Shown here: positions 1-64,000 of the stretch, piece after piece
Layout: each line of letters opens with the position of its first letter
Numbering within the stretch: position 1 is the stretch's first letter
Source of the DNA: Candidatus Saccharimonadales bacterium
GTDB taxonomy: Bacteria > Patescibacteriota > Saccharimonadia > Saccharimonadales > UBA4665
NCBI GenBank assembly: GCA_038237095.1
Contig: JBBRZB010000001.1
Location: 38,019 to 102,018 of the forward strand
Length of the DNA: 64,000 nt
Reading direction: 5' to 3'
Made by a program: the position numbers and the translations under genes
The notes under the pieces: generated by a model
What the model was told of the DNA's origin: nothing
Seen by the model: the letters and a program-made list of their open reading frames with translations, nothing else
Database searches by the model: none

Positions 1-96
1 TAACGAAATAAAATGATTGCAAGAACTTTTCTTTTATATTGCTAAATTAGCTTAATCGTGTTAGAATATGCTTAATCACTTTGGTGAGGCAACATT

Positions 97-651
97 ATGC
101 GTTATTTTATCGGTTTTTTGATTACAATCGCCCTCCTAATCCTCCTGATTGTCCTTCTTGTGACAGGTGGCGGTTCAAAGACGCCTAAAACAACGCCAAA
201 ACAACTCGATAGCTACTCAAGTACTGATGCGGTTACTACAGCAACAATAGCTGGACCAATCACCGCTCAATCGACACACAACGAAGTTGTGATTAGTGTC
301 GGTCGTGATCAAGTTGTCTTTGAGCAAATTCAGGGTTACGATAACACCGTAGTTAATACCCAGTCGTACGATAACACCGAGGCTAGCTATTACGCTTTCT
401 TGCGAGCCCTCAACACGGTTGGCTTTACCAAAGGCAACACTGATCCAAAACTCGCGAACGAACAGGGCATTTGTCCCCTTGGCCAGCGTTATGTCTTTGA
501 AGTCACGCAGAACAGCAAAGATCTTCAACGCTTCTGGTCTACAAGCTGTGGTGCCAAAACATATCTAGGCAACACCAACACGACGTTGGCGCTCTTCAAA
601 GCGCAAGTTCCCAACTACTCGCTGCTGACCCAAAACGTACAATTAAACTAG
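97..651 (+). CDS. membrane-anchored hypothetical protein
   Basis: 184-aa ORF with an N-terminal hydrophobic helix (FIGFLITIALLILLIVLLV) followed by a soluble domain. No family recognised. Confidence 0.5.
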   Translation: MRYFIGFLITIALLILLIVLLVTGGGSKTPKTTPKQLDSYSSTDAVTTATIAGPITAQSTHNEVVISVGRDQVVFEQIQGYDNTVVNTQSYDNTEASYYAFLRALNTVGFTKGNTDPKLANEQGICPLGQRYVFEVTQNSKDLQRFWSTSCGAKTYLGNTNTTLALFKAQVPNYSLLTQNVQLN

Positions 652-684
652 TAGCTTCCTTCCTCCGCAGCTATACTAGTTCGT

Positions 685-1263
685 ATGATTACGGCTGTAA
701 TTTTTGATTGTTTCGGGGTGCTTACGAGCGATGGCTGGCTGCCGTTCAAGAACAAGTATCTCGGGCATGACCAGCAGCTCATGCAAGAGGCAAGTGATTT
801 AAGTAAGCAGTCTGATTCAGGCCTTATAAGCTACCATGATTTTGTTTCGGGAGTAGCTAAACTAGCGCAGCTGCCAACCGCAGAAGCGTATAGCCAAATT
901 GAAAACAACGTGGCAGATAGCGAACTCTTTGCCTACATTAAAACGCTGAAACCGAAATACAAAGTTGGCATGCTGAGTAACGCGGCAGAGAACTGGCTGG
1001 GTGAAATGTTTAGCCCCACGCAACTGGCATTATTCGACGCTGTAGCGCTGTCGTATGAAACAGGCTTTATCAAACCACAGCCCCAGTCATATCACATGAT
1101 CGCCGATCGCTTAGGTGTTGCAGTTGAGGAGTGTGTGCTCGTTGATGACCAAGAACGGTATTGCACAGGCGCCAATGATATCGGCATGCAATCCGTTTGG
1201 TTCAAGAGCACGGAACAGGCTATAGCAGATCTTAAAATTACGTTAAATAAGTTTGAAGCGTAG
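685..1263 (+). CDS. HAD-superfamily hydrolase
   Basis: N-terminal motif VIFDCFGVL (DxF/DxD-type HAD motif I) and late VLVDD motif. Size is typical for the family. Confidence 0.8.
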   Translation: MITAVIFDCFGVLTSDGWLPFKNKYLGHDQQLMQEASDLSKQSDSGLISYHDFVSGVAKLAQLPTAEAYSQIENNVADSELFAYIKTLKPKYKVGMLSNAAENWLGEMFSPTQLALFDAVALSYETGFIKPQPQSYHMIADRLGVAVEECVLVDDQERYCTGANDIGMQSVWFKSTEQAIADLKITLNKFEA

Positions 1264-1479
1264 TCGCTTGGTCAGATTGCAAGCTTTTTGAATATCGCCC
1301 GCCCGTAGCCGAAGTGTATTCGCTAAAGCAGCGCTACTGACTGTCACAGCAATCTCACGCTCAGTTACAACCACTTCAGCTTTTGCTTGGTATGTTTCTC
1401 GCAAGTATCTTTTGACGAGCTGAATTTCTGGCGGCTCAGTTGGCGCACGCCCGGAGAGAAGAGTTTGAATGCTATCCAT
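1243..1479 (-). CDS. DUF721/DciA-like small protein
   Basis: I used the internal Met (MDSIQTLL...). The pattern ...TVSSAALANTLRLRAGDIQKACN..KRLRFKLI resembles DUF721 proteins. The longer 1243-1602 ORF would overlap mutM. Confidence 0.55.
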   Translation of the reverse strand: MDSIQTLLSGRAPTEPPEIQLVKRYLRETYQAKAEVVVTEREIAVTVSSAALANTLRLRAGDIQKACNLTKRLRFKLI

Positions 1480-1518
1480 ACCGACAGTATAGCGCTTGGT
1501 TGCTACAATATATGGACT

Positions 1519-2391
1519 ATGCCAGAACTTCCAGAGGTTGAAACCGTTCGTCGTGGGCTCCAGCGCCTGCTTCCGCAGCGCAAGGTTGCTAGTGTCACGC
1601 ATGACTGGCCTAAATCTTTTCCAAACGCCGAAGCTGATGTCGAGCAGTTCCTGATCGGCGCTACTGTCATCGACGTTCAGCGCCGTGCCAAAGTTTTACT
1701 GATTAATCTCAACTCTGATTATACACTCGTCACGCATCTTAAAATGACAGGCCAATTGGTGTTCCGCAGCTCAGATGAACGGTTTGGAGCAGGGCATCCA
1801 AACGAATCGCTGATCGGCGAATTGCCCGATAAATCAACTCGCGTGACACTGACTTTTGTCGATGACGGCCAGCTGTTTTTTAACGATCAGCGAAAGTTCG
1901 GTTGGATGCGATTTATGCCGACGGGTGAAGTCATGAATATGGATTTTTTCAAAAAAGTTGGGCCTGAACCGCTAGCCGCTGACTTCACATGGCGTGGTTT
2001 TCAGACTCGTTTACTACGCCGCAAGAACTCCAATGTTAAAGCCGTTCTACTTGATCAAACTGTTATTGCGGGCGTAGGTAATATATATGCCGACGAATCG
2101 CTCTGGGGTGCCAAAATCCATCCCACGACCCTCGTCAAAGACCTCACGGCAACGGAAATTCATAAACTCTACGACGAGCTACTATATGTACTAAAACAGG
2201 CCATTGAAAAAGGTGGTTCTACGGATCGTAATTATGTGAACGCCGAAGGCAAACGAGGAAGTTATATTGATTTTGCGCGTGTTTTCCGCCGCGAAGGCCA
2301 GTCGTGCCCGCGCTGCGGCACAATTATTATCAAGACTCGAGTGGCTGGCCGTGGGACACATCTATGCCCGACCTGCCAGCGGCAACACTAG
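1519..2391 (+). CDS. mutM: formamidopyrimidine-DNA glycosylase (Fpg/MutM)
   Basis: Starts MPELPEVETVRRGL (catalytic Pro2/Glu3). C-terminal zinc finger CPRCG...CPTCQ. The ORF-track start at 1387 is an upstream extension. Confidence 0.92.
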   Translation: MPELPEVETVRRGLQRLLPQRKVASVTHDWPKSFPNAEADVEQFLIGATVIDVQRRAKVLLINLNSDYTLVTHLKMTGQLVFRSSDERFGAGHPNESLIGELPDKSTRVTLTFVDDGQLFFNDQRKFGWMRFMPTGEVMNMDFFKKVGPEPLAADFTWRGFQTRLLRRKNSNVKAVLLDQTVIAGVGNIYADESLWGAKIHPTTLVKDLTATEIHKLYDELLYVLKQAIEKGGSTDRNYVNAEGKRGSYIDFARVFRREGQSCPRCGTIIIKTRVAGRGTHLCPTCQRQH

Positions 2392-4568
2392 TCGCTTAAT
2401 TTCTTAAGTAACGCGATAACTTCTAGGGTCGACTTAACCCGATAATTAGCATGAGTCCGCCCTGAACCGACCTTTACTGCCCAAGCATTTGAAGTAGCCA
2501 CGCTCAGAAATGTATCTTCATCAGTGTAGTCATCGCCAATCGCAAGTATGAAATCGTGCTTGATTAGAAGCCACGGCTGAATTGCTTCGCCCTTATTAAT
2601 GTGCGGATTTTTAATTTCCAATATTTTGTTACCTTGATATAAGGCAACACCGTAGTTCTTCAGGTATGGCTTTAAAACATGCTTAATTGTTACGGCGTAT
2701 TTTTGCGCGTAGTAAGGTGACGCCCCCCGATAGTGCCAGACAAGTGAGTGTGGCTTAACTTCAACTTCGGCACGTGGCGTAAGTGAGGCATATTTTTTCA
2801 GCACTGGCAGGATTGCCTTTTTCCATTCGGTATTAACATTCTCCAATGTTCGCCACGTATGACTACCGACTCGCTTAATACTTGCACCGTGTTCGGCCAC
2901 GAGGCTGATGTTAAGATGGCCAAACCAGTCGTTCAAATTGGCAGCTCGGCGGCCGCTAATTACCACGACTTCGTTTGCTGGATCCGTTGCTAGTTTTTTG
3001 AGTAGTTCTATGACTCGTTTGGGAGGATCCGCGTCATTGTAATCTTCTGTAAAGGGTACCAAGCTACCATCATAATCGAGTAGTAAAAGTCGTTTCTGTG
3101 ATTGCTTATAGTCGGTGACGAGTTTTGTTACGTGCTTTACTCCAAGCGATTTCACTCGTGGCCGAGTACCCGGGACTGGTTTTTGCAATGTTTTTACAAA
3201 TCCACTGGCCCACGTTTGGATTGTGTTGCCTTCGATCTGCTCCTGCATATTTTTCAAACGTCCGAGAAGCTCATGGCGTGGCATAGTTAGCGATAATTTC
3301 AGTGCTTCCACGACCGTAGCTGGCTTTTTTGGATCGACGAGTAATGCGTCACGAAGCTCTTCGGCCGCCCCAGCTGTCTGACTCAAAATCAGCACGCCAC
3401 CATCACGTTTAGTTGCCACGTATTCCTTGGCGACCAAGTTCATCCCATCACGCAACGGGGCTATGAATGCCACATCCGCCAACTGATAGAGCGCGGTAAC
3501 TTCTTCGAAGGGGAGTGCGACGTTAATAAAGTCTACCGGTTGCCAGCGAGCTGTTCCGTAACGAGTGTTTATCTCCGCACTAAGTTTTTTTAGTTTTTCT
3601 GATAGTTTCTGATACGAGTCAAGGTCCATGCGCGATGGCGCTGCCACCATTGCCATGATGACTTTCTTTCTAAACTCGGGATTTGTTTCGAGAAAGTCAC
3701 GATAGGCTCGCAAGCGCTCAACCAGTCCTTTGGAAGGCTCAAGCCGATCCACTGCAACGATTAATCGGTGGTTGCCATAACGACGCTTGTAACGTTTGAC
3801 CGCCTGCTTCACGGCTTTAAGCTTATTGGACTGCGCGTACTTCTTATAATCGACTCCAATCGGGAACTTGGCTACTTGAACGCTACGATTAGCGAGGATT
3901 AATTGGTCGTCGCCAATCGTGCCGATGCCGAGGCGACGACAGGTCTTCAAGAATTGATTACTGTAGTCAGTGGTGTGAAACCCAATGAGGTCGGCTCCCA
4001 GCATGCCGATGAGTAGATTCTCGGCGTACTCAACGCGCTTAAATCGCGCGTACGGCGGAAATGGGATGTGCAGGAAAAAGCCGATGCTGCCTTCAACATG
4101 TTCAGCTCGCAAGAGCTCGGGTAATAGCAATAGCTGATAATCGTGTACCCAAATAGAACTGTCCGTTCTGGCGATGCTTAGCACAACTTCAGCAAAGTGT
4201 TTGTTAACTGCTCGATAGGCTTTTAGCCAATGTGCTTGATTGTCGAGCTCTTTTATTGGCATGCTATGAAAGATTGGCCATAACAGCGCATTACTGTAGC
4301 CATTATAGTAATCATCAATCTGATGCTGTGATAAGAACACGGGGTGACAGTTGTGCTTTGCCAGTTCGCGTGTGATAGCGATTCTATCTCGTTCATTCAG
4401 CTCATTGCTGGCAATCCCTGGCCAGCCTACCCAGATATTTCGGCTACCTTTGACATACGACGACAGACCAGTAGCTAAACCACCCAAACTCGGGTAGAAC
4501 TCCAGCTTGCCTGCAACTTTTTTGACGCTTATGGGCAAACGATTTGAAACAATCAGTACCTGTGACAT
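2388..4568 (-). CDS. otsAB: bifunctional trehalose-6-phosphate synthase/phosphatase (OtsA-OtsB fusion)
   Basis: N-terminal GT20 signature (VSNRLPISV, GGLATGL). C-terminal HAD phosphatase module (LLLLDYDGSLVPF, GDDYTDED). Start placed at MSQVLIVSNRLP. Confidence 0.88.
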   Translation of the reverse strand: MSQVLIVSNRLPISVKKVAGKLEFYPSLGGLATGLSSYVKGSRNIWVGWPGIASNELNERDRIAITRELAKHNCHPVFLSQHQIDDYYNGYSNALLWPIFHSMPIKELDNQAHWLKAYRAVNKHFAEVVLSIARTDSSIWVHDYQLLLLPELLRAEHVEGSIGFFLHIPFPPYARFKRVEYAENLLIGMLGADLIGFHTTDYSNQFLKTCRRLGIGTIGDDQLILANRSVQVAKFPIGVDYKKYAQSNKLKAVKQAVKRYKRRYGNHRLIVAVDRLEPSKGLVERLRAYRDFLETNPEFRKKVIMAMVAAPSRMDLDSYQKLSEKLKKLSAEINTRYGTARWQPVDFINVALPFEEVTALYQLADVAFIAPLRDGMNLVAKEYVATKRDGGVLILSQTAGAAEELRDALLVDPKKPATVVEALKLSLTMPRHELLGRLKNMQEQIEGNTIQTWASGFVKTLQKPVPGTRPRVKSLGVKHVTKLVTDYKQSQKRLLLLDYDGSLVPFTEDYNDADPPKRVIELLKKLATDPANEVVVISGRRAANLNDWFGHLNISLVAEHGASIKRVGSHTWRTLENVNTEWKKAILPVLKKYASLTPRAEVEVKPHSLVWHYRGASPYYAQKYAVTIKHVLKPYLKNYGVALYQGNKILEIKNPHINKGEAIQPWLLIKHDFILAIGDDYTDEDTFLSVATSNAWAVKVGSGRTHANYRVKSTLEVIALLKKLSD

Positions 4569-4637
4569 ATGTTCCGTGTAGGCAGTAGCATAGCAGACAT
4601 CGTGGGTATCCCGCGTGACAATTGTTACAATGGCTGT

Positions 4638-5567
4638 ATGATTACGACTTTGACAGGAGAAAATAGTTTTAGCTTGCAACAGGTATTGCGAGACCGCGTA
4701 GCATCATTCGTAACTGAGTACGGTGATATGGCATTGGAGCGAATTGACGGTCAAGATGTTGAACCGGCTCGTTTGCAGGAAGCTTTACAGAGTGCTCCGT
4801 TCCTGTCGAGTAAAAAATTGGTCATATTACGTGAGCCGAGCAAACAAAAGCATTACGTTGACGAAGCCGAACAAATTTTGGGTGATGTTTCTGAATCGAC
4901 CGACGTTATTGTGGTCGAACCAAAACTTGATAAGCGGCTCAGTTATTACAAGTATTTGAAATCTCAGACCGATTTTCAACAGTTCCCAGAGCTCGACAGC
5001 AACGCTTTGGCACGTTGGTTGGTTGCATCCGCCAAAACGGCTGGCGGTAGCCTGAGCCAGTCAGACGCGACCTATCTTGTGGAACGTGTTGGTCTCAACC
5101 AGCAATTATTGTCGCAAGAAATTGAGAAGTTAACGCTGTACGATCCCAAGATCACTCGCGATACGATTGATTTACTAGTAGATGCCACGCCCCAGAGCAC
5201 CATATTCCAGTTAGTAGAAGCGGCTTTTTCGGGGAATACGAAACGGGCTCTCGATCTCTACGATGAACAGCGGGCTATGAAAGTTGAACCGCCTCAGATA
5301 GTTGCCCTACTGGCATGGCAGCTCCATATCCTGGCTATTATTAAGACGGCAGGCGACCGCAGTGCTGATATAGTCGCCCAAGAAGCCAAGCTAAATCCGT
5401 ACGTGGTGCGTAAAAGTCAATCAATCGCTCGCCAAATTAGTCTCGGTCAGCTCAAACGACTTGTGAGCGATCTTCTGGCAATCGATGTTGCCTCAAAAAA
5501 CTCAGCACTGAACGCCGACGACGCGCTGAAACATTATCTATTGCAGCTTGCAGCTCAGTCGGCATAA
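4638..5567 (+). CDS. holA: DNA polymerase III delta subunit
   Basis: Starts MITTLTGENSF. Length and layout fit HolA (LVILREP..., C-terminal helical domain). The ATG at 4638 avoids overlap with the otsAB start. Confidence 0.75.
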   Translation: MITTLTGENSFSLQQVLRDRVASFVTEYGDMALERIDGQDVEPARLQEALQSAPFLSSKKLVILREPSKQKHYVDEAEQILGDVSESTDVIVVEPKLDKRLSYYKYLKSQTDFQQFPELDSNALARWLVASAKTAGGSLSQSDATYLVERVGLNQQLLSQEIEKLTLYDPKITRDTIDLLVDATPQSTIFQLVEAAFSGNTKRALDLYDEQRAMKVEPPQIVALLAWQLHILAIIKTAGDRSADIVAQEAKLNPYVVRKSQSIARQISLGQLKRLVSDLLAIDVASKNSALNADDALKHYLLQLAAQSA

Positions 5568-5619
5568 TAAAACCCCACTCGTTTGACGGAGTGGGGCTAC
5601 AAAACTCGACGTTAGAGTT

Positions 5620-5991
5620 CTATTTTTTCTTGGCAGCAGGTTTTTTGGTAGCTGGCTTCTTAGCGGCGACCTTCTTGGTAGCTGCAGCCTTCTTAGCTGG
5701 TGCAGCTTTTTTAGGAGCGGCGACCTTCTTGGTAGCAGCAGCTGGCTTAACACCGGCAGCTTTTGCCTTTGCGGCAGCTTGCTTCTTCAATCGAGCGGCT
5801 TTGTTCTTGTGAACCAAGTTCTTTTTGACGGCTTTGTCTAAGCTACTCTGAGCAGCGCTGTGTGTCTTGTTGCTTGGGCTTTTGCTGAACACTTTGAAAG
5901 CGTCCTTGAGTGAGCGCTTAGTTTTGCTATTTCGGATCGTAGCCTTCTTGGCAGTACGAACGCGCTTTTTAGCAGATTTGATTAGGGGCAT
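5620..5991 (-). CDS. rpsT: 30S ribosomal protein S20 with Lys/Ala-rich C-terminal tail
   Basis: Starts MPLIKSAKKRVRTAKKATIRNSKTKRSLK, a typical S20 N-terminus. About 55 extra residues of AKKAAP-type repeats follow. Confidence 0.9.
   Translation of the reverse strand: MPLIKSAKKRVRTAKKATIRNSKTKRSLKDAFKVFSKSPSNKTHSAAQSSLDKAVKKNLVHKNKAARLKKQAAAKAKAAGVKPAAATKKVAAPKKAAPAKKAAATKKVAAKKPATKKPAAKKK
5662..5736. repeat. 21-nt exact direct repeat spaced 54 nt inside the rpsT tail
   Basis: agcggcgaccttcttggtagc occurs at 5662-5682 and again at 5716-5736. It encodes the repeated KKVAA(P/K)KK tail units. Confidence 0.85.
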
Positions 5992-6225
5992 AAAGTTCCT
6001 TCTAAATTACGATTTATTACTTGTACCTTAAACCAAATTATACGGTGTTAGACGCTGTTTGTAAAGATGGGGCCAGCAAAGCTATCTGCTGTCCTTTCGC
6101 GCCACAGCAACCATCGAATGATTAAATCAGTGCCAGGCATCCCAAAATGTCATGGACAAGCATGAGCTTTTATGGTACGCTGACGGATGAAAGTACCCTA
6201 AACAAAAACTGACAAAAATATTGCT

Positions 6226-8091
6226 ATGGATAGCCCCAAACAGCAGCTAGCCGACAAACTCAAATCCGCCAATAATATATTGGTGACGGTTAGTCGTAAC
6301 CCGTCGGTTGACCAACTCGCAGCGTGTATCGCGTTAACGCTGGTACTTAATAAGCAAGGTAAGCACGCCGCTGCGGTCTTTAGTGGTGCCGTTCCATCGA
6401 CATTAGAGTTTTTGCAACCCGAAGAAACCTTAGAGAAAAATACTGATAGCCTACGCGATTTTATTATTGCCCTAGACAAATCAAAAGCCGACAAACTTCG
6501 CTACAAAGTCGAAGACAACGTAGTTCGAATCTTTATTACGCCCTACAAGACATCAATCAGCCAAGCCGACCTCGAATTTAGCCAAGGTGATTTTAACGTT
6601 GATGTTGTCGTTGGACTTGGTGTAGCAGAGCAGGGCGATCTTGACGAAGCCATTACTGCGCACGGTCGCATCTTGCACGATGCCGCTGTAACAACAATCA
6701 ATGTATCAACACAGGCTAATCTTGGCGTTATTAATTGGAATGACCCGGCAGCTAGTAGCTTGAGCGAGCTTGTTACTGAATTGACCCAAATGCTGGGCAA
6801 AGATTTACTAGATGGACAAATTGCTACCGCTCTATTGACCGGAATCGTCGCTGAAACAGATCGGTTTAGCAATGAAAAGACGTCTCCACAGACAATGAAC
6901 GCTAGCGCTGCGCTTATGGGCGCCGGTGCTAATCAACAACTCGTTGCTAGTAAGCTCGAAGAACCACAAGCTACAACTAGCACACCAGCCGAAGTCCCCG
7001 CAGCGGTCTCGAACGCCGATTCAGAGGCTAAAACGAATGATGGGACACTTGAAATTGAACATGGTGGCTCAGGTGAAGCACCAACTGACAATCAAGAACC
7101 AGCTACGAGCGAGCCAAGCAAGGCTGATAGCTTGCCAGACTTTGAGCTCCCTCAGCCTGTCGAGTCTACTGAACCAGAGCCTGAGATTCCAGAACAAGAA
7201 CCAGAACCACCAAATCAAAACGAATTATCACCAGGCTCAAAGTTAATTACTGAAGCCCCAACTATGGGCGGGGTATTGACTGCTAATTCACAGCCAGAAG
7301 GTCTCGACCCTTCAATTGATCCGCTGAGTGCACCCGATCAAACGAGTCAGCTGCTCGATCATAACAAGTCCACAGCCACGCCAACCGAGACACCGAGCTT
7401 GGATGAGCTTCTGGGAAGGGACGCCAATCACGACGAATTACCACAGCTCAATCCAGTTCCTGACATGACAATGCCAGGCCGGAAAGTCATCGCGCCGCTT
7501 GAACCAACGCTGCCAGAGCCAATGCCAATTGCTGACTCGACCCCCGTATTCGAACCGGCTACGGCTGAACCTGAGCCAACACTTGCACCACTAGGGCCCT
7601 CACCAGAGCCAATCGTCGTGGGTCTTACGCCACCACCACCAGCTTGGGTACCGCCATCGCAAGATCCCTTCAACTTGGCGGGCGAAGAAGCCAAGCCCGC
7701 TGGCCAAACTTTGAGCGAGATTGAGGCGTTAGTAAAAAGTGAGCATGCTGCCGCTGATGCACATCTGTTAGAGGCACGTGATCAGGTACAGGAAGCATTG
7801 AATAGTAGTACTTCGAGCGCGGCGCCTACACCAATTCAAGCGTTAAACGCTCAGCCACTTGGCGATGAATTACATCCCGCCGATACGGGGATGGATGTTC
7901 AGCCAGGACCAGGTTACACACCAGCACCTTCAGTTGTGACCCCTGATCAGTTACCACCAGCCCCTATCGCGCCAGAAGTGACACAATCAGCTCCAGCTCC
8001 ACAAGTTTTTGATCCAAACGCGCCACCACCCGTGCCACCACCAATTCCGTTTCAGTTTGGTTCGCCAAGCAACAATCCCCCCGCTTCCTAA
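6226..8091 (+). CDS. DHH/NrnA-like domain protein (catalytic motifs apparently degenerate) with long Pro/Glu/Ala-rich tail
   Basis: The N-terminal ~230 aa follow the NrnA layout (ILVTVSRNPSVDQLAA..., GIVAETDRFSN resembles GIxTDTGxF). I could not find DHH or GGGH motifs. Residues ~235-621 are low-complexity and proline-rich. Confidence 0.55.
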   Translation: MDSPKQQLADKLKSANNILVTVSRNPSVDQLAACIALTLVLNKQGKHAAAVFSGAVPSTLEFLQPEETLEKNTDSLRDFIIALDKSKADKLRYKVEDNVVRIFITPYKTSISQADLEFSQGDFNVDVVVGLGVAEQGDLDEAITAHGRILHDAAVTTINVSTQANLGVINWNDPAASSLSELVTELTQMLGKDLLDGQIATALLTGIVAETDRFSNEKTSPQTMNASAALMGAGANQQLVASKLEEPQATTSTPAEVPAAVSNADSEAKTNDGTLEIEHGGSGEAPTDNQEPATSEPSKADSLPDFELPQPVESTEPEPEIPEQEPEPPNQNELSPGSKLITEAPTMGGVLTANSQPEGLDPSIDPLSAPDQTSQLLDHNKSTATPTETPSLDELLGRDANHDELPQLNPVPDMTMPGRKVIAPLEPTLPEPMPIADSTPVFEPATAEPEPTLAPLGPSPEPIVVGLTPPPPAWVPPSQDPFNLAGEEAKPAGQTLSEIEALVKSEHAAADAHLLEARDQVQEALNSSTSSAAPTPIQALNAQPLGDELHPADTGMDVQPGPGYTPAPSVVTPDQLPPAPIAPEVTQSAPAPQVFDPNAPPPVPPPIPFQFGSPSNNPPAS

Positions 8092-8124
8092 AATAATTTT
8101 TGTCGGTACGGTACACTTAAGGCC

Positions 8125-8808
8125 ATGCAAGGCATTCTTTTAGTTGATAAACCAGCTGGTTGGACTAGCTTTGATGTGGTGAACTTCACGCGCCGGATTG
8201 TTGCTACTCACGAGGGTAAAAAACCCAAGAATTGTAAAGTGGGTCATACCGGTACGCTTGACCCGTTTGCCACGGGGCTCCTCGTGTTATTAATCGGTAA
8301 AGAATATACACGACGGGCCAGTGAATTCTCCAAACTCAACAAAACCTACGAAGTAACCATGATATTGGGAAAAACAAGCACCACGGGTGACCCCGAAGGG
8401 GAAATCACGGTAGTATCTGGCGCTGCTCCAACACATGATGAGCTAGAAAAGGCGTTAGAACAGTTTAGGGGTCCCATTATGCAAGTACCGCCAGCGTTCT
8501 CGGCAATCAAAATTGATGGACAGCGTGCCTATAAACTAGCTCGTGAGGGTAAAGAAGTAGTCATTGAACCGCGCGAAGTGACAATTAACAGCTTAGAGAT
8601 CGTCGATTATAGCTATCCCGACGTAAAGCTTGTGGCTGATGTTTCGTCGGGTACATATATTCGTACTCTCTGTGAAGATATCGGCAAGGCGCTCAATACG
8701 GGAGCCTATACGACCGCATTGCGACGAACAATAGTGGGTGATTTCAAGATAGAGAATGCTCTGACAACCGAAGTGCTTGCGGAACAACTAGCATCTAGCC
8801 TAGAATAA
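8125..8808 (+). CDS. truB: tRNA pseudouridine-55 synthase
   Basis: Motifs GILLVDKPAGWTSFDVV and GHTGTLDPFATGLLVLLIG (catalytic Asp motif). Confidence 0.92.
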   Translation: MQGILLVDKPAGWTSFDVVNFTRRIVATHEGKKPKNCKVGHTGTLDPFATGLLVLLIGKEYTRRASEFSKLNKTYEVTMILGKTSTTGDPEGEITVVSGAAPTHDELEKALEQFRGPIMQVPPAFSAIKIDGQRAYKLAREGKEVVIEPREVTINSLEIVDYSYPDVKLVADVSSGTYIRTLCEDIGKALNTGAYTTALRRTIVGDFKIENALTTEVLAEQLASSLE

Positions 8809-8814
8809 CCAATC

Positions 8815-9087
8815 ATGGCCCAAAACACACACTTTGAAACGATTGATATGATGACCGGTCAGCCGCCGTATAGCCCTGATATGCAAATACCAGCCGCCAC
8901 AGAGTCTTTAACGTTGCGCGTGCTCGCGAGTGGATTAGCAATGGTGGCCACGATGTTATGCGCTGGTATGAGCCCGGATGTTGTGGCTCCCCGAACCACC
9001 CCTAGTTCGGTTGTAAGCATGCCGCAACAACGTGAACCACGAAATCCAAACTCCGGCCCACAATTTCGCCCTAAACGACGAATGTAA
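8815..9087 (+). CDS. hypothetical small protein (doubtful)
   Basis: 90-aa ORF filling the truB-rpsO gap, with one hydrophobic stretch. No recognisable family and no clear SD. Confidence 0.25.
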   Translation: MAQNTHFETIDMMTGQPPYSPDMQIPAATESLTLRVLASGLAMVATMLCAGMSPDVVAPRTTPSSVVSMPQQREPRNPNSGPQFRPKRRM

Positions 9088-9130
9088 ACTGCCGCTTCAG
9101 TGTGCGTATACATTTTTACTAAGGACTGGG

Positions 9131-9159
9131 TTGCAATAGGGGTGCGTATCTGATAAAAT
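9131..9159 (+). promoter_or_regulatory. sigma70-type promoter of rpsO
   Basis: TTGCAA (9131-9136), 17-nt spacer, TAAAAT (9154-9159). The ATG at 9168 lies only 8 nt after the -10. Confidence 0.55.
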
Positions 9160-9167
9160 ACTTGTAC

Positions 9168-9434
9168 ATGATTACAACTGAGAAAAAGGCTGACGCTATT
9201 AAGAGCGCGCAAGTACACAAGAAGGACACTGGTGGTTCTAGTGCTCAGGTCGCAATTTTGACCGAGCGCATCAAAGAACTCACTGAGCACCTCAAGATCA
9301 ACAAGCATGATTTTGCGGCTCGTCGTGGACTATTACAAATGGTTGGCAAACGCCGCCGTTTACTTCGCTACATCGCACAGCGAGACAGCCAAGCTTACAT
9401 CGATTTGATTCAAAAACTCGGCATTCGCCGCTAG
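9168..9434 (+). CDS. rpsO: 30S ribosomal protein S15
   Basis: MITTEKK...HLKINKHDFAARRGLLQMVGKRRRLLRYI is a typical S15. I prefer the ATG at 9168 to the TTG at 9162. Confidence 0.92.
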   Translation: MITTEKKADAIKSAQVHKKDTGGSSAQVAILTERIKELTEHLKINKHDFAARRGLLQMVGKRRRLLRYIAQRDSQAYIDLIQKLGIRR

Positions 9435-9439
9435 AACTT

Positions 9440-9626
9440 TATCTATTGGATTTTGGACGTTGGATTTTAGACTATCCTCGTTCGCGGGGAAACTCTAAAG
9501 TCCATAATCTAGAATCAAAATTCTAGCTCATTATTAATGGCGAGTGGCAGAGCACAGGTTCCCTTAAAAGGCGGATTAGCCGCATAGGGTGCTTGAACCT
9601 TGTCACTCCCAAGAAAGAAAGGGAAT
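9440..9626 (+). promoter_or_regulatory. structured rpsO-pnp intergenic leader
   Basis: Tandem 14-nt repeat TTGGATTTTGGACG/TTGGATTTTAGACT. Imperfect 13-bp hairpin (9461-9473 with 9492-9504). Perfect hairpin CTAGAAT-caaa-ATTCTAG (9509-9526). Long-range helix GAGTGGCA...TGTCACTC ending next to the pnp SD. Confidence 0.5.
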
Positions 9627-11765
9627 ATGATGGGACAAACTATCAATCCACTTGGTAAAGAAATTATTAAAGTTGAAACTGAGCTGTGCGGTCGTCCGCT
9701 AAGTTTGGAAGTTGGGCGCGTTGGTTTTAGGACCTCCGCCTCTGTTATTGTGCGCTATGGCGATACAGTCGTACTCGGTACGGCCATGGTTAGCCAAAAG
9801 CGTTTGAGTGGCATGGATTATTTCCCACTCAGCATTGATTACGAAGAGAAAATGTACGCAGCCGGCAAAGTGAGTGGTTCACGCTTTATTAAGCGCGAAG
9901 GCCGTCCATCTGACGATGCGATTCTAATCGGCCGTTTAATCGACCGCCCTATTCGTCCATTGTGGCCTAAGGGTTACCGTCACGAAGCACAAGGTGTCGC
10001 TACCGTTCTAAGTATGGATCCAGCATTCCGACCTGACATGGTAGCGATGATTGCTATGAGCGCGGCATTTATGCTTACTGGTGCGCCATATGACGGCCCT
10101 GTGGCTGGTTTACGTGTTGGTTTAGTCGATGGCAAGCTCACCGCATTTGCTTCAAACGAAGAGCTCGACAATGGACCACTCGACCTCGTGGTCGCCGGTA
10201 CCAAAGACGGTGTCATGATGGTGGAAGCCGGTGCGAGTGAAGTTTCTGAGGACCAAGTCATTGAAGCGATTGATTTCGCATTCAAGGCTATGCAGCCAGC
10301 TATCGCTTTGCAGCAAGAGTTGGTGGAGAAGGTTGGCGTGACCACGCAAGAGTACGAACTCGATTTGCCAGACGAATCAATCCAAAAAGCAGTTGATGAT
10401 TGGCTTGATGGCAAACTCGGAGAAGACTTGCGCCTACCATACCCAGAGCGCAACGTGCTGGTTAAGAACCTGAACGAACAAATGCACGACGCGTTTGCAG
10501 AGCAAATTGGTGATGACTACGAGGGCAGTAAGACGGTTTACGACGAGGCCTTTCAATTGTCAGTATTCAAAGATGTCCGCAAGGGAATTCTCAAGGACGG
10601 TATTCGTCCCGATGGCCGCAAATTAACAGAGGTTCGTACGTTGAGCAGTGAAGTGGGCTTATTGCCACGTGCTCACGGGTCAAGCCTCTTTACTCGTGGT
10701 ATGACGCAAGCTCTGAACATTGTTACGTTGGCTCCGCTAAGCTACAACCAGCTCGTTGATACGATGGAAAAAGAAGGCGAACGCCGCTACCTCCATCACT
10801 ACAACGCTCCTGGTTACACTGTTGGCGAAGTTCGTCGTCTTGGTAGTCCCGGCCGCCGCGAAATCGGTCACGGGTACCTCGCGGAGCGTGCACTGACCGC
10901 AGTTTTGCCAAGTGAAACTGATTTCCCATACATGATTCGTTCCGTTACGGAAATTATGAGCCAGAATGGTTCTACCTCCATGGCTGCTACTTGTAGCAGC
11001 ACGATGGCACTATTAAACGCTGGTGTGCCACTCAGCGCACCTGTCAGCGGTATTGCCATGGGCCTCATGACCGATGGAACCCAGGCAATCGTCTTGAGTG
11101 ACATTGCTGATGCCGAAGACTTTGCTGGCGACATGGACTTTAAAGTCACTGGTACGCCAAAGGGTATCACTGCTTTGCAGATGGACATGAAGGTCCACGG
11201 TTTGCCAGTTGAGACACTGCGTAAAGCGCTTGAACAGGGCAAAGAAGGCCGCGCCTTCATCCTTGAGCACATGCTAACTACAATTTCTGAGCCAGGACCA
11301 ATGAGCCAATACGCGCCTCGCGTCGAGACGATGGTGATTAACCCTGACAAGATTCGTGAAGTTATTGGTAAGGGCGGTGAAGTGATTCAGAAGATTACTG
11401 CCGAAACCGGTGCCGAAATCGATATTAAGGACGATGGTACGATCATGATTGCCAGCCCAGACAAGCGCTCAATCGATGCCGCTCGTGACTGGATCGCGTC
11501 AATCGTGGCTGAGCCAGAAGTCGGCAAAATCTACGTTGATGTCCCAGTTGTATCTGTGCTCGACTTTGGTGCGTTTGTCCAAATCATGCCCAACAAGGAC
11601 GGACTCGTTCATATTAGTGAGCTATCCGAAGACCGTGTCGATAAAGTCACGGATGTCGTTAAAGAAGGTGATAAAGTCACCGTTAAATTAGTAGCCATTG
11701 ATGATCGTGGTCGTTTGCAGCTTTCCATGAAAGCCGCTCAGCGCGAACTCAACGACAAGAAGTAA
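9627..11765 (+). CDS. pnp: polynucleotide phosphorylase
   Basis: Two RNase PH domains followed by KH (VIGKGGEVIQKI) and S1 (GAFVQIMPNKDGLVHISEL). The ATG at 9627 is preceded by aaaggga. Confidence 0.95.
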   Translation: MMGQTINPLGKEIIKVETELCGRPLSLEVGRVGFRTSASVIVRYGDTVVLGTAMVSQKRLSGMDYFPLSIDYEEKMYAAGKVSGSRFIKREGRPSDDAILIGRLIDRPIRPLWPKGYRHEAQGVATVLSMDPAFRPDMVAMIAMSAAFMLTGAPYDGPVAGLRVGLVDGKLTAFASNEELDNGPLDLVVAGTKDGVMMVEAGASEVSEDQVIEAIDFAFKAMQPAIALQQELVEKVGVTTQEYELDLPDESIQKAVDDWLDGKLGEDLRLPYPERNVLVKNLNEQMHDAFAEQIGDDYEGSKTVYDEAFQLSVFKDVRKGILKDGIRPDGRKLTEVRTLSSEVGLLPRAHGSSLFTRGMTQALNIVTLAPLSYNQLVDTMEKEGERRYLHHYNAPGYTVGEVRRLGSPGRREIGHGYLAERALTAVLPSETDFPYMIRSVTEIMSQNGSTSMAATCSSTMALLNAGVPLSAPVSGIAMGLMTDGTQAIVLSDIADAEDFAGDMDFKVTGTPKGITALQMDMKVHGLPVETLRKALEQGKEGRAFILEHMLTTISEPGPMSQYAPRVETMVINPDKIREVIGKGGEVIQKITAETGAEIDIKDDGTIMIASPDKRSIDAARDWIASIVAEPEVGKIYVDVPVVSVLDFGAFVQIMPNKDGLVHISELSEDRVDKVTDVVKEGDKVTVKLVAIDDRGRLQLSMKAAQRELNDKK

Positions 11766-11775
11766 ACTATCACAC

Positions 11776-11985
11776 ATGCTACAGACCATTGATCGATGGC
11801 ACAAAACTAAAATTGGATACCTAGTATTCGGTTTAATTGAGCTGGCCGTAACGTATGGACTGGCCAGCCTAGCCATCGATCGTGGTTCATGGTGGTGGTA
11901 CTTAGGTACATTGGTTCTGTTTGTTGGATCGCTCCAGAACTTTACCAAGTTAGTAAGTATGATTGTGAAAAGTAGCAGGCGCTAA
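11776..11985 (+). CDS. small two-TM membrane protein
   Basis: 69-aa ORF with two hydrophobic helices, tightly packed between pnp and the GNAT gene. Confidence 0.45.
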   Translation: MLQTIDRWHKTKIGYLVFGLIELAVTYGLASLAIDRGSWWWYLGTLVLFVGSLQNFTKLVSMIVKSSRR

Positions 11986-11987
11986 GC

Positions 11988-12533
11988 ATGACAGAGACTA
12001 GATTATCAGGCCATGACATTGTTATACCGCCAAGCATCATTGCGGTAGATGACGAAGTAAGCCTGAGTAAGTACGCGCTTGATGACGCCGACCCTACGCT
12101 TGATCTGGTCAGTGCATACAGAGATGATTTTGCCTTATCTATGGGGTGGGCTAAAGATTTTGACAGCGCTGAAGCAGTTAAGACAATGAAAACTAGTGTT
12201 GATAATATGGCTGCTGGTAAGTCGGCGTCTTACAAAATAATCTATAAGGACACGTTTGTAGGTTCGGTAAACCTATTTGGACGTGAGGGTGACAGCGCAG
12301 AAATGGGTTACTGGATTGCCAAACCATTTCAAGGAAAGGGTATCGTAACCCGCGCAGCAACTGCGCTCAGAGATTTTGGGTTTGGTGAGTGGGGCCTACA
12401 CGAGATTAGCCTTGGAATTAAGCAAACAAACGAAAAAAGTGCCAAATTAGCGCAACGGATTGGAGCGGTGTTGATCGCACAAGATCCAAAAAAACCTACG
12501 TACAACCTATGGGTGGCTACCAAACATGTCTAG
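11988..12533 (+). CDS. GNAT-family N-acetyltransferase (RimJ/RimL-like)
   Basis: Acetyl-CoA binding motif region GYWIAKPFQGKGIVTRAATALRDFGF and ...NEKSAKLAQRIGA. Confidence 0.8.
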   Translation: MTETRLSGHDIVIPPSIIAVDDEVSLSKYALDDADPTLDLVSAYRDDFALSMGWAKDFDSAEAVKTMKTSVDNMAAGKSASYKIIYKDTFVGSVNLFGREGDSAEMGYWIAKPFQGKGIVTRAATALRDFGFGEWGLHEISLGIKQTNEKSAKLAQRIGAVLIAQDPKKPTYNLWVATKHV

Positions 12534-13095
12534 CCAGCAACAACTCGATGCACTTCAGCAGCAAATAATCGATGCCAACATTACCCCTGATTTGGCGGCT
12601 GCCGCGACGCAATTGGTGTTCGGTGACGGTAATCCTGATGCCGATATTGTGTTCATCGGCGAAGCGCCGGGCAAGAACGAAGATTTAAAAGGTGTGCCAT
12701 TCGTCGGGGCAGCAGGGAAGTTTTTGGACGAAATGCTTGGATTAATTGACCTCAAGCGAGAAGATATATATATCACGAATATCGTTAAGTACCGTCCGCC
12801 TGACAATCGCGACCCAACCAACGAAGAAAAATCCGCCTTTTTACCCTATTTGGAATCCCAACTAGAAGTAATTCAGCCAAAGCTCGTAGTGACTCTCGGT
12901 CGCCACAGCTTGAACTGCTTCTTGCCGGATTTACAGATTGGCCAAGTACACGGTCAGCCGAAACGGTTTAACGGTAGAGTTTATCTGCCACTGTTTCATC
13001 CCGCTGTCGCCCTCTATAACGGGGGTATGCGTCAAACATTGATTGACGACTTTGTGCTCATTCCGGCCATCCTACAGAAAATTTCAGCAGCATAA
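12526..13095 (+). CDS. uracil-DNA glycosylase, family 4
   Basis: Motifs GDGNPDADIVFIGEAPGKNED, PFVGAAGKFLD and ITNIVKYRPP..NRDP. Confidence 0.85.
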   Translation: MSSQQQLDALQQQIIDANITPDLAAAATQLVFGDGNPDADIVFIGEAPGKNEDLKGVPFVGAAGKFLDEMLGLIDLKREDIYITNIVKYRPPDNRDPTNEEKSAFLPYLESQLEVIQPKLVVTLGRHSLNCFLPDLQIGQVHGQPKRFNGRVYLPLFHPAVALYNGGMRQTLIDDFVLIPAILQKISAA

Positions 13096-13118
13096 ACATC
13101 TTTACAGAAAGGAAATCT

Positions 13119-15212
13119 ATGCAACCAAAAAACAATACTCCTCCTCGGAATAATCGCCCCAACAATGGTGGCGGCCGTAGTGGAGCACAAAATAATAATG
13201 GTGGGACCAAAACGCCTAACCAACAAATCAAGAGCAGCCTAACAACCTCACGCGGCCAAGCCGTTCGAGCTCAGCGCCGCTCGCAAGCTGATGCCCAGCG
13301 CATCGCTAACCAATTCCAACCAGCTGAGGCCAATCGACCGCAGCGCGCCAACGTCATTGATGACAGCCCACGCCTAAAAATTATTGGCTTGGGTGGCATG
13401 GACGGTGGTGGTTCTAAAAACATGATGCTCGTAGAGTATATGAATGACGCCATCATTCTTGACGCCGGTAACGACCTTGGTGTCGATTTACCAGGCATTA
13501 ACTACGGTATCGCCGACACTGCTTATTTAGAGCAGATTAAGCACAAGATTAAAGCATATGTCATCACACACGGTCACCTTGACCACATTGGTGGCTTGCC
13601 GCATATCGTACCGAAGTTCCCAGCACCAATTTATGGCAGTAAGTTCACAATTGGTCGCGTCGAAGAAATCTTCGAAAACTTTGGCCTACCAATGCCCGAA
13701 GGTTTTGAGCTCAAGACCGTCATGATGAACGAAAACACCCACGAGCGTTTGAAAGTTGGCGAATTCTTCATCGAGCTAGTCCGTATCACACACTCCATCC
13801 CAGGTAGTACCTGTATTGTCGTTGATACGCCCGTAGGACGCATCATTAACACTGGTGACTTCCGCTTCGACCCGAACCCGCTCGACCATGAGCGTTCAGA
13901 TATCGAACGCTTAACGGAGCTCGGTAACGAGGGCGTGCTGGCACTATTAAGTGAAAGCACTACCGTTGAGCGCATGGGTCGTACCCCATCAGAAAGTACG
14001 ATTGAGCAGAGCTTCATCGACATTATCGATACCGCTCCGGGTCGTATTTTTGTCGGCTTGTTCTCTACTAACATGAACCGTGTACAGATGATCATTAACG
14101 CCGCCGTACATCACAACCGTAAGGTTGCAATGGACGGTCGCAGCATGGTCAGTACATTAGAAATGGCTGTCCGCCATGGCTTTGTGCGCGTACCAAAAGG
14201 TACCTTCGTACCAATTGCTAACGTCGCGACCATGAAAGACACCGATGTTGTCGTGGTCTGTACGGGTAGCCAGGGCGAGCCAAGCTCAGCCTTACAACGT
14301 ATGGCAAATGGCGAGCACCGTCACGTCAAACTAAAAGAGCAAGACACAGTCATTCTATCCAGTACTCCAATCCCAGAGAGCGGCAACGACTCCCTGATTG
14401 GTAGTATGGTTGATGGCCTTAGCCGCAAGGGCGTGCACGTCTTTGAGCACCGTAACCACGAGCTCGATGGTGTCGGCCCACTTCATGTTTCTGGTCACGC
14501 CAGCCGCGATGAATACGCTGACATGATTACCATGACTAAGCCAAAGTTCTTCATCCCAATTTACGGTGCATATCGCGTCAAACAGCGTCACCTCGACCTT
14601 GCTGTCGAGCAGGGAATTCCTCGAGCAAACTGTGTCAACGCCGATAACGGTCAAGTTATCGCCCTAACAGCCGACAAGATTGAAATCTCCGGCGAAGTGC
14701 CACACGGTACAGTTCTGGTCGATCAAACCGGTGCTATCGTCAACAACGTCGTCGTCAAAGACCGTGTACTTTTGGCCGAAGAAGGCCTAGTAGCTGTAGT
14801 CCTAACAATTGATAAGAAGAACGGTGGTTTACTAACCAGCCCCGATATCATCAGCCGCGGCTTCATATATATGCGCGACAACGAAGAGATCATGAATGGT
14901 CTACGCATCGAACTAAAACGTGCCGTCCAACAGCGCTACAAACGTGTTGACCTCGACCGTTTCAAGGCCGAACTCAAAGATCATGTGACACATTACTTGT
15001 TCGAACATACGCAGCGTAGTCCAATCGTTATTCCGGTGGTCAACATCGTTGGCGGTGGAGGCGGTGGAAACGGCGGAGGCAAGCCAAACGACGTTAAGAA
15101 TGGCGCGCCGCAGGCTCCAGTCAAGACGGCCGAAGAAGTGGCAGCCGATCAGCAGCAGCGCTTCCAAGAAATGCGTGCTCGGTTGCTTAGCCAAGACGCC
15201 CGAACCGATTAG
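13119..15212 (+). CDS. rnj: ribonuclease J with low-complexity N- and C-terminal extensions
   Basis: Metallo-beta-lactamase motif THGHLDHIGG, beta-CASP region and GHASRDE. The N-terminal ~85 aa are N/G/Q/R-rich, and there is a Gly run (GGGGGGNGGG) near the C-terminus. Confidence 0.9.
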   Translation: MQPKNNTPPRNNRPNNGGGRSGAQNNNGGTKTPNQQIKSSLTTSRGQAVRAQRRSQADAQRIANQFQPAEANRPQRANVIDDSPRLKIIGLGGMDGGGSKNMMLVEYMNDAIILDAGNDLGVDLPGINYGIADTAYLEQIKHKIKAYVITHGHLDHIGGLPHIVPKFPAPIYGSKFTIGRVEEIFENFGLPMPEGFELKTVMMNENTHERLKVGEFFIELVRITHSIPGSTCIVVDTPVGRIINTGDFRFDPNPLDHERSDIERLTELGNEGVLALLSESTTVERMGRTPSESTIEQSFIDIIDTAPGRIFVGLFSTNMNRVQMIINAAVHHNRKVAMDGRSMVSTLEMAVRHGFVRVPKGTFVPIANVATMKDTDVVVVCTGSQGEPSSALQRMANGEHRHVKLKEQDTVILSSTPIPESGNDSLIGSMVDGLSRKGVHVFEHRNHELDGVGPLHVSGHASRDEYADMITMTKPKFFIPIYGAYRVKQRHLDLAVEQGIPRANCVNADNGQVIALTADKIEISGEVPHGTVLVDQTGAIVNNVVVKDRVLLAEEGLVAVVLTIDKKNGGLLTSPDIISRGFIYMRDNEEIMNGLRIELKRAVQQRYKRVDLDRFKAELKDHVTHYLFEHTQRSPIVIPVVNIVGGGGGGNGGGKPNDVKNGAPQAPVKTAEEVAADQQQRFQEMRARLLSQDARTD

Positions 15213-15229
15213 TTTGTAATACACCTAGA

Positions 15230-15258
15230 TTGACATTTTAGCAACATTGTGCTAATGT
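15230..15258 (+). promoter_or_regulatory. consensus-like promoter positioned for a leaderless mRNA
   Basis: TTGACA (15230-15235), 17-nt spacer, TAATGT (15253-15258). The ATG of the next gene starts at 15265, 6 nt after the -10, with no SD. Confidence 0.55.
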
Positions 15259-15264
15259 TAAAGC

Positions 15265-15789
15265 ATGACTCAAATACCAACACCAGAAAACCAACCCGAA
15301 TTACCAAACCCACAGCACTTAGGGGACATCATCCCTTATGATGGCGAGGATGCTGACTTACTCGATATGGCTGCCGCAGCTGATGCCGAGCAACCCGAAT
15401 TCGTGCAGCGTTATGCAGAACGACGTGCTCTTGGTGAAACTGCTGTCGATCCACTGACGTTACTTGAACTCCAAGGTCTTGAAGCTGCCAATGGTCAAAA
15501 TTCACATAGCCAGCAGCACGATCCTGCTAAAGGGAAGGTGAAAGAGTTTGTTCATCCCCGAACAGCAGGTGACATGTTCTCAGAAGCTCATGTCGACTAT
15601 CTCGATGCGTTAGATGTATGGAACGTTTCCGACAAGAAGCTTAAGGACGAAGCCAGCATGCGTACTAAGGAGCTGCACAAGCTTCATCCTGGCGAACATG
15701 GTGAGCCTGAGGTATACGCAAGTGAGTTAGAGAACCTTCGGTTGAACTTCGGAAGCCCGAAACCAAAGAAGCCAACTCGCTCCGAGTAA
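15265..15789 (+). CDS. acidic hypothetical protein
   Basis: 174-aa ORF that is Asp/Glu-rich, with no TM segment. No family recognised. Confidence 0.55.
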   Translation: MTQIPTPENQPELPNPQHLGDIIPYDGEDADLLDMAAAADAEQPEFVQRYAERRALGETAVDPLTLLELQGLEAANGQNSHSQQHDPAKGKVKEFVHPRTAGDMFSEAHVDYLDALDVWNVSDKKLKDEASMRTKELHKLHPGEHGEPEVYASELENLRLNFGSPKPKKPTRSE

Positions 15790-15790
15790 A

Positions 15791-15819
15791 TTGACAAAAG
15801 TTGTAAATTTTGCTATAGT
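15791..15819 (+). promoter_or_regulatory. consensus sigma70-type promoter upstream of ftsK
   Basis: TTGACA (15791-15796), 17-nt spacer, TATAGT (15814-15819). Confidence 0.55.
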
Positions 15820-15934
15820 AGTGGCATGAACATCCGTTCAGCCACTACTGTTAGTTTGCAAGGGTACTACAGCAAACTAACACCATACCGCTTCGCTTTT
15901 ACCAGTGTTGCGGGTATAATTAACGGGTAACAAT

Positions 15935-18157
15935 ATGGCCAAAAAGAAAAAGCAAACAAGAAAGAAAAAAGTCGTCGAACCGGTAGCAGCTGAACGCTCA
16001 CCGTTTTGGGGCTATGCTGGTGCTATCTTATTGATGTTGCTGGCTATTTTTGTGTTGCTCGGTGGCTTTGGCACTGGTGGACCGTTACCAATCCAATTAT
16101 TCCACGGCACTTATTGGTTACTTGGATGGGTGGCTTATCTGGCACCTGTCGGCTTATTCTATTGGGCCATTTATAAGTTCAGGGCAGAGGATCGTCGTAT
16201 CCCACTGAGCAATCTTTTGAGTATGTTGTTCGTTTTATTCTTTGCTAGCGCCTTGGCGTTCACCGCGTTCGCCAGTAAAGACGCTTTTGGGACGTGGACC
16301 GGTGGCAACGGTGGCCAAGCAGGATCATTAATCGGTAGTATGGCATTGAGCGCGTTGGACACATTGCCAGCCAGCCTCTTATTCTTTGTACTCACATTGC
16401 TAGCAGGTTTCTTCGCCTTTGGCGTTTCGCTCAAAATTTTGCTCAGACTGGGTGATATTTTCAAGCGACCGAAGGACGAAGAGAGCGATTTGGCCGCGCT
16501 TAAAGCCAAAGCGACTGACCATGCAAGCTTCCAATTGAATGAGGGCGTACCAACTGTTCATCACACACCAAACGAGCCAGCTATAGCGGCAGCCCGTTTA
16601 TCATCACTCAAGAATTCAGCCCAGAAATTGTCTGGTACTGAGAACCATGAGGCGCTAACGGCGGCCAAGGATCCTGATTGGCAATTCCCGAGCGTTAATT
16701 TACTCAGTCAGAAGCAAGATAAAGCTGATGCCGGTGACGTCAATGCCAACGCACAAATTATTCATGACACGTTTGAGAACTTTAATATTGAAGTCGAGAT
16801 GGAAGGCGCCAATATTGGTCCACGCGTTACGCAGTACACGCTTAAACCACCAGCCGGCGCCAAGTTAACGAAGATAACCGCCCTAGCTGATAACTTAGCA
16901 CTTGATTTAGCGGCCCACAGTATTCGTATCGAAGCGCCAATCCCTGGTAAACGCGCCGTTGGTATCGAAGTGCCTAATATTAAGTCGGCAACTGTTCGAT
17001 TGAGCTCGATTTTGACCTCGCGTGAGTGGCAGGATAACACCGGGCCATTGGCGTTCGCGATCGGTCGTGATATATCGGGCGTGCCTGTCGTTGCCGATCT
17101 AGCTAAAATGCCGCACATATTAGTGGCTGGTCAAACTGGTTCTGGTAAGTCAGTCATGATTAATACGATTTTGACGAGCCTGCTGTATCGTAATTCACCA
17201 GCCGATTTGAAATTGATTCTTGTCGATCCGAAGCAGGTAGAGCTTAAGCCATACGATGATATTCCACATCTGTTAACACATGTTATTACTGAACCTGAAA
17301 AGTGTATTAGCGCGCTCAAATGGGCAGTGGCTGAAATGGAGCGACGCTACCGTACGTTGGCTGATGTTAGTAAGCGAAATATTGCTGAGTACAACGAGCT
17401 GAAACAAGAAGAGGGCATGCCGTACATCGTGATTGTGATTGACGAGTTGGCCGATCTAATGATGATGGCAGCGCGTGACGTCGAGGCATTAATTGTCCGT
17501 ATCGCGCAGAAGGCTCGCGCGGTTGGAATCCACTTAGTGCTTGCCACCCAGCGTCCTTCAGTCGACGTTATTACTGGTCTTATTAAAGCTAACGTGCCGG
17601 CCCGTATCGCGTTTACGACGGCGTCACAGGTCGATAGCCGTACCATTATTGATCAGGTTGGTTCCGAGAAATTACTGGGGCAAGGAGACATGTTGCTGCT
17701 TACTGCCGATATGCCTAAGCCTAAGCGTGTTCAAGGTGCCTTCATTGGCGATGAAGAAACAGTTAAGATTATGGACTTTATTCGTATGCAACGACCGCCA
17801 CAATACGACGACGAAGTTGTAAGCCAACCAGTTCAGTTGAACGGTAAGGGTGGTATTGTGGCCGATTACGGGGCTAATGACGCCGACGATGATATGTTCC
17901 GAGATGCGGTTGGCGTGGTGATTGAGAATAAGAAAGCTAGCACCAGCCTGTTGCAACGTCGATTACGCATTGGGTACGGCCGTGCGGCACGATTGATCGA
18001 GACTATGGAAGAACAGGGTATTGTGGGCGCTGCAGACGGCTCAAGGCCGCGCGAAGTGCTTGTGAGCTCAATGGATGACGTGTTCGGTAATCGTGGCGGT
18101 GGCGCAGAAGACTTTGATCCTGCCGAAACTGAAGAAGACGTTTTCCCAGGCCAGTAA
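15935..18157 (+). CDS. ftsK: DNA translocase FtsK
   Basis: N-terminal TM helices. Walker A VAGQTGSGKS, Walker B IVIVIDELADLMM, and a C-terminal gamma winged-helix (LLQRRLRIGYGRAARLIE). Confidence 0.92.
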   Translation: MAKKKKQTRKKKVVEPVAAERSPFWGYAGAILLMLLAIFVLLGGFGTGGPLPIQLFHGTYWLLGWVAYLAPVGLFYWAIYKFRAEDRRIPLSNLLSMLFVLFFASALAFTAFASKDAFGTWTGGNGGQAGSLIGSMALSALDTLPASLLFFVLTLLAGFFAFGVSLKILLRLGDIFKRPKDEESDLAALKAKATDHASFQLNEGVPTVHHTPNEPAIAAARLSSLKNSAQKLSGTENHEALTAAKDPDWQFPSVNLLSQKQDKADAGDVNANAQIIHDTFENFNIEVEMEGANIGPRVTQYTLKPPAGAKLTKITALADNLALDLAAHSIRIEAPIPGKRAVGIEVPNIKSATVRLSSILTSREWQDNTGPLAFAIGRDISGVPVVADLAKMPHILVAGQTGSGKSVMINTILTSLLYRNSPADLKLILVDPKQVELKPYDDIPHLLTHVITEPEKCISALKWAVAEMERRYRTLADVSKRNIAEYNELKQEEGMPYIVIVIDELADLMMMAARDVEALIVRIAQKARAVGIHLVLATQRPSVDVITGLIKANVPARIAFTTASQVDSRTIIDQVGSEKLLGQGDMLLLTADMPKPKRVQGAFIGDEETVKIMDFIRMQRPPQYDDEVVSQPVQLNGKGGIVADYGANDADDDMFRDAVGVVIENKKASTSLLQRRLRIGYGRAARLIETMEEQGIVGAADGSRPREVLVSSMDDVFGNRGGGAEDFDPAETEEDVFPGQ

Positions 18158-18166
18158 GTCCAACGC

Positions 18167-18195
18167 TTGACCAACAGAGGTAGATAGGCTATAAT
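18167..18195 (+). promoter_or_regulatory. promoter of the rpsF-ssb-rpsR operon
   Basis: TTGACC (18167-18172), 17-nt spacer, TATAAT (18190-18195). Confidence 0.6.
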
Positions 18196-18296
18196 TGGAC
18201 GCACTATCAACTTCAGCTCGTGGCCAACTATAGTGCGCACGGGCTGTCCTCATCAGATTCGTCCGATGAGATAACCAAGGGAAGGATTCATTTGTT

Positions 18297-18686
18297 ATGA
18301 ACCAGTACGAAATTGCTGTGCTCTATCATCCTGATCTGGAAGTCGACCTGACAAAGGCCGAGGCCCGTGTCACGAAAATTGTTACCGACAACGGCGGTAA
18401 GGTGATTAGTGCCGACAACTGGGGCAAGCGTAAGCTGGCCTACACCATCAAAGGCAACGAACACGCCGTGTATGTTTTTTACACCGTGGAATTGCCAAGT
18501 GAAGGTGTGATGAAAGTCGAAAGCACACTGAACATCACCGATGAAGTCATTCGTTTCCTCATTACGCGTCCCGACCTCAAGGCAGCTGCTAAGGCAGAAG
18601 TTTTGAAGGCCGAGAAGGCTGCTAAGGCAGCTGAACGTGGTGAGCGATCTGACGACAGTGGTGACGACAAGCCCGAAGAAGAGTAG
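18297..18686 (+). CDS. rpsF: 30S ribosomal protein S6
   Basis: Starts MNQYEIAVLYHPDLE, then WGKRKLAYTIKG. Acidic/Lys-rich C-terminal tail. Confidence 0.92.
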   Translation: MNQYEIAVLYHPDLEVDLTKAEARVTKIVTDNGGKVISADNWGKRKLAYTIKGNEHAVYVFYTVELPSEGVMKVESTLNITDEVIRFLITRPDLKAAAKAEVLKAEKAAKAAERGERSDDSGDDKPEEE

Positions 18687-18807
18687 AACGCTCACTCGAG
18701 TTAATAAAAACGTAACAATAAAGCGCTAAAACTTGACGAATAATCAGGCAAAGGCGTAGCGTAAAAGGGTAAACATAACGAAGACATATGTCTTATAAGG
18801 AGTTAGA

Positions 18808-19287
18808 ATGGCACGAAGCCTAAACCAAGTAACATTAATGGGTAACCTTACCCGTGATCCTGAATTGCGTCAGACGCCAAATGGCCAAAACGTAACCAGC
18901 TTTAGCCTCGCACTCAACCGTAGCTATAAAGACGCCAGCGGTGAATGGCAGGAAGCTACCGACTACATCGATATTGTTAGTTGGGGCCCACTCGCAGAAC
19001 GCGTAGCACAATATTTGAGCAAAGGTCGCCGCTGTCTCGTCCAAGGACGTGTGCAGAGCCGGAACTGGGAACAGGATGGTCAAAAGCGTAGCAAAGTAGA
19101 AGTACTTGCCAACGATGTGACGTTCCTCGACAGCCGTGGTGAAGGTGGTGAGAGTACCAATGTAGGTGGTAACACTGCCAACGATGCTCCAGCTAGCAAG
19201 CCAGCCCCCAGCAAGAAGGCTAAAGACGACGTAGTCATCGAAGATATCGGTGACGCACCAATCAATCTCGACGACATCCCATTTTAA
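18808..19287 (+). CDS. ssb: single-stranded DNA-binding protein
   Basis: OB fold (LNQVTLMGNLTRDPELRQTPNG). Gly/Ala-rich linker and acidic tip ending DDIPF. Confidence 0.92.
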   Translation: MARSLNQVTLMGNLTRDPELRQTPNGQNVTSFSLALNRSYKDASGEWQEATDYIDIVSWGPLAERVAQYLSKGRRCLVQGRVQSRNWEQDGQKRSKVEVLANDVTFLDSRGEGGESTNVGGNTANDAPASKPAPSKKAKDDVVIEDIGDAPINLDDIPF

Positions 19288-19341
19288 GTAATTTCATCCT
19301 AAATTAGTTTTAGGATTCCATATACGAAAGGAATATCAGTA

Positions 19342-19545
19342 ATGGCTAAGATTTTTAAGCACCGAACCGATGTAGCCTATTTTGACTACAAAGATTTTAA
19401 GACCTTACAGCGTTACGTTAACGGCTACGGGCAGATTGAGTCTCGCAAGAAGACTGGTCTAACCGAGAGTCAGCAACGACGCTTGAGCAAAGCTATGAAG
19501 CGCGCTCGACACATTGCACTTTTGCCCTTTGTGGCAAATAATTAG
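19342..19545 (+). CDS. rpsR: 30S ribosomal protein S18
   Basis: Motifs YFDYKDFKTLQRYV and TGLTESQQRRLSKAMKRARHIALLPF. Confidence 0.92.
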   Translation: MAKIFKHRTDVAYFDYKDFKTLQRYVNGYGQIESRKKTGLTESQQRRLSKAMKRARHIALLPFVANN

Positions 19546-19730
19546 TGTAGTTCATACCAATTGTCATTACGCTAACTTCTCTAGTTATTCCGACTGCAGT
19601 GGAGGAATCTGTTAAAGGAAAATAGATTTCTCCGCTTTGGTCGAGATGACAGTGGTGAGTAAGCTTGATACGATGAAGTAGTTCAAACAGAGAAACAGTC
19701 TATGTTTCTCGAAGGGGAAGGGTAAGAGGG

Positions 19731-20306
19731 TTGTCCAAAGTTCCGTATAAGGCTTCCAAAGCCTGGCATTTGGGTCATACGCTAACGATTGATGTCTATC
19801 AGTTGGCGGTTCGTTTGTATCAGATTGGTCAAACGGATTTAGCTACTAATATTCATGAATCATCACGCAGTGTTCCTCATCACATTGCTGATGCGCACAA
19901 ACCTAATGCGACGGACAAAGACGAACACTTACATTTAGCCCGTGAAGCACTCGCAGAATTAGATTCACACCTATTGTTTCTGAAAGAGTTACAATACGTT
20001 GATGAAGCAACTTGGAGCGATTTGTCGCGCCGAGGCGCCGAAGTGTACAGCCTGCTTGGCACGCTGGTCACTGGGCCGCGGCTCGTCCCGCAAACGATCC
20101 TAGCACCAATCGAAACAACCGTGGAGGAACCAGATGGCATTATCGATAACAGAACTGAAGAAAGGGACCCTCTTCCAATGGGAAGGGCAACCGTTTCGCG
20201 TGGTCGACTACAATCAGAAAGTGATGGGGCGTGGCGGATCAATCGTCAACGTCCGAATCAAGAGTTTACTCGACGGCAAAGTCCTCGAAAAAACATTCAA
20301 GGGTAA
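19731..20306 (+). CDS. four-helix-bundle protein (23S rRNA-intervening-sequence protein family-like) with a 3' extension into efp
   Basis: TTG start. Residues 1-~115 match the family layout (..IHESSRSVPHHIADAH.., LHLAREALAELDSHLLFLKEL). The last ~57 codons overlap efp out of frame. Confidence 0.5.
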   Translation: MSKVPYKASKAWHLGHTLTIDVYQLAVRLYQIGQTDLATNIHESSRSVPHHIADAHKPNATDKDEHLHLAREALAELDSHLLFLKELQYVDEATWSDLSRRGAEVYSLLGTLVTGPRLVPQTILAPIETTVEEPDGIIDNRTEERDPLPMGRATVSRGRLQSESDGAWRINRQRPNQEFTRRQSPRKNIQG

Positions 20307-20700
20307 CGAACAACTTGATAGGGCAGACGTGACCAATCAAACGGTCCAGTATCTGTACAGTGACGCTACCATATTTTTCTTCATGAACGATGATACCTTT
20401 GAACAGTTCGAGGTTTCGGCTGATTTAGTCGCTGACGGAGCAGGATACATGAAGGAAGGTGATACCGTTAGCTTGCAATTCTTTGACGGTCGAGCTATCA
20501 ATGTCGAGCTACCAAAAAACGTGCCATTACTCGTAACCTACACCGAAGACGCTGTGAAAGGCGACACGAGCTCATCAATCACTAAAGACGCGACGCTTGA
20601 AACTGGCATCACCATTAAAGTCCCTGCATTTATCAAGCAAGGAGACCTCATATCCGTTGACACCACCACCGGCGCCTACCGCGAACGTGTTAAGGACTAA
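20134..20700 (+). CDS. efp: elongation factor P
   Basis: Starts MALSITELKKGTLFQWEGQPFRVVDYNQKVMGRGGSIVNVRIKSL. SD ggagg lies 6 nt upstream. Confidence 0.92.
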   Translation: MALSITELKKGTLFQWEGQPFRVVDYNQKVMGRGGSIVNVRIKSLLDGKVLEKTFKGNEQLDRADVTNQTVQYLYSDATIFFFMNDDTFEQFEVSADLVADGAGYMKEGDTVSLQFFDGRAINVELPKNVPLLVTYTEDAVKGDTSSSITKDATLETGITIKVPAFIKQGDLISVDTTTGAYRERVKD

Positions 20701-20707
20701 GGACCTT

Positions 20708-21214
20708 GTGAACCAATTTACTGATCTTGTAATCGTGAGCTTTCTCGAGAATCAGCCAGAAGGCGATACGTTTGTACGAAGTCGTCACGGTGGTTGGCCC
20801 TTACATATAACCTTGGTTCCTTGGTTCGGAGTCTCCGATTACGAAAAACTAGATCTTGAACTAAGGCGTATTGTTCAAAAACAGCATCCAGTTACTGCCG
20901 TGATAGGTTCTGAGCAATTATTTGGGAGTAATCACGACATTCCGGTGAACGTTATCGAAAATCAGACAGAACTTAAGCAGCTTCATGACGAACTAACGTC
21001 AATCATTCAATCAGGAGGCGAATTTTTTGAGGCTCAGTGGGTTGGCGATAAATACAACGCGCATATTACGAAGCACATGAATGAAGGCCAACAACTAAAT
21101 GTTGGCGATAGATGTCTCATTGACCACCTATATGTTGTTAAGATGCTTGATGATGATCACTGCCAATTTTTGAAAAAGTATCATTTTGGAGCTGGCGATG
21201 AAACGACGGCTTGA
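20708..21214 (+). CDS. 2H phosphoesterase superfamily protein (LigT-like)
   Basis: Two HxT motifs (PLHITLVP and NAHITKH). GTG start just after the efp stop. Confidence 0.6.
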   Translation: MNQFTDLVIVSFLENQPEGDTFVRSRHGGWPLHITLVPWFGVSDYEKLDLELRRIVQKQHPVTAVIGSEQLFGSNHDIPVNVIENQTELKQLHDELTSIIQSGGEFFEAQWVGDKYNAHITKHMNEGQQLNVGDRCLIDHLYVVKMLDDDHCQFLKKYHFGAGDETTA

Positions 21215-21923
21215 TCAAACGGTGGCTAGTCGGGGGCTTGTTTCGTCACGCAGTCAGGCTGAAAGTTATATCAAGCTGGGGCAGGTGACTGTTAATGGCA
21301 AAGCTGTAACTAAGCCCGGTGCGCTTGTACAAGATAGTGATGTAATTGTGGTGACAGCGAGTGAGCAATATGTGAGCCGTGCAGCCCTTAAATTAGCATC
21401 TGTTACGGAGACGTTCGGGTTAAATTTCCATAGAAAAGTCGTACTCGATGTTGGGAGCAGCACGGGCGGTTTTACCGATTACGCGCTGCAACACGGGGCT
21501 ACAAAAGTTATCGCAGTTGAAGTGGGGACAGACCAACTTCATCCCGCATTACACGGGCATCCGAAGATTGAGCTGCATGAAAAGACCGACATCCGCGATT
21601 TCAAAACCGAGCAGTCAGTTGATATTATCGTGGCTGACGTCTCATTTATATCGTTACGCGAAATTCTGCCCAGCATTGGGAGATTATCACATCCCAAAAC
21701 TTTGATTGTTGTGATGGTGAAGCCACAATTCGAAGCCGGCAACGATAATCTTAAGCACAAAGGTGTTATTAAGAACGATGCTATGCGCCGAGATATTCTC
21801 AAAGGCTTTGAAACGTGGACAGCGCAGCATTTTATTATTGTCGATAAGGCTGATTCAGCTGTTAGTGGCGCTAAGGGTAACAAAGAACGATTCTACGTGC
21901 TCAAAAAACTAAAAAATCGCTAG
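21198..21923 (+). CDS. tlyA: TlyA-family rRNA 2'-O-methyltransferase
   Basis: S4 domain (RRLDQTVASRGLVSSRSQAESYIKLGQVTVNGK) plus FtsJ-like SAM motif VLDVGSSTGGFTD. Confidence 0.85.
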   Translation: MKRRLDQTVASRGLVSSRSQAESYIKLGQVTVNGKAVTKPGALVQDSDVIVVTASEQYVSRAALKLASVTETFGLNFHRKVVLDVGSSTGGFTDYALQHGATKVIAVEVGTDQLHPALHGHPKIELHEKTDIRDFKTEQSVDIIVADVSFISLREILPSIGRLSHPKTLIVVMVKPQFEAGNDNLKHKGVIKNDAMRRDILKGFETWTAQHFIIVDKADSAVSGAKGNKERFYVLKKLKNR

Positions 21924-21976
21924 TAGCGGTATTTTCACCTCTCGAAAAGCACTAGCTTTTACGGTACACTGCAAGT

Positions 21977-22630
21977 ATGTATTTCGCCTCACGCATGCAG
22001 GCTGGTCGGATGCTCGCGACCCAGCTAATGCCCAAGTTTCGCTATGAAAACTGCGCCGTCGTTGCATTGAACGATGGTGGTGTAATGGTTGGTGCTCAAA
22101 TTGCCAGTCAACTGCACTGCATTCTGATGATGCTACTGACGTCTGAGATTATGCTTCCACTCGAACCTGACGCTCTCGCCGGTATTACGCCCTCAGGAGC
22201 TATGGCCTACAACAGTCGTTACTCTGAAGGTGAAATCGATGAATTGCGAAGCGAATATTTTAGCCTGATTGAGCAAGAAAAAATGACTAGCATGCATGAA
22301 ATGGGCCGAGCCTCAAAGAAGGGGGTGCTAGATAAGCAGCAACTTAAGGGTCGGAACGTTATTATCGTGTCTGACGGCCTAAAGTCTGGCTTCCCACTAG
22401 ATATCGTGGCTGAATTCCTGAAAACTACGGCAATTGAAAAACTAATTGTTGCGACACCATTAGCGAGCGTAAAAGCAGTTGACCGAATGCACATTGTTGC
22501 AGATCAAATCTATTGTTTGAGCGTGGTTGAAGATTTCATCAGCACGGAGCACTATTATGATCAAAACGATGTCCCCGATCACGATAAGGCAGTGGAAACA
22601 ATCGAGAAAATTATCCTTGATTGGAAGTAG
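21977..22630 (+). CDS. phosphoribosyltransferase-family protein
   Basis: PRPP-binding-type motif NVIIVSDGLKSG. N-terminal FASRMQAGRMLA is typical of predicted PRTases. Confidence 0.65.
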   Translation: MYFASRMQAGRMLATQLMPKFRYENCAVVALNDGGVMVGAQIASQLHCILMMLLTSEIMLPLEPDALAGITPSGAMAYNSRYSEGEIDELRSEYFSLIEQEKMTSMHEMGRASKKGVLDKQQLKGRNVIIVSDGLKSGFPLDIVAEFLKTTAIEKLIVATPLASVKAVDRMHIVADQIYCLSVVEDFISTEHYYDQNDVPDHDKAVETIEKIILDWK

Positions 22631-22638
22631 GTTGAACG

Positions 22639-23292
22639 TTAATTAAGGTGTTTCTGCAAACTCTCAACGTCTTTTAGGACGATAAAACCATTCTGCGCCC
22701 CGATGTAGCCTTTGCGCTCTAACGCTGACATCTCACGGCTGGCGGTTTCACGGGTAGCATTAACTGAACTAGCGATATCCTGATGCCGCAAAGGGACCTC
22801 GAGCACCGTACCGTCTTTGGTTATTTTGCCAAAGCGATGGCTCATGGTGAGTAGGAACGAAATAATACGTTCGCGGACAGTACGATATTCAAGATTGAGA
22901 ATTCGCTCGCTATGCAGGCGATACATCTCGAGAGTCATAACTAAGAGTGGAGAATAGAGGGCTGGATCGGCTTCGATTGATTCTAGGAATTGTTCGCGAC
23001 TGATGCGCCAGACGGTAGTGGCTGCCAAGGCTTGATATATGACGTGGCGCTCTTGCCCAGTGATTGCCCATATAAGCGGGAACACTTCGTCTGACTTACG
23101 AATGATGAGCAAGTTCTCTTCGTCGTACTTCGTAATATCGTAGGCTTTGACGAGTCCTAGCTCTACATAAAAAACGCCGGATGGCAATTCATCCGGGCGA
23201 ATAATAAAGTCACCTTTACGGTATTGTTGTTTTTTGCCGCGCTGTTTGAATATGTCAAACAATTGTGCGGTCTGGTGAGGGGAGTCCAACAC
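22639..23292 (-). CDS. Crp/Fnr-family transcriptional regulator
   Basis: cNMP-binding-like beta-roll followed by a C-terminal HTH (HQDIASSVNATRETASREMSALERKGYI). Confidence 0.85.
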   Translation of the reverse strand: MLDSPHQTAQLFDIFKQRGKKQQYRKGDFIIRPDELPSGVFYVELGLVKAYDITKYDEENLLIIRKSDEVFPLIWAITGQERHVIYQALAATTVWRISREQFLESIEADPALYSPLLVMTLEMYRLHSERILNLEYRTVRERIISFLLTMSHRFGKITKDGTVLEVPLRHQDIASSVNATRETASREMSALERKGYIGAQNGFIVLKDVESLQKHLN

Positions 23293-23400
23293 ACATATAT
23301 TATGACTGTTTAAGAAATTATCGTCAAACTAAACAGATGAGCGTAAGCAGGATCGTCTCTGTTAAGCCTCAAAATTTGTGATAAATATTCCACAAACTTG

Positions 23401-23414
23401 GTGATGATTTTCAC
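23401..23414. promoter_or_regulatory. candidate Crp/Fnr-type operator
   Basis: GTGA-TGATTT-TCAC matches the core of TGTGA-N6-TCACA. It abuts a -35-like cTGACA (23414-23419) and TATAGT (23438-23443). A second, looser TGTGA-N9-CACA lies at 23377-23394. Confidence 0.5.
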
Positions 23415-23469
23415 TGACACAGCCCTAACTGTCAGCATATAGTTAAGGTACATAAGGGGAGGAAAACAA

Positions 23470-24300
23470 ATGGTCAGTTCTCAATCCGTGTACGATCAAC
23501 TCAAGCGACTTCATGTAAATACGCAGTCGTGGGGTCGTAGCGAAATTCGCGAACTTCCGCAGATTTTGCTTCCCGACGAAGAGATTTATGAGTGTGTAAA
23601 CGGTATCTATGATGCTGGTTTCGCGCTATTGGTGGCTACTGATGTTCGCGTACTGCTCATTGATAAAAAACCGCTCAACTATCTGACGGTCGAGGACGTA
23701 CGCTTCGATATGATTACCGAAATCGACTACAGTCACCGTATGGTTGGCGCAGCAATCTCGATTAGTGCTGGCTCCAAAAATTTGGTCTTCCGAAGCTATA
23801 ACAAGCCACGCTTACGAAAGCTAATTAGCCACGTCCAACACTGTATGGCCGAAGCCAAGCGTCAGCACCAAATGCAGCAAGAAGGTCAGAATCTTCACCT
23901 AGAGAACATCAATCAGCAGCTACAACTCTACTTGTTGGCACAACAAGGTCATGAACGAGAATTAACGCGTCGTTTATTCGAAGTGCAGGCTACCGCCGCT
24001 CAGCAGGCACCAGTATTTCAACCACAGCTACCTGTCTCGAGCGCCCAACCCGAATCATATGCCTTGTCAGATCAACTAGCAGCGGAGGCTCAGGCGGAAA
24101 TATTTGGCAAGCCAAATGCTCCAGTTAGTTTGCGGCCTGCTATGCAGCCAACGGTTGATGAAATGGGAAACATCCAGTTTGACCCTAATCGTACAGCTTA
24201 CAGCCGAGTTCCACTTAGCTTACGACATCGGAACTTCGGCAGGGCTGCAACAATCGGATCCAGCCTTACTAAGGCCGCGTCAGTCACAACTGCTCAGTAA
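23470..24300 (+). CDS. bacterial PH-domain-like protein with Gln-rich C-terminal half
   Basis: The N-terminal ~130 aa resemble bPH/YokE-like domains (LPDEEIYECVNG...LLVATDVRVLLID). Strong SD aaggggagg. Confidence 0.55.
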   Translation: MVSSQSVYDQLKRLHVNTQSWGRSEIRELPQILLPDEEIYECVNGIYDAGFALLVATDVRVLLIDKKPLNYLTVEDVRFDMITEIDYSHRMVGAAISISAGSKNLVFRSYNKPRLRKLISHVQHCMAEAKRQHQMQQEGQNLHLENINQQLQLYLLAQQGHERELTRRLFEVQATAAQQAPVFQPQLPVSSAQPESYALSDQLAAEAQAEIFGKPNAPVSLRPAMQPTVDEMGNIQFDPNRTAYSRVPLSLRHRNFGRAATIGSSLTKAASVTTAQ

Positions 24301-25386
24301 CTATTTACTAACGTTAAATCGAAATTCGACGACATCTTCGGGTTGCATTACGTAGGTTTTGCCTTCGGTGCGGACTTTGCCCGCTGCACGAGCACTAGTC
24401 AGTGAACCCGTGGCAAGCAAGTCAGGACAGCTTACAATTTCGGCAGCAATAAAGCCTCGTTCAAAATCACCATGAATGACACCTGCGGCTTGTGGCGCGG
24501 TAGCACCAACGGGGATGGTCCAAGCGCGGACTTCTTTTTCACCAGCTGTTAAGTAACTCTGCAGGCCAAGCGTTTGGTACGCGGCATGAATCAGCTGCAG
24601 GAGACCTGACTCGGATTGACCGTAGCTTTCGAGCAGCTCTTCCGCATCATTTGCGTCAAGATCCTTTAACTCGCTTTCAAGCTTGGCACAGACGAATAAT
24701 GACTGGGCAGGGGCGACCAAGTCTCGCAGGCTTTGCTGTTTGGCACTATCGCTTAAACCATTTTCGTCGAGATTGAATACATATATCACGGGCTTCATAG
24801 TGAGTAACTGTAAATCCGCAGTATGCTCTTCATTGATTTCAGGGTAGTTCCAGAGAGGCTGACCATCGTTTAGGAGGGTATTAATATGCTCAAAGGTGGC
24901 CACAATTGGCTGCAATTTAGCATCGGCCCGTGCCTCTTTTTGTATACGTGGTAGTCGTTTGGTGAGAGTCTGTAAATCAGCGAGTACTAATTCGGTGTTG
25001 ATAACATCGATGTCTTTTTTAGGATCGTGTGCTTCGTCGACGTGCAAGACATTATCATCTTCAAACGCGCGAACGACTTGCACGATGGCGTTGGTTGAAC
25101 GAATATGGCTCAAAAACTGGTTTCCAAGACCTTCACCTTCGCTAGCACCGGCAACTAAGCCAGCAATATCTACGAATGTAACGGTCGCGGGAACAATTTT
25201 GTCGGTGTGGTACAGTTCACCCAACTTCTCAAGGCGTGTATCAGGAACAGGCACGACACCAGTGTTTGGTTCAATCGTCGCGAATGGATAATTTGCAGCC
25301 AAAATATTACTACCTGTCAGGGCATTAAACAGGGTAGACTTGCCAACATTGGGCAAACCAACGATACCAATCGATAACGAACTCAT
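24301..25386 (-). CDS. ychF: ribosome-binding ATPase YchF
   Basis: Motifs IGIVGLPNVGKSTLFNALT, a TGS-like C-terminus and FIAAEIV. Confidence 0.95.
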   Translation of the reverse strand: MSSLSIGIVGLPNVGKSTLFNALTGSNILAANYPFATIEPNTGVVPVPDTRLEKLGELYHTDKIVPATVTFVDIAGLVAGASEGEGLGNQFLSHIRSTNAIVQVVRAFEDDNVLHVDEAHDPKKDIDVINTELVLADLQTLTKRLPRIQKEARADAKLQPIVATFEHINTLLNDGQPLWNYPEINEEHTADLQLLTMKPVIYVFNLDENGLSDSAKQQSLRDLVAPAQSLFVCAKLESELKDLDANDAEELLESYGQSESGLLQLIHAAYQTLGLQSYLTAGEKEVRAWTIPVGATAPQAAGVIHGDFERGFIAAEIVSCPDLLATGSLTSARAAGKVRTEGKTYVMQPEDVVEFRFNVSK

Positions 25387-25486
25387 TACTCTCTATTCTA
25401 ACAGATAAAGATAGTAATAATTACTCTTTTATTGCAAAATAAGCAATAATATGCTAATGTTTATATAGTTAAGACACAACAAAAAT

Positions 25487-26266
25487 ATGATTCATTCACA
25501 AGAATTAGTACACGCTGAAACAATGTCGCCTCCTCCTGTGGCTGAGATGCAGGCTGTGCCAGCCAGCCGATTGGCTCGATTCGCGGGTCGTATTTTGGGT
25601 CGACAAACTGTAGCCGGCTCAATTTCAGGTGGCCACGAATTCGACACTTCACAGGCTCCTGAGATAGAAATGCCTACCTATGAGACTGAAATGACTGCTT
25701 GGACTGAGTATGTATCCCAAGATCTTGCTCAGCTTGCCGGCAAGCTTGAGACGAATAATACAGCTGCTGACCATACCTGGAAGCTGCACCAAAAGCTCTA
25801 CTCAAGCCAACGTGTAGGTCGTGAGTGGCAGGACTATGGTGACTTAGCAAAACGCGGTATCGATAAGCGATACGGCACCCAAACACAACTACGTGACAAC
25901 GAAGAAAAGCTAACTAAGACTATTCGCCATCGAAAGAACCAGCTGGCGTATGCTAAAGAGCATAACAACCTGCTCGAATACACTGATGAACTAGATGTCA
26001 GTACCTACGCTAGATATATGGGTGAGCCGGATCAACTAGGTGACTCGTTTAACGTTCCTAAAACGAAGAATCCTACTACCGATCCAGATAAAGCGGCTAC
26101 AGTATTAAATGAGCTACCGTTTGTGAAAAAACGAGATATCGAGTATGTCTATAATCCCCAGCATCCTAAGATTATCATCAGGGGTGCAATTAATTTTCCA
26201 ACTGAGCGTATCATTGGCGTGGAATCATTTGATTCTTGGGCGGGGCGAAGCTATCGGACATTTTAA
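25487..26266 (+). CDS. hypothetical protein (possibly the N-terminal part of a split ParB-like protein)
   Basis: 259-aa ORF with no recognisable family. The C-terminal segment INFPTERIIGVES resembles the first strand/motif of ParB/Srx-fold domains. Confidence 0.5.
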   Translation: MIHSQELVHAETMSPPPVAEMQAVPASRLARFAGRILGRQTVAGSISGGHEFDTSQAPEIEMPTYETEMTAWTEYVSQDLAQLAGKLETNNTAADHTWKLHQKLYSSQRVGREWQDYGDLAKRGIDKRYGTQTQLRDNEEKLTKTIRHRKNQLAYAKEHNNLLEYTDELDVSTYARYMGEPDQLGDSFNVPKTKNPTTDPDKAATVLNELPFVKKRDIEYVYNPQHPKIIIRGAINFPTERIIGVESFDSWAGRSYRTF

Positions 26267-26270
26267 TTCT

Positions 26271-26612
26271 ATGGTTGCGATTCCAAACGGCAAAGGCGAG
26301 AAAAAATTTACGCCAACCTCCATACCTGACATCGAAAAGACTTCAATCGGCGCGATTACTGATTATGCGCAACGCGATCCAGCTGAACTAGCAGACTACG
26401 GAGATAGTGCTGGAATTAGGATTGTGCAAGATAGCAGTGGTGAGTATTGGGGCATTGCCTACACCGATGGTTCGCACCGCGTCGCTGCCGCTAAGCTTCG
26501 AGGAGCAGCTACGGTGCCAATTAGCGAACTTGAGATTGCCTCCGATGAAGATATGCCTCGTATCCCGTTCGCTGTTCGTGATATGACAGGGTCAGTGGAA
26601 CTAGCTGCTTAA
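26271..26612 (+). CDS. ParB/sulfiredoxin-fold-like small protein
   Basis: IRIVQDSSGEYWGIAYTDGSHRVAAAKLRGAATVPI matches the DGxHR..Aa..lG core of ParB N-terminal-type domains. The ATG lies 5 nt after the upstream stop, in another frame. Confidence 0.5.
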   Translation: MVAIPNGKGEKKFTPTSIPDIEKTSIGAITDYAQRDPAELADYGDSAGIRIVQDSSGEYWGIAYTDGSHRVAAAKLRGAATVPISELEIASDEDMPRIPFAVRDMTGSVELAA

Positions 26613-26641
26613 AGTAGTACGGGCAGATTATCGATAAAGGG

Positions 26642-26676
26642 TTGACCTAAATAGATTAGCTGCTAAACTAATTAGT
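26642..26676 (+). promoter_or_regulatory. marR promoter with overlapping palindromic operator candidates
   Basis: TTGACC (26642-26647), 16-nt spacer, TAAACT (26664-26669). Palindromes TTAGC-T-GCTAA (26656-26666) and ACTAATTAGT (26667-26676). Confidence 0.5.
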
Positions 26677-26688
26677 AACTAAGCTATT

Positions 26689-27153
26689 ATGTCGAGAAAT
26701 CAATTATTACTCAATCTTGCCGAGAACTTAACTATCTTTGTTAAGCATATGCACCCGCAGAGCACGCCTGAAAACGATAAGCTGTGTATCAGTATTTTTG
26801 GTAAGCAATTATCACCAGCCCAGAAGCACGCATTGATGATTATTGGCAGTGATGGGGAAATGAATATCAAGCAGCTCGCAACAGTGCTCAAAATTACCTC
26901 CGGTGCCGCGACGCAGCACGTTGGCGCGCTTGAGTCGCTCGGTGCTGTGGAACGTGTCATGAGCGAGGCGGACCGTCGTGAAGTGTTTATTCGAGTCACC
27001 GATAAAGGCAAGAGTATGGTGGCTGCTATTCGATCAGAATTTTTGACTGGTTTGGAAGCTGCTTTTGAGGAATTGGATGACGCTGAGCTGGAACAATTTG
27101 TTCAATTGATGACAAAAGCTAATACTAAATATGTAACTGAGGAGCAGGCGTAA
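26689..27153 (+). CDS. MarR-family transcriptional regulator
   Basis: Winged HTH (MNIKQLATVLKITSGAATQHVGALESLGAVERV...DRREVFIRVTDKG). Confidence 0.85.
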   Translation: MSRNQLLLNLAENLTIFVKHMHPQSTPENDKLCISIFGKQLSPAQKHALMIIGSDGEMNIKQLATVLKITSGAATQHVGALESLGAVERVMSEADRREVFIRVTDKGKSMVAAIRSEFLTGLEAAFEELDDAELEQFVQLMTKANTKYVTEEQA

Positions 27154-29282
27154 TGATGAGCAAATTAGGAGATTTTATTGTAAAACGACGATGGTGGATC
27201 GTGGCTGTCTGGGTCATTGCCGCCATATTAATCGTTAGTCTATCGCCTAAGTTGAGCAGCATTGAAAGTGACGATCAAAGTAGTTTCTTGCCCAAAACCT
27301 ATGAATCAGTTCAAGCCGGTGACATTGCTAAAAAAGTTTCCGCTCACAGCACCGCTCCAACTGACGTTATCGTATTCAAGAACAGTTCTGGCGCTGCTCT
27401 AAGCACCGACGACCAAGTAAAAATCACACATATTGTAACTACGTTAAATAATGAAAAAATGGCTCATATAATTAGTGTGAGCTCAAGTTCACAGCAACTT
27501 GCACCCGATCAAAAAACGCAACTCGGCGCTGTTGTTTACACTGGTAACGGACAAGACAAGGCTTCCATAAACGCGGTTAAGACGGTGCGCCAAGCATTGG
27601 CCAAGCAGGTTGCTGGCACGAGTTTGACGGCGGGTTTAACTGGCGGCCAATCAATTGGCTATGACACGCAGGACTCCGCGAATCGCGCTTTGCAAATAGT
27701 TAGTATTGGCACTATTTTGCTGGTGCTCGTCTTGCCAGCGTTTATTTTCCGCAGCCCATTAGCCGGCTTATTCCCAGTAATCGCGGTCAGTATTGTGTAT
27801 ACCATTTCTAGCTCATTGATTGCCGACGCGGGCCATTTATTTGGTTTCCATGTTTCTCAGCAGCTAAGTATATTGTTCACAGTTGTACTGTTTGGTATTG
27901 GCACGGATTATATATTGTTCCTGTTCTTCAGATATCGCGAACGATTGCGTAGCGGGGACCATACCCGTGGCGCTGTGTCATTTGCTTTGAGCCGTGCGGG
28001 AGAAGCAATTCTATCAGCTGCGCTAGTAGTTTTGACCTCGTTCGCGGCACTATTCTTTGCTAAGTTTGGTATCTTTTCATCGCTCGCACCAGGTCTTGTT
28101 ATCTGTGTGGCGGTTATGATGCTCGCGGCACTAACGCTGGTGCCTGCATTGTTGGCAATCATTGGCGAAAAAGTATTTTGGCCAAGTAAGGCTTGGATGA
28201 TTAAGGCCGAGAAGCCAACCATTTCAAAGAAAATTGGCGGTTTGATTGCGCGCCGCCCCGGAATTGTCACGGCCACGGTCATAATATTCTTGGTTGTGCT
28301 TGCAGCGTTTAGCACGACATTTAAATCAGACTTTAGTTCGTTTAGCCAGCCACCAAAGGGTACTCCCTCTGCCGCAGCCTATAACCAGCTAACGGCCGCC
28401 TACCCAGCCGGAACGCTTAACCCAACGCAGGTGTATGTGAAGAGTACAGCAACCCTTACTGCTAAGGATTTACAACCACTGTCCGACAAGCTCCGACAAA
28501 CCGACGGTGTATCGGCTGTTTTGCCACCGGTCATTGTAGCTGACGGCAAGACGGCAGAACTAACTGTTATTTTGAAGAGTGACGCGTACAGCGCGGCTGC
28601 AATTAATGACATCGCGGGGCCGATTCGTGAGGCTGCGCATACGTTTGATACTTCCACTAACACAGTCTATGTCGGTGGTGTAACATCCATTTTTGCCGAT
28701 GTAAAAAACGTGACTAATCGTGACTTGCGGGTTATTTTCCCAATCGCCGCGTTGTTCATCTTCATCATTCTTGCTGTACTGCTTCGAAGTCTTGTGGCGC
28801 CACTGGTATTGTTGCTTTGCGTGAGCTTAGGATACGCTGCCACGTTGGGTGCTACGACGCTAATATTCCAGACAATTGGCGGCAGCAGCGGCATCATTTC
28901 GTTCATTCCGTTGTTTATGTACATTTTCGTGGTGGCGATTGGTACGGACTATAACATTCTGACAATAACTAGATTACGTGAAGAGGTTAGGGAAGGTCAT
29001 TCACCGCGAAAAGCGGCTGATCTAACTGTTGAGCACAGTAGTGCCACCGTTGCCGCAGCTGGCTTAATCCTGGCTGCAACTTTTGGCTCGATGATGCTTG
29101 GTGGCCTTACATTCCTAACCCAAATGGGCGCCGCGATCGCCATAGGCGTGTCGCTAGCCGCATTTGTCATCGCGCCATTCCTCATCCCGAGTCTATCGGC
29201 AGTTATTGGCTATAAAATTTGGTGGCCGGGTCACCGTGCTGCACCAATCAAGGTTAAAGCTAACATCAAGGGTAAAAAGTAG
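27153..29282 (+). CDS. MMPL-family (RND superfamily) membrane transporter
   Basis: Two 6-TM bundles, each with a GTDYILF/GTDYNIL motif, plus large extracytoplasmic loops. The start overlaps the marR stop (TAATG). Confidence 0.85.
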   Translation: MMSKLGDFIVKRRWWIVAVWVIAAILIVSLSPKLSSIESDDQSSFLPKTYESVQAGDIAKKVSAHSTAPTDVIVFKNSSGAALSTDDQVKITHIVTTLNNEKMAHIISVSSSSQQLAPDQKTQLGAVVYTGNGQDKASINAVKTVRQALAKQVAGTSLTAGLTGGQSIGYDTQDSANRALQIVSIGTILLVLVLPAFIFRSPLAGLFPVIAVSIVYTISSSLIADAGHLFGFHVSQQLSILFTVVLFGIGTDYILFLFFRYRERLRSGDHTRGAVSFALSRAGEAILSAALVVLTSFAALFFAKFGIFSSLAPGLVICVAVMMLAALTLVPALLAIIGEKVFWPSKAWMIKAEKPTISKKIGGLIARRPGIVTATVIIFLVVLAAFSTTFKSDFSSFSQPPKGTPSAAAYNQLTAAYPAGTLNPTQVYVKSTATLTAKDLQPLSDKLRQTDGVSAVLPPVIVADGKTAELTVILKSDAYSAAAINDIAGPIREAAHTFDTSTNTVYVGGVTSIFADVKNVTNRDLRVIFPIAALFIFIILAVLLRSLVAPLVLLLCVSLGYAATLGATTLIFQTIGGSSGIISFIPLFMYIFVVAIGTDYNILTITRLREEVREGHSPRKAADLTVEHSSATVAAAGLILAATFGSMMLGGLTFLTQMGAAIAIGVSLAAFVIAPFLIPSLSAVIGYKIWWPGHRAAPIKVKANIKGKK

Positions 29283-29346
29283 CTATTATTTTCAGCGAGA
29301 CACTATACAATAACAAGTAATTGATAATTCAAAAGGGAGACCGATT

Positions 29347-30825
29347 GTGGCGGCAAAGAAAAATGGGAATGGTGGGACAAATCACTGGTTAATACTGATT
29401 CTATTGGCCTTGGCACAGTTCATGGTTATTTTAGATGTCTCAATCGTCAATGTGGCATTGCCCGCGATACAAAATAACTTCCACATGAGCCAGACCAGCC
29501 TACAGTGGATTGTCACGGCCTACACCTTGGCTTTCGGTGGATTCTTGCTTCTTGGCGGTCGAGCCGCCGATTTATTCGGTCGGCGTCGCATGTTCTTGAT
29601 TGGTGTGTTCTTGTTTACACTCGCTTCGCTTGCCGACGGCTTGGCCCAAACAGGTGGCATGCTCATCGTGTTCCGTGGGCTACAGGGCTTATCAGCAGCG
29701 ATTATGTCGCCGGCTGCTCTTTCAATTGTGCTTGTGACCTATCGGGAAGGTCATGAACGAAACGTCGCTCTATCTGTTTGGGGTGCTGTCGCCGCTGGTG
29801 GAGCTGCTGTAGGCGTGTTGCTAGGCGGCATTCTGACGCAGTATTTGGGTTGGCGCTGGAACTTCTTCGTGAACGTTCCTGTGGGTATTGGTGTATTCAT
29901 TGCTGCGACTCGCCTTCTTGATAAACATGAAAGTACCGTCGAGCATAATAATCTCGATTTGCCTGGTGCCGTACTGGCGACTGGTGGTCTCATGACTCTT
30001 GTATACGCGCTCGTGAAGGCACCCTCGAACGGCTGGCTTTCAACGACATCACTGGTTCTTTTCACGATTTCCGCTGTCGCACTAATAGGCTTCATAATTA
30101 ATGAAGGACGAGCCAAGCACCCATTGATGCCGCTACACATTTTCAAGATTCGTAACCTTTCTGGTGCGAATGGCGTGATGTTGTGCATGGCCGCTGGATT
30201 ATTCGCAGTCTTCTTCTTCACGACGCTCTATTTGCAGTTAGTATTGCACTATTCACCCGTGAAAACTGGGTTTAGTTTCTTGGTAGTACCGGTTTGTATC
30301 GCGATCACCGCTACTAATGTGCCACGGGTTATTCAAAAGATTGGTTATCGACCTATTCTTATCGTCGCGCCATTGTTGCTTACTGTGGGGCTGTTCATGC
30401 TTTCGCACATTCCAGTTAACGGTACGTTTTGGGGCAATGTCGCTCCGGGCATGATTGTCATGGCCTTTGGTATGGGCGCGACTTTCGTGAGCGCTACTAT
30501 CGCTGCAACTTCTGGTGTGCCACACGAGGAGTCTGGCTTGGCCTCAGGTATCTTAAATACTTCGCAACAGATTGGTGGTGCAATAGGACTCGCGGTACTG
30601 ACTGGTATTGCCGCCTCAACTTCGACGGCCTTCATTCACAGTCTCAATTTACAGATGCCACCAACCCCTGCAATTATTGCTGCCGCGACGGTGCACGGTT
30701 TCCAGCGTGGATACTTGATTGCGTCAACGTTTGGTATTGTTGCGTCACTCATCGCCGTCTTTGTCATCAAACAGAAAAAGGGCGAGAAAGTAGCGGTCGA
30801 CATGGAAGCTATGGCTGGCGCATAA
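29347..30825 (+). CDS. MFS transporter, DHA2 (EmrB/QacA-like, 14-TM)
   Basis: Motifs LDVSIVNVALPAI and GGRAADLFGRRRMF (MFS motif A). 492 aa with about 14 hydrophobic segments. GTG start after aaggga. Confidence 0.88.
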   Translation: MAAKKNGNGGTNHWLILILLALAQFMVILDVSIVNVALPAIQNNFHMSQTSLQWIVTAYTLAFGGFLLLGGRAADLFGRRRMFLIGVFLFTLASLADGLAQTGGMLIVFRGLQGLSAAIMSPAALSIVLVTYREGHERNVALSVWGAVAAGGAAVGVLLGGILTQYLGWRWNFFVNVPVGIGVFIAATRLLDKHESTVEHNNLDLPGAVLATGGLMTLVYALVKAPSNGWLSTTSLVLFTISAVALIGFIINEGRAKHPLMPLHIFKIRNLSGANGVMLCMAAGLFAVFFFTTLYLQLVLHYSPVKTGFSFLVVPVCIAITATNVPRVIQKIGYRPILIVAPLLLTVGLFMLSHIPVNGTFWGNVAPGMIVMAFGMGATFVSATIAATSGVPHEESGLASGILNTSQQIGGAIGLAVLTGIAASTSTAFIHSLNLQMPPTPAIIAAATVHGFQRGYLIASTFGIVASLIAVFVIKQKKGEKVAVDMEAMAGA

Positions 30826-30859
30826 AGCTGGTTATACTTCTCAAGGATTGAATACTTTT

Positions 30860-30885
30860 GTGGCCGGCATTTGTCGGCCACTTTT
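30860..30885 (+). terminator. intrinsic terminator after the MFS gene
   Basis: GTGGCCG-gcatttgt-CGGCCAC followed by TTTT. Confidence 0.7.
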
Positions 30886-30934
30886 CATGCTTGAACTAGT
30901 AACGCATATACAGCGATGATACTGCTCATGCTTT

Positions 30935-30943
30935 TGCTATACT
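30935..30943 (+). promoter_or_regulatory. extended -10 element upstream of cassette 1
   Basis: TGcTATACT, with the ATG at 30954 only 10 nt downstream. Confidence 0.4.
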
Positions 30944-30953
30944 TATCAGTAAG

Positions 30954-31481
30954 ATGAGCCAAACAGCGTCCAGCCAATCGGATAAAGTTACGGTTAGTGG
31001 CGAGCACGAACCAAACGTCACTAATACGGCTGCCTCACAGCGCCCGCAGCTACTCTATGTTGGTGTCGTTTTTCTAATTGCCATTGGTATGCTTGTCGGT
31101 ATTTTGTATTCACAGAACCACAAAAAGAAGCCACAAACTGTGACAGCGGTGTGCTCGAGCACATTTATAAAACAATCAAATTCAATACTCCAACAACCTG
31201 ACACTGATAATCTCGGTAGGCTAGCGAATACCGTCGAGGCCACTAAGAATTATGCTCAGGATCCCAACTGCCTATATATTGTGACATTGTATTATGCGGC
31301 AATTGGAGACAAGACGCAGGCTGCCAGTTCACTTAAAGCCACGAAAGCCGTGTATAACGCGAACACTGGTTTTAGCACCAGTTTCAGCCCACCAGCGAGC
31401 CTCACTTATCTCGAAAGCGTCGTCCATGCGGCACTCACAACCACTGACAATATGCAGAGCACTGTGGAGTCACAGCTATGA
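30954..31481 (+). CDS. single-pass membrane protein, cassette 1 small subunit
   Basis: Polar N-tail, one TM helix (LLYVGVVFLIAIGMLVGILY), then a helical Ala/Thr-rich ectodomain. The stop overlaps the next start (ATGA). Confidence 0.6.
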   Translation: MSQTASSQSDKVTVSGEHEPNVTNTAASQRPQLLYVGVVFLIAIGMLVGILYSQNHKKKPQTVTAVCSSTFIKQSNSILQQPDTDNLGRLANTVEATKNYAQDPNCLYIVTLYYAAIGDKTQAASSLKATKAVYNANTGFSTSFSPPASLTYLESVVHAALTTTDNMQSTVESQL

Positions 31482-33631
31482 TGAGATATCAAGGATTACC
31501 CCATATCAAACCTCAGGTGGGCTTTTTCATAATCTTTGCTCTAGGTCTATTCGGCCTGCTACTTCAAGCGCCTGCTGCTTCTGCTGTTGCCAAAACTGCT
31601 GGCTATTTGAACGCTAATATTCCTCCATCTGGTTCACCAGCATCGACGATCAACACGGTTGTGGGTCTTGAGAACCAGTGCACGAGTGAACTTAACACTG
31701 CACGCAGCGGCGGTGGTAGCGCTCGCAACATTGTTAATGCCGCGGCTTATGTTCAGACCACATGGCTCAGTCAGCGTAGTGACCCAACTAATAGTTTGAG
31801 TACGACAATTTCACCTGGTACCTCGGCAATAAATATGCAAATCAACGAGTATGATTTCTTATGCGCTATTGTGACGCAGCCGGCATCAGGCTCAACGTTT
31901 CCAATAGCAACCAGCCAAGTAACTGCGGGTAGATATCCCAATGAACGACCCCCAGTGCCAGACACTGTAGGCAGCATTAACGCGGCTTCGCGCTACGAGA
32001 CAAACGATCGCATTGATTCCATTACTGTTCCGCCAGGAAGCGGTTCGATTGTTTTTGTTCCTAAAACGCTGGGCTATAAGCGCGACAATGCCAGTCGTTA
32101 TTGGTTTGCAGCGCCAGTCGATTTTATTTACAAAACACCGACGCCTTTAGCACCATCAACGAGCTACACAGTCACGGTGAGTGTGAAATTTCGTGACATC
32201 GCTACCTACCATGACTATGGCCCGACACCTGACGTTGCTAATTGTTCTACACCGGGAAAAAGGTCATGTAGCCGCTGTTCTTTGCCAGATGGCACGGGTA
32301 TAGATGTAGCCTACAATAATTTCAATGCGTGTGGGCAGCAAACCGTAACTCGAACTTTTACATTCAAAACATCTGGTCCGCCACCGAGTTGTTCACCAGG
32401 CAGCCCCGATGTTGGCACGTTCATTCAGCCAGGGGACAGCGCTTCTTTACGACTCAGTGTTTCAAAAGCCCAACCGACTCCTCAAGACGTAACATACTCG
32501 ATTACCAATTCAATCACTGGTGTCGTGACAACTGGCATCGCGCATTTGCCGGCTAATAGCACCACGACGTCGCCAGCCGTTTCTTTGCCACCGTTTAGTT
32601 CGGCTGGAACGTACTCAATTACTTGGACAGTGCCGAACTTGTCGGGGGAGTGTAAGGGGACGATTAATGTCGTCGATTTACCGTACTTTAATGTCTATGG
32701 CTCGGGGGTGCGATCGGGCGGTGATTTCCCGAGTAGCTGTAGTGGTAACGGAGTTCTCGCCAGCTGGTTTGATAACAATTCAGGGCACATGTATGGCTCA
32801 AGCACCGGCTTAAACGCCATCGCCATGGTTAATATTGTTGGTTTTGCCTCCAATCAAACAGCTCGTGGTAGTCCGACTCGTCTAACATTCGCGAATACGG
32901 CAGGTGTCAGCGGCGTAGGCATTAGCCCTAATTTGGGGGGAAGTTTTGATACTGGCGGATCGTATTGTTTTGACGACCCAGCTGAACCAACTGGTGCAAC
33001 CGATCCTGGTGCGAGCATGTCAGTTGTTGGCCAAACGGGTGTGCGCCATCGCGGTACTGCTAGCGCACCTAGCTCGCTGCGAATTACGGGCGGCGTCATT
33101 AAAAAAGCTCAAAATCTCAGCGTCTTTGTGAATGGTGATGTTTATATCAGTGGAGATGGCATCAGCTACGATGACTCAACGTGGACAAGCGCAGCCGACA
33201 TTCCATCATTTGTGTTAGTTGCAACAGGCAACATATACATTGATGCGGGTGTGACGCAGCTTGATGGCGTCTACATTGCCAAACACACTGCCTCCGGCAC
33301 GGGTGGTCAGATTTACACCTGCGCTGATGACTTAGGCGTACTGTACAAATCGGGCGATATGTACAATCAGTGCAATCAGCAGCTTACAATACACGGAGTT
33401 TTTGAAGCAGATCGAGTGAATCTAATGCGCACTTTTGGAACGCTCAAGGATGGCGCTTCGGCGGCTCCTTCGAGTTGTACTGATGGTGGCGCGCCAAATG
33501 ATCGCAAGACTTGTTCAGCCGAAGTTTTCGATTTTAGCCCCGAGCTTTATCTCTCCAAGCCCAATATTAAATCTACGAGTAGCAGCGCGGTACGCTATGA
33601 CGCAATAGTTAGTCTGCCCCCGATCCTATAA
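31478..33631 (+). CDS. large secreted protein, cassette 1 (unique N-region + shared C-terminal domain)
   Basis: Signal-peptide-like N-terminus (..LLLQAPAASA|VAK). 717 aa. The C-terminal 326 aa are paralogous to 35908-36888. Confidence 0.75.
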   Translation: MMRYQGLPHIKPQVGFFIIFALGLFGLLLQAPAASAVAKTAGYLNANIPPSGSPASTINTVVGLENQCTSELNTARSGGGSARNIVNAAAYVQTTWLSQRSDPTNSLSTTISPGTSAINMQINEYDFLCAIVTQPASGSTFPIATSQVTAGRYPNERPPVPDTVGSINAASRYETNDRIDSITVPPGSGSIVFVPKTLGYKRDNASRYWFAAPVDFIYKTPTPLAPSTSYTVTVSVKFRDIATYHDYGPTPDVANCSTPGKRSCSRCSLPDGTGIDVAYNNFNACGQQTVTRTFTFKTSGPPPSCSPGSPDVGTFIQPGDSASLRLSVSKAQPTPQDVTYSITNSITGVVTTGIAHLPANSTTTSPAVSLPPFSSAGTYSITWTVPNLSGECKGTINVVDLPYFNVYGSGVRSGGDFPSSCSGNGVLASWFDNNSGHMYGSSTGLNAIAMVNIVGFASNQTARGSPTRLTFANTAGVSGVGISPNLGGSFDTGGSYCFDDPAEPTGATDPGASMSVVGQTGVRHRGTASAPSSLRITGGVIKKAQNLSVFVNGDVYISGDGISYDDSTWTSAADIPSFVLVATGNIYIDAGVTQLDGVYIAKHTASGTGGQIYTCADDLGVLYKSGDMYNQCNQQLTIHGVFEADRVNLMRTFGTLKDGASAAPSSCTDGGAPNDRKTCSAEVFDFSPELYLSKPNIKSTSSSAVRYDAIVSLPPIL
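32651..33628 (+). repeat. paralogous C-terminal domain, copy 1
   Basis: Long identical peptide runs shared with copy 2: FNVYGSGVRSGG, HMYGSSTGLNAIAMVNIVGFAS, DIPSFV, VATGNIYID, SGDMYNQCN, RVNLMRTFGTLKD, CSAEVFDFSPELYLSKPNIKS. Confidence 0.9.
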
Positions 33632-33671
33632 GCTTATCGAGGGTGTAGCTCTTTATATCTTGCACCGTTAA

Positions 33672-33687
33672 TGCTTTAATTAAAGCA
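33672..33687. promoter_or_regulatory. perfect 16-bp palindrome between the two cassettes
   Basis: TGCTTTAATTAAAGCA, 17 nt upstream of the cassette-2 ATG. Confidence 0.4.
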
Positions 33688-33703
33688 GAAGCGAATTACG
33701 TAT

Positions 33704-34282
33704 ATGAGCGGTGAAGAAAAAATAGCAAAAATTGCCGACAACGAGAGTGTAGTTGTGGCCGAAACGGGTTCTAAATCCAAGCCCTCTAAAAAGAAGGTTA
33801 TTGGACTAAGCTTAACGGTTCTAGTTTTATTGGTTCTAGGCGGCGCGGCCTATGCATTAGCTTCTTCTAAATCCAGCCCCAAGGTTAAAGTTACGATTGA
33901 TCCGCATAAGAGTGTTTCGGCTCAAGTAGCCAATCTAAGTAGTAGCGAAACCAAGTCACTTGCGCAAAGCAACGTAAATGCCAGTAAAGATCCAAATGCC
34001 GCCTATGCTAAGGCAGTCGCACAGAATCAAACCGGTGATTCCAAAGCAGCTGTCGTGACCTTTAAAGCCGTAACGGCAACGGGCGCTGTAAATTACATGG
34101 TCTATAACGACTATGCGCTGGCCGCGGCTTCAACCGGTGATTTAAAATTAGCAATTCAGAATATGCAGAAAGCAATCGATACACTTAATAATGACAAAAC
34201 GGTTTCCGCGGGTCTAAAGACTTCCGAAACGACTCGTATGCAAAACAAGCTTGATTGGTTTAAACTGGAGGCTCAATCGTGA
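33704..34282 (+). CDS. single-pass membrane protein, cassette 2 small subunit
   Basis: Lys-rich N-tail, one TM helix (VIGLSLTVLVLLVLGGAAYALA), then a helical Ala-rich ectodomain. The stop overlaps the next start (GTGA). Confidence 0.6.
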   Translation: MSGEEKIAKIADNESVVVAETGSKSKPSKKKVIGLSLTVLVLLVLGGAAYALASSKSSPKVKVTIDPHKSVSAQVANLSSSETKSLAQSNVNASKDPNAAYAKAVAQNQTGDSKAAVVTFKAVTATGAVNYMVYNDYALAAASTGDLKLAIQNMQKAIDTLNNDKTVSAGLKTSETTRMQNKLDWFKLEAQS

Positions 34283-36891
34283 GCCGCTCATTTAAACTGA
34301 GTGCTACACTCGCCATCTTTGCTGTGGTTACGGCAGCCGCGCTTGGGTTTATGGGTCACGCTAAGGCGTTCAATAACACCTACCCAGACACTGTCGGCGA
34401 CATATCAAGCGGCGCCAGTGTATATGCTGTAATCGGTCAAACACAATTCGTCCAGAGAACTGGTAGTAATTTACGCGTATGGTTCCCGACTAGTGCCGGC
34501 GGCACAATTACTATTGGGGACGGTAACTTCTGTTCAAGCAATGCCTATGATTATATCCAGAATGGTGACTACTTTGCGTCGCACGGCATTGGTAGCGGTA
34601 CTGCTGTTACTAATTTTGTCGTCAATGGTGTTACGAAGTATGGGTATTACTATGGGTCTGGCGACGCTCGCTGCAAGAGCAATATCACATTTGCAGTCAG
34701 CGGGCTGGGTGGAATCGAGAACGGTTATTATTACGCGGATATTACGATTTCGTATAGAGACCTAAGAGCTGGTGCATATGATGGTCTTATGAATTACTTT
34801 AGGATTGGCTCTTCGGTGGCAACCAGCTTTATTGGTGTACGCACCCCCCCAGGAGGAACATGGGGAACTGGATATGATTCTACGCAAGAGCAGGTGGATA
34901 CATCACCGACAAACTCAACGTATTACGAGCGATTTGGTTCACCGTGCAATCTTGCTGCAAATCAGACCGCACAACTCAAATTCTTTGACCTTGATAATGC
35001 CGGTGGTAGTGGTGCGCAGCTAAATGGTGATGTATCCGTAATTCTGTATGACAGAACAGGCGGTGCATCCATACCGGTAACACTATCTAGCCCAAGTGGC
35101 GGCTGGGGAGCCGGATCAACGCCCACACACTGGGTCCCAGTGAGCGTAAATAATGCCGCACAAACTATCAATTTCGTTGCCGCGCCGGGGCATAAATACT
35201 TGCTTGAAATACTCAATGTGTACTACAACAACACGATTCAATTCAGTTTACCGTATTCGCAGATTAACTATCTTAGCTGTAAGGGTGCCACGGTCACTCC
35301 AGGAGCCACAGTTGATAAGCCGGTTGTCGGCACAGGCACGACCGTAACATTCGTTAATACAGTTACTACTAGTGGTGCTGTCGGTACTGGCGCAGATAGT
35401 TTCGATTGGGCAACTGCCAGCAGCGGTGCGTCGCCACTCCCAGGTGCGCCTGCAGGAGCAGTCACAAGCGGCGCTAACTTATTACTGACTCCTGATCGGC
35501 TGGCGGCGTCGACATCATATAGTGTGGCCTTCGCAACGCCCGGCACGTATTGTAGAAGAATCACCGTGAGTGGTTATCCGGCATATGTAAAAACTCCCAT
35601 TGGAACATCGGCGCAAGCTTGTGTTACCGTATTGCCGGTTCCAACCTGTACCGGCGTTTCATCACCATCGACGGTACAGCCTGGTGATAAGACTGATGTT
35701 ACAGTTGGGTTTAGCGGCCCTGGGAGCGCTTCAATCACCAGCGTTACGTATACTGCGGCTGGGTTTATTCCAGGTAGTGGGAGTGCTTCGATTAACCCCC
35801 CAGCTGGGAGCGGCAAAGCAACGATCTTTGGCATTACCGTCCCGTCAACCGCGGGAACATATCCTATATCTTGGTCTCCCGTTCCAAACCCCACTGCGAT
35901 GCCGCCATGTAACGGTACCGTCAATGTCGTTGATCTACCAATCTTTAATGTCTATGGATCGGGTGTTCGTTCTGGTGGCGGTTTCCCAGCAAACGGCAGT
36001 GCCGGTAATGGGATATTGGCCAGTTGGTTTGATAACAGTGCAGGACATATGTATGGCTCAAGCACGGGTTTAAACGCTATTGCCATGGTTAATATCGTGG
36101 GCTTTGCCAGTAAACAAGCTGTATTCGGTGCTGGTAACCCAACCGGCCTGTCATTTGCTAACACGGCACTTATTAGCGGCTCATCACCAAGCGCGACACT
36201 AGGCGGTAATTTCGATACCGGTGGCTCATACAGCTTTGATGATCCAGGTCAGCCTGGAGGAGCGAGTGACCCAGGCGGGTCTATTTCGGCCACGACACTA
36301 TCGAGTATGAACGGTGTATTCAACCACAGTGGTGACCTGAATATTGCCGGCGGCACCATAAAGATTAAGCACAATGTGAGTATTTTCGTAAATGGGAACG
36401 TATATATAGGACCAACGGGAATCGGCTATGACACCGGCACAGTGTGGGGGACAAGCACAGACATACCCAGCTTTGTCGTAGTCGCGACTGGCAACATCTA
36501 CATTGATAATGATGCGGCACAAGTTGATGGTGTTTATATTGCGAAACCTAGTGGGGGCGGGGGAGGCCAGATCTACACTTGCGCCCAAGGCATGAACTCG
36601 TTCTTCAACAGTGGTGATATGTATAACCAATGCAACAATCAGCTGACAATTCACGGTGTATTTGTTGCCAATCGAGTCAATCTAATGCGTACCTTCGGAA
36701 CTCTTAAAGATGCCACTAGCCCAGCACCATCAAACTGTACTGATGGTGGGATTCCTAATGAGCGTAAGGTCTGTTCAGCTGAAGTCTTTGATTTTAGCCC
36801 CGAACTCTATTTGTCCAAGCCAAACATTAAATCTTCGAACACGGCGACAGTGCAGTACGACTCTATAGTTAGCTTGCCGCCTGTGTTGTGA
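34279..36891 (+). CDS. large secreted protein, cassette 2 (unique N-region + two Cys-delimited beta-sandwich-like modules + shared C-terminal domain)
   Basis: Signal-peptide-like N-terminus (..GFMGHAKA|FNN). 870 aa. The C-terminal 327 aa are paralogous to 32651-33628. Confidence 0.75.
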   Translation: MSRSFKLSATLAIFAVVTAAALGFMGHAKAFNNTYPDTVGDISSGASVYAVIGQTQFVQRTGSNLRVWFPTSAGGTITIGDGNFCSSNAYDYIQNGDYFASHGIGSGTAVTNFVVNGVTKYGYYYGSGDARCKSNITFAVSGLGGIENGYYYADITISYRDLRAGAYDGLMNYFRIGSSVATSFIGVRTPPGGTWGTGYDSTQEQVDTSPTNSTYYERFGSPCNLAANQTAQLKFFDLDNAGGSGAQLNGDVSVILYDRTGGASIPVTLSSPSGGWGAGSTPTHWVPVSVNNAAQTINFVAAPGHKYLLEILNVYYNNTIQFSLPYSQINYLSCKGATVTPGATVDKPVVGTGTTVTFVNTVTTSGAVGTGADSFDWATASSGASPLPGAPAGAVTSGANLLLTPDRLAASTSYSVAFATPGTYCRRITVSGYPAYVKTPIGTSAQACVTVLPVPTCTGVSSPSTVQPGDKTDVTVGFSGPGSASITSVTYTAAGFIPGSGSASINPPAGSGKATIFGITVPSTAGTYPISWSPVPNPTAMPPCNGTVNVVDLPIFNVYGSGVRSGGGFPANGSAGNGILASWFDNSAGHMYGSSTGLNAIAMVNIVGFASKQAVFGAGNPTGLSFANTALISGSSPSATLGGNFDTGGSYSFDDPGQPGGASDPGGSISATTLSSMNGVFNHSGDLNIAGGTIKIKHNVSIFVNGNVYIGPTGIGYDTGTVWGTSTDIPSFVVVATGNIYIDNDAAQVDGVYIAKPSGGGGGQIYTCAQGMNSFFNSGDMYNQCNNQLTIHGVFVANRVNLMRTFGTLKDATSPAPSNCTDGGIPNERKVCSAEVFDFSPELYLSKPNIKSSNTATVQYDSIVSLPPVL
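35908..36888 (+). repeat. paralogous C-terminal domain, copy 2
   Basis: See copy 1. Many of the DNA differences I compared fall at third codon positions. Confidence 0.9.
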
Positions 36892-37006
36892 TACAATTTA
36901 GGAAAGGAACATAACCGGAAATAAACATTATGGGTGGGCCCATCACAAACCAACCAGTACAACAGATACTAAGCGATAATGCTTATGCTATAATCGGGGT
37001 CAGAAT

Positions 37007-38050
37007 ATGAGCCTGTCATTTAGCGGTGTATCCGACTTCTTTGGCCTCGACATCGGCAGTACGGCAGTACGGTTAGTCCAACTGCGTGGTGCTGGGCTCC
37101 CAAAGGTGTTAGTTAAGTACGCGTATGTGCCACTTGATAGCAATATTTCACTCAGCGATTCAAAATCTGATCAGCAGAAATTAGCTCAAACTATCGCGCA
37201 ATTGGTGTCACAAGCGCATGTCACAACTCGAAACGTTGCCGTTGGTATTCCTTCAAGTCGTGTGTTTACCACTGTTGCGGATGTTGACCGGCTCCCAGGT
37301 AATGAGATGGCCAAAGCGATCCGTTATCAAGCTGATTCACTGATTCCTACGCCTTTAGCCGAATCTAAAATTGATTGGGCGATTTTGGGTGACGCGCCAA
37401 GCGACAAAACCAAGCAGAAAGTTCTACTCAGTAGTGTACCGAACGCCTTTGTTGAGTCGCGTCTTGATATGCTCGAATCAATCGGGTTGAATGTGGTGGC
37501 TTTTGAGCCAGACAACTTAGCTATGGCTCGTTCGCTCATCGCGCCAGACGCAGCCGAAGCTCAATTATTACTTGATGTCGGCCGAAAATCGACTGATTTA
37601 GTCGTGACATTAAACGGTGTACCACACTTAACACGCTCGATTCCAACTGGTGTTGAAGCAGTCGTTCGATCGGCGATGCAGAATCTTAACATCGATGAGA
37701 AACAGGCCGATCAATTTGTCTTCAAGTTCGGTTTGAGTAAGGACAAGCTTGAGGGCCAAGTCTACCAAGCGATTAGCACCACAATTGATCTTTTGACCAC
37801 AGAAATTGATAAGTCGATCAAGTTCTTCCAGACACGTTATACGACTGCTAAAATCGAACGCATGGTCGTTACGGGCGGGGCATCAGTTATACCTGAGTTC
37901 CCACTGTATTTGGCGAATAAATTCGGTGTAAACGTCGAAATTGGCAACGCATGGCGCAATGTGACATTTAGCCGCGACCGTCAGAACGAATTATTGGCGA
38001 TTTCAAACCAATTCGGCGTGGCCGTCGGCTTGGCGGAGCGGAGCGAATAA
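37007..38050 (+). CDS. pilM: type IV pilus assembly protein PilM
   Basis: Actin-like ATPase fold motifs (GLDIGSTAVRLVQL, VVTGGASVIPEF). Extended -10 TGcTATAAT at 36986-36994. Confidence 0.9.
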   Translation: MSLSFSGVSDFFGLDIGSTAVRLVQLRGAGLPKVLVKYAYVPLDSNISLSDSKSDQQKLAQTIAQLVSQAHVTTRNVAVGIPSSRVFTTVADVDRLPGNEMAKAIRYQADSLIPTPLAESKIDWAILGDAPSDKTKQKVLLSSVPNAFVESRLDMLESIGLNVVAFEPDNLAMARSLIAPDAAEAQLLLDVGRKSTDLVVTLNGVPHLTRSIPTGVEAVVRSAMQNLNIDEKQADQFVFKFGLSKDKLEGQVYQAISTTIDLLTTEIDKSIKFFQTRYTTAKIERMVVTGGASVIPEFPLYLANKFGVNVEIGNAWRNVTFSRDRQNELLAISNQFGVAVGLAERSE

Positions 38051-38745
38051 TGATTCAGTTTAATCTTTTACCGGATGTAAAACTCGATTACATCAAAGCC
38101 CAACGCACACGTCGTTTAGTGTTCAGCGCTAGTTTTATTGTCAGTGCTGCAGCTATTGCACTGTTAGTGCTTATGCTAAGCATCGATGGTCTTCAGAAGA
38201 AACATTTGCATGATTTGAGCGCTGATATAACTTCCGAAAGCCAGACATTACGGAAGAAGCCAAATATTAATACTATTTTAACCGTTCAAAATCAACTTGA
38301 GAGTCTAACAGCATTGCATGACACGAAGCCAGCCTCGGCACGCCTATTCACATATCTCAACCAGTTAACCCCCGCAAATGTGAGTGTGAGCAGTCTGAAC
38401 ATTGATTTTGCTCAGGATACGATAATCATCGGTGGAAACGCTGATGCGCTGAGCAGCGTCAACCAGTTTGTCGACACGCTTAAATTAACGACCTATACCG
38501 CTACGAGTAATGACGCTAACCATACTGTCACCAAAGGGAACGCTTTTAGCAGTGTGGTTTTGACTGGCTTTGGGCTTAATAACGCTTCAAAAGATAAGTC
38601 TCAAGCAGCGAATTACACCGTGACGCTCACCTACGATAAGGCAATTTTTGACATTACCAAGCAGGTTAGCTTGTCGGTTCCATCGATTACCACCCGTGCT
38701 CAACTACAATCCCCTGCGGATCTGTTTAAGGCTGGAGGGAATTAA
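38050..38745 (+). CDS. pilN: PilN-like pilus assembly protein
   Basis: Starts MIQFNLLPD followed by one TM helix, typical of PilN. The start overlaps the pilM stop (TAATG). Confidence 0.7.
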   Translation: MIQFNLLPDVKLDYIKAQRTRRLVFSASFIVSAAAIALLVLMLSIDGLQKKHLHDLSADITSESQTLRKKPNINTILTVQNQLESLTALHDTKPASARLFTYLNQLTPANVSVSSLNIDFAQDTIIIGGNADALSSVNQFVDTLKLTTYTATSNDANHTVTKGNAFSSVVLTGFGLNNASKDKSQAANYTVTLTYDKAIFDITKQVSLSVPSITTRAQLQSPADLFKAGGN

Positions 38746-38747
38746 CC

Positions 38748-39425
38748 ATGGCTAAGCTAGAGATTTCAACAAAGCGAGTCGCAATTAGCAAAGCCAATGC
38801 TCAAATGGTGGGTGTTGTGGCTGCCGCGTCGTTCGTAACAATTTTTTGTCTCGTAGCCAGCAGTGCAGTGTGGAGCCAAAACAAGTACCAAGCGCATCTT
38901 ACCAAAGCAAAAAGCATAGCTAACGCGCAATTGCTGAAGAATGTTGATGCATTTGATAGCTTATCTAAATCCTACGATTCGTTTGTCGCGCAATCACCCA
39001 ACGCTATTGGTGGTAATCCTGCTGGTACAGCTGACAATGACGGCACTAATGCAAAAATTGTCCTCGACGCGTTACCTAGTAGCTATGATTTCCCAGCTCT
39101 AACTGCAAGTGTTGAAAAAATTCTAACTGACCGTAGTTTTACTGTTAGTAGTATTACTGGTACTGATGATCAAGTTGCTCAAGGCAGTAATTCATCAAGC
39201 CCTACGCCACAAGCAGTACCAATCCCATTCTCATTCACCGTTACATCAACCAACTACAATGCCATCCAACAGCTCATTGCAACCTTACAATCATCAATTC
39301 GTCCAATACAGATTGATTCGCTCACCATGAGCGGTAATACCAATAACATGCAACTCACCGTCAACGCCCACACCTATTATCAGCCTGGGAAAAGCTTAAC
39401 AATTACGAAGCAGGTAGTTAAATGA
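38748..39425 (+). CDS. PilO-like pilus assembly protein (positional call)
   Basis: Single TM helix and a periplasmic-type domain. It occupies the position of pilO after pilN. Confidence 0.5.
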   Translation: MAKLEISTKRVAISKANAQMVGVVAAASFVTIFCLVASSAVWSQNKYQAHLTKAKSIANAQLLKNVDAFDSLSKSYDSFVAQSPNAIGGNPAGTADNDGTNAKIVLDALPSSYDFPALTASVEKILTDRSFTVSSITGTDDQVAQGSNSSSPTPQAVPIPFSFTVTSTNYNAIQQLIATLQSSIRPIQIDSLTMSGNTNNMQLTVNAHTYYQPGKSLTITKQVVK

Positions 39426-39673
39426 AACAAAAAGATTTCGCCCTTATCGCGGTTATCGTTTTCATAAGCGCAATTATTTCGCTGTTCGTAAGCAAAGCTA
39501 TCTTTGCACCACCAAAAAATCGCCAACAACAGGTTGAAGTTGTACAAGCAATTACGACTGATTTCCCAAAACCCGACACGAACTACTTTAACGCGACAGC
39601 CTTTGACCCCACCAAGCCGATTAATGTTGGCCAGAATGCTAACACAGATCCATTTAACGGATCTGGTAATTAA
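39422..39673 (+). CDS. small single-TM protein in the pilus operon
   Basis: 83 aa with TM helix FALIAVIVFISAIISLFV. ATGA overlap with the upstream gene. Confidence 0.5.
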   Translation: MKQKDFALIAVIVFISAIISLFVSKAIFAPPKNRQQQVEVVQAITTDFPKPDTNYFNATAFDPTKPINVGQNANTDPFNGSGN

Positions 39674-39742
39674 TCAGGCGGGCCTTCGTATGGGCACGCC
39701 AGTATCTACAATCTGCAGCCTGACTCAGGCAAGGAGCCAATT

Positions 39743-41548
39743 ATGAGTCTATTGGCCACAGGATCTGGTCAGCAAATCGAGGATGTGCTCGTTAAAACGG
39801 GCGCTATTACTGCTGATAAACTTCACGCCGCACATGAAGAGGCAAAGAAACATGGCGATCCACTGATTAGCTATTTATTAAAGAATAAACTTATTAACGA
39901 TGAGCAACTCACAAAAGCCAATGCGACAATCACTAAAGTTCCGTACGTAAACCTGCTCTCAGCTCGAGTCGATCCGGATATCCTGGCATTATTACCGAAA
40001 GAAATTGCCGAGCGCTACATGGCAGTACCTCTTGGAGAGATGCAGCACCGCTTGGTTGTAGCTATGCTTGACGCAGGAAACGTGCAGGCAGTAGATTTCC
40101 TGAGCAACAAGATTGGACGTGCGCTCAAAGTGTATGTTGCGAGCGAAACTGGTATCAAACAAGTCTTAAAGCAATACCAAGGTAAACTCGACACCCAAAT
40201 GAACGAGGCGCTCCAGATTAATATGGATGAGCCAGAGGGCGAAGCGGATATCAAGAACAAAAAGAAAGACGACAAAAAAGACGATGATATTAAGGCTCTT
40301 GTTGAAGATTCGCCAATTAGTAAGGCCTTAACGGCTATCTTAGAATACGCGGCTCATAACCGTGCGAGTGATGTTCACATCGAACCAATGGAAAAAGAGC
40401 TTAAGGTGCGTTGCCGTATTGATGGTGTACTCCGTGAAATCATGCGCCTGCCGAAGAACACCGAACCAGCGCTCATTTCACGCATTAAAATTTTGTCCAA
40501 TCTAAAAATTGACGAACACCGAATGCCGCAAGATGGCCAGTTTACGGTCGCTGTTGATAACCGTAAGATTGACTTACGTATCGCCATTGCACCGATTGTG
40601 TGGGGTGAGCAAGTTGTGATTCGATTGCTGGATAAAACAGGTACCTCCATGAAACTCGAGGATATGGGCTATGCCGGTAGGGCACTACGTACGATTCGAA
40701 AAGGTTTGGAGCGACCGAACGGTATGATTCTTACGAGTGGGCCAACTGGGTCTGGCAAGTCCACCTCACTCTATGCGTTGATTCAGGAAATCATGAATGA
40801 CTCGATTAATATCGTCACGCTGGAAGACCCAGTCGAGTACAAGATGGACGGCATTAATCAGATTCAAGTCAACGCCGAGGTGGGGCTGACATTTGCCTCA
40901 GGTTTGCGCAGTATTTTGCGTCAAGACCCTGACGTAGTGATGGTAGGAGAGATTCGCGATAAAGAGACCGCTCAGCTGGCCGTTCAGGCTGCTTTAACTG
41001 GTCACTTGGTGTTTAGCACGCTACACACCAATAGCGCGGCCGGTATTCTGCCACGTTTGCTAGATATGGGTATTGAGCCGTTCTTGATTGCCAGTACAGT
41101 GCATACCGTTATTGGCCAGCGATTAGTTCGGAAAATTGCAGACACAGGCAAAGAGACCTACCAATCGACTGAAGTCGAAACGGCTGCCATCCAGTCAACC
41201 TTGGCAAAACTTTTGCCAGCTGCAGACGAGCAAGTTGAGGCTGCCAGTAAAGACCTTGGGTATAAAAGCTTGCCCTTAGTAAACCAAACCGCTTATACTT
41301 TAAGTAAGGGCACTGATAGCCCAGATACGCCAGGTGGCTACAAGGGTCGAATTGGTTTGTATGAGGTTTTTGAAATCTCAGATAATATCCAATCGCTGAT
41401 CATGAAGCAGGCCACCAGTAGCGAAATCGAAAAAGCTGCGCAGGCAGAAGGCATGGTTACCATGCGTCAAGACGGTTATTTAAAAGCCTTAGATGGTCGT
41501 ACTACGCTTGCAGAGATTAACCGCGTAGCGGCAGAGGACAATGCATAA
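39743..41548 (+). CDS. pilB: type IV pilus extension ATPase PilB (GspE family)
   Basis: T2SSE N-terminal domain. Walker A SGPTGSGKSTS, Asp box, Walker B VVMVGEIRD and His box STLHTNSA. Confidence 0.95.
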   Translation: MSLLATGSGQQIEDVLVKTGAITADKLHAAHEEAKKHGDPLISYLLKNKLINDEQLTKANATITKVPYVNLLSARVDPDILALLPKEIAERYMAVPLGEMQHRLVVAMLDAGNVQAVDFLSNKIGRALKVYVASETGIKQVLKQYQGKLDTQMNEALQINMDEPEGEADIKNKKKDDKKDDDIKALVEDSPISKALTAILEYAAHNRASDVHIEPMEKELKVRCRIDGVLREIMRLPKNTEPALISRIKILSNLKIDEHRMPQDGQFTVAVDNRKIDLRIAIAPIVWGEQVVIRLLDKTGTSMKLEDMGYAGRALRTIRKGLERPNGMILTSGPTGSGKSTSLYALIQEIMNDSINIVTLEDPVEYKMDGINQIQVNAEVGLTFASGLRSILRQDPDVVMVGEIRDKETAQLAVQAALTGHLVFSTLHTNSAAGILPRLLDMGIEPFLIASTVHTVIGQRLVRKIADTGKETYQSTEVETAAIQSTLAKLLPAADEQVEAASKDLGYKSLPLVNQTAYTLSKGTDSPDTPGGYKGRIGLYEVFEISDNIQSLIMKQATSSEIEKAAQAEGMVTMRQDGYLKALDGRTTLAEINRVAAEDNA

Positions 41549-41643
41549 AATGAACAAATTGTTAAAAGTTAGTAATAACAAACGTACGAGGTATACGTCT
41601 GTTGCTATGAGCTTTGAACGTGCAAATAATAAAGGGGTGGGAT

Positions 41644-42711
41644 ATGCAGGCACAACCAAGAATTGAAGTCTTACTAGACGAAGTTATCAAGAAAAAGGCT
41701 TCTGACTTACACATTCAGGTTGGTTTGCCACCGATGTTACGTGTCGATGGTTCACTAGTGCCCGTTACTGGCGCTGATATTCTCGATGAAGAGGCTATTG
41801 AGGCGCTTATTTTTGCCATTCTGGATGAAGACCAGAAGCAGATTTTACTAAAAGACAAGGAATTCGACTTTAGTTTTGCGTATGGTGATCTTGGTCGTTT
41901 CCGTGTGAACGCGTTCCATGAACGGGGTAACATGGCAGCTGCCTTGCGTCTAATTCCAAACGAAATTTTAACGATTGAACAGCTTGGTTTACCACAGATT
42001 GTAAACAAGTTCGCAGATTTCCCCCGTGGCCTAGTCTTGGTAACCGGCCCAACTGGATCTGGTAAGTCGACGACGTTGGCGGCCTTGGTCCATAAAATTA
42101 ACGTTGAAAAAGCGGTGCACATCGTAACTATCGAAGACCCGATTGAGTTTACCCACAAGTCGCAAAAATCAGTCATCGTACAGCGTGAGGTACACTATGA
42201 TACGTACTCGTTTAGCGCTGCGCTTCGTAGCGCATTGCGCGAAGACCCAGATGTCGTCCTCGTCGGAGAAATGCGTGACCTCGAAACGATTGCTAGCGCT
42301 ATTACCATCGCTGAAACCGGTCACTTAGTATTTGCCACGCTGCACACAAATAACGCCTCCCAGAGTATCGATCGTATGATTGACGTCTTCCCGCCACACC
42401 AACAACCGCAGATTCGCGCGCAGCTCGCTAATATCTTAATGTCTATCACATCACAGCGTCTGGTGCCTGCAATTGGTGGTGGCCGTATCGCCGCCGCTGA
42501 AATTTTGGTGGCTACACCAGCTGTTCGCAATATTATCCGCGAAGGCAAAAGCCATCAGCTAGAAGCCGTTATTCAGACTGGTGCAGAATTCGGTATGCAA
42601 TCCATGGACAAGACGCTTGCTGGTTTGATTCACGAAGGTCGCATCACGTACGAAGAAGCACGTAATGTTGCCGTCGACCTAGACGAACTAGACAGGTTAA
42701 TGAGAGGCTAA
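41644..42711 (+). CDS. pilT: twitching-motility retraction ATPase PilT
   Basis: Motifs ASDLHIQVG, Walker A TGPTGSGKSTT, VVLVGEMRD, ATLHTNNA and AIRNIIREGK. The ATG at 41644 follows aaaggggtgg. Confidence 0.95.
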   Translation: MQAQPRIEVLLDEVIKKKASDLHIQVGLPPMLRVDGSLVPVTGADILDEEAIEALIFAILDEDQKQILLKDKEFDFSFAYGDLGRFRVNAFHERGNMAAALRLIPNEILTIEQLGLPQIVNKFADFPRGLVLVTGPTGSGKSTTLAALVHKINVEKAVHIVTIEDPIEFTHKSQKSVIVQREVHYDTYSFSAALRSALREDPDVVLVGEMRDLETIASAITIAETGHLVFATLHTNNASQSIDRMIDVFPPHQQPQIRAQLANILMSITSQRLVPAIGGGRIAAAEILVATPAVRNIIREGKSHQLEAVIQTGAEFGMQSMDKTLAGLIHEGRITYEEARNVAVDLDELDRLMRG

Positions 42712-42712
42712 T

Positions 42713-43933
42713 ATGCTGAATTTTAAGTACGAAGCTCGCAATGCAACCACCGGCCAAAAGGTTAATTCACAGGTCCAAGCTGATAATGAGCAGAGTGCGA
42801 CTAAGCTGATTCGTGACCAGGGTTTAACTCCCATATCAATTGTTGCTGAAAGTAGTACCGGCAGCCGTCGATTTAGGCGAGTCAAAACTAAAGACAAGGT
42901 CTTATTTAGTCGCCAGTTATCGACACTGATTAATGCCGGCTTACCGCTCGTACAATCCTTACGTAGCGTTGGTGAACAGACTACCAACAAGGCTTTCAAA
43001 GTTATTATTAATCAGATTATATCCGATGTGGAGGCTGGAACATCTTTCAGCGCGGCATTAGACAAGTACCCACAAGTTTTTAATCGCGTATTCGTGAGTT
43101 TGGTAGCGGCTGGTGAAGCTTCAGGTACGTTAGACAGGGGACTGGAGCGTCTGGCCGATCAACAAGAAAAGGACGCCGAGATCATTTCAAAAGTCCGTGG
43201 CGCTATGATTTACCCATTTATCGTCTTGTTGGTCATGATGGCGGTGATGGGCTTTATGGTGGTGAAGGTTCTGCCTCAGGTGCAGAACATTTACGCCGGC
43301 ATTCAGGGAGCCACATTACCATTGGTTACGCGTATTCTACTAGCAATCTCAACCTTCATCATCCATTTTTGGTGGTTGGTATTGATCGTTTTGGGCCTAG
43401 GGATCTTCTTTGGGTCACGTTGGGCTCGAACGCTCGGTGGACGTAGTATCGTCGATAAAATTAAGATGAAAACTTGGCCAGTTGGTGGCTTGTTCATGAA
43501 GATGTACATGGCACGGTTTGCTCGTACCGGTACTACGCTCGTAGCTAGTGGGGTTCCGCTTATCCAAGTGTTAGAGATTACTTCTGACGCGGTAGATAAC
43601 GTGCACATTGGCGCATCATTGCAGCGGGCTATTGAGAAAGTTAAAGGTGGTAAATCACTCTCAGACGCCATTACAAACGATCCTAATTTCCTTGAGTTAG
43701 TACCGAATATGCTCCGGATTGGTGAACAGTCTGGCGCGCTTGAAACCATGCTCAGCAAAGTGGCTGATTACTATGAGAAAGAAGTAGACAACGAAGTTAA
43801 GAACATTAATACAATTATTGAACCTGTTTTGATGGTAGTCATGGGCGTCATGGCGTTAACTATCGTTGCCGCTATTCTATTGCCGATTTACGGATTGGTT
43901 AATCAATCGGGCTTCACCAGTGCAGGCGGCTAG
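42713..43933 (+). CDS. pilC: type IV pilus platform protein PilC (GspF family)
   Basis: Duplicated T2SSF domains (FSRQLSTLINAGLPLVQSL and FARTGTTLVASGVPLIQVL) and three TM segments. Confidence 0.95.
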   Translation: MLNFKYEARNATTGQKVNSQVQADNEQSATKLIRDQGLTPISIVAESSTGSRRFRRVKTKDKVLFSRQLSTLINAGLPLVQSLRSVGEQTTNKAFKVIINQIISDVEAGTSFSAALDKYPQVFNRVFVSLVAAGEASGTLDRGLERLADQQEKDAEIISKVRGAMIYPFIVLLVMMAVMGFMVVKVLPQVQNIYAGIQGATLPLVTRILLAISTFIIHFWWLVLIVLGLGIFFGSRWARTLGGRSIVDKIKMKTWPVGGLFMKMYMARFARTGTTLVASGVPLIQVLEITSDAVDNVHIGASLQRAIEKVKGGKSLSDAITNDPNFLELVPNMLRIGEQSGALETMLSKVADYYEKEVDNEVKNINTIIEPVLMVVMGVMALTIVAAILLPIYGLVNQSGFTSAGG

Positions 43934-44405
43934 TAAACCACGGAACGCAGTAGATGGTTTTACCATCGTCGAGATGTTGATTGTGCTGGCGATTGGAGGG
44001 CTGATTGCATTAATTGTATTCGCCGCGATTCCAGCTTTAACGCGTAACTCGCGCAATAACCAGCGGCGTCAGGACGTGTCGACAATACTACAAGCGGTCT
44101 CACATTACGAACTTAATAAATCTGGCAATTTCCCAGTTGATAGTGATCTCGCCTCGTTGTCACTCGGAAGCTCACTGACCTATTACAGCGCTGGACCAAG
44201 CCCCGATATACAATTTTTTGCGAACCAACCCGGGACCGTTTCAAACCTGAACGACGTAAACAAAGTCAGGGTCTATCAGTACCAAATCTGCAGTACCACA
44301 ACCACTGGCAACTCGAGTAGCTCGGGGGCTGGTTCACTAGATATCGTCGCGCTATTTGCGATTGAAACGGCCGGCGGCTCTTCACCACAGTGCGAACAGT
44401 TGTGA
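43920..44405 (+). CDS. prepilin-type protein (class III signal peptide)
   Basis: GTG start. Leader ..NAVDG|FTIVEMLIVLAIGGLIALIV with Glu at +5. Confidence 0.72.
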   Translation: MQAASKPRNAVDGFTIVEMLIVLAIGGLIALIVFAAIPALTRNSRNNQRRQDVSTILQAVSHYELNKSGNFPVDSDLASLSLGSSLTYYSAGPSPDIQFFANQPGTVSNLNDVNKVRVYQYQICSTTTTGNSSSSGAGSLDIVALFAIETAGGSSPQCEQL

Positions 44406-44496
44406 CCCCTGTGTAAAACTGCTTGCTTTTTTGCGGTCACCAGCATATCATCTAACCATAAGCATCAAACATTAATCTGCAAAGGGGGCATTTGCA

Positions 44497-44967
44497 ATGC
44501 TTAAGCAATTAAAGAAATCTAATGAGGGCTTCACCATCATCGAAGTGATGATTGTGCTTGCAATCGCCGGGCTGATCCTATTGATCGTCTTCTTGGCGGT
44601 TCCAGCCTTACAGCGTAACGCTCGAAATACGACACTTAAGAATGATGCATCAGCAATTGCTGGAGGTATTACTGAGTACGTATCTAACAACAACGGCGCA
44701 CAGCCAACAGCATTTGTTCCGGCTGCTCCTGTCTCACCATCGATTACGATTGGTGCTGCAGGTTCGGCACAGGTAATAGCAAAAGTTAACGGTAGTACGA
44801 CTGTTACCACAGTCGCTGCTGTACCAACCGCTGCTAATGTCGGTACTGGTACGATTAAAGTCTATTGGGGCCATGACTGCTCAGGCGTAGCTAACGCTCG
44901 TCAATCAGCGGTCTTCTACGGTATCGAAGCCGCGGGTGGACAAGTAGTAACTTGTATCGCTAGCTAG
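44497..44967 (+). CDS. pilA: major type IV pilin candidate
   Basis: MLKQLKKSNEG|FTIIEVMIVLAIAGLILLIV. Strong SD aaaggggg. Followed by a strong terminator. C-terminal Cys pair. Confidence 0.85.
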   Translation: MLKQLKKSNEGFTIIEVMIVLAIAGLILLIVFLAVPALQRNARNTTLKNDASAIAGGITEYVSNNNGAQPTAFVPAAPVSPSITIGAAGSAQVIAKVNGSTTVTTVAAVPTAANVGTGTIKVYWGHDCSGVANARQSAVFYGIEAAGGQVVTCIAS

Positions 44968-44990
44968 CAATACTTAGAACGCTATAAAAA

Positions 44991-45024
44991 TTAAGAAACG
45001 GCCACAAAAGTGGCCGTTTCTTAA
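44991..45024 (+). terminator. intrinsic terminator after pilA
   Basis: TTAAGAAACGGCCAC-aaaa-GTGGCCGTTTCTTAA, a perfect 15-bp stem. Confidence 0.8.
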
Positions 45025-45076
45025 TGGTACCGCAAGGATTTAATGTCATCAGCGCTCATGTGGTACCATTGAGCTA

Positions 45077-45916
45077 ATGATTATCGTCGTTTTGCTAGTG
45101 TTAGGGCTGTGTTTTGGTAGTTTCGTAAACGCGTTGGTGTGGCGGGTTCACGAGCAAGATACAGAGCACGGAAAGAAGAATCCGAATAAAAAGTATCTCA
45201 AGCAGCTGTCGATAAGCCGCGGTCGTTCAATGTGTTCGCAGTGCCATCACGAACTAGAAGCAAAAGACTTACTTCCGGTCGTTAGTTGGGTGAGCTTAAA
45301 AGGGAAGTGTCGCTACTGTGGTAAGCCGATACCAGATAGCCCTTTAGTAGAACTTGCAACAGCTGGACTTTTTATAGCTTCCTATATCTGGTGGCCGTAC
45401 ACGCTAACGGGACTCAATACGTTGCAGTTTGGCCTGTGGCTGGCTTTATTGGTGGGATTTATGGCCCTGACGGTCTACGATCTGCGTTGGTACTTGTTAC
45501 CTAACCGGTTGATGTACCCGGTGGGAGCTATTGCAGCTGTTTTCGGGCTGATTAGCGTGCATCAAGCGTTTCATCCTTTGACAGCGCTTCTGAGCCTTGT
45601 TTTAGCAGTTGTAATAGGCGGCGGCATATTCTACGTACTATTTCAGATATCAGGTGGTAAGTGGATTGGTGGGGGTGACGTTAAACTGGGCTGGCAACTC
45701 GGGTTGGTTGTTCTAGCGCCAGTGAGGAGCCTACTGTTTATTTTTGTAGCCGCATTGGCCGGTAGTTTGGTTTCTATACCTCTGTTGATGCGGGGTAAGC
45801 TTCAACGCTCGGCAATTATCCCATTTGGCCCATTCTTGATTCTTGGCGCAATCGTCGTCGTGTTGTTTGGCTCAGACATTCTGAGCTGGTATCAGCACTT
45901 GATTATTGTTGGGTGA
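45077..45916 (+). CDS. pilD: prepilin peptidase (A24 family) PilD
   Basis: N-terminal Cys motifs CSQCHHEL...CRYCGKPI. Multi-TM. Motifs GGGDVKLG and IPFGPFL. Confidence 0.9.
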   Translation: MIIVVLLVLGLCFGSFVNALVWRVHEQDTEHGKKNPNKKYLKQLSISRGRSMCSQCHHELEAKDLLPVVSWVSLKGKCRYCGKPIPDSPLVELATAGLFIASYIWWPYTLTGLNTLQFGLWLALLVGFMALTVYDLRWYLLPNRLMYPVGAIAAVFGLISVHQAFHPLTALLSLVLAVVIGGGIFYVLFQISGGKWIGGGDVKLGWQLGLVVLAPVRSLLFIFVAALAGSLVSIPLLMRGKLQRSAIIPFGPFLILGAIVVVLFGSDILSWYQHLIIVG

Positions 45917-45961
45917 TTATCTCTGTTGTTACGAAGTGCTTATGCTATACTTGGAAGTAAC

Positions 45962-46750
45962 ATGAACGGTGGTAAAAAACGTCCCTCCGGCTACACAATT
46001 ATTGAAGTTATGATTGTTCTAGCTGTGTCTGGCTTGATGTTCGCGATTGCCGCTAACTTTATCTCAGGCAAACAAGCCAGAACGTCATTTACGGTCAGTA
46101 CGCACGAGATGAATTCTCGGGTACAGTCAATCATAGATCAGGTTCAGAATGGGCAATTTAGCGATGTGTCATTTGGATGTACCATTCAAGCCGGTAAATT
46201 GAGTATCGACTCGGGTGCGGGTGTTGGGCAAGGGCAGCATCCGAACTGTGTGTTCTTTGGGAAATTCCTGCATGTATCACTCGGCGGTTCATCCGATACT
46301 AAAAAGTATGAAGTTTTTACAATTGGCGGCTCGAACGGGGCAGTTAATTACACGTCGGCCACCCCGATCACTCCCTATACCGCCGGTGCTAGTCCGTTAG
46401 AGCTAACTACGTTCAGTAGCACGCCTCAAGGTGTTGACGTGACCAATGTTAAAGTTACGGTCGGCGTTGTCACACAGACGACATGGGGGATCGGATTCTT
46501 GCAAGATATAACTGCATCGGGTACCGGCACTGGTCGTGTTGTTCTAGCATATGTCCCAGCACCAACGTTTACCAATAAAGAGGCTGAGTCAACGGCAGCC
46601 ACTGCAATCGAGACCAATCTTTTGATTGCAGATTCTGCCGAAATTTGTATGACTGACGGAACGAGGTACGCGGTAATTCAACTGGGCACTAATGGGGCAA
46701 ACCAAACGACCGCTAATCTTAAAGTGTTAGCCACGGGGACAACATGCTAA
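45962..46750 (+). CDS. minor pilin-like protein
   Basis: MNGGKKRPSG|YTIIEVMIVLAVSGLMF, a class III signal peptide. Confidence 0.72.
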   Translation: MNGGKKRPSGYTIIEVMIVLAVSGLMFAIAANFISGKQARTSFTVSTHEMNSRVQSIIDQVQNGQFSDVSFGCTIQAGKLSIDSGAGVGQGQHPNCVFFGKFLHVSLGGSSDTKKYEVFTIGGSNGAVNYTSATPITPYTAGASPLELTTFSSTPQGVDVTNVKVTVGVVTQTTWGIGFLQDITASGTGTGRVVLAYVPAPTFTNKEAESTAATAIETNLLIADSAEICMTDGTRYAVIQLGTNGANQTTANLKVLATGTTC

Positions 46751-47181
46751 AGCTTATTAAAAATAATGCAGGCGACACAATTGTAGAAGTGATGGTCGTT
46801 TTGGCTGTCTTAGGCTTAGCAATTGGTATTTCATACGCTACCGCCAGTCGAAGCCTGACAAACACGCGCAGCTCACAAGAAAACTCTAGCGCTACGGAGT
46901 TATTAAAGTCACAAGTTGAGGTACTCCGTTACTGGGCTGCAGATTTAAATTACGGGGCTTTACCGCCCTCGTTTTGTGTTAATCCTGCGGCTTCGTCGGT
47001 GGGGAGTGTAGTTGTTACAGGTGCGTCATGCAAGAATCTGGACACCTACTATACGGTTGATATTTCTTATCAAGATACAGGCACAAATCCCAATACCTTT
47101 ACCCTCATCGCTACTTGGCAGGATCTACAGCAAAAGGGTTATAAAGACTCGGCAACGCTAGTGTATAGGGTGCATCAATAA
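46744..47181 (+). CDS. minor pilin-like protein with atypical +1 residue
   Basis: MLKLIKNNAG|DTIVEVMVVLAVLGL. Glu at +5 is present, but +1 is Asp. Confidence 0.65.
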   Translation: MLKLIKNNAGDTIVEVMVVLAVLGLAIGISYATASRSLTNTRSSQENSSATELLKSQVEVLRYWAADLNYGALPPSFCVNPAASSVGSVVVTGASCKNLDTYYTVDISYQDTGTNPNTFTLIATWQDLQQKGYKDSATLVYRVHQ

Positions 47182-47834
47182 TGAAGCGACAAGACGGTTT
47201 TACTATCATTGAGCTCATGATCGCAACTTCTATCTTATCGATAATTTTGCTCATGGTCACTGTAGTTATAACTAATATTGGCAACCTGTACTACAAGGGC
47301 ATTAACCAATCAGCTATTCAGAACGATGCGCGTACGATTGTTGGACAGATCTCGGAAGACATCCAATTTTCTGGTAACACGCCCGTAACCTGTATACAAG
47401 CACCATTACCAGGGGCCAACTGTCCGGCCAGTCTGGCGGGTCAAAAAGTTTATGTTACCTGTATTGGCAGCGTACGCTACACCTATGTCCAGAAGGTAAA
47501 ACTTGGAACAAAGATAGGTGCCACCACCTTCAACCATGTTATATGGCGAGATACGCCTAATTCTTGCGATCCTACTACTGGCGCAAACCTTTCTGCGCTA
47601 AATCCGAGCATTGCGGCCTACAAAGGAGCTGAACTTATTTCATCTAACTCGCGTCTGACTAATCTACTCGTCGGTTCAAACCAGCCAACGAGTCTAATAA
47701 TTGGTATCGCGTACGGCGACGACGATTTGCTTAACCTATCCGCTAGCCCCGTAACCTGCAATGGTGGCGCAGGTGATAAATTTTGTGCTACAGCAAATCT
47801 ACAAACAGTAGTCATGCAACGAGTTTCGAACTAG
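47181..47834 (+). CDS. minor pilin-like protein
   Basis: MKRQDG|FTIIELMIATSILSIILL. Confidence 0.72.
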   Translation: MKRQDGFTIIELMIATSILSIILLMVTVVITNIGNLYYKGINQSAIQNDARTIVGQISEDIQFSGNTPVTCIQAPLPGANCPASLAGQKVYVTCIGSVRYTYVQKVKLGTKIGATTFNHVIWRDTPNSCDPTTGANLSALNPSIAAYKGAELISSNSRLTNLLVGSNQPTSLIIGIAYGDDDLLNLSASPVTCNGGAGDKFCATANLQTVVMQRVSN

Positions 47835-47842
47835 GTTACAAT

Positions 47843-49309
47843 ATGCATATGCTTCAAATCAATAAAAATCCAGTAGTGGGCAAGTTAGCAGGCAACCAAC
47901 AGGGTTTCGCCTCAATGGTAATCGGCCTTGTGCTAATCCTTGTTCTGGCGCTTATGACTGTTGGTTTCGCCCAGCTGGCTCGACATGAACAACAGCAGGC
48001 ACTGAGCCACCAACTGTCAACTGCAGCGTACTATGCCGCCGAGTCAGGCATAAATGATGCAGTTAAATCAATCCAGAATGGCATAACTAACCCAGCTGGT
48101 CCAAGCGTTATCACCGAAGCTACTACGGGCGTAGATAGTAATACCTGCCTAACAGGAGGTGGACTGGGTCTCAATTCTGCGCTTGGATCTAGCGCTGGCG
48201 TAGATTTCACCTATAGCTGCGTCATGGTTTCATTTAAGAACGATAATTTGCTCTACAACCCAGCTGCTACGGACAGTGGCCACTCAACATTGACGCATAC
48301 CAACGGGCAGATTAAAAAGCTAACAATTACTTGGAGCAGCAAAGACGGCAAAACTACACCGCGTGGTGATGGTAAGTTTGCTGCCAAATCAGTCTGGACC
48401 TCACCAGCAGTGATTCAATTCAGTATTACACCGATTTCAGCTTATAATCGCCAAAGCCTCATCAATAACACCTACACAGCTTTCCTTTATCCTGGTAACG
48501 GTCCAGGTACATCAGCTTCGGGTAGTTATGGTTCAAATGGGCAATTAGTACAGGCATCAACTTGTAACACAACATGCACATCGACAATTGATATGACAGG
48601 CTCACCAATTCCAGCAGCTGATGCCAATGGTAGCCCGTACCTTGTTCACATAATTGATTTGTACGACGACTCCAAGGCTATCACTATATCCGGTACAGAC
48701 AATGCGGGTAAAGCCTTAACGTTTACTGGTCAGCCATCAGTAGATGTTACTGGTAAGGCCAAAAACGTGCTCAAGCGATTAAGGGTTCGTGTTTCACTCG
48801 ACAGTAACAGCGCATTTAATTACGCGCTTGTAGCTCAAGATATTTGTAAACGAATCGTAACACAGCCCAACATCACGACGTTTGACATTATACCTGGTGC
48901 TCCGTCAGGTGCATGTGACCCTGTACCGATCAACAATACTCCATCTCCTATTAGCCCCAATGGACTAGCTCAAATTGCACCTTGTATGGTTAATTGTTCA
49001 GGGAGTGCCCCTCCTCCTGGTGGTGCCTACCATTGGCAACACACGTTCACGAATGCTTCGCCAGCTGGGCAGGATGCCATAACGACTGGCTGTACTTGGA
49101 CATTTACGGGGAAGCCTAATATAACCACGGCGTGTCTCAGTGGCCAACCTACGCCACCCATCGACTTTAGCAGCCTGGAACCACCTGGGTTCCCGCCGTA
49201 TCCTGATGGCTGTCACTCAATATCAATAACTGCCACTTTGACTGAACACCTGAGTAACGGCACAAACCCCGTTAACACGAAAAAAACGAACGTACCTAGT
49301 TGCTACTAG
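47843..49309 (+). CDS. PilX-N-like large pilus-associated protein
   Basis: The N-terminus ..NQQGFASMVIGLVLILVLALMTVGF (no Glu at +5) resembles the PilX N-terminal domain. 488 aa with a Cys- and Pro-rich C-terminus. Confidence 0.55.
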   Translation: MHMLQINKNPVVGKLAGNQQGFASMVIGLVLILVLALMTVGFAQLARHEQQQALSHQLSTAAYYAAESGINDAVKSIQNGITNPAGPSVITEATTGVDSNTCLTGGGLGLNSALGSSAGVDFTYSCVMVSFKNDNLLYNPAATDSGHSTLTHTNGQIKKLTITWSSKDGKTTPRGDGKFAAKSVWTSPAVIQFSITPISAYNRQSLINNTYTAFLYPGNGPGTSASGSYGSNGQLVQASTCNTTCTSTIDMTGSPIPAADANGSPYLVHIIDLYDDSKAITISGTDNAGKALTFTGQPSVDVTGKAKNVLKRLRVRVSLDSNSAFNYALVAQDICKRIVTQPNITTFDIIPGAPSGACDPVPINNTPSPISPNGLAQIAPCMVNCSGSAPPPGGAYHWQHTFTNASPAGQDAITTGCTWTFTGKPNITTACLSGQPTPPIDFSSLEPPGFPPYPDGCHSISITATLTEHLSNGTNPVNTKKTNVPSCY

Positions 49310-49323
49310 AGTCGCTTGCTTTT

Positions 49324-50247
49324 CTAGTCTGAGGCTGTCTGCTTGTGGTGAAACTTCTCGTGTACGGCCCGTAAATGTGGGTCAGTAACGTGCGTATAAA
49401 TTTGTGTGGTAGCGATGTTACTGTGTCCGAGCATAGCTTGAACGCTACGAATATCAGCGCCATTCATCAGTAAATCGGTCGCAAATGAGTGGCGCAGCGT
49501 ATGTGGGCTGACATGTTTGGTGATACCGGCGAGCAGGGCGTAGCGGGCCACGATGCGTTGCACGCTCCTCGGTGTTAATCGATGGAAGTTACCGCTTAGA
49601 TCAACTTTCTTAGTCCCGCTATAACGGACAAAAAGTGGTTTCGCCGTGTCCTGACGTTTGCTCAAATAGTGTTCAATCCATGTGGCGGCATCTTGGCTAA
49701 TAAAAATTGGGCGATCTTTTTGGCCTTTGCCGCGCACCATAAACTCACGGCGCTTTAAATTAATGTGATCACGGTCTAGCCCCGTTAGTTCACTGACACG
49801 TAAGCCGGAGCTGAACAATAATTCTAATATTGCACGGTCACGCACACCCGCAACTGTTTCGAGATCGGGCTGCTCAAAAATGCGGGCTAACTCCTCGGGC
49901 GTCAAGAAGGTTACTTGTTTGCGCTGGGTGCGCGCCAGTTCGACTTTATCAGCCGAAATCGCTGGGATATCACGTTTAGCACAATATTTGAGGAAGCTGC
50001 GGAGCGCGATTAGATGATAATTCTGTGTCGTTTTACCGAGTTCATCAGAGGTGTTCGTGCCGAGACGGTTCAACCAGAGGCGCCATTTACGTATTAATTC
50101 GGCGTCGATGTCTTTGACTTGTATTTCACCCGCGAAGTCGACTAATCGGGTGAGGTAATGGTCATAATTCTCAATAGTTTTCTGCGAACGGTTCTGTTCG
50201 ATTTCGAGATACTCTAAAAAATCAGTTTTTACTTTTGCAAATAGCAT
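49324..50247 (-). CDS. tyrosine recombinase XerC/XerD family
   Basis: Motifs GLRVSEL and HTLRHSFATDLLMNGADIRSVQAMLGHSNIATTQIYTHV (R-H-R-Y catalytic motifs). Confidence 0.9.
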   Translation of the reverse strand: MLFAKVKTDFLEYLEIEQNRSQKTIENYDHYLTRLVDFAGEIQVKDIDAELIRKWRLWLNRLGTNTSDELGKTTQNYHLIALRSFLKYCAKRDIPAISADKVELARTQRKQVTFLTPEELARIFEQPDLETVAGVRDRAILELLFSSGLRVSELTGLDRDHINLKRREFMVRGKGQKDRPIFISQDAATWIEHYLSKRQDTAKPLFVRYSGTKKVDLSGNFHRLTPRSVQRIVARYALLAGITKHVSPHTLRHSFATDLLMNGADIRSVQAMLGHSNIATTQIYTHVTDPHLRAVHEKFHHKQTASD

Positions 50248-50361
50248 ATGCTTAATTGTAACATTGTACGACGCCGAGAATAGAGCAGTGTGACGTAGCG
50301 CATGGTGACCTCGTGGCCGTATCTGTTACAATTGAGGTACGTAAACAAGGAAAACCGATAC

Positions 50362-50877
50362 ATGGAACGAACTCTTATCATTCTCAAGCCTGACGCTTTG
50401 CAACGCGGCATCGTCGGCGAAATAGTAACCCGATTTGAGCGTGTCGGCCTGAAAATGGTAGCGGCTAAGATTGCCCAACCTGATGAGGCGCATTACTTCC
50501 ATCACTACGAGACAATTGGCAAGATGGTATCGAGGCGAGGGCAAGAGGCTTTTGATGTAACGCTAGCATTCATGCAAAGCGGCCCCGTGTTAGCAATCGT
50601 ACTTGAAGGCATTGAAGCCGTTTCGTTAGTTCGAAAAATGGTTGGCACAACTGAACCTAAAAGTGCGGATCCAGGCACAGTTCGTGGTGACTACGCGCAT
50701 GTTAGCTTTGAATATGCCAACAGCCAAGGCTTAACGATTCCAAATCTGATTCACGCTTCGGGCGATGTCCATGAAGCAGCTCTTGAGATTACCCACTGGT
50801 TTAGCGACGCCGAAATCTATGGCGATTACCAAACCGTACACGAAACCTTCACCCAACCTCGTACCAAAAAGAAATAA
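50362..50877 (+). CDS. ndk: nucleoside diphosphate kinase
   Basis: MERTLIILKPDALQRGIVGEIVTRFE, TVRGDY and NLIHASG (active-site His). Confidence 0.9.
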   Translation: MERTLIILKPDALQRGIVGEIVTRFERVGLKMVAAKIAQPDEAHYFHHYETIGKMVSRRGQEAFDVTLAFMQSGPVLAIVLEGIEAVSLVRKMVGTTEPKSADPGTVRGDYAHVSFEYANSQGLTIPNLIHASGDVHEAALEITHWFSDAEIYGDYQTVHETFTQPRTKKK

Positions 50878-50933
50878 TCTTTTAGGTAGGGGTGACCGAG
50901 CAGGTTATTACGTATACAATAGCCTGCTATGGG

Positions 50934-51008
50934 GTCCCTGTAGTTCAATGGATAAAATAACTCCGTCCTAAGGAGAAGCTGGAGGTTCGAATCCTCCCGG
51001 GGGCACCA
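50934..51008 (+). tRNA. tRNA-Arg(CCU)
   Basis: Manual fold. Acceptor GTCCCTG/CGGGGGC (two G-U pairs). Anticodon loop gTCCTAa. T-arm GGAGG-TTCGAAT-CCTCC. CCA encoded. 4-nt variable loop. Confidence 0.8.
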
Positions 51009-51141
51009 AAATCTTGACCAACTTAGAGACTAGTTGTACGTTCAAATCACAGCAGGGATACTAAGAAAGTATTCGCATTCAGCACTGTAAGTACCGCTGC
51101 TTTGAATAGCATAAGCGTTGATTATGCGATAAAATAGCGCT

Positions 51142-51735
51142 ATGGCAACCGCCAAATCAACACCGCACAAATATTTTGAAGATCAGTTCGACGACGAAGA
51201 AGTTTTATTCGTCTTTCACAAGCACCCCGTGGTTATGCGTAAGGGACTTATATTCGGCATGGCGGCGTGGCTTATCGGGCCAATATATACCGCAACGTTG
51301 ACCTATACCGACAAGAATAATCCACCTACCATGGCATTCTTTGGCGTGAGTCTGCTGGTAAGCATGGCACTCGGACTATTGATCCTTGCCCCCAGCTGGA
51401 TTAGCTGGCACTTTAGTATCTTTATAGTGACCGACCAACGGTTTATCCAGATTACTCAGAAGGGGTTATTCAACCGTGCCGTCGCTGATTTAGGGCTCAC
51501 ACAAATCCAATCCGTCAATTATGAAGTGGCCGGATTGCAGGAAACTCTGCTCGGATTTGGTACAATAAAGATGCAAACATATGTCGGAGACTTGGTAATC
51601 CATGATGTTCATCATCCTGCCAAGATCCAAAAGAAGATTCTAAGCATATTGCGCAGAGAAGGTGTAACGGCCGTGGGAGCCGCCTACCTACCTCAATCAG
51701 ATCAATCGAATAATGAAGAAACCGAAGCTGAATAA
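51142..51735 (+). CDS. membrane protein with bacterial PH (bPH_2/YdbT-like) domain
   Basis: Two TM helices followed by TDQRFIQITQKGLFNRAVADL...GFGTIKMQT. Confidence 0.65.
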   Translation: MATAKSTPHKYFEDQFDDEEVLFVFHKHPVVMRKGLIFGMAAWLIGPIYTATLTYTDKNNPPTMAFFGVSLLVSMALGLLILAPSWISWHFSIFIVTDQRFIQITQKGLFNRAVADLGLTQIQSVNYEVAGLQETLLGFGTIKMQTYVGDLVIHDVHHPAKIQKKILSILRREGVTAVGAAYLPQSDQSNNEETEAE

Positions 51736-52792
51736 ACCAAGCCTCCCGAAGGCTATGCCATTTAAGCGCCGCAAAGCCCCCGAACAGCGGGTGACAGAGG
51801 CGCTTCAAAACGTGCCTCGAATTACCAACGAAACCGTAGCGGAGCACCGTGAAGAGGTCTTGAGCAGCGCGCGCAAGTTTATATATCCTTTGCAGCACTC
51901 CAAGCACCGTGTGGTGCGCATTTCTATCACGATTATCGTGATCGCGTTAATCTCGTTCTTTTTGTACTGTGGCGTGGCAATTTATAAGTTCCAGTCGACA
52001 TCCGGTTTCGTGTATGGCGTTTCTCGTGTCATACCATTCCCAGTGGCCAAAGTTGGACCATCATGGGTAAGCTATGAATCATATTTGTTTGAGCTGCGTC
52101 GCAACATGCACTATTATCACACGCAACAAGGTGTTAACTTCTCGGATAAAGTTGGTAAGACCCAACTGGTTCGCTTAAAACAACAAGCCATGACTCAAGT
52201 TGTGGGTGATGCTGTTGTCAAGCAATTGGCCGCTAAGAACCATGTCACCGTATCCACGCAAGCTGTGAACAATCAAGTAGTACTAGTCAGGGAAGAGAAT
52301 CGGCTTGGTAGTAGCAACCGCGTATTCCAAGACGTACTGAATAAATTCTGGGGCTGGAGCGAAGCCGATTTCAAGCGCGAACTCAAACAACAATTATTGC
52401 AACAAGCCGTTGTGGCTAAGCTCGATACCGCAACCAACCAACGGGCACAAATTGCGCACGTTCAGTTGCAAAATGGTGGCGATTTTGCGGTTGTAGCGGC
52501 AGCTTCATCGGATGACGCGGCTACAAAAGCTAACGGTGGAGCGTATGGCGTGGCAATCACCCCAAGTTACGCCAACTTGTCGCCAATCGTAACTAGTGAA
52601 CTTTTCCGACTGCAGCCTGGCCAGTTATCGGGAGTTATTAACACCGGCTACACGCTTGAAATTCTTAAAGTAACGGACGGTACCGCTGCGAGCGTACACG
52701 CGTCACACATCCAGTTTACCTATAAACCAATCACGGTTTACACTGCACCAGTCCTCTCCAAAAATCAGCCGCACCAGTTTATTAAAGTCTAG
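51713..52792 (+). CDS. membrane-anchored parvulin-type peptidyl-prolyl isomerase (PrsA/PpiD-like)
   Basis: N-terminal TM helix, SurA-like helical region, and a C-terminal PpiC-like segment (GGDFAVVAAASSDD...GYTLEILKV). Confidence 0.65.
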   Translation: MKKPKLNKPSLPKAMPFKRRKAPEQRVTEALQNVPRITNETVAEHREEVLSSARKFIYPLQHSKHRVVRISITIIVIALISFFLYCGVAIYKFQSTSGFVYGVSRVIPFPVAKVGPSWVSYESYLFELRRNMHYYHTQQGVNFSDKVGKTQLVRLKQQAMTQVVGDAVVKQLAAKNHVTVSTQAVNNQVVLVREENRLGSSNRVFQDVLNKFWGWSEADFKRELKQQLLQQAVVAKLDTATNQRAQIAHVQLQNGGDFAVVAAASSDDAATKANGGAYGVAITPSYANLSPIVTSELFRLQPGQLSGVINTGYTLEILKVTDGTAASVHASHIQFTYKPITVYTAPVLSKNQPHQFIKV

Positions 52793-54028
52793 CTATTTAC
52801 CCATGTCATAAATGGCTTGGGTAAAGGTGTTGTAAGCAGTCTGCTCAGGAATATTAATTGCTCCAGGGATATTTATTCCGCCCGTGAAGTCATAGCCGAC
52901 TTGACTTGAACCACTCGTATTCGTGTCAAACACAACGTACATTTTAAGTCTCGGAAAGGTGTTAGCTTTAATCGCAGCAGTGCCGTCAACCCAATAATCA
53001 ATTGCGGTCTGTTGTACACCATTACCACACTTATCTCCGCAACCATACTCTGATAATCCCCACGGCTTTGAAGTATAGTCGTGAGCTGTATCGGAATGAG
53101 TCGACAAGAAATTATAGAAACCAGATATGCCATTAGTAAACTTCTGAGTAGTGCTGCTACCACTGCCATAAGTATCGAAGGTTACCCAATCTACATTATT
53201 GTTCCCAGGCCACATCAGTGGCACCAAACAGTCCCAACCGCTGTAGCCCATGTAGTTCATGACCCAGATTGCGTTTGTGACACCCTTTGCATCAAAGCGT
53301 GCGCGAACAGTGTGCCACATATTCACATAGTCTGTTGGGCTACCATCCGAAGATCCCGGACTGTTACCAGTGCAGTTACCACTCGATACATCGTTTTCTG
53401 GTTCATGGTGAATAGCAAGAAAGATCTTATGTGAGCGATTGGCATTGAAGGTGTCCGCCAACGCATCGATTTGGTTATTGATTGTAGCGTTTGTGCCATT
53501 GGCGTCTACCCATGGTTCGGCCGGCTTATAATTAATTAATAAATACGTGTTAGGTCGGCCAATATAGCCTTGTTCAACTGCTGACAAACTTGTATCGGGA
53601 CCTCTATGATAAATGTGAATTATATCCATCTGGTTGGTTATGGTTGTAGCTGCAGCTGGATTGGATAATACATTTGGATTGTTCATGCGTTTTTCAGCAA
53701 AATCGAATTGGCTGACGGCGTCTTTGGGTACCATCGTGTAACCAGCTGTAGCTTCGCCAACCCAAGGACGACAACTGTTAACCAGTAGCGCGCTCACCGT
53801 ACAAGTTTTCCCACCGGCAGACCCAAACTTTACGGCTTTGCCATTTGAAGCGGTATTGTCAACGAATGCTTGAGCTGGCGAGGCAACAGCACCTAATTCT
53901 GGTTCGTTGGCCACGGTTGGTGTGGCGGCATGGGATAAGATAATAGCGTACACACCCACCAAGGCAAAGAGTGCTATAAATAGAGCTCCAGTAATATATT
54001 TCGGCTGCTTATATTTTCGTTTTTTCAT
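52793..54028 (-). CDS. membrane-anchored glycoside hydrolase, GH26-like (clan GH-A)
   Basis: N-terminal TM anchor. Motifs IFLAIHHEPEND (acid/base region), NAIWVMNY, WPGNNNVDWVTFDTY and WGLSEYG (nucleophile region). Confidence 0.65.
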   Translation of the reverse strand: MKKRKYKQPKYITGALFIALFALVGVYAIILSHAATPTVANEPELGAVASPAQAFVDNTASNGKAVKFGSAGGKTCTVSALLVNSCRPWVGEATAGYTMVPKDAVSQFDFAEKRMNNPNVLSNPAAATTITNQMDIIHIYHRGPDTSLSAVEQGYIGRPNTYLLINYKPAEPWVDANGTNATINNQIDALADTFNANRSHKIFLAIHHEPENDVSSGNCTGNSPGSSDGSPTDYVNMWHTVRARFDAKGVTNAIWVMNYMGYSGWDCLVPLMWPGNNNVDWVTFDTYGSGSSTTQKFTNGISGFYNFLSTHSDTAHDYTSKPWGLSEYGCGDKCGNGVQQTAIDYWVDGTAAIKANTFPRLKMYVVFDTNTSGSSQVGYDFTGGINIPGAINIPEQTAYNTFTQAIYDMGK

Positions 54029-54072
54029 ACTGATTACGTATTATCAACGTAGTTACCTTACTAATCAACATA

Positions 54073-55278
54073 TTATTGGCCATTCCCAAGTAGCTTCGGA
54101 TCGTTCGCAAAGAGATTGTAATGGTCTTGTTCCGTCTGATCCAGCACATGGGTCGTGGTTACGTATAACGTTTGCGTATCATGCGTGCCTTGGGCGTCAA
54201 AGCCAGTGTATAGCTTAATCCTAGGATATGTATTGGCATCAAGAGCTGCTTTGGCATCATCATAAAACTGGTAGGTATGTGCTTGGTCGGCGGTAAGAGT
54301 TTTGCCGTGACCAATACCAAACTCACCGAGGCCCCAGATCTTAGACGTATAATCATGTGACGCATCGGTATTAGCGCTCAACCAATTGTAATAATGGCTG
54401 ACAGTTGAGTTCCACGTGACGCTATTTGCACCGGAATACGGGTCCCACATGATCCAATCAACGTAGCTATTTCCTGGCCAGAGGTCTTTGGCCATACAAT
54501 CAAAGCTACTAAATCCTTCCACGTCAAATACCCAGACGACATTCGTTACACCATCGGCTGCGAAGCGATCATGTACGTGATGCCACATGCCAATGTAGTC
54601 TTGCACAGTTCCCGTGCCGCCAACGTAGACGGAGCTTGCGCAGTTAGGCGCACCACCAGTTACGTCGTTTTCTGGCTCATGCCAAATGGTTAGCAATATT
54701 TTGTGAGGAGCGACAGCTTTAATGCTGTTTGCCATGCTGTCTATGGCGGCGTTAACTGTCGCGTCTGTAGTATCGGCCGCCGCTGCCCAACTTCCACTTG
54801 GCTTCCAGTTTTCAAACACAATAGTATTAGCGCGATTTATCATATATACATCGTCACTACTTAACGAGTTGCTACCGACTGGGTGATAGTTGTGCGGGAC
54901 ATCTAGTTTGCGGCCCAATCGTGACTCATCATCCAAAATGCTTGCCTTAAAGCCGCTTATCCCAGGGTAGGCGTTAACGTATGACCCTAACCACGCTCGG
55001 CAAGAATTTTCTAACTTATCAGAAATAGTACACGTCGTACCAGTGCTAGCTGCACCAAACTTTATAGCGCCGTTTGCTGAAGCTGATGTATCGGTAACTT
55101 TTGTGGCAGGTAAGGCAAGCGTACCATTTTCCAACTCAACGGCTGCGGTCGGCGTGGCCGCGTGAGAAACGATGAGCCAAAATACTCCAACAACCACGAA
55201 CGTTACAACAAACAGAACCAAGACTTTTGATTGCTGCAGTTTTACTAGTATTTTTTGGCGCTTAAGGGTTTGCATCAT
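54073..55278 (-). CDS. membrane-anchored glycoside hydrolase, GH26-like paralog
   Basis: Same motif set as its neighbour: ILLTIWHEPEND, NVVWVFDV, WPGNSYVDWIMWDPY and WGLGEFG. Start placed at MMQTLKRQK. Confidence 0.65.
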   Translation of the reverse strand: MMQTLKRQKILVKLQQSKVLVLFVVTFVVVGVFWLIVSHAATPTAAVELENGTLALPATKVTDTSASANGAIKFGAASTGTTCTISDKLENSCRAWLGSYVNAYPGISGFKASILDDESRLGRKLDVPHNYHPVGSNSLSSDDVYMINRANTIVFENWKPSGSWAAAADTTDATVNAAIDSMANSIKAVAPHKILLTIWHEPENDVTGGAPNCASSVYVGGTGTVQDYIGMWHHVHDRFAADGVTNVVWVFDVEGFSSFDCMAKDLWPGNSYVDWIMWDPYSGANSVTWNSTVSHYYNWLSANTDASHDYTSKIWGLGEFGIGHGKTLTADQAHTYQFYDDAKAALDANTYPRIKLYTGFDAQGTHDTQTLYVTTTHVLDQTEQDHYNLFANDPKLLGNGQ

Positions 55279-55467
55279 CTCGATTGCTCCACTCGTACAC
55301 AATCCTTTATATAAGATTAGCATAAGTGTAATAATCGGGCGAGTTGGCGTAAAAATTCTGGCGTACAGCGGCCATAACTTTTGCCAGGTTAAGTCTGGCT
55401 CAATAATGCCGCGTTCAAGAGGCCTTACTTATGAAAAAGAGCCACCAATTAGGTGACTCATTCTCAT

Positions 55468-55543
55468 TGGCGGGCTCGACCGGACTTGAACCGGCGATCT
55501 CCTCCGTGACAGGGAGGCGTGATAACCACTTCACTACGAGCCC
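55468..55543 (-). tRNA. tRNA-Asp(GUC)
   Basis: Reverse complement GGGCTCGTAGTGAAGTGGTTATCACGCCTCCCTGTCACGGAGGAGATCGCCGGTTCAAGTCCGGTCGAGCCCGCCA. Full cloverleaf with CCA encoded. Confidence 0.92.
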
Positions 55544-55605
55544 GTATTTGGTGGCTGTATCAAAATACAGGGGTAATCATACCAATTTTATATCTTTAAA
55601 GCAAC

Positions 55606-55680
55606 TGGTGCGGGTGGCGGGAGTCGAACCCGCGTCTCAGCCTTGGGAAGGCTACATAATAGCCGTTATACGACACCCGC
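55606..55680 (-). tRNA. tRNA-Gly(CCC)
   Basis: Reverse complement GCGGGTG...GCCTTCCCAAGGC...GGGTTCGACTCCCGCCACCCGCACCA. Confidence 0.9.
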
Positions 55681-55695
55681 GAAACGACGACTGTT

Positions 55696-55772
55696 TGGAG
55701 CCACCTCCGGGATTCGAACCCGGGACCCCCGCTTTACGAAAGCGGTGCTCTAGCCAACTGAGCTAAGGTGGC
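55696..55772 (-). tRNA. tRNA-Thr(CGU)
   Basis: Reverse complement GCCACCTTAGCTCAGTTGGCTAGAGCACCGCTTTCGTAAAGCGG...GGGTTCGAATCCCGGAGGTGGCTCCA. Discriminator is U. Confidence 0.92.
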
Positions 55773-55847
55773 ATGCTCATCAAAATACCGAAGTATTATA
55801 TCAAACTAAGTTCAATCTAGAGATTAGCCCCACTTCTCAGGCTGTTG

Positions 55848-56225
55848 ATGGTACAATTAATCAGTTATATGGCTACCTCGCGCAAATATTTTCACGATCA
55901 TCTAGTGCTCCTATTGTTGAGTATCAACGTCTTTTTGGCGGTGGTTGGTTCGCTGTACTTCCTGATTCGCCTCAGTACCAGTCATGGTACCAGTTATATT
56001 GTTCAATATCGCTCAGCGTTCGTTGTTAACAAGTTCACGCCCGGCACATTACTCGATTTATTGGCTTTTGTAGCGTTCGCCGCTTTGGTCTTATTGGTAC
56101 ACAGTGTTTTGAGCTATCGAGCCTATCACATCCATCGCCAGCTCACGATTACGATTTTATCTCTAGGCATCCTACTTTTAGTACTCACAAGTATTGTCAG
56201 CAACGCCTTATTAGTACTGCGCTAA
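55848..56225 (+). CDS. small multi-TM membrane protein coupled to the GT2 gene
   Basis: About 125 aa with three hydrophobic helices. The stop lies 1 nt before the GT2 start. Confidence 0.5.
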   Translation: MVQLISYMATSRKYFHDHLVLLLLSINVFLAVVGSLYFLIRLSTSHGTSYIVQYRSAFVVNKFTPGTLLDLLAFVAFAALVLLVHSVLSYRAYHIHRQLTITILSLGILLLVLTSIVSNALLVLR

Positions 56226-56226
56226 T

Positions 56227-57858
56227 ATGACAGATATAGAGATCCCCTACGAAAAGGACCGCAAAGGCTTTTATCGTTTTTTTGAGATTTTACCTGGCTC
56301 CTTAAGCTGGTTAATGCTGTTTATGCCCCTCATCTTGAGCTTTATCAACACGTGGTTAGCGGTCGCATTTATTCTTGGCTATCTTTTAATTTACTTCACG
56401 CGGAGCGTAGCAGTCGATATTAGAGCGTTGGCGGGCTATAAGACAATGAAGCATCACATGCGGCTCAACTGGCCGCTACTGGTTGCCGACATTGACGCGG
56501 GCAAGGTCACGGCTGAAGTGGGTGAGCGTCCCGAATGGCACCATGCAAACTTGCGCCGTCTGCACCACCGTACGGTGATTACCCAACCAAAAGACCTAGT
56601 TCATGCCGTAATTATTGCCACTGTGAACGAGTCAAGGGAAGTGCTCGAGCCAACAATCCAATCTGTTATTAACGCTGATTACGATTCTAAGCGAATGATC
56701 CTGGTCATCGCCTACGAAGGCCGAGCCGGTGAGAAATCAGAGCAGCGCGTACATGAGTTGCTTAAGCTCTATGGACATCATTTTAAACACTCCATGGCCG
56801 TTAAGCACCCGGCAAATATTCCTGGTGAAGTGATAGGTAAGGGCGGCAATGTGACCTGTGCTGGCCGTGAGTTACAGAAATATATCGAGTCGGAGCAACT
56901 TGATCCGAAACATGTACTTGTAACTACGCTTGATGCAGATAATCGACCTGACCACCGTTATTTCGCAGCGTTGAGTTACTTATTCTGCGTAGTCCCCAAT
57001 CCGATTAAAGCCTCGTTCCAGCCGCTCCCAATGTTTACGAACAATATATGGGACGCGCCCGCTCCAATGCGCGTGATTGCCACTGGTAATAACTTCTTCT
57101 ACATCGTGTTGACGCAGCGCCCCCACCTAGAGCGTAACTTCTCAGCCCACGCCCAAAGCCTAGAAGCTCTCATCCACATGGATTTCTGGAGCGTACGCAC
57201 TATTGTGGAAGATGGTCACCACTTCTGGCGCAGCTACTTCGCCTACGACGGTGATTATCGCGTATATCCGTTGAGCATCCCGATCTATCAGGATGCGGTA
57301 CTAGCTAAGGGCTATGTCAAAACGCTCAAAGCCCAGTTTATACAGTTACGACGCTGGACCTACGGTGCTTCTGATATCGCTTATATTGCCAACCAAGGGT
57401 TCAAACGGCCAACCAAAGCACCGAAGTTAGACGTGTTAGCCAAACTGTTACGTACACTCGAAGGACATGTTAGCTGGGCAGTTGGCGCGCCACTCATTAC
57501 CTTTGCTGCCTTTTTGCCGGCACTTATTCACCCACAAAGTTATGCAGCCAATGAATTGCCCCTAATTGTGAGTCGAATCCAGCGGATTGGCTTGGTTGGA
57601 CTGCTAGCGTCGCTGTATGTGAGTATGCGTACCTTGCCGCCACGCCCAGCCCGTTACAAACGCCATCGCTCAGTTTTCATGTGGTTGCAGTGGATTTATC
57701 TCCCAGTGACAACAATCGCCTATGGTTCAACCGCGGCATTCTATTCTCAAACTAGATTGATGCTTGGAAAATACATCAGCAAGTTCGATGTGACCGAAAA
57801 AGCGACAGTCAACGAACAGGGTCAGACAATTACTTCTGAAGCGGACCCCGACAACTAG
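56227..57858 (+). CDS. family-2 glycosyltransferase, processive synthase type
   Basis: Motifs IIATVNES, TTLDADN and QLRRWTYGASD (the D,D,D,QxxRW signature), with flanking TM helices. Confidence 0.8.
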   Translation: MTDIEIPYEKDRKGFYRFFEILPGSLSWLMLFMPLILSFINTWLAVAFILGYLLIYFTRSVAVDIRALAGYKTMKHHMRLNWPLLVADIDAGKVTAEVGERPEWHHANLRRLHHRTVITQPKDLVHAVIIATVNESREVLEPTIQSVINADYDSKRMILVIAYEGRAGEKSEQRVHELLKLYGHHFKHSMAVKHPANIPGEVIGKGGNVTCAGRELQKYIESEQLDPKHVLVTTLDADNRPDHRYFAALSYLFCVVPNPIKASFQPLPMFTNNIWDAPAPMRVIATGNNFFYIVLTQRPHLERNFSAHAQSLEALIHMDFWSVRTIVEDGHHFWRSYFAYDGDYRVYPLSIPIYQDAVLAKGYVKTLKAQFIQLRRWTYGASDIAYIANQGFKRPTKAPKLDVLAKLLRTLEGHVSWAVGAPLITFAAFLPALIHPQSYAANELPLIVSRIQRIGLVGLLASLYVSMRTLPPRPARYKRHRSVFMWLQWIYLPVTTIAYGSTAAFYSQTRLMLGKYISKFDVTEKATVNEQGQTITSEADPDN

Positions 57859-57865
57859 ACAGAGT

Positions 57866-58273
57866 TCAGGAACTCGTATGGAATGCCTGATAATGGACGC
57901 TGGCAGGTTTATCAAACCGATTTAAGGCTACTGTAACAGTGGTAGTGATAGCACCGCTCGCCACTGAACCTTGGGTGATTGAACTAGATAACTTGCGAAT
58001 GACCGTGTCGGCTAAGTCGCCAGCCGCTACCAAAGCGTCAGAGCGGTGCTCTAGGCTCTTATACAGGCTGAGAAGTAGTTTATCGCGCATAAACGGCTGC
58101 GGACGCCCAGAAGCGCCTCTAACGGTCCAAGTCGCCGCGTAGTCCACGGCCTCATTGGTTGTAAAGAGAGCGTGACAGCTCAAACACTCTCGACGGCGCC
58201 AGACTTGATTGCTTCGGCGTTGCAAGCGGGAGTTCGTAACATGCGTTTTTTGACCACAATAGACACAAACCAT
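57866..58273 (-). CDS. nrdR: transcriptional repressor NrdR
   Basis: Zinc ribbon MVCVYCGQKTHVTNSR...RRRECLSCHALFTTNE followed by an ATP-cone-like region. Confidence 0.9.
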   Translation of the reverse strand: MVCVYCGQKTHVTNSRLQRRSNQVWRRRECLSCHALFTTNEAVDYAATWTVRGASGRPQPFMRDKLLLSLYKSLEHRSDALVAAGDLADTVIRKLSSSITQGSVASGAITTTVTVALNRFDKPASVHYQAFHTSS

Positions 58274-58342
58274 GACAACATATTGTCATAACGCTAATAA
58301 AAATGCTAGTGTAAAACTTTGTAAAATACGGGGAAAACCCCA

Positions 58343-58370
58343 TAAAAAATAGGCCATTTCGGCCTAAAAA
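58343..58370 (-). terminator. intrinsic terminator (minus strand) upstream of nrdR
   Basis: On the minus strand: TAGGCC-gaaat-GGCCTA followed by TTTTTTAT. Confidence 0.65.
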
Positions 58371-58710
58371 GTGTAGGTAAGTTGCTTTGAAGTACAGCTA
58401 CATGGGTAGCTAGAGGGACTACAGTGGGCCTACCGAACTCCTACTTTGCAGTAGAACTGGTTGGTCGTAGTCGGCGAATGCGATTATTTACAGGTTTTAC
58501 GGAGATCAATTCTTCGTAAAACAACTGAAAAGCGTCTAAAGCGCTTGCCTTATTAATACCAAAACACCTCGTTAACCGAACCATGTTAGCAAATATATGG
58601 ATGCTGGTCAAGGTCAGGGGGTGCAACGAGACGGCTATTAACAGAGGTCAAAAGCAATATTTCACGACATGCTACTTCAGCTGCTAAAATGCCAAGCTAC
58701 ATAGTGTAAT

Positions 58711-58740
58711 CAAACAAAAACCCCTCGCTAAGAGGGGTTT
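58711..58740 (-). terminator. intrinsic terminator after tRNA-Val
   Basis: On the minus strand: AAACCCCTC-ttagc-GAGGGGTTT followed by TTGTTTG. Confidence 0.75.
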
Positions 58741-58745
58741 TAGCA

Positions 58746-58822
58746 TGGTGGGCGATAAAGGATTCGAACCTTTCACCTCCACAACGTCAATGTGGCGCTC
58801 TAGCCAAATGAGCTAATCGCCC
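58746..58822 (-). tRNA. tRNA-Val(GAC)
   Basis: Reverse complement GGGCGATTAGCTCATTTGGCTAGAGCGCCACATTGACGTTGTGG...AGGTTCGAATCCTTTATCGCCCACCA. Confidence 0.92.
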
Positions 58823-59051
58823 ATGCTACTGAAGAGATTATACCGGTAGTGCACTAATATTTGAAGTATTGATCCAAAAATCTTTTCTAACGTCAGGAAG
58901 GGTATAATCCCAAAACAGTTATCCCCAATGTGGATTGTATGATTTACAGCATATAAAGGCTAGCCTTATAGTACTAACCCTGCTATATTAGGTTGAGGTG
59001 AAGTTTTGTCGAGAATGTTTTATCCCGCTGGGAAGCGGATGAAACCATATT

Positions 59052-59091
59052 AGAGTCGAATGTCATTGCGAGATCATTCGACTCTTTTTTT
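59052..59091 (+). terminator. orphan intrinsic terminator (no upstream ORF)
   Basis: AGAGTCGAATG-tcattgcgagat-CATTCGACTCT, a perfect 11-bp stem followed by TTTTTTT. Confidence 0.75.
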
Positions 59092-59283
59092 GATCTTGAG
59101 GTGTGCGGGTATGTCCGCTCGTCACATTTACGGTGTAAATCTCCGTGCTTGGTTCATTCGTTCCACTGGTACGAATGCATTCATTACTCGGTTTTCGTAC
59201 GTAACTGCAGTTAAGCAGGCAAATCCTTATCTGTTATAGCTAATGATAGTACGTAAGTGTATTTTGCGACGCAGTGTTTTGGG

Positions 59284-59464
59284 AGCTAGCAGACCTGCTG
59301 TATACTACTAAGTAAGCAGTGAAGTGGCCCAACCAACCGCTGAGCTTCGTCGGCGTGGCAACGACAGACGTAAAAGGAAGTTGCAAGAGTCAATGTCGAG
59401 GTGGAACCTCCTGGATAGCAGGACCGAGACACGCAAGCTAGATTACATGCTTGGGTGTCTTTTT
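59284..59464 (+). promoter_or_regulatory. candidate T-box-like attenuator of thrS
   Basis: Stem with an internal loop carrying ACC-A-ACC-G (59332-59339). GAGGUGGAACCUCC (59398-59411) resembles the T-box GGUGGNACC core. Terminator GACACGCAAGC/GCTTGGGTGTC plus TTTTT (59428-59464) lies just 5' of the SD. Confidence 0.45.
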
Positions 59465-59481
59465 ATATTTAAGGAGCAAAG

Positions 59482-61332
59482 ATGGCAGACCAAAACGACC
59501 AATTACACGCAATGCGACACAGTTTGGCGCATATCACAGCGACTGCTATCCAACACTTGTGGCCCGAGACCAAGTTTGGCGTAGGGCCAGTGGTCGAGAA
59601 TGGCTTTTATTATGATGTCGATTTAGGCGAAACCAAGCTCTCAGAAGATGACTTTACCAAGATTGAAACTGAGATGCAGAAGATTATCGCAAGTGATCTG
59701 CCATTTGAGCGCTTCGAAAAGCCGATTGATGAGGCTATCGCGTGGGCGCAGGAAGCTAAGCAGCCGTACAAAGAAGAGCTTTTAAACGACTTAAAGCGCG
59801 CCGGCACCACTGTTGCTAACGATTTGAACGCTGATGAACTGGGTACCATTGCCGACGGTGACGCCCAGGTCGAGAACGTATCCTTCTATAAAGACGGTGA
59901 CTTTACGGATTTGTGCCGTGGCCCGCATGTGGTATCCACGGGCAAAGTTGGCGCATTCAAATTACAGCGTGTATCAGGCGCATACTGGCGGGGCAAGATT
60001 GAGAACGCCCAGATGCAGCGCATTTACGGCTTAGCTTTCGCGTCACCCAAGGAGTTACGAGTGCATTTGGACATGCTCGAAGAGGCCAAAAAGCGTGATC
60101 ACCGTAAACTTGGCCAAGAGCTGGATTTGTTTGTTTTCTCAGATATGGTGGGCTCGGGATTGCCGATGTTTACTCCTCGCGGCACGGTGTTGCGCGATGA
60201 ATTGGCAGCTTTCTCGAATGAACTGCGCCAGCGTTATGACTTCCAAAAGGTCTGGACCCCACATATTACCAAGAAGGATTTGTACGAGGCTAGCGGGCAC
60301 TGGGCTAAATTTGGTGACGAGCTATTCCTAGTTAAGAGTCAGGAAACCAGCGATGAACTAGTCATGAAACCAATGAACTGTCCGCACCACACTCGTATCT
60401 ATGAATCACAACCTCGTAGCTACCGCGATTTACCGGTGCGCTATCTGGAAACGACTACTGATTATAGGGATGAGAAGACCGGTGAGCTGGGCGGCTTAAA
60501 CCGTGTACGCGCGTTGACTCAAGATGATAGCCACGTATTCTGCCGCCACGACCAGATTGAGACCGAGATAAACAATCTGTTAGAGTGCGCCAACGAGCTA
60601 TATGGCACCGTAGACATGAAGTTACGGGTACGTTTGAGCTATCGTGACGATACTGATGCCTACCTTGGTTCGCCTGAATTATGGCAAAGTGCTCAAGAAC
60701 AGCTGAAGAATGCCGTGATTGCCAACAACCTCGACTACTTTGAGCAAACTGGTGAAGCTGCCTTCTATGGCCCGAAGATCGACTTCATGGCAACTGACGC
60801 TATTGGCCGCGAGCATCAGGTCGCTACGGTTCAACTAGACTTCGTGCAGCCGGAGCGATTTGGTTTGGAATACGTTGGCGAAGACGGCGGCAAGCAGCAG
60901 CCAGTCATGATCCACTGCGCGCTACTTGGTTCTATCGAACGCTTCCTGAGCGTGTATATTGAGCACACTGCCGGCAAGTTCCCGGTGTGGGTCGCGCCGG
61001 AGCAGATTCGTCTCATTAGTGTTAACCAAGAGGACGTAACCGTTAATTTCGCCAACGAGGTACGGGCTAAAGCTAAGAAGCTTGGTTTACGCCTAGAAGT
61101 TGATAATTCTAACGAATCTGTAGGTAAAAAAATCCGTGCGGCAGAGCTATCTAAGGTCCCCTACACTGTTGTTATTGGTGAGAAGGAAATCACGAGCGGG
61201 GAAGTGATACCTCGTATTCGTAAGGATATAGCGGTGCAATCCGAAGATAGGGCAGTGCGCATAGAAGAGTTCCTAAAGACAATTGCGAACGAAGCAAAAT
61301 CGCGTGTGCAAAAGACATCACTACACGGTTAA
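59482..61332 (+). CDS. thrS: threonine--tRNA ligase (apparently without N-terminal TGS domain)
   Basis: Editing-domain motifs MRHSLAH and DLCRGPH. Class II motifs (FRDE-like YRDEKTGELGGLNRVR, GFGLGIERF-like LLGSIERFL). Anticodon-binding C-terminus. Confidence 0.95.
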   Translation: MADQNDQLHAMRHSLAHITATAIQHLWPETKFGVGPVVENGFYYDVDLGETKLSEDDFTKIETEMQKIIASDLPFERFEKPIDEAIAWAQEAKQPYKEELLNDLKRAGTTVANDLNADELGTIADGDAQVENVSFYKDGDFTDLCRGPHVVSTGKVGAFKLQRVSGAYWRGKIENAQMQRIYGLAFASPKELRVHLDMLEEAKKRDHRKLGQELDLFVFSDMVGSGLPMFTPRGTVLRDELAAFSNELRQRYDFQKVWTPHITKKDLYEASGHWAKFGDELFLVKSQETSDELVMKPMNCPHHTRIYESQPRSYRDLPVRYLETTTDYRDEKTGELGGLNRVRALTQDDSHVFCRHDQIETEINNLLECANELYGTVDMKLRVRLSYRDDTDAYLGSPELWQSAQEQLKNAVIANNLDYFEQTGEAAFYGPKIDFMATDAIGREHQVATVQLDFVQPERFGLEYVGEDGGKQQPVMIHCALLGSIERFLSVYIEHTAGKFPVWVAPEQIRLISVNQEDVTVNFANEVRAKAKKLGLRLEVDNSNESVGKKIRAAELSKVPYTVVIGEKEITSGEVIPRIRKDIAVQSEDRAVRIEEFLKTIANEAKSRVQKTSLHG

Positions 61333-61441
61333 GCTCGCATAGCGATAATCTCTGTTTAGCACGTTATCAACGCGTCTACGCTTCCTATGTTTGCCGAGAT
61401 GAGTTCAATATGACAAGCAGAAGGTCTATACTAATTAGCCT

Positions 61442-62038
61442 ATGAACAAACCAGTTATCGCAGTAGACTTTGATGATGTCTTGACACCACACCATGTGGG
61501 ATTACTCGCTTGGTACAACAAGAGCTATGGTACAAAGCTGACCATCGCCAACTATCATGGATTAGAGCCTGGACCTTGGGGAGTACGGACTGACAGCGAA
61601 GCCATACTTCGAGTTCAAAAATACTTTGATTCAACCGAGTTCAAATCAGAACAGCCCTATGACGCTGCTGGAGAAGTGTTGCGTCAACTGGCTGATCGAT
61701 ACTCGCTTATCGTAGTAACTGGCCGTGACCATATGATTGAAGAGGCAACCAAAGAATGGCTTACGGAGCATCACCCAGGCTTATTTGTTTCAATTCACTT
61801 TACCGCACAGTATAACCTTGAAGGAAAAAGTCGCTCAAAGGCTGACTTGGTGCATTCAGAACGGATTGAATATTTGATTGAAGACAGCCTAACGAACCTT
61901 AAAGAGGTAGTTGCTGTCGGCGCCAAGGGAGTGTTATTTGGTGACTATCCGTGGAATCAGACTGATTCTCTGCCTAGTGGAATAGTGCGTTGCAAAGATT
62001 GGCAGGCGGTGCAGGAGTATTTTGATGGAATCGCCTGA
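61442..62038 (+). CDS. HAD-superfamily 5'(3')-deoxyribonucleotidase-like protein
   Basis: Motifs IAVDFDDVL (HAD motif I), VVTGR and IEDS. Confidence 0.65.
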   Translation: MNKPVIAVDFDDVLTPHHVGLLAWYNKSYGTKLTIANYHGLEPGPWGVRTDSEAILRVQKYFDSTEFKSEQPYDAAGEVLRQLADRYSLIVVTGRDHMIEEATKEWLTEHHPGLFVSIHFTAQYNLEGKSRSKADLVHSERIEYLIEDSLTNLKEVVAVGAKGVLFGDYPWNQTDSLPSGIVRCKDWQAVQEYFDGIA

Positions 62039-62345
62039 GGCTGGATTCCGAGAACGGGTTGAGGCTGTAGTGGCACAAATTCCGAAAGGCAGGGTCATGA
62101 CCTATGGCCAGTTAGCGGCGCTCTGCGGAAACGCTCGCGCGGCTCGGATTGTTGGGGGAATCGCTCACTTTGGGGATCCCGATTTACCTTGGCAACGAGT
62201 AGTAAATAAACAAGGAGGTCTTGCGCGTGGTTACCCCGGTGGAAGGCACGGTCATGCGGACGCATTGCGAGCTGAAGGTGTAACAGTTTCAGATGATTTA
62301 ACGGTGGTCGTTGGGGAGCTTTTGTGGTCACCAATACAACAGTAG
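62025..62345 (+). CDS. alkyltransferase-like (ATL) protein: MGMT DNA-binding domain without the acceptor Cys
   Basis: IPKGRVMTYGQLAAL...AARIVG...LPWQRVV. The canonical PCHRV active site reads PWQRV. Confidence 0.72.
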   Translation: MESPEAGFRERVEAVVAQIPKGRVMTYGQLAALCGNARAARIVGGIAHFGDPDLPWQRVVNKQGGLARGYPGGRHGHADALRAEGVTVSDDLTVVVGELLWSPIQQ

Positions 62346-63211
62346 AACCATTGTTAGTTTTGGTAGGTGAAACAGCAAGTGGAAAGTCAGCTTTGGCACT
62401 CGAGTTAGCCGACCGCTTAAACGGCGAGATTATCTGTGCCGATAGCTGGACGGTGCGCCGGGAGGTGAACATTGGTACTGCCAAACCTCCACTAGAGGAC
62501 CTTGTTCGCGTGCCGCATCATCTTATCGATATCGTTGGTCCAGATGAAGATTTCACGGCTGCCGTGTTTAAAGGGAGAGCCCTAGAGGCGGTGCACGAGA
62601 TTACTAAACGGGGGAAGCTCCCGATTTTGGTTGGTGGCACTGGTCTTTACGTTGATGGCATCTTATATGACTACGGCTTTCTACCAGAAGGTGATCGTGC
62701 TGCTCGTGAAGCATTAAACGTACTAACCAACGATCAGCTCATCGGCATGATTGCTGATAAAGGCTTGGAACTCGGTGACATTGATACGGGTAATAAGCGG
62801 CGTTTAATTAGACTAATTGAGACCAATGGGGCTGTGGCAACACGCCAAGAAGTGCGTCCGAACACACTCGTTATTGGCATAAAAATCGACCGAACAGTAT
62901 TGTATGCGCGTATTGAAAAGCGAGTCGATGCGATGCTCGTAAACGGCCTTGAAGCCGAAGTAAAGGGCCTTGAAGAGCGCTATGGCTGGGACTGCGAAGG
63001 ATTAAAAGGCGTGGGCTATTCGCAGTGGCGAGACTACTTTACTGGTAGCCAAACGCTGTATGAAACGAGGGCTAAAATTATCAAAGCAACGCAAGATTTA
63101 GCCAAACGACAGCGTACCTGGTTTAAGCGTAACAAAAGTATTCGCTGGTTTTCAGCCCCTGTTAATACGACTGATGTTGTAGACCTAGTCACAACGTCTT
63201 TGTACAAATAA
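62324..63211 (+). CDS. miaA: tRNA dimethylallyltransferase
   Basis: P-loop VGETASGKSALALELA, IICADSWTVRREVNIGTAKP and PHHLID. GTG start overlaps the ATL gene. Confidence 0.9.
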   Translation: MVTNTTVEPLLVLVGETASGKSALALELADRLNGEIICADSWTVRREVNIGTAKPPLEDLVRVPHHLIDIVGPDEDFTAAVFKGRALEAVHEITKRGKLPILVGGTGLYVDGILYDYGFLPEGDRAAREALNVLTNDQLIGMIADKGLELGDIDTGNKRRLIRLIETNGAVATRQEVRPNTLVIGIKIDRTVLYARIEKRVDAMLVNGLEAEVKGLEERYGWDCEGLKGVGYSQWRDYFTGSQTLYETRAKIIKATQDLAKRQRTWFKRNKSIRWFSAPVNTTDVVDLVTTSLYK

Positions 63212-63248
63212 CCTTGGGTAATGAACTGCTTATTGGTACAATAGATTT

Positions 63249-63860
63249 ATGGTCGAACAACTCTTTGGGTCAAAAACACGTGTTAAGCTCTTGCAGCTTT
63301 TTTATAGTAATCCGAATCGATCGTTTTATGTCAGAGAGATTACCCGCAAAATTGATGAGCAAATTAACTCGGTTCGCCGCGAGCTCAGCAACTTATTAAG
63401 TATTGGAATAATTGTATCCGACAATACCAACAACCGACTCTATTATGAAGTCAATCAAAAGTACGAGTACTACTCGCCGCTGCAGGAAATTTTTGGCGGC
63501 GGCGTCAAAAAGACGATTAGCCGTAAAGCTGCTGCCGCGCAGCCGGACGACCCACAGGCCGTTGCTCAAGCCGACCTAAAGTCAGTTGGTCATATAGACC
63601 TTGCTGTCTATACCGGACAATTCACGCGCGATGAAACATCAGGCGTTGATTTCTTCATCGTGGGTGAAGTTAACCCAAATGCTTTGCAGAAGTACGTTGA
63701 TGAGCTGGAGATTAAAGAAGGCAAGAGCATACGTTATACAGTCATGAGCTTACCTGATTTTCAGTACCGTCAACAGATACGCGATCGCTTCGCGGTGGCC
63801 ATTGCTGGCTCGAAGAAGCAAGTGTTAGTTGATCTTCATAACTTATTAGACGAATCGTAA
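63249..63860 (+). CDS. winged-helix (ArsR-like) DNA-binding protein
   Basis: N-terminal LFGSKTRVKLLQLFYSNPNRSFYVREITRKIDEQINSVRRELSNLLSIGII. The C-terminal domain is of unknown function. Confidence 0.6.
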   Translation: MVEQLFGSKTRVKLLQLFYSNPNRSFYVREITRKIDEQINSVRRELSNLLSIGIIVSDNTNNRLYYEVNQKYEYYSPLQEIFGGGVKKTISRKAAAAQPDDPQAVAQADLKSVGHIDLAVYTGQFTRDETSGVDFFIVGEVNPNALQKYVDELEIKEGKSIRYTVMSLPDFQYRQQIRDRFAVAIAGSKKQVLVDLHNLLDES

Positions 63861-63875
63861 AAGGGGAACAGACAC

Positions 63876-64000
63876 ATGGATTTACAGTTTTATGGTGCTA
63901 ATTGCCTGAGTATTGGTTATAAAGGGCGCCGTTTAGTTATTGATGACAACCTGGCCGATTTAGGAGCTAAAACAGTCGTGAAAGCCGATGACACGGTGTT
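63876..64000 (+). CDS. partial ORF (5' end only), possibly an MBL-fold hydrolase
   Basis: MDLQFYGANCLSIGYKGRRLVIDDNLADLGAK.. resembles the N-termini of MBL-fold proteins. It is truncated by the window edge. Confidence 0.35.
   Translation, partial: MDLQFYGANCLSIGYKGRRLVIDDNLADLGAKTVVKADDTV

Follow-up and report, generated by a model that had tools for sequence, protein, structure and literature searches.

A duplicated gene pair upstream of pilM in Saccharibacteria, a candidate accessory module of the type IV pilus

The window analysed here, a stretch of 64,000 nucleotides, carries two tandem copies of a gene pair that encodes a single-pass membrane protein and a large secreted protein, directly upstream of the type IV pilus (T4P) genes. 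This gene pair is a conserved module of environmental Saccharibacteria. Our tentative reading, which we hold to be quite possible though short of probable, is that the unit represents an accessory module of the retractile T4P, present here in duplicate and specific to Saccharibacteria, namely a non-pilin, pilus-associated modular adhesin that would work like PilY1/PilC while standing outside that family. Host attachment in Saccharibacteria is mediated by T4P (PMC9894109, PMC11623550, PMC10633639). [quoted passage not shown] The gene pair is a candidate determinant of host-cell choice in these tiny parasitic Saccharibacteria: it is widespread, linked to the pilM operon in most environmental Saccharibacteria examined, predicted to be exported and fast-evolving, and it combines exchangeable, putative binding heads, each with its own TPR partner, with a genome-specific base.

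The four open reading frames of the unit were recovered with exactly the coordinates and lengths of the original prediction, and the co-directional T4P locus that it placed directly downstream is present (pilM-N-O-B-T-C). The features are as follows.

30860..30885, + strand: intrinsic-terminator-like hairpin and T run, GTGGCCGGC-ATTT-GTCGGCCAC then TTTTC
30916..30943, + strand: promoter-like site whose -10 element (TGCTATACT) is TG-extended, 9/12 matches in a consensus scan
30954..31481, + strand: small1, ORF of 175 aa, single-pass membrane protein, partner of large1
31478..33631, + strand: large1, ORF of 717 aa, secreted, ending in ...SLPPIL
33704..34282, + strand: small2, ORF of 192 aa, single-pass membrane protein, partner of large2
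34279..36891, + strand: large2, ORF of 870 aa with a GTG start, secreted, with the tail ...SLPPVL
37007-38050, + strand: pilM (Pfam PilM_2, E 1e-39)
38050-38745, + strand: pilN (Pfam PilN match at threshold)
38748-39425, + strand: pilO-like gene, order conserved in related loci
39422-39673, + strand: conserved 83-aa single-TM ORF, order conserved in related loci
39743-41548, + strand: pilB, pilus motor/platform set (Pfam T2SSE; E 9e-124 and 5.5e-50 for pilB/pilT)
41614-42711, + strand: pilT, pilus motor/platform set (Pfam T2SSE, as for pilB)
42713-43933, + strand: pilC, pilus motor/platform set (Pfam T2SSF, E 6e-64)
43866..49309, + strand: pilin cluster, with prepilins at 43866, 44497, 45926, 46744 and 47181 (Pfam N_methyl matches)
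45077-45916, + strand: pilD, prepilin peptidase (Pfam Peptidase_A24)
47783-49309, + strand: PilX_N protein of 508 aa (Pfam PilX_N)

The upstream MFS transporter gene ends at the terminator-like hairpin (30860-30881; a 9-bp stem with 7 GC pairs, followed by the T run), which forms the 5' boundary of the two-cassette unit. Both the terminator and the extended -10 element claimed for the unit were recovered, the latter as a weak signal, because promoter-like sites over the whole region are no more frequent than in shuffled sequence. The small1 ATG lies about 10 nt 3' of the promoter-like site, and the leader would therefore be very short or absent. The 4-nt overlaps between the stop of each small gene and the start of its large gene are read directly in the sequence, as ATGA at 31478-31481 and GTGA at 34279-34282, and motifs at the Shine-Dalgarno position precede the large genes (GGAG, 8 nt 5' of the large1 start; GGAGG, 7 nt 5' of the large2 start). 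Downstream, pilM, pilN, the pilO-like gene and the 83-aa ORF are alignment-complex genes of the type IV pilus and keep the same order in all related loci. The sequence TGCTATAAT is located about 10 nt 5' of the pilM ATG, and pilM may have a separate promoter.

Each large protein comprises a signal peptide, a head, one or two Ig-like domains and a C-terminal core.

large1: signal peptide aa 1-36; head aa 37-300; Ig-like domain aa 301-397 (32378-32668); core aa 398-717 (32669-33628)
large2: signal peptide aa 1-30; beta-sandwich head aa 31 to about 335; Ig-like domains aa 338-440 and 444-549; core aa 550-870 (35926-36888)

The signal-peptide-like starts that had been described can be read from the translations, in which an n-region precedes a hydrophobic h-region and an AXA-type site; cleavage is predicted after residue 36 in large1 (ASA|V) and after residue 30 in large2 (AKA|F). 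The junction AKA|[FL]NNT[FY]PD is kept in the orthologues that share the large2 head (P0002-P0005). The large1 head is restricted to its lineage, with weak relatives only in L013 and L043 (21-26% identity), and large1 has a weak match to PKD at aa 313-394. The two large proteins are 59% identical across their C-terminal 426 aa (E 2e-149), and their N-terminal regions of about 300 and 450 residues show no mutual relationship, in agreement with the common C-terminal domain and unrelated N-termini of the original prediction. The tandem duplication that it proposed thus holds for the Ig-like and core part of the large genes; it does not extend to the heads, which are unrelated, or to the small genes, which have a single TPR-like unit in common.

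In the AlphaFold2 models, which include large2 at full length and the core, the heads are beta-sandwiches; they are accompanied by Ig-like domains and, in the core, by a short beta-helix (aa 660-810 of large2) of only about 4-5 rungs. pLDDT values are below 50 for the initial ~100 residues of the core and for its tail. By analogy, the modelled beta-sandwich heads and Ig-like spacers resemble surface adhesins. A Foldseek search with the models returned no significant structural match, only non-significant or generic ones, and the best for the core was ComZ (PDB 6QVI; E 0.49, probability 0.57, TM 0.26), which is itself non-significant. Searches of Pfam, NCBIfam, PHROG and PDB matched the ~320-aa core to no described family, and no sequence or structural homology of the large proteins to PilY1/PilC, ComZ, tapirins or other adhesins was found. 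The earlier statement that none of the four proteins could be placed stands for the large proteins; the small ones are recognised as TPR proteins by their family profile.

The core defines a large unannotated family, with 6077 representatives at 50% clustering, that is, thousands of clusters without an entry in Pfam, NCBIfam or PHROGs. It is always C-terminal, and every complete member begins with a signal-like hydrophobic segment. Four cysteines are conserved (two invariant, two nearly so), the polar residues N628, D750, T767, R804 and E835 (large2 numbering) are invariant or nearly invariant, and every member ends in the five residues LPP[VI][LFY]. The family occurs in a form of 630-1300 aa and in a form of 350-420 aa. 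In some lineages the short form, a signal peptide plus the core, adjoins pilM without head or TPR partner, which argues for an independent, pilus-related role of the core. The "conserved base" first described is accordingly a conserved C-terminal part, but not only a base, since it also occurs alone.

The small proteins have one hydrophobic segment each, at about residue 30, as expected of the single-pass proteins predicted. Taken as a family, they are classed by sequence profile as membrane-anchored TPR proteins: among PDB entries, a profile of 44 partners matched consensus TPR proteins at E 1e-30 to 1e-112, and Pfam TPR_2 is matched by 24 of these 44 members (best E 8e-12). Taken singly, small2 gave sub-threshold matches to TPR_8 (20.1 bits vs a cutoff of 25.7), TPR_16 and MamA, and small1 gave no Pfam or PDB match. 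With hhalign, small1 aligned to TPR-type partners over 35 columns (probability 96%, E 1.9e-9); its ectodomain has one recognisable TPR-like unit and a Cys pair, C67/C106, conserved in the subfamily alignment. small2 has an N-in topology, with KSKPSKKK ahead of the TM segment and a TPR ectodomain. Pairwise similarity between small1 and small2 is marginal (E 0.011). Orthologues of small2 in L001 (47%) and L002 (30%) each lie beside the same head type.

Both the pairing and its linkage to pilM, as originally predicted, are conserved in relatives. Of 63 species-level Saccharibacteria genomes scanned, 57 have the core gene, as 1-3 tandem copies, immediately 5' of pilM, at a median distance of 123 nt and within 300 nt in 51 of these 57; the sequence ends early in four of the six unlinked loci. 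The core gene was also upstream of pilM in every metagenome context examined, and the adjacency is kept among genomes whose pilM identity falls to 43-55%. In other Saccharibacteria genomes, a single-TM partner gene precedes at least 46 of the 57 complete long-form genes, at spacings of -28 to +5 nt, and 23 of these pairs show the 4-nt overlap. The pair stays intact away from pilM in L016, where the copy lies among housekeeping genes, and in L060. These alignments and pairings uphold the predicted architecture of a variable head on a conserved base with a dedicated, translationally coupled single-pass partner. In Southlakia epibionticum, pilM directly adjoins ychF and the cassette is missing from between the two. 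Since the T4P genes of this species are essential nonetheless, the module cannot be a general requirement for T4P function.

Core and head have followed different paths. In all eight multi-copy genomes the paralogous cores are mutual closest relatives (46-100% identity, vs 24-51% between unrelated genomes), and the large2 head shares 47-49% identity with heads that are joined to cores of only 27-44% identity. In 19 of 39 cases the best foreign match of the partner and that of the head fall in the same cassette, compared with 6 of 39 for partner and core and likewise for head and core. To judge from these comparisons, cores are homogenised within a genome, while heads and their TPR partners have orthologues in other genomes and are swapped together. 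That partner and head are inherited jointly could also reflect simple physical linkage. In the closest relative the neighbouring genes are highly similar (pilM 92%, pilB 85%, MFS 83% identity), as against 47% for small2, 48% for its head and 44-49% for the core, and small1 and the large1 head have no counterpart. Measured by identity, the cassette appears to diverge much faster than its neighbours and to be among the fastest-evolving genes of the region.

We suggest the following mechanism for a pilus-associated adhesin. Each large protein would be exported by Sec. Its core, made of an Ig-like domain, the ~100-aa region, the short beta-helix and the C-terminal LPP[VI][LFY] tail, would couple it to the pilus apparatus or filament of its own genome, and the variable beta-sandwich head would bind a surface ligand, most likely on the host bacterium. 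The co-translated single-pass TPR protein may hold or chaperone its cognate head at the membrane, beside the assembly platform, until loading.

Known systems offer partial parallels. PilY1 of Pseudomonas and Myxococcus and PilC1-PilC2 of Neisseria and Kingella are non-pilin proteins with a Sec signal peptide, often in 2-3 paralogues, and are linked to T4aP. They combine a conserved C-terminal pilus-biogenesis module with a variable N-terminal adhesion module (see also PMC11623550). The large proteins are likewise non-pilins (no N_methyl match) with a Sec signal peptide, a variable N-terminus and a conserved C-terminus. They differ in that their genes lie upstream of pilM and not in the minor-pilin operon, in having a translationally coupled TPR membrane partner, and in cores that evolve in concert within a genome. 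Membership of PilY1/PilC was rejected, as PF05567 (Neisseria_PilC) matched neither the window proteins nor 52 family members; the confident core segment models as a beta-helix and not as the PilY1/PilC beta-propeller, and PilY1 was not among the Foldseek matches listed. ComZ, the competence pilus tip protein of Thermus thermophilus, is a T4P-associated beta-solenoid, but it is a pilin with an N-terminal pilin helix, whereas the large proteins start with Sec signal peptides and lack an N_methyl motif. None of the four cassette proteins matches N_methyl (PF07963) or PilX_N, whereas the true pilins of the locus do, so the four are not type IV pilins or pseudopilins. Nor are the large proteins sortase (LPXTG) substrates, since LPP[VI][LFY] ends every member and no hydrophobic segment or charged tail follows.

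Tapirins of the non-diderm Caldicellulosiruptor are tandem paralogous non-pilins with signal peptides and a C-terminal beta-helix, encoded beside the T4P locus and serving substrate attachment. Their genes lie downstream of the pilus locus without a TPR partner, and their beta-helix is the binding module, whereas here the genes lie upstream of pilM with a partner, the beta-helix part is conserved and the heads vary. The tapirin fold (PDB 6N2B and 6N2C) was matched only as a generic beta-helix (Foldseek E 4.0 and 8.5, probability 0.01, TM 0.10-0.12). The TPR pilotins PilF/PilW/Tgl and TadD are small TPR proteins that serve T4P systems by acting on a large exported partner. These are lipoproteins of the outer membrane, carry about 6 TPRs and have secretins as their targets; the small partners are single-pass N-in proteins with 1-3 TPR units, no secretin is present, and the partner type tracks the variable head. 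A secretin (PilQ/GspD) was rejected, as neither the window proteins nor 52 members matched a secretin or N0 model of Pfam or NCBIfam.

Some observations weigh against an adhesin. The cassette is grouped with the pilMNO machinery genes, whereas PilY1 genes accompany the minor pilins; the PilX_N protein of the locus could itself serve as tip adhesin; and the head-less short forms imply a core function independent of any head. The large protein might instead be an envelope-spanning part of the pilus machine. Its core would assemble around the pilus exit site, within the cell wall or an outer layer, as a functional stand-in for the secretin/PilQ-TsaP layer, which is absent from these non-diderm cells, and the TPR protein would then be an assembly factor as PilF/PilW/Tgl are for secretins. 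The grouping with pilM-N-O rather than pilins and the intrinsic core role implied by the short forms fit such a part, a TPR protein with a large exported protein recalls pilotin and secretin, and homogenised cores are expected if the core must fit its own machine. We nevertheless consider it unlikely. Domain searches found no secretin, N0, AMIN or peptidoglycan-binding domain, and it would be unusual for a structural ring to come in one to three paralogues whose heads are unrelated, to have its cassette replaced among close relatives and to diverge far more than PilM/B; moreover, the TPR partner is missing from short forms, and Southlakia, whose T4P is essential, has no such module at this locus.

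It is also improbable that the unit encodes a pilus-independent surface adhesin or surface-layer protein, tethered to the membrane by its TPR partner and placed near pilM for co-regulation only. Adjacency in 57 of 63 genomes over such wide divergence is hard to explain by co-regulation alone, short forms retain the position without head or partner, and the conserved, genome-matched part is the core and not the head; this explanation would, however, account for the beta-sandwich/Ig-like architecture with its rapid evolution, the dedicated membrane partner, the extra copies among housekeeping genes in L016 and the possible promoter ahead of pilM. The beta-helix fold is often seen in polysaccharide lyases, hydrolases and tailspikes; together with the five invariant or nearly invariant polar residues, it might point to a secreted enzyme or effector, for instance a polysaccharide-degrading one acting on the host envelope, exported or presented via the pilus machinery like a type II secretion substrate, with the heads as targeting modules. 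With no enzyme family matched by sequence, no significant structural match for the 4-5 rungs beyond generic ones and no recognisable catalytic motif found, we regard this as very unlikely. A structural or enzymatic function would still make the module a new accessory T4P component in non-diderm bacteria.

The pilus-associated adhesin reading can be extended, more doubtfully, to a new class of pilus-coupled host recognition, in which a genome-matched beta-helix base would plug into the T4P via its free LPPxx tail, swapped units of head and TPR chaperone would set the host range, and the module would have been lost in mammal-associated laboratory-model lineages. Its absence from the pilM locus of Southlakia, the one laboratory model strain checked, may explain its escape from genetic screens.

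In Nanosynbacter lyticus TM7x, PilX1 and PilX2 are large T4P-locus proteins with lectin-like C-terminal modules, proposed to be host-binding tip proteins (PMC11623550). They carry a hydrophobic pilin helix at the N-terminus as well as a globular pilin domain, and their variable module is C-terminal. The large proteins described here have the opposite polarity, with a variable N-terminus and a conserved C-terminus, and lack a pilin domain. The window encodes a PilX_N protein besides the two cassettes.

The cassette unit is a real, non-chance feature of the window, and the anatomy given for it in the original prediction (ORFs, overlaps, signal peptides, common C-termini and single-TM partners) proved right. 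ORF calling recovered the four genes at the coordinates claimed:

30954-31481, + strand: small1, ORF of 175 aa
31478-33631, + strand: large1, ORF of 717 aa
33704-34282, + strand: small2, ORF of 192 aa
34279-36891, + strand: large2, ORF of 870 aa, GTG start

The predicted 4-nt stop/start overlaps, ATGA in cassette 1 and GTGA in cassette 2, were seen on direct reading of the sequence. A GGAG lies 8 nt upstream of the large1 start and a GGAGG 7 nt upstream of the large2 start, each within the 3' end of the preceding small gene, and together with the overlaps these motifs fit translational coupling of each pair. The MFS gene upstream ends in the expected terminator, a 9-bp GC-rich hairpin with a T run at 30860-30881, and the extended -10 element is present as the TG-extended TGCTATACT (within 30935-30956), about 10 nt before the small1 ATG. 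pilM has its own TG-extended -10, TGCTATAAT (within 36989-37009), about 10 nt before its ATG. Neither gene carries a Shine-Dalgarno, in contrast to the internally coupled large genes with GGAG(G) 7-8 nt upstream; this absence and the short distance from -10 to ATG suggest that the small1 and pilM transcripts are leaderless or near-leaderless. No terminator was found between cassettes 1 and 2 or between the cassettes and pilM. MarR, MMPL and MFS genes precede the unit, and the type IV pilus (T4P) locus follows directly, as described, with pilM, pilN, a pilO-like gene, an 83-aa membrane ORF, pilB, pilT and pilC, and further downstream five prepilins, pilD and a 508-aa PilX_N protein.

Both large proteins begin with the signal-peptide-like sequence anticipated for them, in which a charged n-region and then a hydrophobic core lead to an AXA-type site (ASA↓V in large1, AKA↓F in large2); the junction AKA↓[FL]NNT[FY]PD is kept in large2 orthologues. 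Their final 426 residues are 59% identical (E 2e-149), with no similarity before that point, in agreement with the predicted common C-termini and unrelated N-termini. Each small protein has a single hydrophobic segment near residue 30, its one TM helix, and the two are barely alike pairwise (E 0.011). The description of the unit as a tandemly duplicated cassette therefore stands for the C-termini of the large proteins and not for the unrelated heads or the barely related partners. With these differences and a DNA identity of only 76-81% between the core copies, a simple recent tandem duplication is rejected.

The conserved core comprises the last ~320 residues, from VVDLPYFNVYGSGVRSGG to a C-terminal SLPP[IV][LYF]. 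A word-indexed search with large2 returned only seven relatives and a profile of the core 33 more, while an exhaustive HMM search with the core, run over 1.84 billion cluster representatives, gave 6077 proteins at E<=1e-3, 2650 of them at E<=1e-30. The small match lists of the word-indexed search thus understate the family, as it also missed large1 (P0047), though this protein is in the same collection and 59% identical over 426 aa. A search with an alignment of 52 full-length members found only 8 proteins and added nothing. Neither large1 nor large2 has a family match in Pfam, NCBIfam, PHROGs or PDB sequences, and PDB sequence searches with single proteins and with the core profile returned nothing for the large proteins. 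Scans of 24 core sequences and the 52 full-length members against Pfam, NCBIfam and PHROGs gave only sporadic Ig-like matches; in Pfam, the 52 members yielded no family for the core and just four sporadic matches in the heads, three of them Ig-like (CARDB, PKD, BiPBP_C). Judged by these searches, the large proteins are a very large family without an entry in Pfam, NCBIfam or PHROGs.

The core is C-terminal in the best 150 of the 6077 matches, and the aligned members end in a five-residue LPPxx motif. Two length classes occur: short forms of ~350-420 aa, in which the core directly follows the signal peptide (e.g. the homologues P0025 and P0034), and long forms of ~630-1300 aa, in which a variable N-terminal region separates the two. 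Four cysteines are conserved in the core, two invariant and two nearly so, which fits an extracytoplasmic protein. In some members the distal core is interrupted at a single point, between the LMRTxGSLxD and AEVFxFSPE segments, by about 130-300 inserted aa (loci L010, L022, L030 and L032, where core matches are split, and proteins P0015, P0127, P0140, P0163 and P0168); this insertion may be an extra displayed module.

A model of the core from the 24-sequence alignment (mean pLDDT 62.5, pTM 0.66) is confident over residues ~110-260 (pLDDT 85-94), where short strands are typical of a 4-5-rung β-helix, and falls below pLDDT 50 in the first ~107 residues and the tail. The full-length large2 model (pLDDT 64.9, pTM 0.40), whose head part rests on a shallow alignment, is organized as follows:

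aa 60-330: all-β head, pLDDT 65-86
aa 338-440 and 444-550: two Ig-like domains, pLDDT 70-83
aa 556-652: stretch without a resolved fold
aa 660-810: β-helix, pLDDT 85-96
aa 852-870: low-confidence tail

Foldseek comparison of the core model revealed nothing significant in BFVD or the PDB, where the best match was ComZ, a Thermus competence-pilus tip protein (E 0.49, probability 0.57), followed by hemolysin A, ice-binding proteins, bactofilin and tapirins, all generic β-helices. The full-length model matched only generic β-sandwich strings such as C3/CD109 and fibronectin (TM about 0.1). Readings as a pilin, secretin, sortase substrate or phage tail/tailspike are rejected on the profile, PDB and Foldseek results.

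The pairing of small and large genes holds in relatives: at least 46 of 57 complete long forms are preceded by a 141-339-aa ORF with exactly one predicted TM, a low count in that several exceptions are start-codon artefacts of the ORF caller (e.g. locus L066). The gap between the two genes is -28 to +5 nt, with the 4-nt overlap of the window in 23 cases. Among the short forms, six have sufficient upstream sequence (L004-L007, L055, L067), and no single-TM partner precedes any of them. The 44 aligned partners are very divergent (17% mean column identity); 24 match Pfam TPR_2, and their joint profile retrieves consensus TPR proteins, Hop TPR2A, MamA and TOM70 from the PDB (E 1e-11 to 1e-112). 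small2 is a member of this TPR-type group. The small1 subfamily gave no match of its own when searched alone, and aligns with the last TPR unit of the other partners (hhalign probability 96%, E 1.9e-9). By these profile matches the small proteins are membrane-anchored TPR proteins, so the claim that none of the four proteins belongs to a characterised family survives for the large proteins only. A conserved Cys pair in the ectodomain of the small1 subfamily and a segment, consistently rich in Arg and Lys, that precedes the TM helix argue for an N-in, C-out topology. The large protein is an exported modular protein and the small protein its membrane-anchored TPR partner.

Together they form a two-gene module that environmental Saccharibacteria conserve at the start of their T4P machinery operon. 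A family member lies directly upstream of pilM in every metagenomic context looked up (L001-L008): two cassettes in L001, the closest relative compared, with the same MarR-MMPL-MFS neighbours as the window; two cassettes and an extra small TPR protein in L002 and L003; one short form each in L004-L007; and one member with a fragmented gene call in L008. When a single core motif was searched for in one genome per species, 63 loci came out, mostly titled Candidatus Saccharibacteria or Saccharimonadales, with one to three tandem copies each (three in L013 and L038). The expected linkage was borne out, a pilM homologue following the core in 57 of the 63 (median gap 123 nt; <=300 nt in 51 of the 57). 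In four of the other six the available sequence ends downstream of the core, and L016 and L060 are additional copies elsewhere in the genome, in which the pair is still kept together, between hisS and tig in L016 and beside a divergently transcribed PilX_N gene in L060. In the cultivated, oral-type Southlakia epibionticum, whose T4P genes are essential, ychF directly abuts pilM in the published gene table (PMC10633639), so the cassette is absent at that locus; in L002 and L004 it lies between ychF and pilM. The MarR-MMPL-MFS set is found just upstream of the cassette in the window (26689-30825) and L001 (2066-6153) and nearby in L008 (626-4899), its place being taken by ychF in the more distant L002, L004 and Southlakia. 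The third small TPR-like single-pass protein of L002 (5111-5746, 211 aa) precedes the first cassette and has no large gene of its own.

Cassette divergence is unusually fast. Between the window and L001, identity is 92% for pilM, 85% for pilB, 83% for MFS and 74-75% for MMPL, pilN and pilO; it is 47% for small2, 48% for the large2 head and 44-49% for the cores. small1 and the large1 head have no counterpart in L001, which carries a different cassette in their place and a reversed cassette order. Paralogous cores are each other's closest relatives in all eight multi-copy genomes (67% identity in the window, 58% in L001, 69% in L002, 46-47% in L013, 100% in L021, 70% in L028, 57% in L036 and 55% in L038). 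Cores of unrelated genomes are 24-51% identical, the one higher cross-genome value, 63-68%, coming from the closely related L021 and L028. The head of large2 shares 47-49% identity with heads in L001 and L002, yet the cores attached to those heads match the large2 core at only 44% (L001) and 27% (L002). Partner and head share the same best foreign cassette in 19 of 39 cassettes, as against 6 of 39 for partner and core and likewise for head and core. From these patterns, the exchange unit is the TPR partner with the head, and the Ig-like domain with the core is homogenised within the genome; the base thus evolves in concert while head-plus-partner units are exchanged. Core conversion in the window is not recent, given the DNA identity of its copies. 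The tandem members of L021 (582-3359 and 4021-6546) have cores 100% identical over the last 320 aa and differing heads (71% over 303 aa), a combination that indicates a very recent gene-conversion event.

PilY1/PilC proteins are exported by Sec, are not pilins and occur as paralogues; their C-terminal module, for biogenesis, is conserved, and their N-terminal module, for adhesion, is variable. The large proteins resemble them in being non-pilin paralogues with a conserved C-terminus and a variable N-terminus, but lack a β-propeller and a PF05567 match and differ in gene position, and so are not members of that family. By analogy, the module may work like PilY1/PilC, a tentative reading to which we give somewhat less than an even chance and in which the large proteins would be pilus-associated modular accessory or adhesin proteins. 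Through its core the large protein would be coupled to the pilus apparatus or filament of its own genome, with the strictly terminal LPPxx tail, of low model confidence, as a plausible docking peptide; the heads would bind ligands, presumably on host cells, and the TPR protein would hold or chaperone its cognate head at the membrane. A structural component spanning the wall, with the TPR protein as a pilotin-like helper, would also suit the head-less short forms and the gene position beside pilMNO, but a recognition role fits better with the paralogy, the exchange of heads and the rapid divergence, and we regard the structural reading as unlikely. A surface adhesin independent of the pilus appears similarly improbable, and a β-helix enzyme or effector more doubtful still. 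The earlier suggestion of a surface adhesin or host-interaction module is reasonable but unproven.

Literature searches turned up no account of the family, and neither it nor a gene upstream of pilM appears in the papers on Saccharibacteria T4P that were checked, which deal with TM7i (PMC9894109), TM7x (PMC11623550), Southlakia Tn-seq (PMC10633639), cryo-ET of M. amalyticus (PMC11880426) and the pangenome of oral TM7 (PMC7739484). In TM7x, PilX1 and PilX2 have a pilin fold and carry their lectin-like modules at the C-terminus (PMC11623550), a polarity opposite to that of the large proteins with their N-terminal heads. M. amalyticus is reported to bear pili and a 'lance' with a barbed tip, whose proteins were not identified in that study (PMC11880426); we draw no link to the cassettes.

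Other genes of the window are as follows, the five tRNA genes being its sole Rfam matches:

39422-39673: 83-aa single-TM ORF between the pilO-like gene and pilB
47783-49309: 508-aa protein whose N-terminus is of PilX_N type (E 2.8e-5, narrowly missing the Pfam cutoff), last gene of the pilin cluster
49324-50247: xerC-like integrase gene, next after the 508-aa PilX_N gene and on the opposite strand
50934-51008, 55468-55772, 58746-58822: five tRNA genes (Arg-CCT, Asp/Gly/Thr cluster, Val-GAC)

Across the related loci compared, the 83-aa ORF is kept at 36-75% identity; it has no family match. In Southlakia its position is taken by SEML1_0107, a gene of 228 nt that the published Tn-seq table (PMC10633639) scores as essential. 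The 508-aa PilX_N protein is a candidate tip protein, in a position analogous to that of PilX1 of TM7x.

Follow-up and report, generated by a model that had tools for sequence, protein, structure and literature searches.

A type IVa pilus locus without secretin in a sediment Saccharibacterium, very probably orthologous to T4P-1

Saccharibacteria are very small bacteria, bounded by a single membrane and living on other bacteria. The window analyzed here, a DNA stretch of 64,000 nucleotides, belongs to the 0.92 Mb genome of a sediment Saccharibacterium (97% complete, 41 contigs). This genome has a GC content of 47-48% and is an uncultivated MAG of an environmental (sediment) lineage; the sole public run that contains this sequence is a sediment DNA metagenome. 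The top 80 relatives of its PilT protein, with 84-91% identity, are nearly all labeled as Saccharibacteria or Saccharimonadales MAGs. A first-pass annotation had assigned positions 37007-49309 to a type IV pilus locus reaching from PilM to a PilX-like protein. Using Pfam, NCBIfam and AF2/Foldseek all of these genes were recovered, on the + strand and in the order proposed. The features of the locus and its flanks are the following:

30929-30943, + strand: promoter-like 15-mer ahead of the cassettes, same motif as before pilM and the minor pilins
30954-36891, + strand: two tandem cassettes (175 + 717 aa and 192 + 870 aa)
36980-36994, + strand: promoter-like extended -10 motif TGCTTATGCTATAAT, 12 nt upstream of the pilM ATG
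37007-38050, + strand: PilM, cytoplasmic actin-like assembly protein, 347 aa (PF11104, 1.1e-39)
38050-38745, + strand: PilN, 231 aa, bitopic (PF05137, exactly at the cut-off)
38748-39425, + strand: PilO, 225 aa, bitopic, with a predicted ferredoxin-like C-terminal domain (AF2 and Foldseek)
39422-39673, + strand: bitopic protein of 83 aa, family unassigned (MKQKD, TM helix, outside tail)
39743-41548, + strand: PilB extension ATPase, 601 aa, with N-terminal MshEN (PF00437, 9e-124; PF05157)
41644-42711, + strand: PilT retraction ATPase, 355 aa from ATG 41644 (TIGR01420, 478.5 bits, cut-off 319.1)
42713-43933, + strand: PilC platform protein, 406 aa (PF00482, 6e-64, two repeats)
43920-44405, + strand: extra pilin paralogue, 161 aa from GTG 43920 (PF07963)
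44497-44967, + strand: major pilin candidate, PilA1 orthologue, 156 aa (PF07963; signal SNEG↓FTIIEVM)
44990-45025, + strand: perfect hairpin with a 16-bp stem, 3' of the 156-aa pilin gene
45077-45916, + strand: PilD prepilin peptidase/N-methyltransferase, 279 aa (PF06750, 4.6e-24; PF01478, 6e-10)
45937-45951, + strand: promoter-like motif, second occurrence, TGCTTATGCTATACT, 10 nt upstream of ATG 45962
45962-46750, + strand: minor pilin 1, 262 aa from ATG 45962 (PF07963; signal RPSG↓YTIIEVM)
46744-47181, + strand: minor pilin 2, 145 aa (PF07963, 20.2 bits, under the cut-off of 21.2; signal NNAG↓DTIVEVM)
47181-47834, + strand: minor pilin 3, 217 aa (PF07963, 5e-8; signal MKRQDG↓FTIIELM)
47843-49309, + strand: PilX-like large minor pilin, 488 aa from ATG 47843 (PF14341, 24.4 bits, under the cut-off of 25.5)
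49324-50247, - strand: XerC-like tyrosine recombinase, convergent, the only one in the genome; boundary of the locus
50302-50877: ndk, beyond the recombinase
50934-51005: tRNA-Arg, after ndk

PilM scored 159 bits against TIGR01175 (NCBIfam; cut-off 133). For PilN, a profile of 46 orthologues had PilN 3jc8_N as its top match (E 0.0011). No Pfam match was obtained for the 225-aa ORF that follows. Its AF2 model (pLDDT 86.5) exhibited the highest Foldseek similarity to PilO of M. xanthus (3jc8_O, E 2.6e-5) and of P. aeruginosa (2rjz, E 2e-4), and its profile found PilO among the PDB sequences with an E of 0.015. The identity of this ORF as PilO is confirmed at the level of the predicted fold. The top NCBIfam model for PilB was type IV-A PilB, yet the score remained under the equivalog cut-off; Walker A is located at 333 and the Asp box at 395. 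The start of PilT was revised to ATG 41644, which is served by the SD sequence GGGGTGGG, and the protein carries AVRNIIRE, a motif of the AIRNLIRE type. PilC was also matched by GspF/PilC models of NCBIfam. PilD, a single-copy protein of this genome (tblastn), possesses CxxC motifs at 53 and 78 and GxGDxK at 198. Overlapping gene junctions, as annotated before, were read from the sequence at pilM/pilN and minor pilin 2/3 (TAATG) and at pilO/83-aa gene (ATGA). Thus a PilB/GspE-family ATPase, PilT, PilC and PilD, PilM-PilN-PilO and class III pilins, the criteria of a type IVa pilus machine, were all found at one locus.

Five pilins share the class III leader G↓(F/Y/D)T(I)(I/V)E, in which Gly occupies position -1 and Glu position +5; these leaders constitute a repeat family. 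The start of the first of them was revised to GTG 43920 within an ORF that is open from 43866; it overlaps the end of pilC. The leader is MQAASKPRNAVDG↓FTIVEM, the signal AVDG↓FTIVEM, and the protein shows 33% identity to the 156-aa pilin downstream. A second pilin at the position after pilC occurs in 8 of 65 relatives, namely the closest ones. This extra pilin is limited to a subclade, which is a small new point. A separate sigma70-like promoter and a strong SD sequence, AAAGGGGG, precede the gene for the 156-aa pilin. The N-terminus of the 156-aa protein is near-identical across all 70 relatives and its GAST content amounts to 41.7%. For minor pilin 1 the start of the 274-aa ORF was revised to ATG 45962; in its orthologues position +1 is Y or F and position +5 is E. 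Its gene overlaps that of minor pilin 2 by 7 nt. Minor pilin 2 exhibited a weak ComP_DUS match, and an Asp residue at +1 is conserved in 57/59 of its orthologues, a second small new observation.

The protein previously described as PilX-N-like retains its length of 488 aa. Its signal is G↓FASMV, without Glu at +5, and its orthologues range from 313 to 853 aa. The AF2 model (pLDDT 70) consists of a long N-terminal helix, a beta-sandwich at residues 122-316 that is modeled with confidence and a poorly modeled Cys/Pro-rich C-terminal extension. Foldseek revealed no significant match for this model; the weak top ones were lectin and adhesin domains. From this model the PilX-like protein may be regarded as a candidate tip adhesin.

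The 83-aa protein encoded directly after pilO gave no match in Pfam, NCBIfam or PDB and has no detectable similarity to PilP, although its gene occupies the slot of PilP in pilMNOPQ. It was found in 70 of about 71 close relatives with a mean column identity of 57%, and its tail carries the motif YFN..DPTQ.I.IG.N.N..PF. The 4-nt overlap with the pilO stop is present in 52/71 loci. The protein occurs in single copy in 116 of the 201 genomes of the class and is nearly absent from the rest of the phylum. Judged by where its gene lies and by its length, it corresponds to the hypothetical protein SEML1_0107, which was scored essential in Southlakia epibionticum (Wang 2023, Table S1, PMC10633639). 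Thus an unnamed, class-restricted protein is translationally coupled to pilO, again a small new point. Tentatively, it could be a fourth, Saccharimonadia-specific subunit of the PilMNO sub-complex, a membrane-anchored peptide that stabilizes PilN-PilO or connects the machine with the wall of a cell devoid of secretin; we regard this as possible, but rather unlikely.

The promoter-like motif lies 12 nt from the pilM ATG and therefore would leave a very short leader or none. In 36 relatives it is located at -16 to -21 of pilM and in roughly 20 more at about -100 to -200. About 48 relatives also carry it ahead of their orthologue of minor pilin 1. Other copies are found ahead of unrelated envelope genes; therefore, the motif does not define a pilus regulon. 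The strong terminator reported after the major pilin candidate proved to be a real hairpin with a GC-rich core followed by TTTCTTAAT, and is likely a partial terminator ahead of pilD. The locus may be transcribed in three units, namely pilM to pilin, a read-through into pilD, and the minor pilins.

Upstream of pilM two tandem cassettes were found, each encoding a small membrane protein and a large secreted protein. The large proteins have a C-terminal stretch of about 400 aa in common (60% identity). The co-directional block of about 18.4 kb described before extends from 30954 to 49309 (18.36 kb). The contiguity of cassettes and pilus genes, also noted before, is real and mostly kept: pilM is immediately preceded by a member of the cassette family in 54/58 close relatives, where this member ends 44-226 nt before pilM, and in 14/20 distant, class-wide ones. 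The cassette is missing at this site in 4/58 close and 6/20 distant loci. Consequently, the link is frequent, but not obligatory. One might go further and regard cassettes and pilus genes as one functional unit, in which the large secreted proteins would have a PilY1-like role and would be co-transcribed and co-inherited with pilM-pilX. The common orientation, a gap of 115 nt without a convincing terminator, the family's frequency before pilM and the one 15-mer shared by cassette, pilM and minor pilins all speak for such a unit. However, pilM possesses a conserved promoter-like motif of its own, the 15-mer is not confined to these genes, and the site lacks a cassette in the loci counted above. 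Moreover, in S. epibionticum YchF is encoded upstream of pilM on the opposite strand and no cassette is adjacent (Wang 2023, PMC10633639), while T4P1 of this organism is essential and so functional. We therefore consider a single functional unit doubtful. Weaker than the proposed subunit role of the 83-aa protein is the extension that the 15-mer might co-regulate cassettes, pilM and minor pilins as one surface-structure programme.

We conclude that the locus is very probably (about 0.9) orthologous to T4P-1 of Saccharibacteria and encodes a retractile type IVa pilus machine of the monoderm type. The support for this assignment is indirect and consists of gene order, gene sizes, annotations and class-wide synteny, as compared with Nanosynbacter lyticus TM7x and S. 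epibionticum. Colinearity extends over 80 close and 20 class-wide loci, and the gene order matches that of SEML1_0104-0116. The flank of recombinase, ndk and tRNA is likewise found in S. epibionticum (SEML1_0117-0119) and across the class. A second locus on another contig contains pilM2/N2/O2, B2, C2, a pilin and recA/recX (T4P-2), as in TM7x. This type of locus has already been described and genetically characterized in cultivated Saccharibacteria. All 13 genes of S. epibionticum T4P1 (SEML1_0104-0116) were scored essential (Wang 2023, Table S1, PMC10633639). Locus one of TM7x (TM7x_00415-00475) encodes PilC1, B1, T, M1, N1, O1, PilD and 5 pilins, and it produces a thick (about 3.2 nm), retractile pilus that is essential and implicated in twitching (Grossman 2024, PMC11623550).

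From the families present we infer the following steps for such a T4P-1 machine. PilD would cleave the class III leaders of the six pilin-like proteins. PilB, acting via the PilC platform and the PilM-PilN-PilO sub-complex, of which the 83-aa protein coupled to pilO would probably form part, would polymerize the major pilin of 156 aa. Priming of assembly and formation of the tip would probably fall to the four minor pilins encoded downstream, the largest of which, the PilX-like protein with its predicted beta-sandwich, is the likely host-binding module. Depolymerization of the fibre by PilT would result in retraction and twitching.

A machine serving mainly as a DNA-uptake (competence) pilus, or as a type II secretion pseudopilus, instead of motility or adhesion is improbable. 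Saccharibacteria are naturally competent and do not synthesize nucleotides (Wang 2023, PMC10633639), GspE and GspF models also score PilB and PilC well, and the weak ComP_DUS match of one minor pilin would fit such a role. In contrast, the locus contains PilMNO and a dedicated PilT with an AIRNLIRE-type motif, and recA is linked to the second locus instead. S. epibionticum survives mutation of comEC, while its T4P genes are essential (Wang 2023, PMC10633639); therefore the essential role is not competence. The TM7x locus-one pilus, in addition, is a visible surface filament tied to twitching (Grossman 2024, PMC11623550).

The T4P-1 machine would deliver its fibre straight through the cell wall without secretin, PilP or an outer-membrane factor, since the lineage has no outer membrane. 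The first-pass annotation had found no PilQ, PilP or PilU in the window; this holds for PilQ and PilU in the whole genome, where no credible PilP was detected either. The secretin family PF00263 gave no match in the genome (97% complete, 41 contigs) and none above cut-off in any of 201 genomes of the class, many single-contig ones included, while 6 diderm control genomes scored positive. Omp85/BamA (PF01103) was also without a match in the genome, with 7 controls above cut-off. For PilP (PF04351) just one hit of E=0.18 was obtained on an unrelated contig away from the locus, a weak test as the control genomes were blank too. PilU was not found in a genome-wide tblastn search, in which the PilT of the locus was the sole PilT/PilU-family ATPase and the other matches were PilB paralogues. 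A secretin or outer-membrane conduit that was present but missed, because the assembly of 41 contigs is 97% complete or because a divergent protein escaped the limited reach of HMM searches with PF00263, is extremely improbable given the class-wide survey with its positive controls, the missing Omp85/BamA for secretin insertion and the rule that monoderm type IV pili do without secretins (PMC6916266). The lack of a secretin characterizes the monoderm lineage and is not specific to this locus; the locus has none because the cells of Saccharibacteria have no outer membrane. Of the two explanations offered before, an envelope without an outer membrane agrees with these results, whereas a non-canonical exit route need not be invoked. 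Monoderm type IVa pilus machines without PilQ and PilP are known (Pelicic 2019, PMC6916266).

The locus resembles the diderm pilMNOPQ systems of P. aeruginosa and M. xanthus in its homologous PilM, PilN and PilO, which have their best structural matches there, and shares with diderm type IVa pili homologous PilB, PilT, PilC and PilD and a PilX_N-type minor pilin. Unlike these it encodes no PilQ, PilP or PilU and has a small bitopic protein in the PilP position. TsaP and PilF/PilW, which associate with the secretin, would have no part to play where a secretin is missing. With the monoderm type IVa pili of Streptococcus sanguinis and Clostridium (PMC6916266) it has in common PilB, PilT, PilC, PilD, PilMNO and a major plus several minor pilins, as well as the lack of PilQ, PilP and outer-membrane accessory proteins. 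It differs from them by the conserved 83-aa bitopic protein after pilO and by a single major pilin with one paralogue. The closest agreement is with T4P-1 of TM7x and S. epibionticum: the order PilM, PilN, PilO, small hypothetical protein, PilB, PilT, PilC, pilin, PilD, minor pilins and large PilX is the same, a convergent tyrosine recombinase, ndk and tRNA-Arg follow downstream, and the genome's sole PilT and PilD are encoded here with the recA/recX-linked second locus elsewhere. In contrast to these T4P-1 loci an extra pilin paralogue follows pilC. Compared with S. epibionticum, two cassettes take the place of YchF, and PilX is longer (488 versus 384 aa) with a Cys/Pro-rich extension. Finally, in comparison to the cultivated T4P-1 carriers the lineage described here is an environmental one from sediment with a GC content of 47-48%.

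The type IV pilus genes at window positions 37007-49309 constitute the known Saccharibacterial T4P-1 system, the pilus locus type found in Nanosynbacter lyticus TM7x and Southlakia epibionticum. An ORF listing combined with family searches confirmed the gene order proposed in the first-pass annotation, a co-directional array of 12.3 kb on the + strand. The overlapping gene junctions described there are real when read from the sequence. The strong terminator claimed 3' of the gene for the 156-aa pilin is a perfect 16-bp hairpin, and this gene also has its own promoter-like site and a strong SD.

Genes of the pilus locus and its 3' flank (window coordinates, + strand unless marked) with the basis of assignment
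37007-38050, +, PilM (above the NCBIfam cut-off)
38050-38745, +, PilN (exactly at the Pfam cut-off; orthologue profile)
38748-39425, +, PilO, 225 aa (AlphaFold2 model and Foldseek)
39422-39673, +, bitopic protein, 83 aa (no family match)
39743-41548, +, PilB (family searches; Walker A and Asp boxes)
41644-42711, +, PilT (above the NCBIfam cut-off)
42713-43933, +, PilC (family searches)
43920-44405, +, pilin, extra paralogue (family searches)
44497-44967, +, second pilin, 156 aa (family searches)
45077-45916, +, PilD (family searches; CxxC pairs, GxGDxK)
45962-46750, +, first minor pilin (family searches)
46744-47181, +, second minor pilin, 145 aa (family searches)
47181-47834, +, third minor pilin (family searches)
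47843-49309, +, PilX_N protein, 488 aa (family searches)
49324-50247, minus, xerC (ORF and family searches)
50302-50877, ndk (flank, 3' of xerC)
50934-51005, tRNA (flank, 3' of ndk)

The best match of a profile built from 46 PilN orthologues was M. xanthus PilN. The Pfam PilO model gave zero matches in the whole genome, even at E <= 10. The AlphaFold2 model of the 225-aa protein reached a pLDDT of 86.5, and its top three Foldseek matches were the PilO proteins of M. xanthus and P. aeruginosa (E 2.6e-5 to 7e-4). Since the Pfam model is blind to this protein, its identity as PilO was confirmed by structure prediction. A motif check found Walker A and Asp boxes in both PilB and PilT. PilT also has AVRNIIRE, a motif of the AIRNLIRE type, and PilD has GxGDxK together with two CxxC pairs. 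CxxC pairs are missing from PilB. A c-di-GMP-binding MshEN motif in PilB (window 39743-39950) was considered and found unsupported, the NF053729 match scoring 25 bits, below the cut-off of 38. On visual inspection, the conserved Arg and Gly of the first MshEN motif appear to be missing.

The genome containing the window comprises 923 kb in 41 contigs and is 97% complete; its sequence was found in one public run only, a sediment DNA metagenome. The 80 best PilT relatives in a collection of species-representative genomes share 84-91% identity, and nearly all are labelled as Saccharibacteria or Saccharimonadales MAGs. Synteny bore out the gene order, which was colinear in 80 of 80 close loci and also in 20 loci drawn across the class. 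An apparent break of colinearity in the close loci arises because most relatives have one pilin here, which both pilins of the window match. This pilin, found in all relatives, is orthologous to the 156-aa protein. The extra paralogue overlaps the end of pilC; no more than 8 of 65 related loci, those of the closest relatives, have a second pilin at this position.

The class III leaders of the locus, five in number, are detectable even as a DNA repeat family. In the 145-aa minor pilin the residue at +1 is Asp in 57 of 59 orthologues. Its PilD cleavage site reads G|DTIVEV, with Asp in place of Phe, Tyr or Met. The model of PilX has a long helix at the N-terminus, a beta-sandwich predicted with confidence and then a Cys/Pro-rich extension that is poorly modelled. 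A Foldseek search of this model against the PDB returned nothing at E <= 1e-3; the weaker matches are lectin and adhesin domains, which may be taken only as a hint. They are loosely in line with a report of carbohydrate-binding similarity for TM7x PilX1.

The first-pass annotation had found neither a PilQ secretin nor PilU in the window. Both observations hold for the entire genome, in which a genome search detected no secretin and only one PilT-family ATPase. Omp85/BamA is likewise missing from the genome. For PilP the genome offered no credible candidate, although this is a weak control since the control genomes gave nothing either. In a survey of 201 genomes sampled evenly across the class, none contained a secretin above the Pfam cut-off, and six diderm controls were positive. 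Thus, the lack of a secretin characterises the entire lineage rather than this locus. These results support the earlier reading of an envelope without an outer membrane. Monoderm type IVa pili as a rule lack PilQ and PilP (Pelicic 2019, PMC6916266), and CPR bacteria have been reported to be without GspD-type secretins and are predicted to be Gram-positive. The absence of a secretin is expected for a monoderm lineage, is covered by the literature and needs no special explanation.

The 83-aa bitopic protein is the sole mildly novel lead of the locus. It was found in 70 of about 71 close loci with a mean column identity of 57%, which is above the values for PilN and PilO. Its gene is translationally coupled to pilO, with a 4-nt overlap between its start and the pilO stop in 52 of 71 loci, and occupies the place of pilP in the pilMNOPQ order. 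The protein is single-copy in 116 of 201 genomes of the class Saccharimonadia; in 235 Patescibacteria genomes from outside the class it is almost completely missing. No credible match was obtained with a profile against PDB sequences, with a Pfam scan of all 46 members, or in NCBIfam. It is a real, conserved, unnamed and class-restricted gene product. By position and size its counterpart in S. epibionticum is SEML1_0107, a hypothetical gene essential in Tn-seq, and the genes that the TM7x paper names in its main text do not include it (Grossman 2024, PMC11623550). The second pilus locus of the genome encodes, 3' of pilO2, a bitopic protein of 101 aa that ends in NPFQ. No homology between the two proteins was detected with hhalign, which aligned only the TM helix with a probability of 2%; they are positional analogues and not demonstrable homologues.

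This second locus (C3:35955-48911) is of the T4P-2 type and contains pilB2, pilC2, a pilin, three divergent large pilin-like genes, pilM2/N2/O2 and recA/recX. PilT and PilD are encoded in the window locus only. An orphan ATPase of the PilB/GspE family (C11:22289-23896, 535 aa, PF00437 2e-86) is surrounded by housekeeping genes and has no pilus genes in its vicinity. One genome from a different order (L124, G014:C2:33200-53100) has pilC directly 3' of the small bitopic gene, and lacks pilB and pilT where the locus usually carries them.

The XerC-like recombinase gene, convergent with pilX, adjoins the pilus locus throughout the class. A role in site-specific inversion or in a shufflon was rejected, because this is the sole tyrosine recombinase of the genome and the pilin genes have no meaningful inverted repeats around them. 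For the same reasons it is assigned as the housekeeping Xer enzyme.

Upstream of pilM, two tandem cassettes (window 30954-36891) each encode a small membrane protein and a large secreted protein. As stated previously, 30954-49309 forms 18.4 kb of co-directional genes. The C-terminal domains of the two large proteins are 60% identical. Among close relatives with enough flank, a member of this large-protein family ends 44-226 nt 5' of pilM in 54 of 58 cases, and one lies just 5' of pilM in 14 of 20 class-wide loci. In S. epibionticum, YchF is found at this position on the opposite strand (Wang 2023 Table S1, PMC10633639). The contiguity of cassettes and pilus genes noted earlier is therefore frequent in relatives, but the linkage is not obligatory.

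Also speaking against an obligatory link, the sequence TGCTTATGCTATAAT, a promoter-like extended -10 motif, is found 12 nt before the pilM ATG. When up to 2 mismatches are allowed, the 80 close loci contain 119 copies on the coding strand vs 8 on the other, and these cluster directly 5' of pilM and of the first downstream minor pilin. The 15-mer TGCTT[AT]TGCTATA[AC]T has exactly five copies in the 923-kb genome.

Copies of the 15-mer
30929-30943, +, 5' of the first cassette
36980-36994, +, 5' of pilM
45937-45951, +, 5' of the minor pilins
genome C20:7024, +
genome C5:19886, minus

The two copies outside the block precede envelope genes, one coding for a small membrane protein and the other for a PDZ/S41-type protease. 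In all five cases an ATG follows after 6-12 nt, implying mRNAs with little or no leader. From this arrangement we read the cassettes, pilM and the minor pilins as probably being transcribed separately, from promoters of a similar type. Transcription may also run on from the cassette into pilM, since there is no convincing terminator between them.

Type IV pili play a central part in the life of Saccharibacteria on other bacteria, serving to locate and bind the host cells and to move on them. The window locus adds an environmental example of T4P-1, with an architecture that is conserved class-wide including the flanks. Useful details for cultivable strains are the 83-aa protein, the minor pilin with Asp at +1, the subclade-specific extra pilin, the promoter-like motif predicting separate units, and the frequent, non-obligatory cassette linkage.

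The T4P1 locus of S. epibionticum has an order and flank (xerC on the minus strand, ndk, tRNA) identical to those of the window. There, SEML1_0104 is PilM, SEML1_0105 and 0106 are annotated as hypothetical and SEML1_0107 is a 228-bp hypothetical gene (Wang 2023 Table S1, PMC10633639); SEML1_0106 has the PilO fold. SEML1_0113-0116 are described as GspH-family, exported, prepilin-type hypothetical, and TadG-like-N with a galactose-binding-like domain. They are followed 3' by a convergent tyrosine recombinase, then ndk and tRNA-Arg, and the T4P1 pilus genes all scored essential (Wang 2023, PMC10633639). Locus one of TM7x has the same gene content as the window locus; it is assigned to the thick pilus (about 3.2 nm), which is essential and has been implicated in twitching (Grossman 2024, PMC11623550). 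The likeness to TM7x extends to the presence of a second machinery locus with recA/recX elsewhere in the genome.
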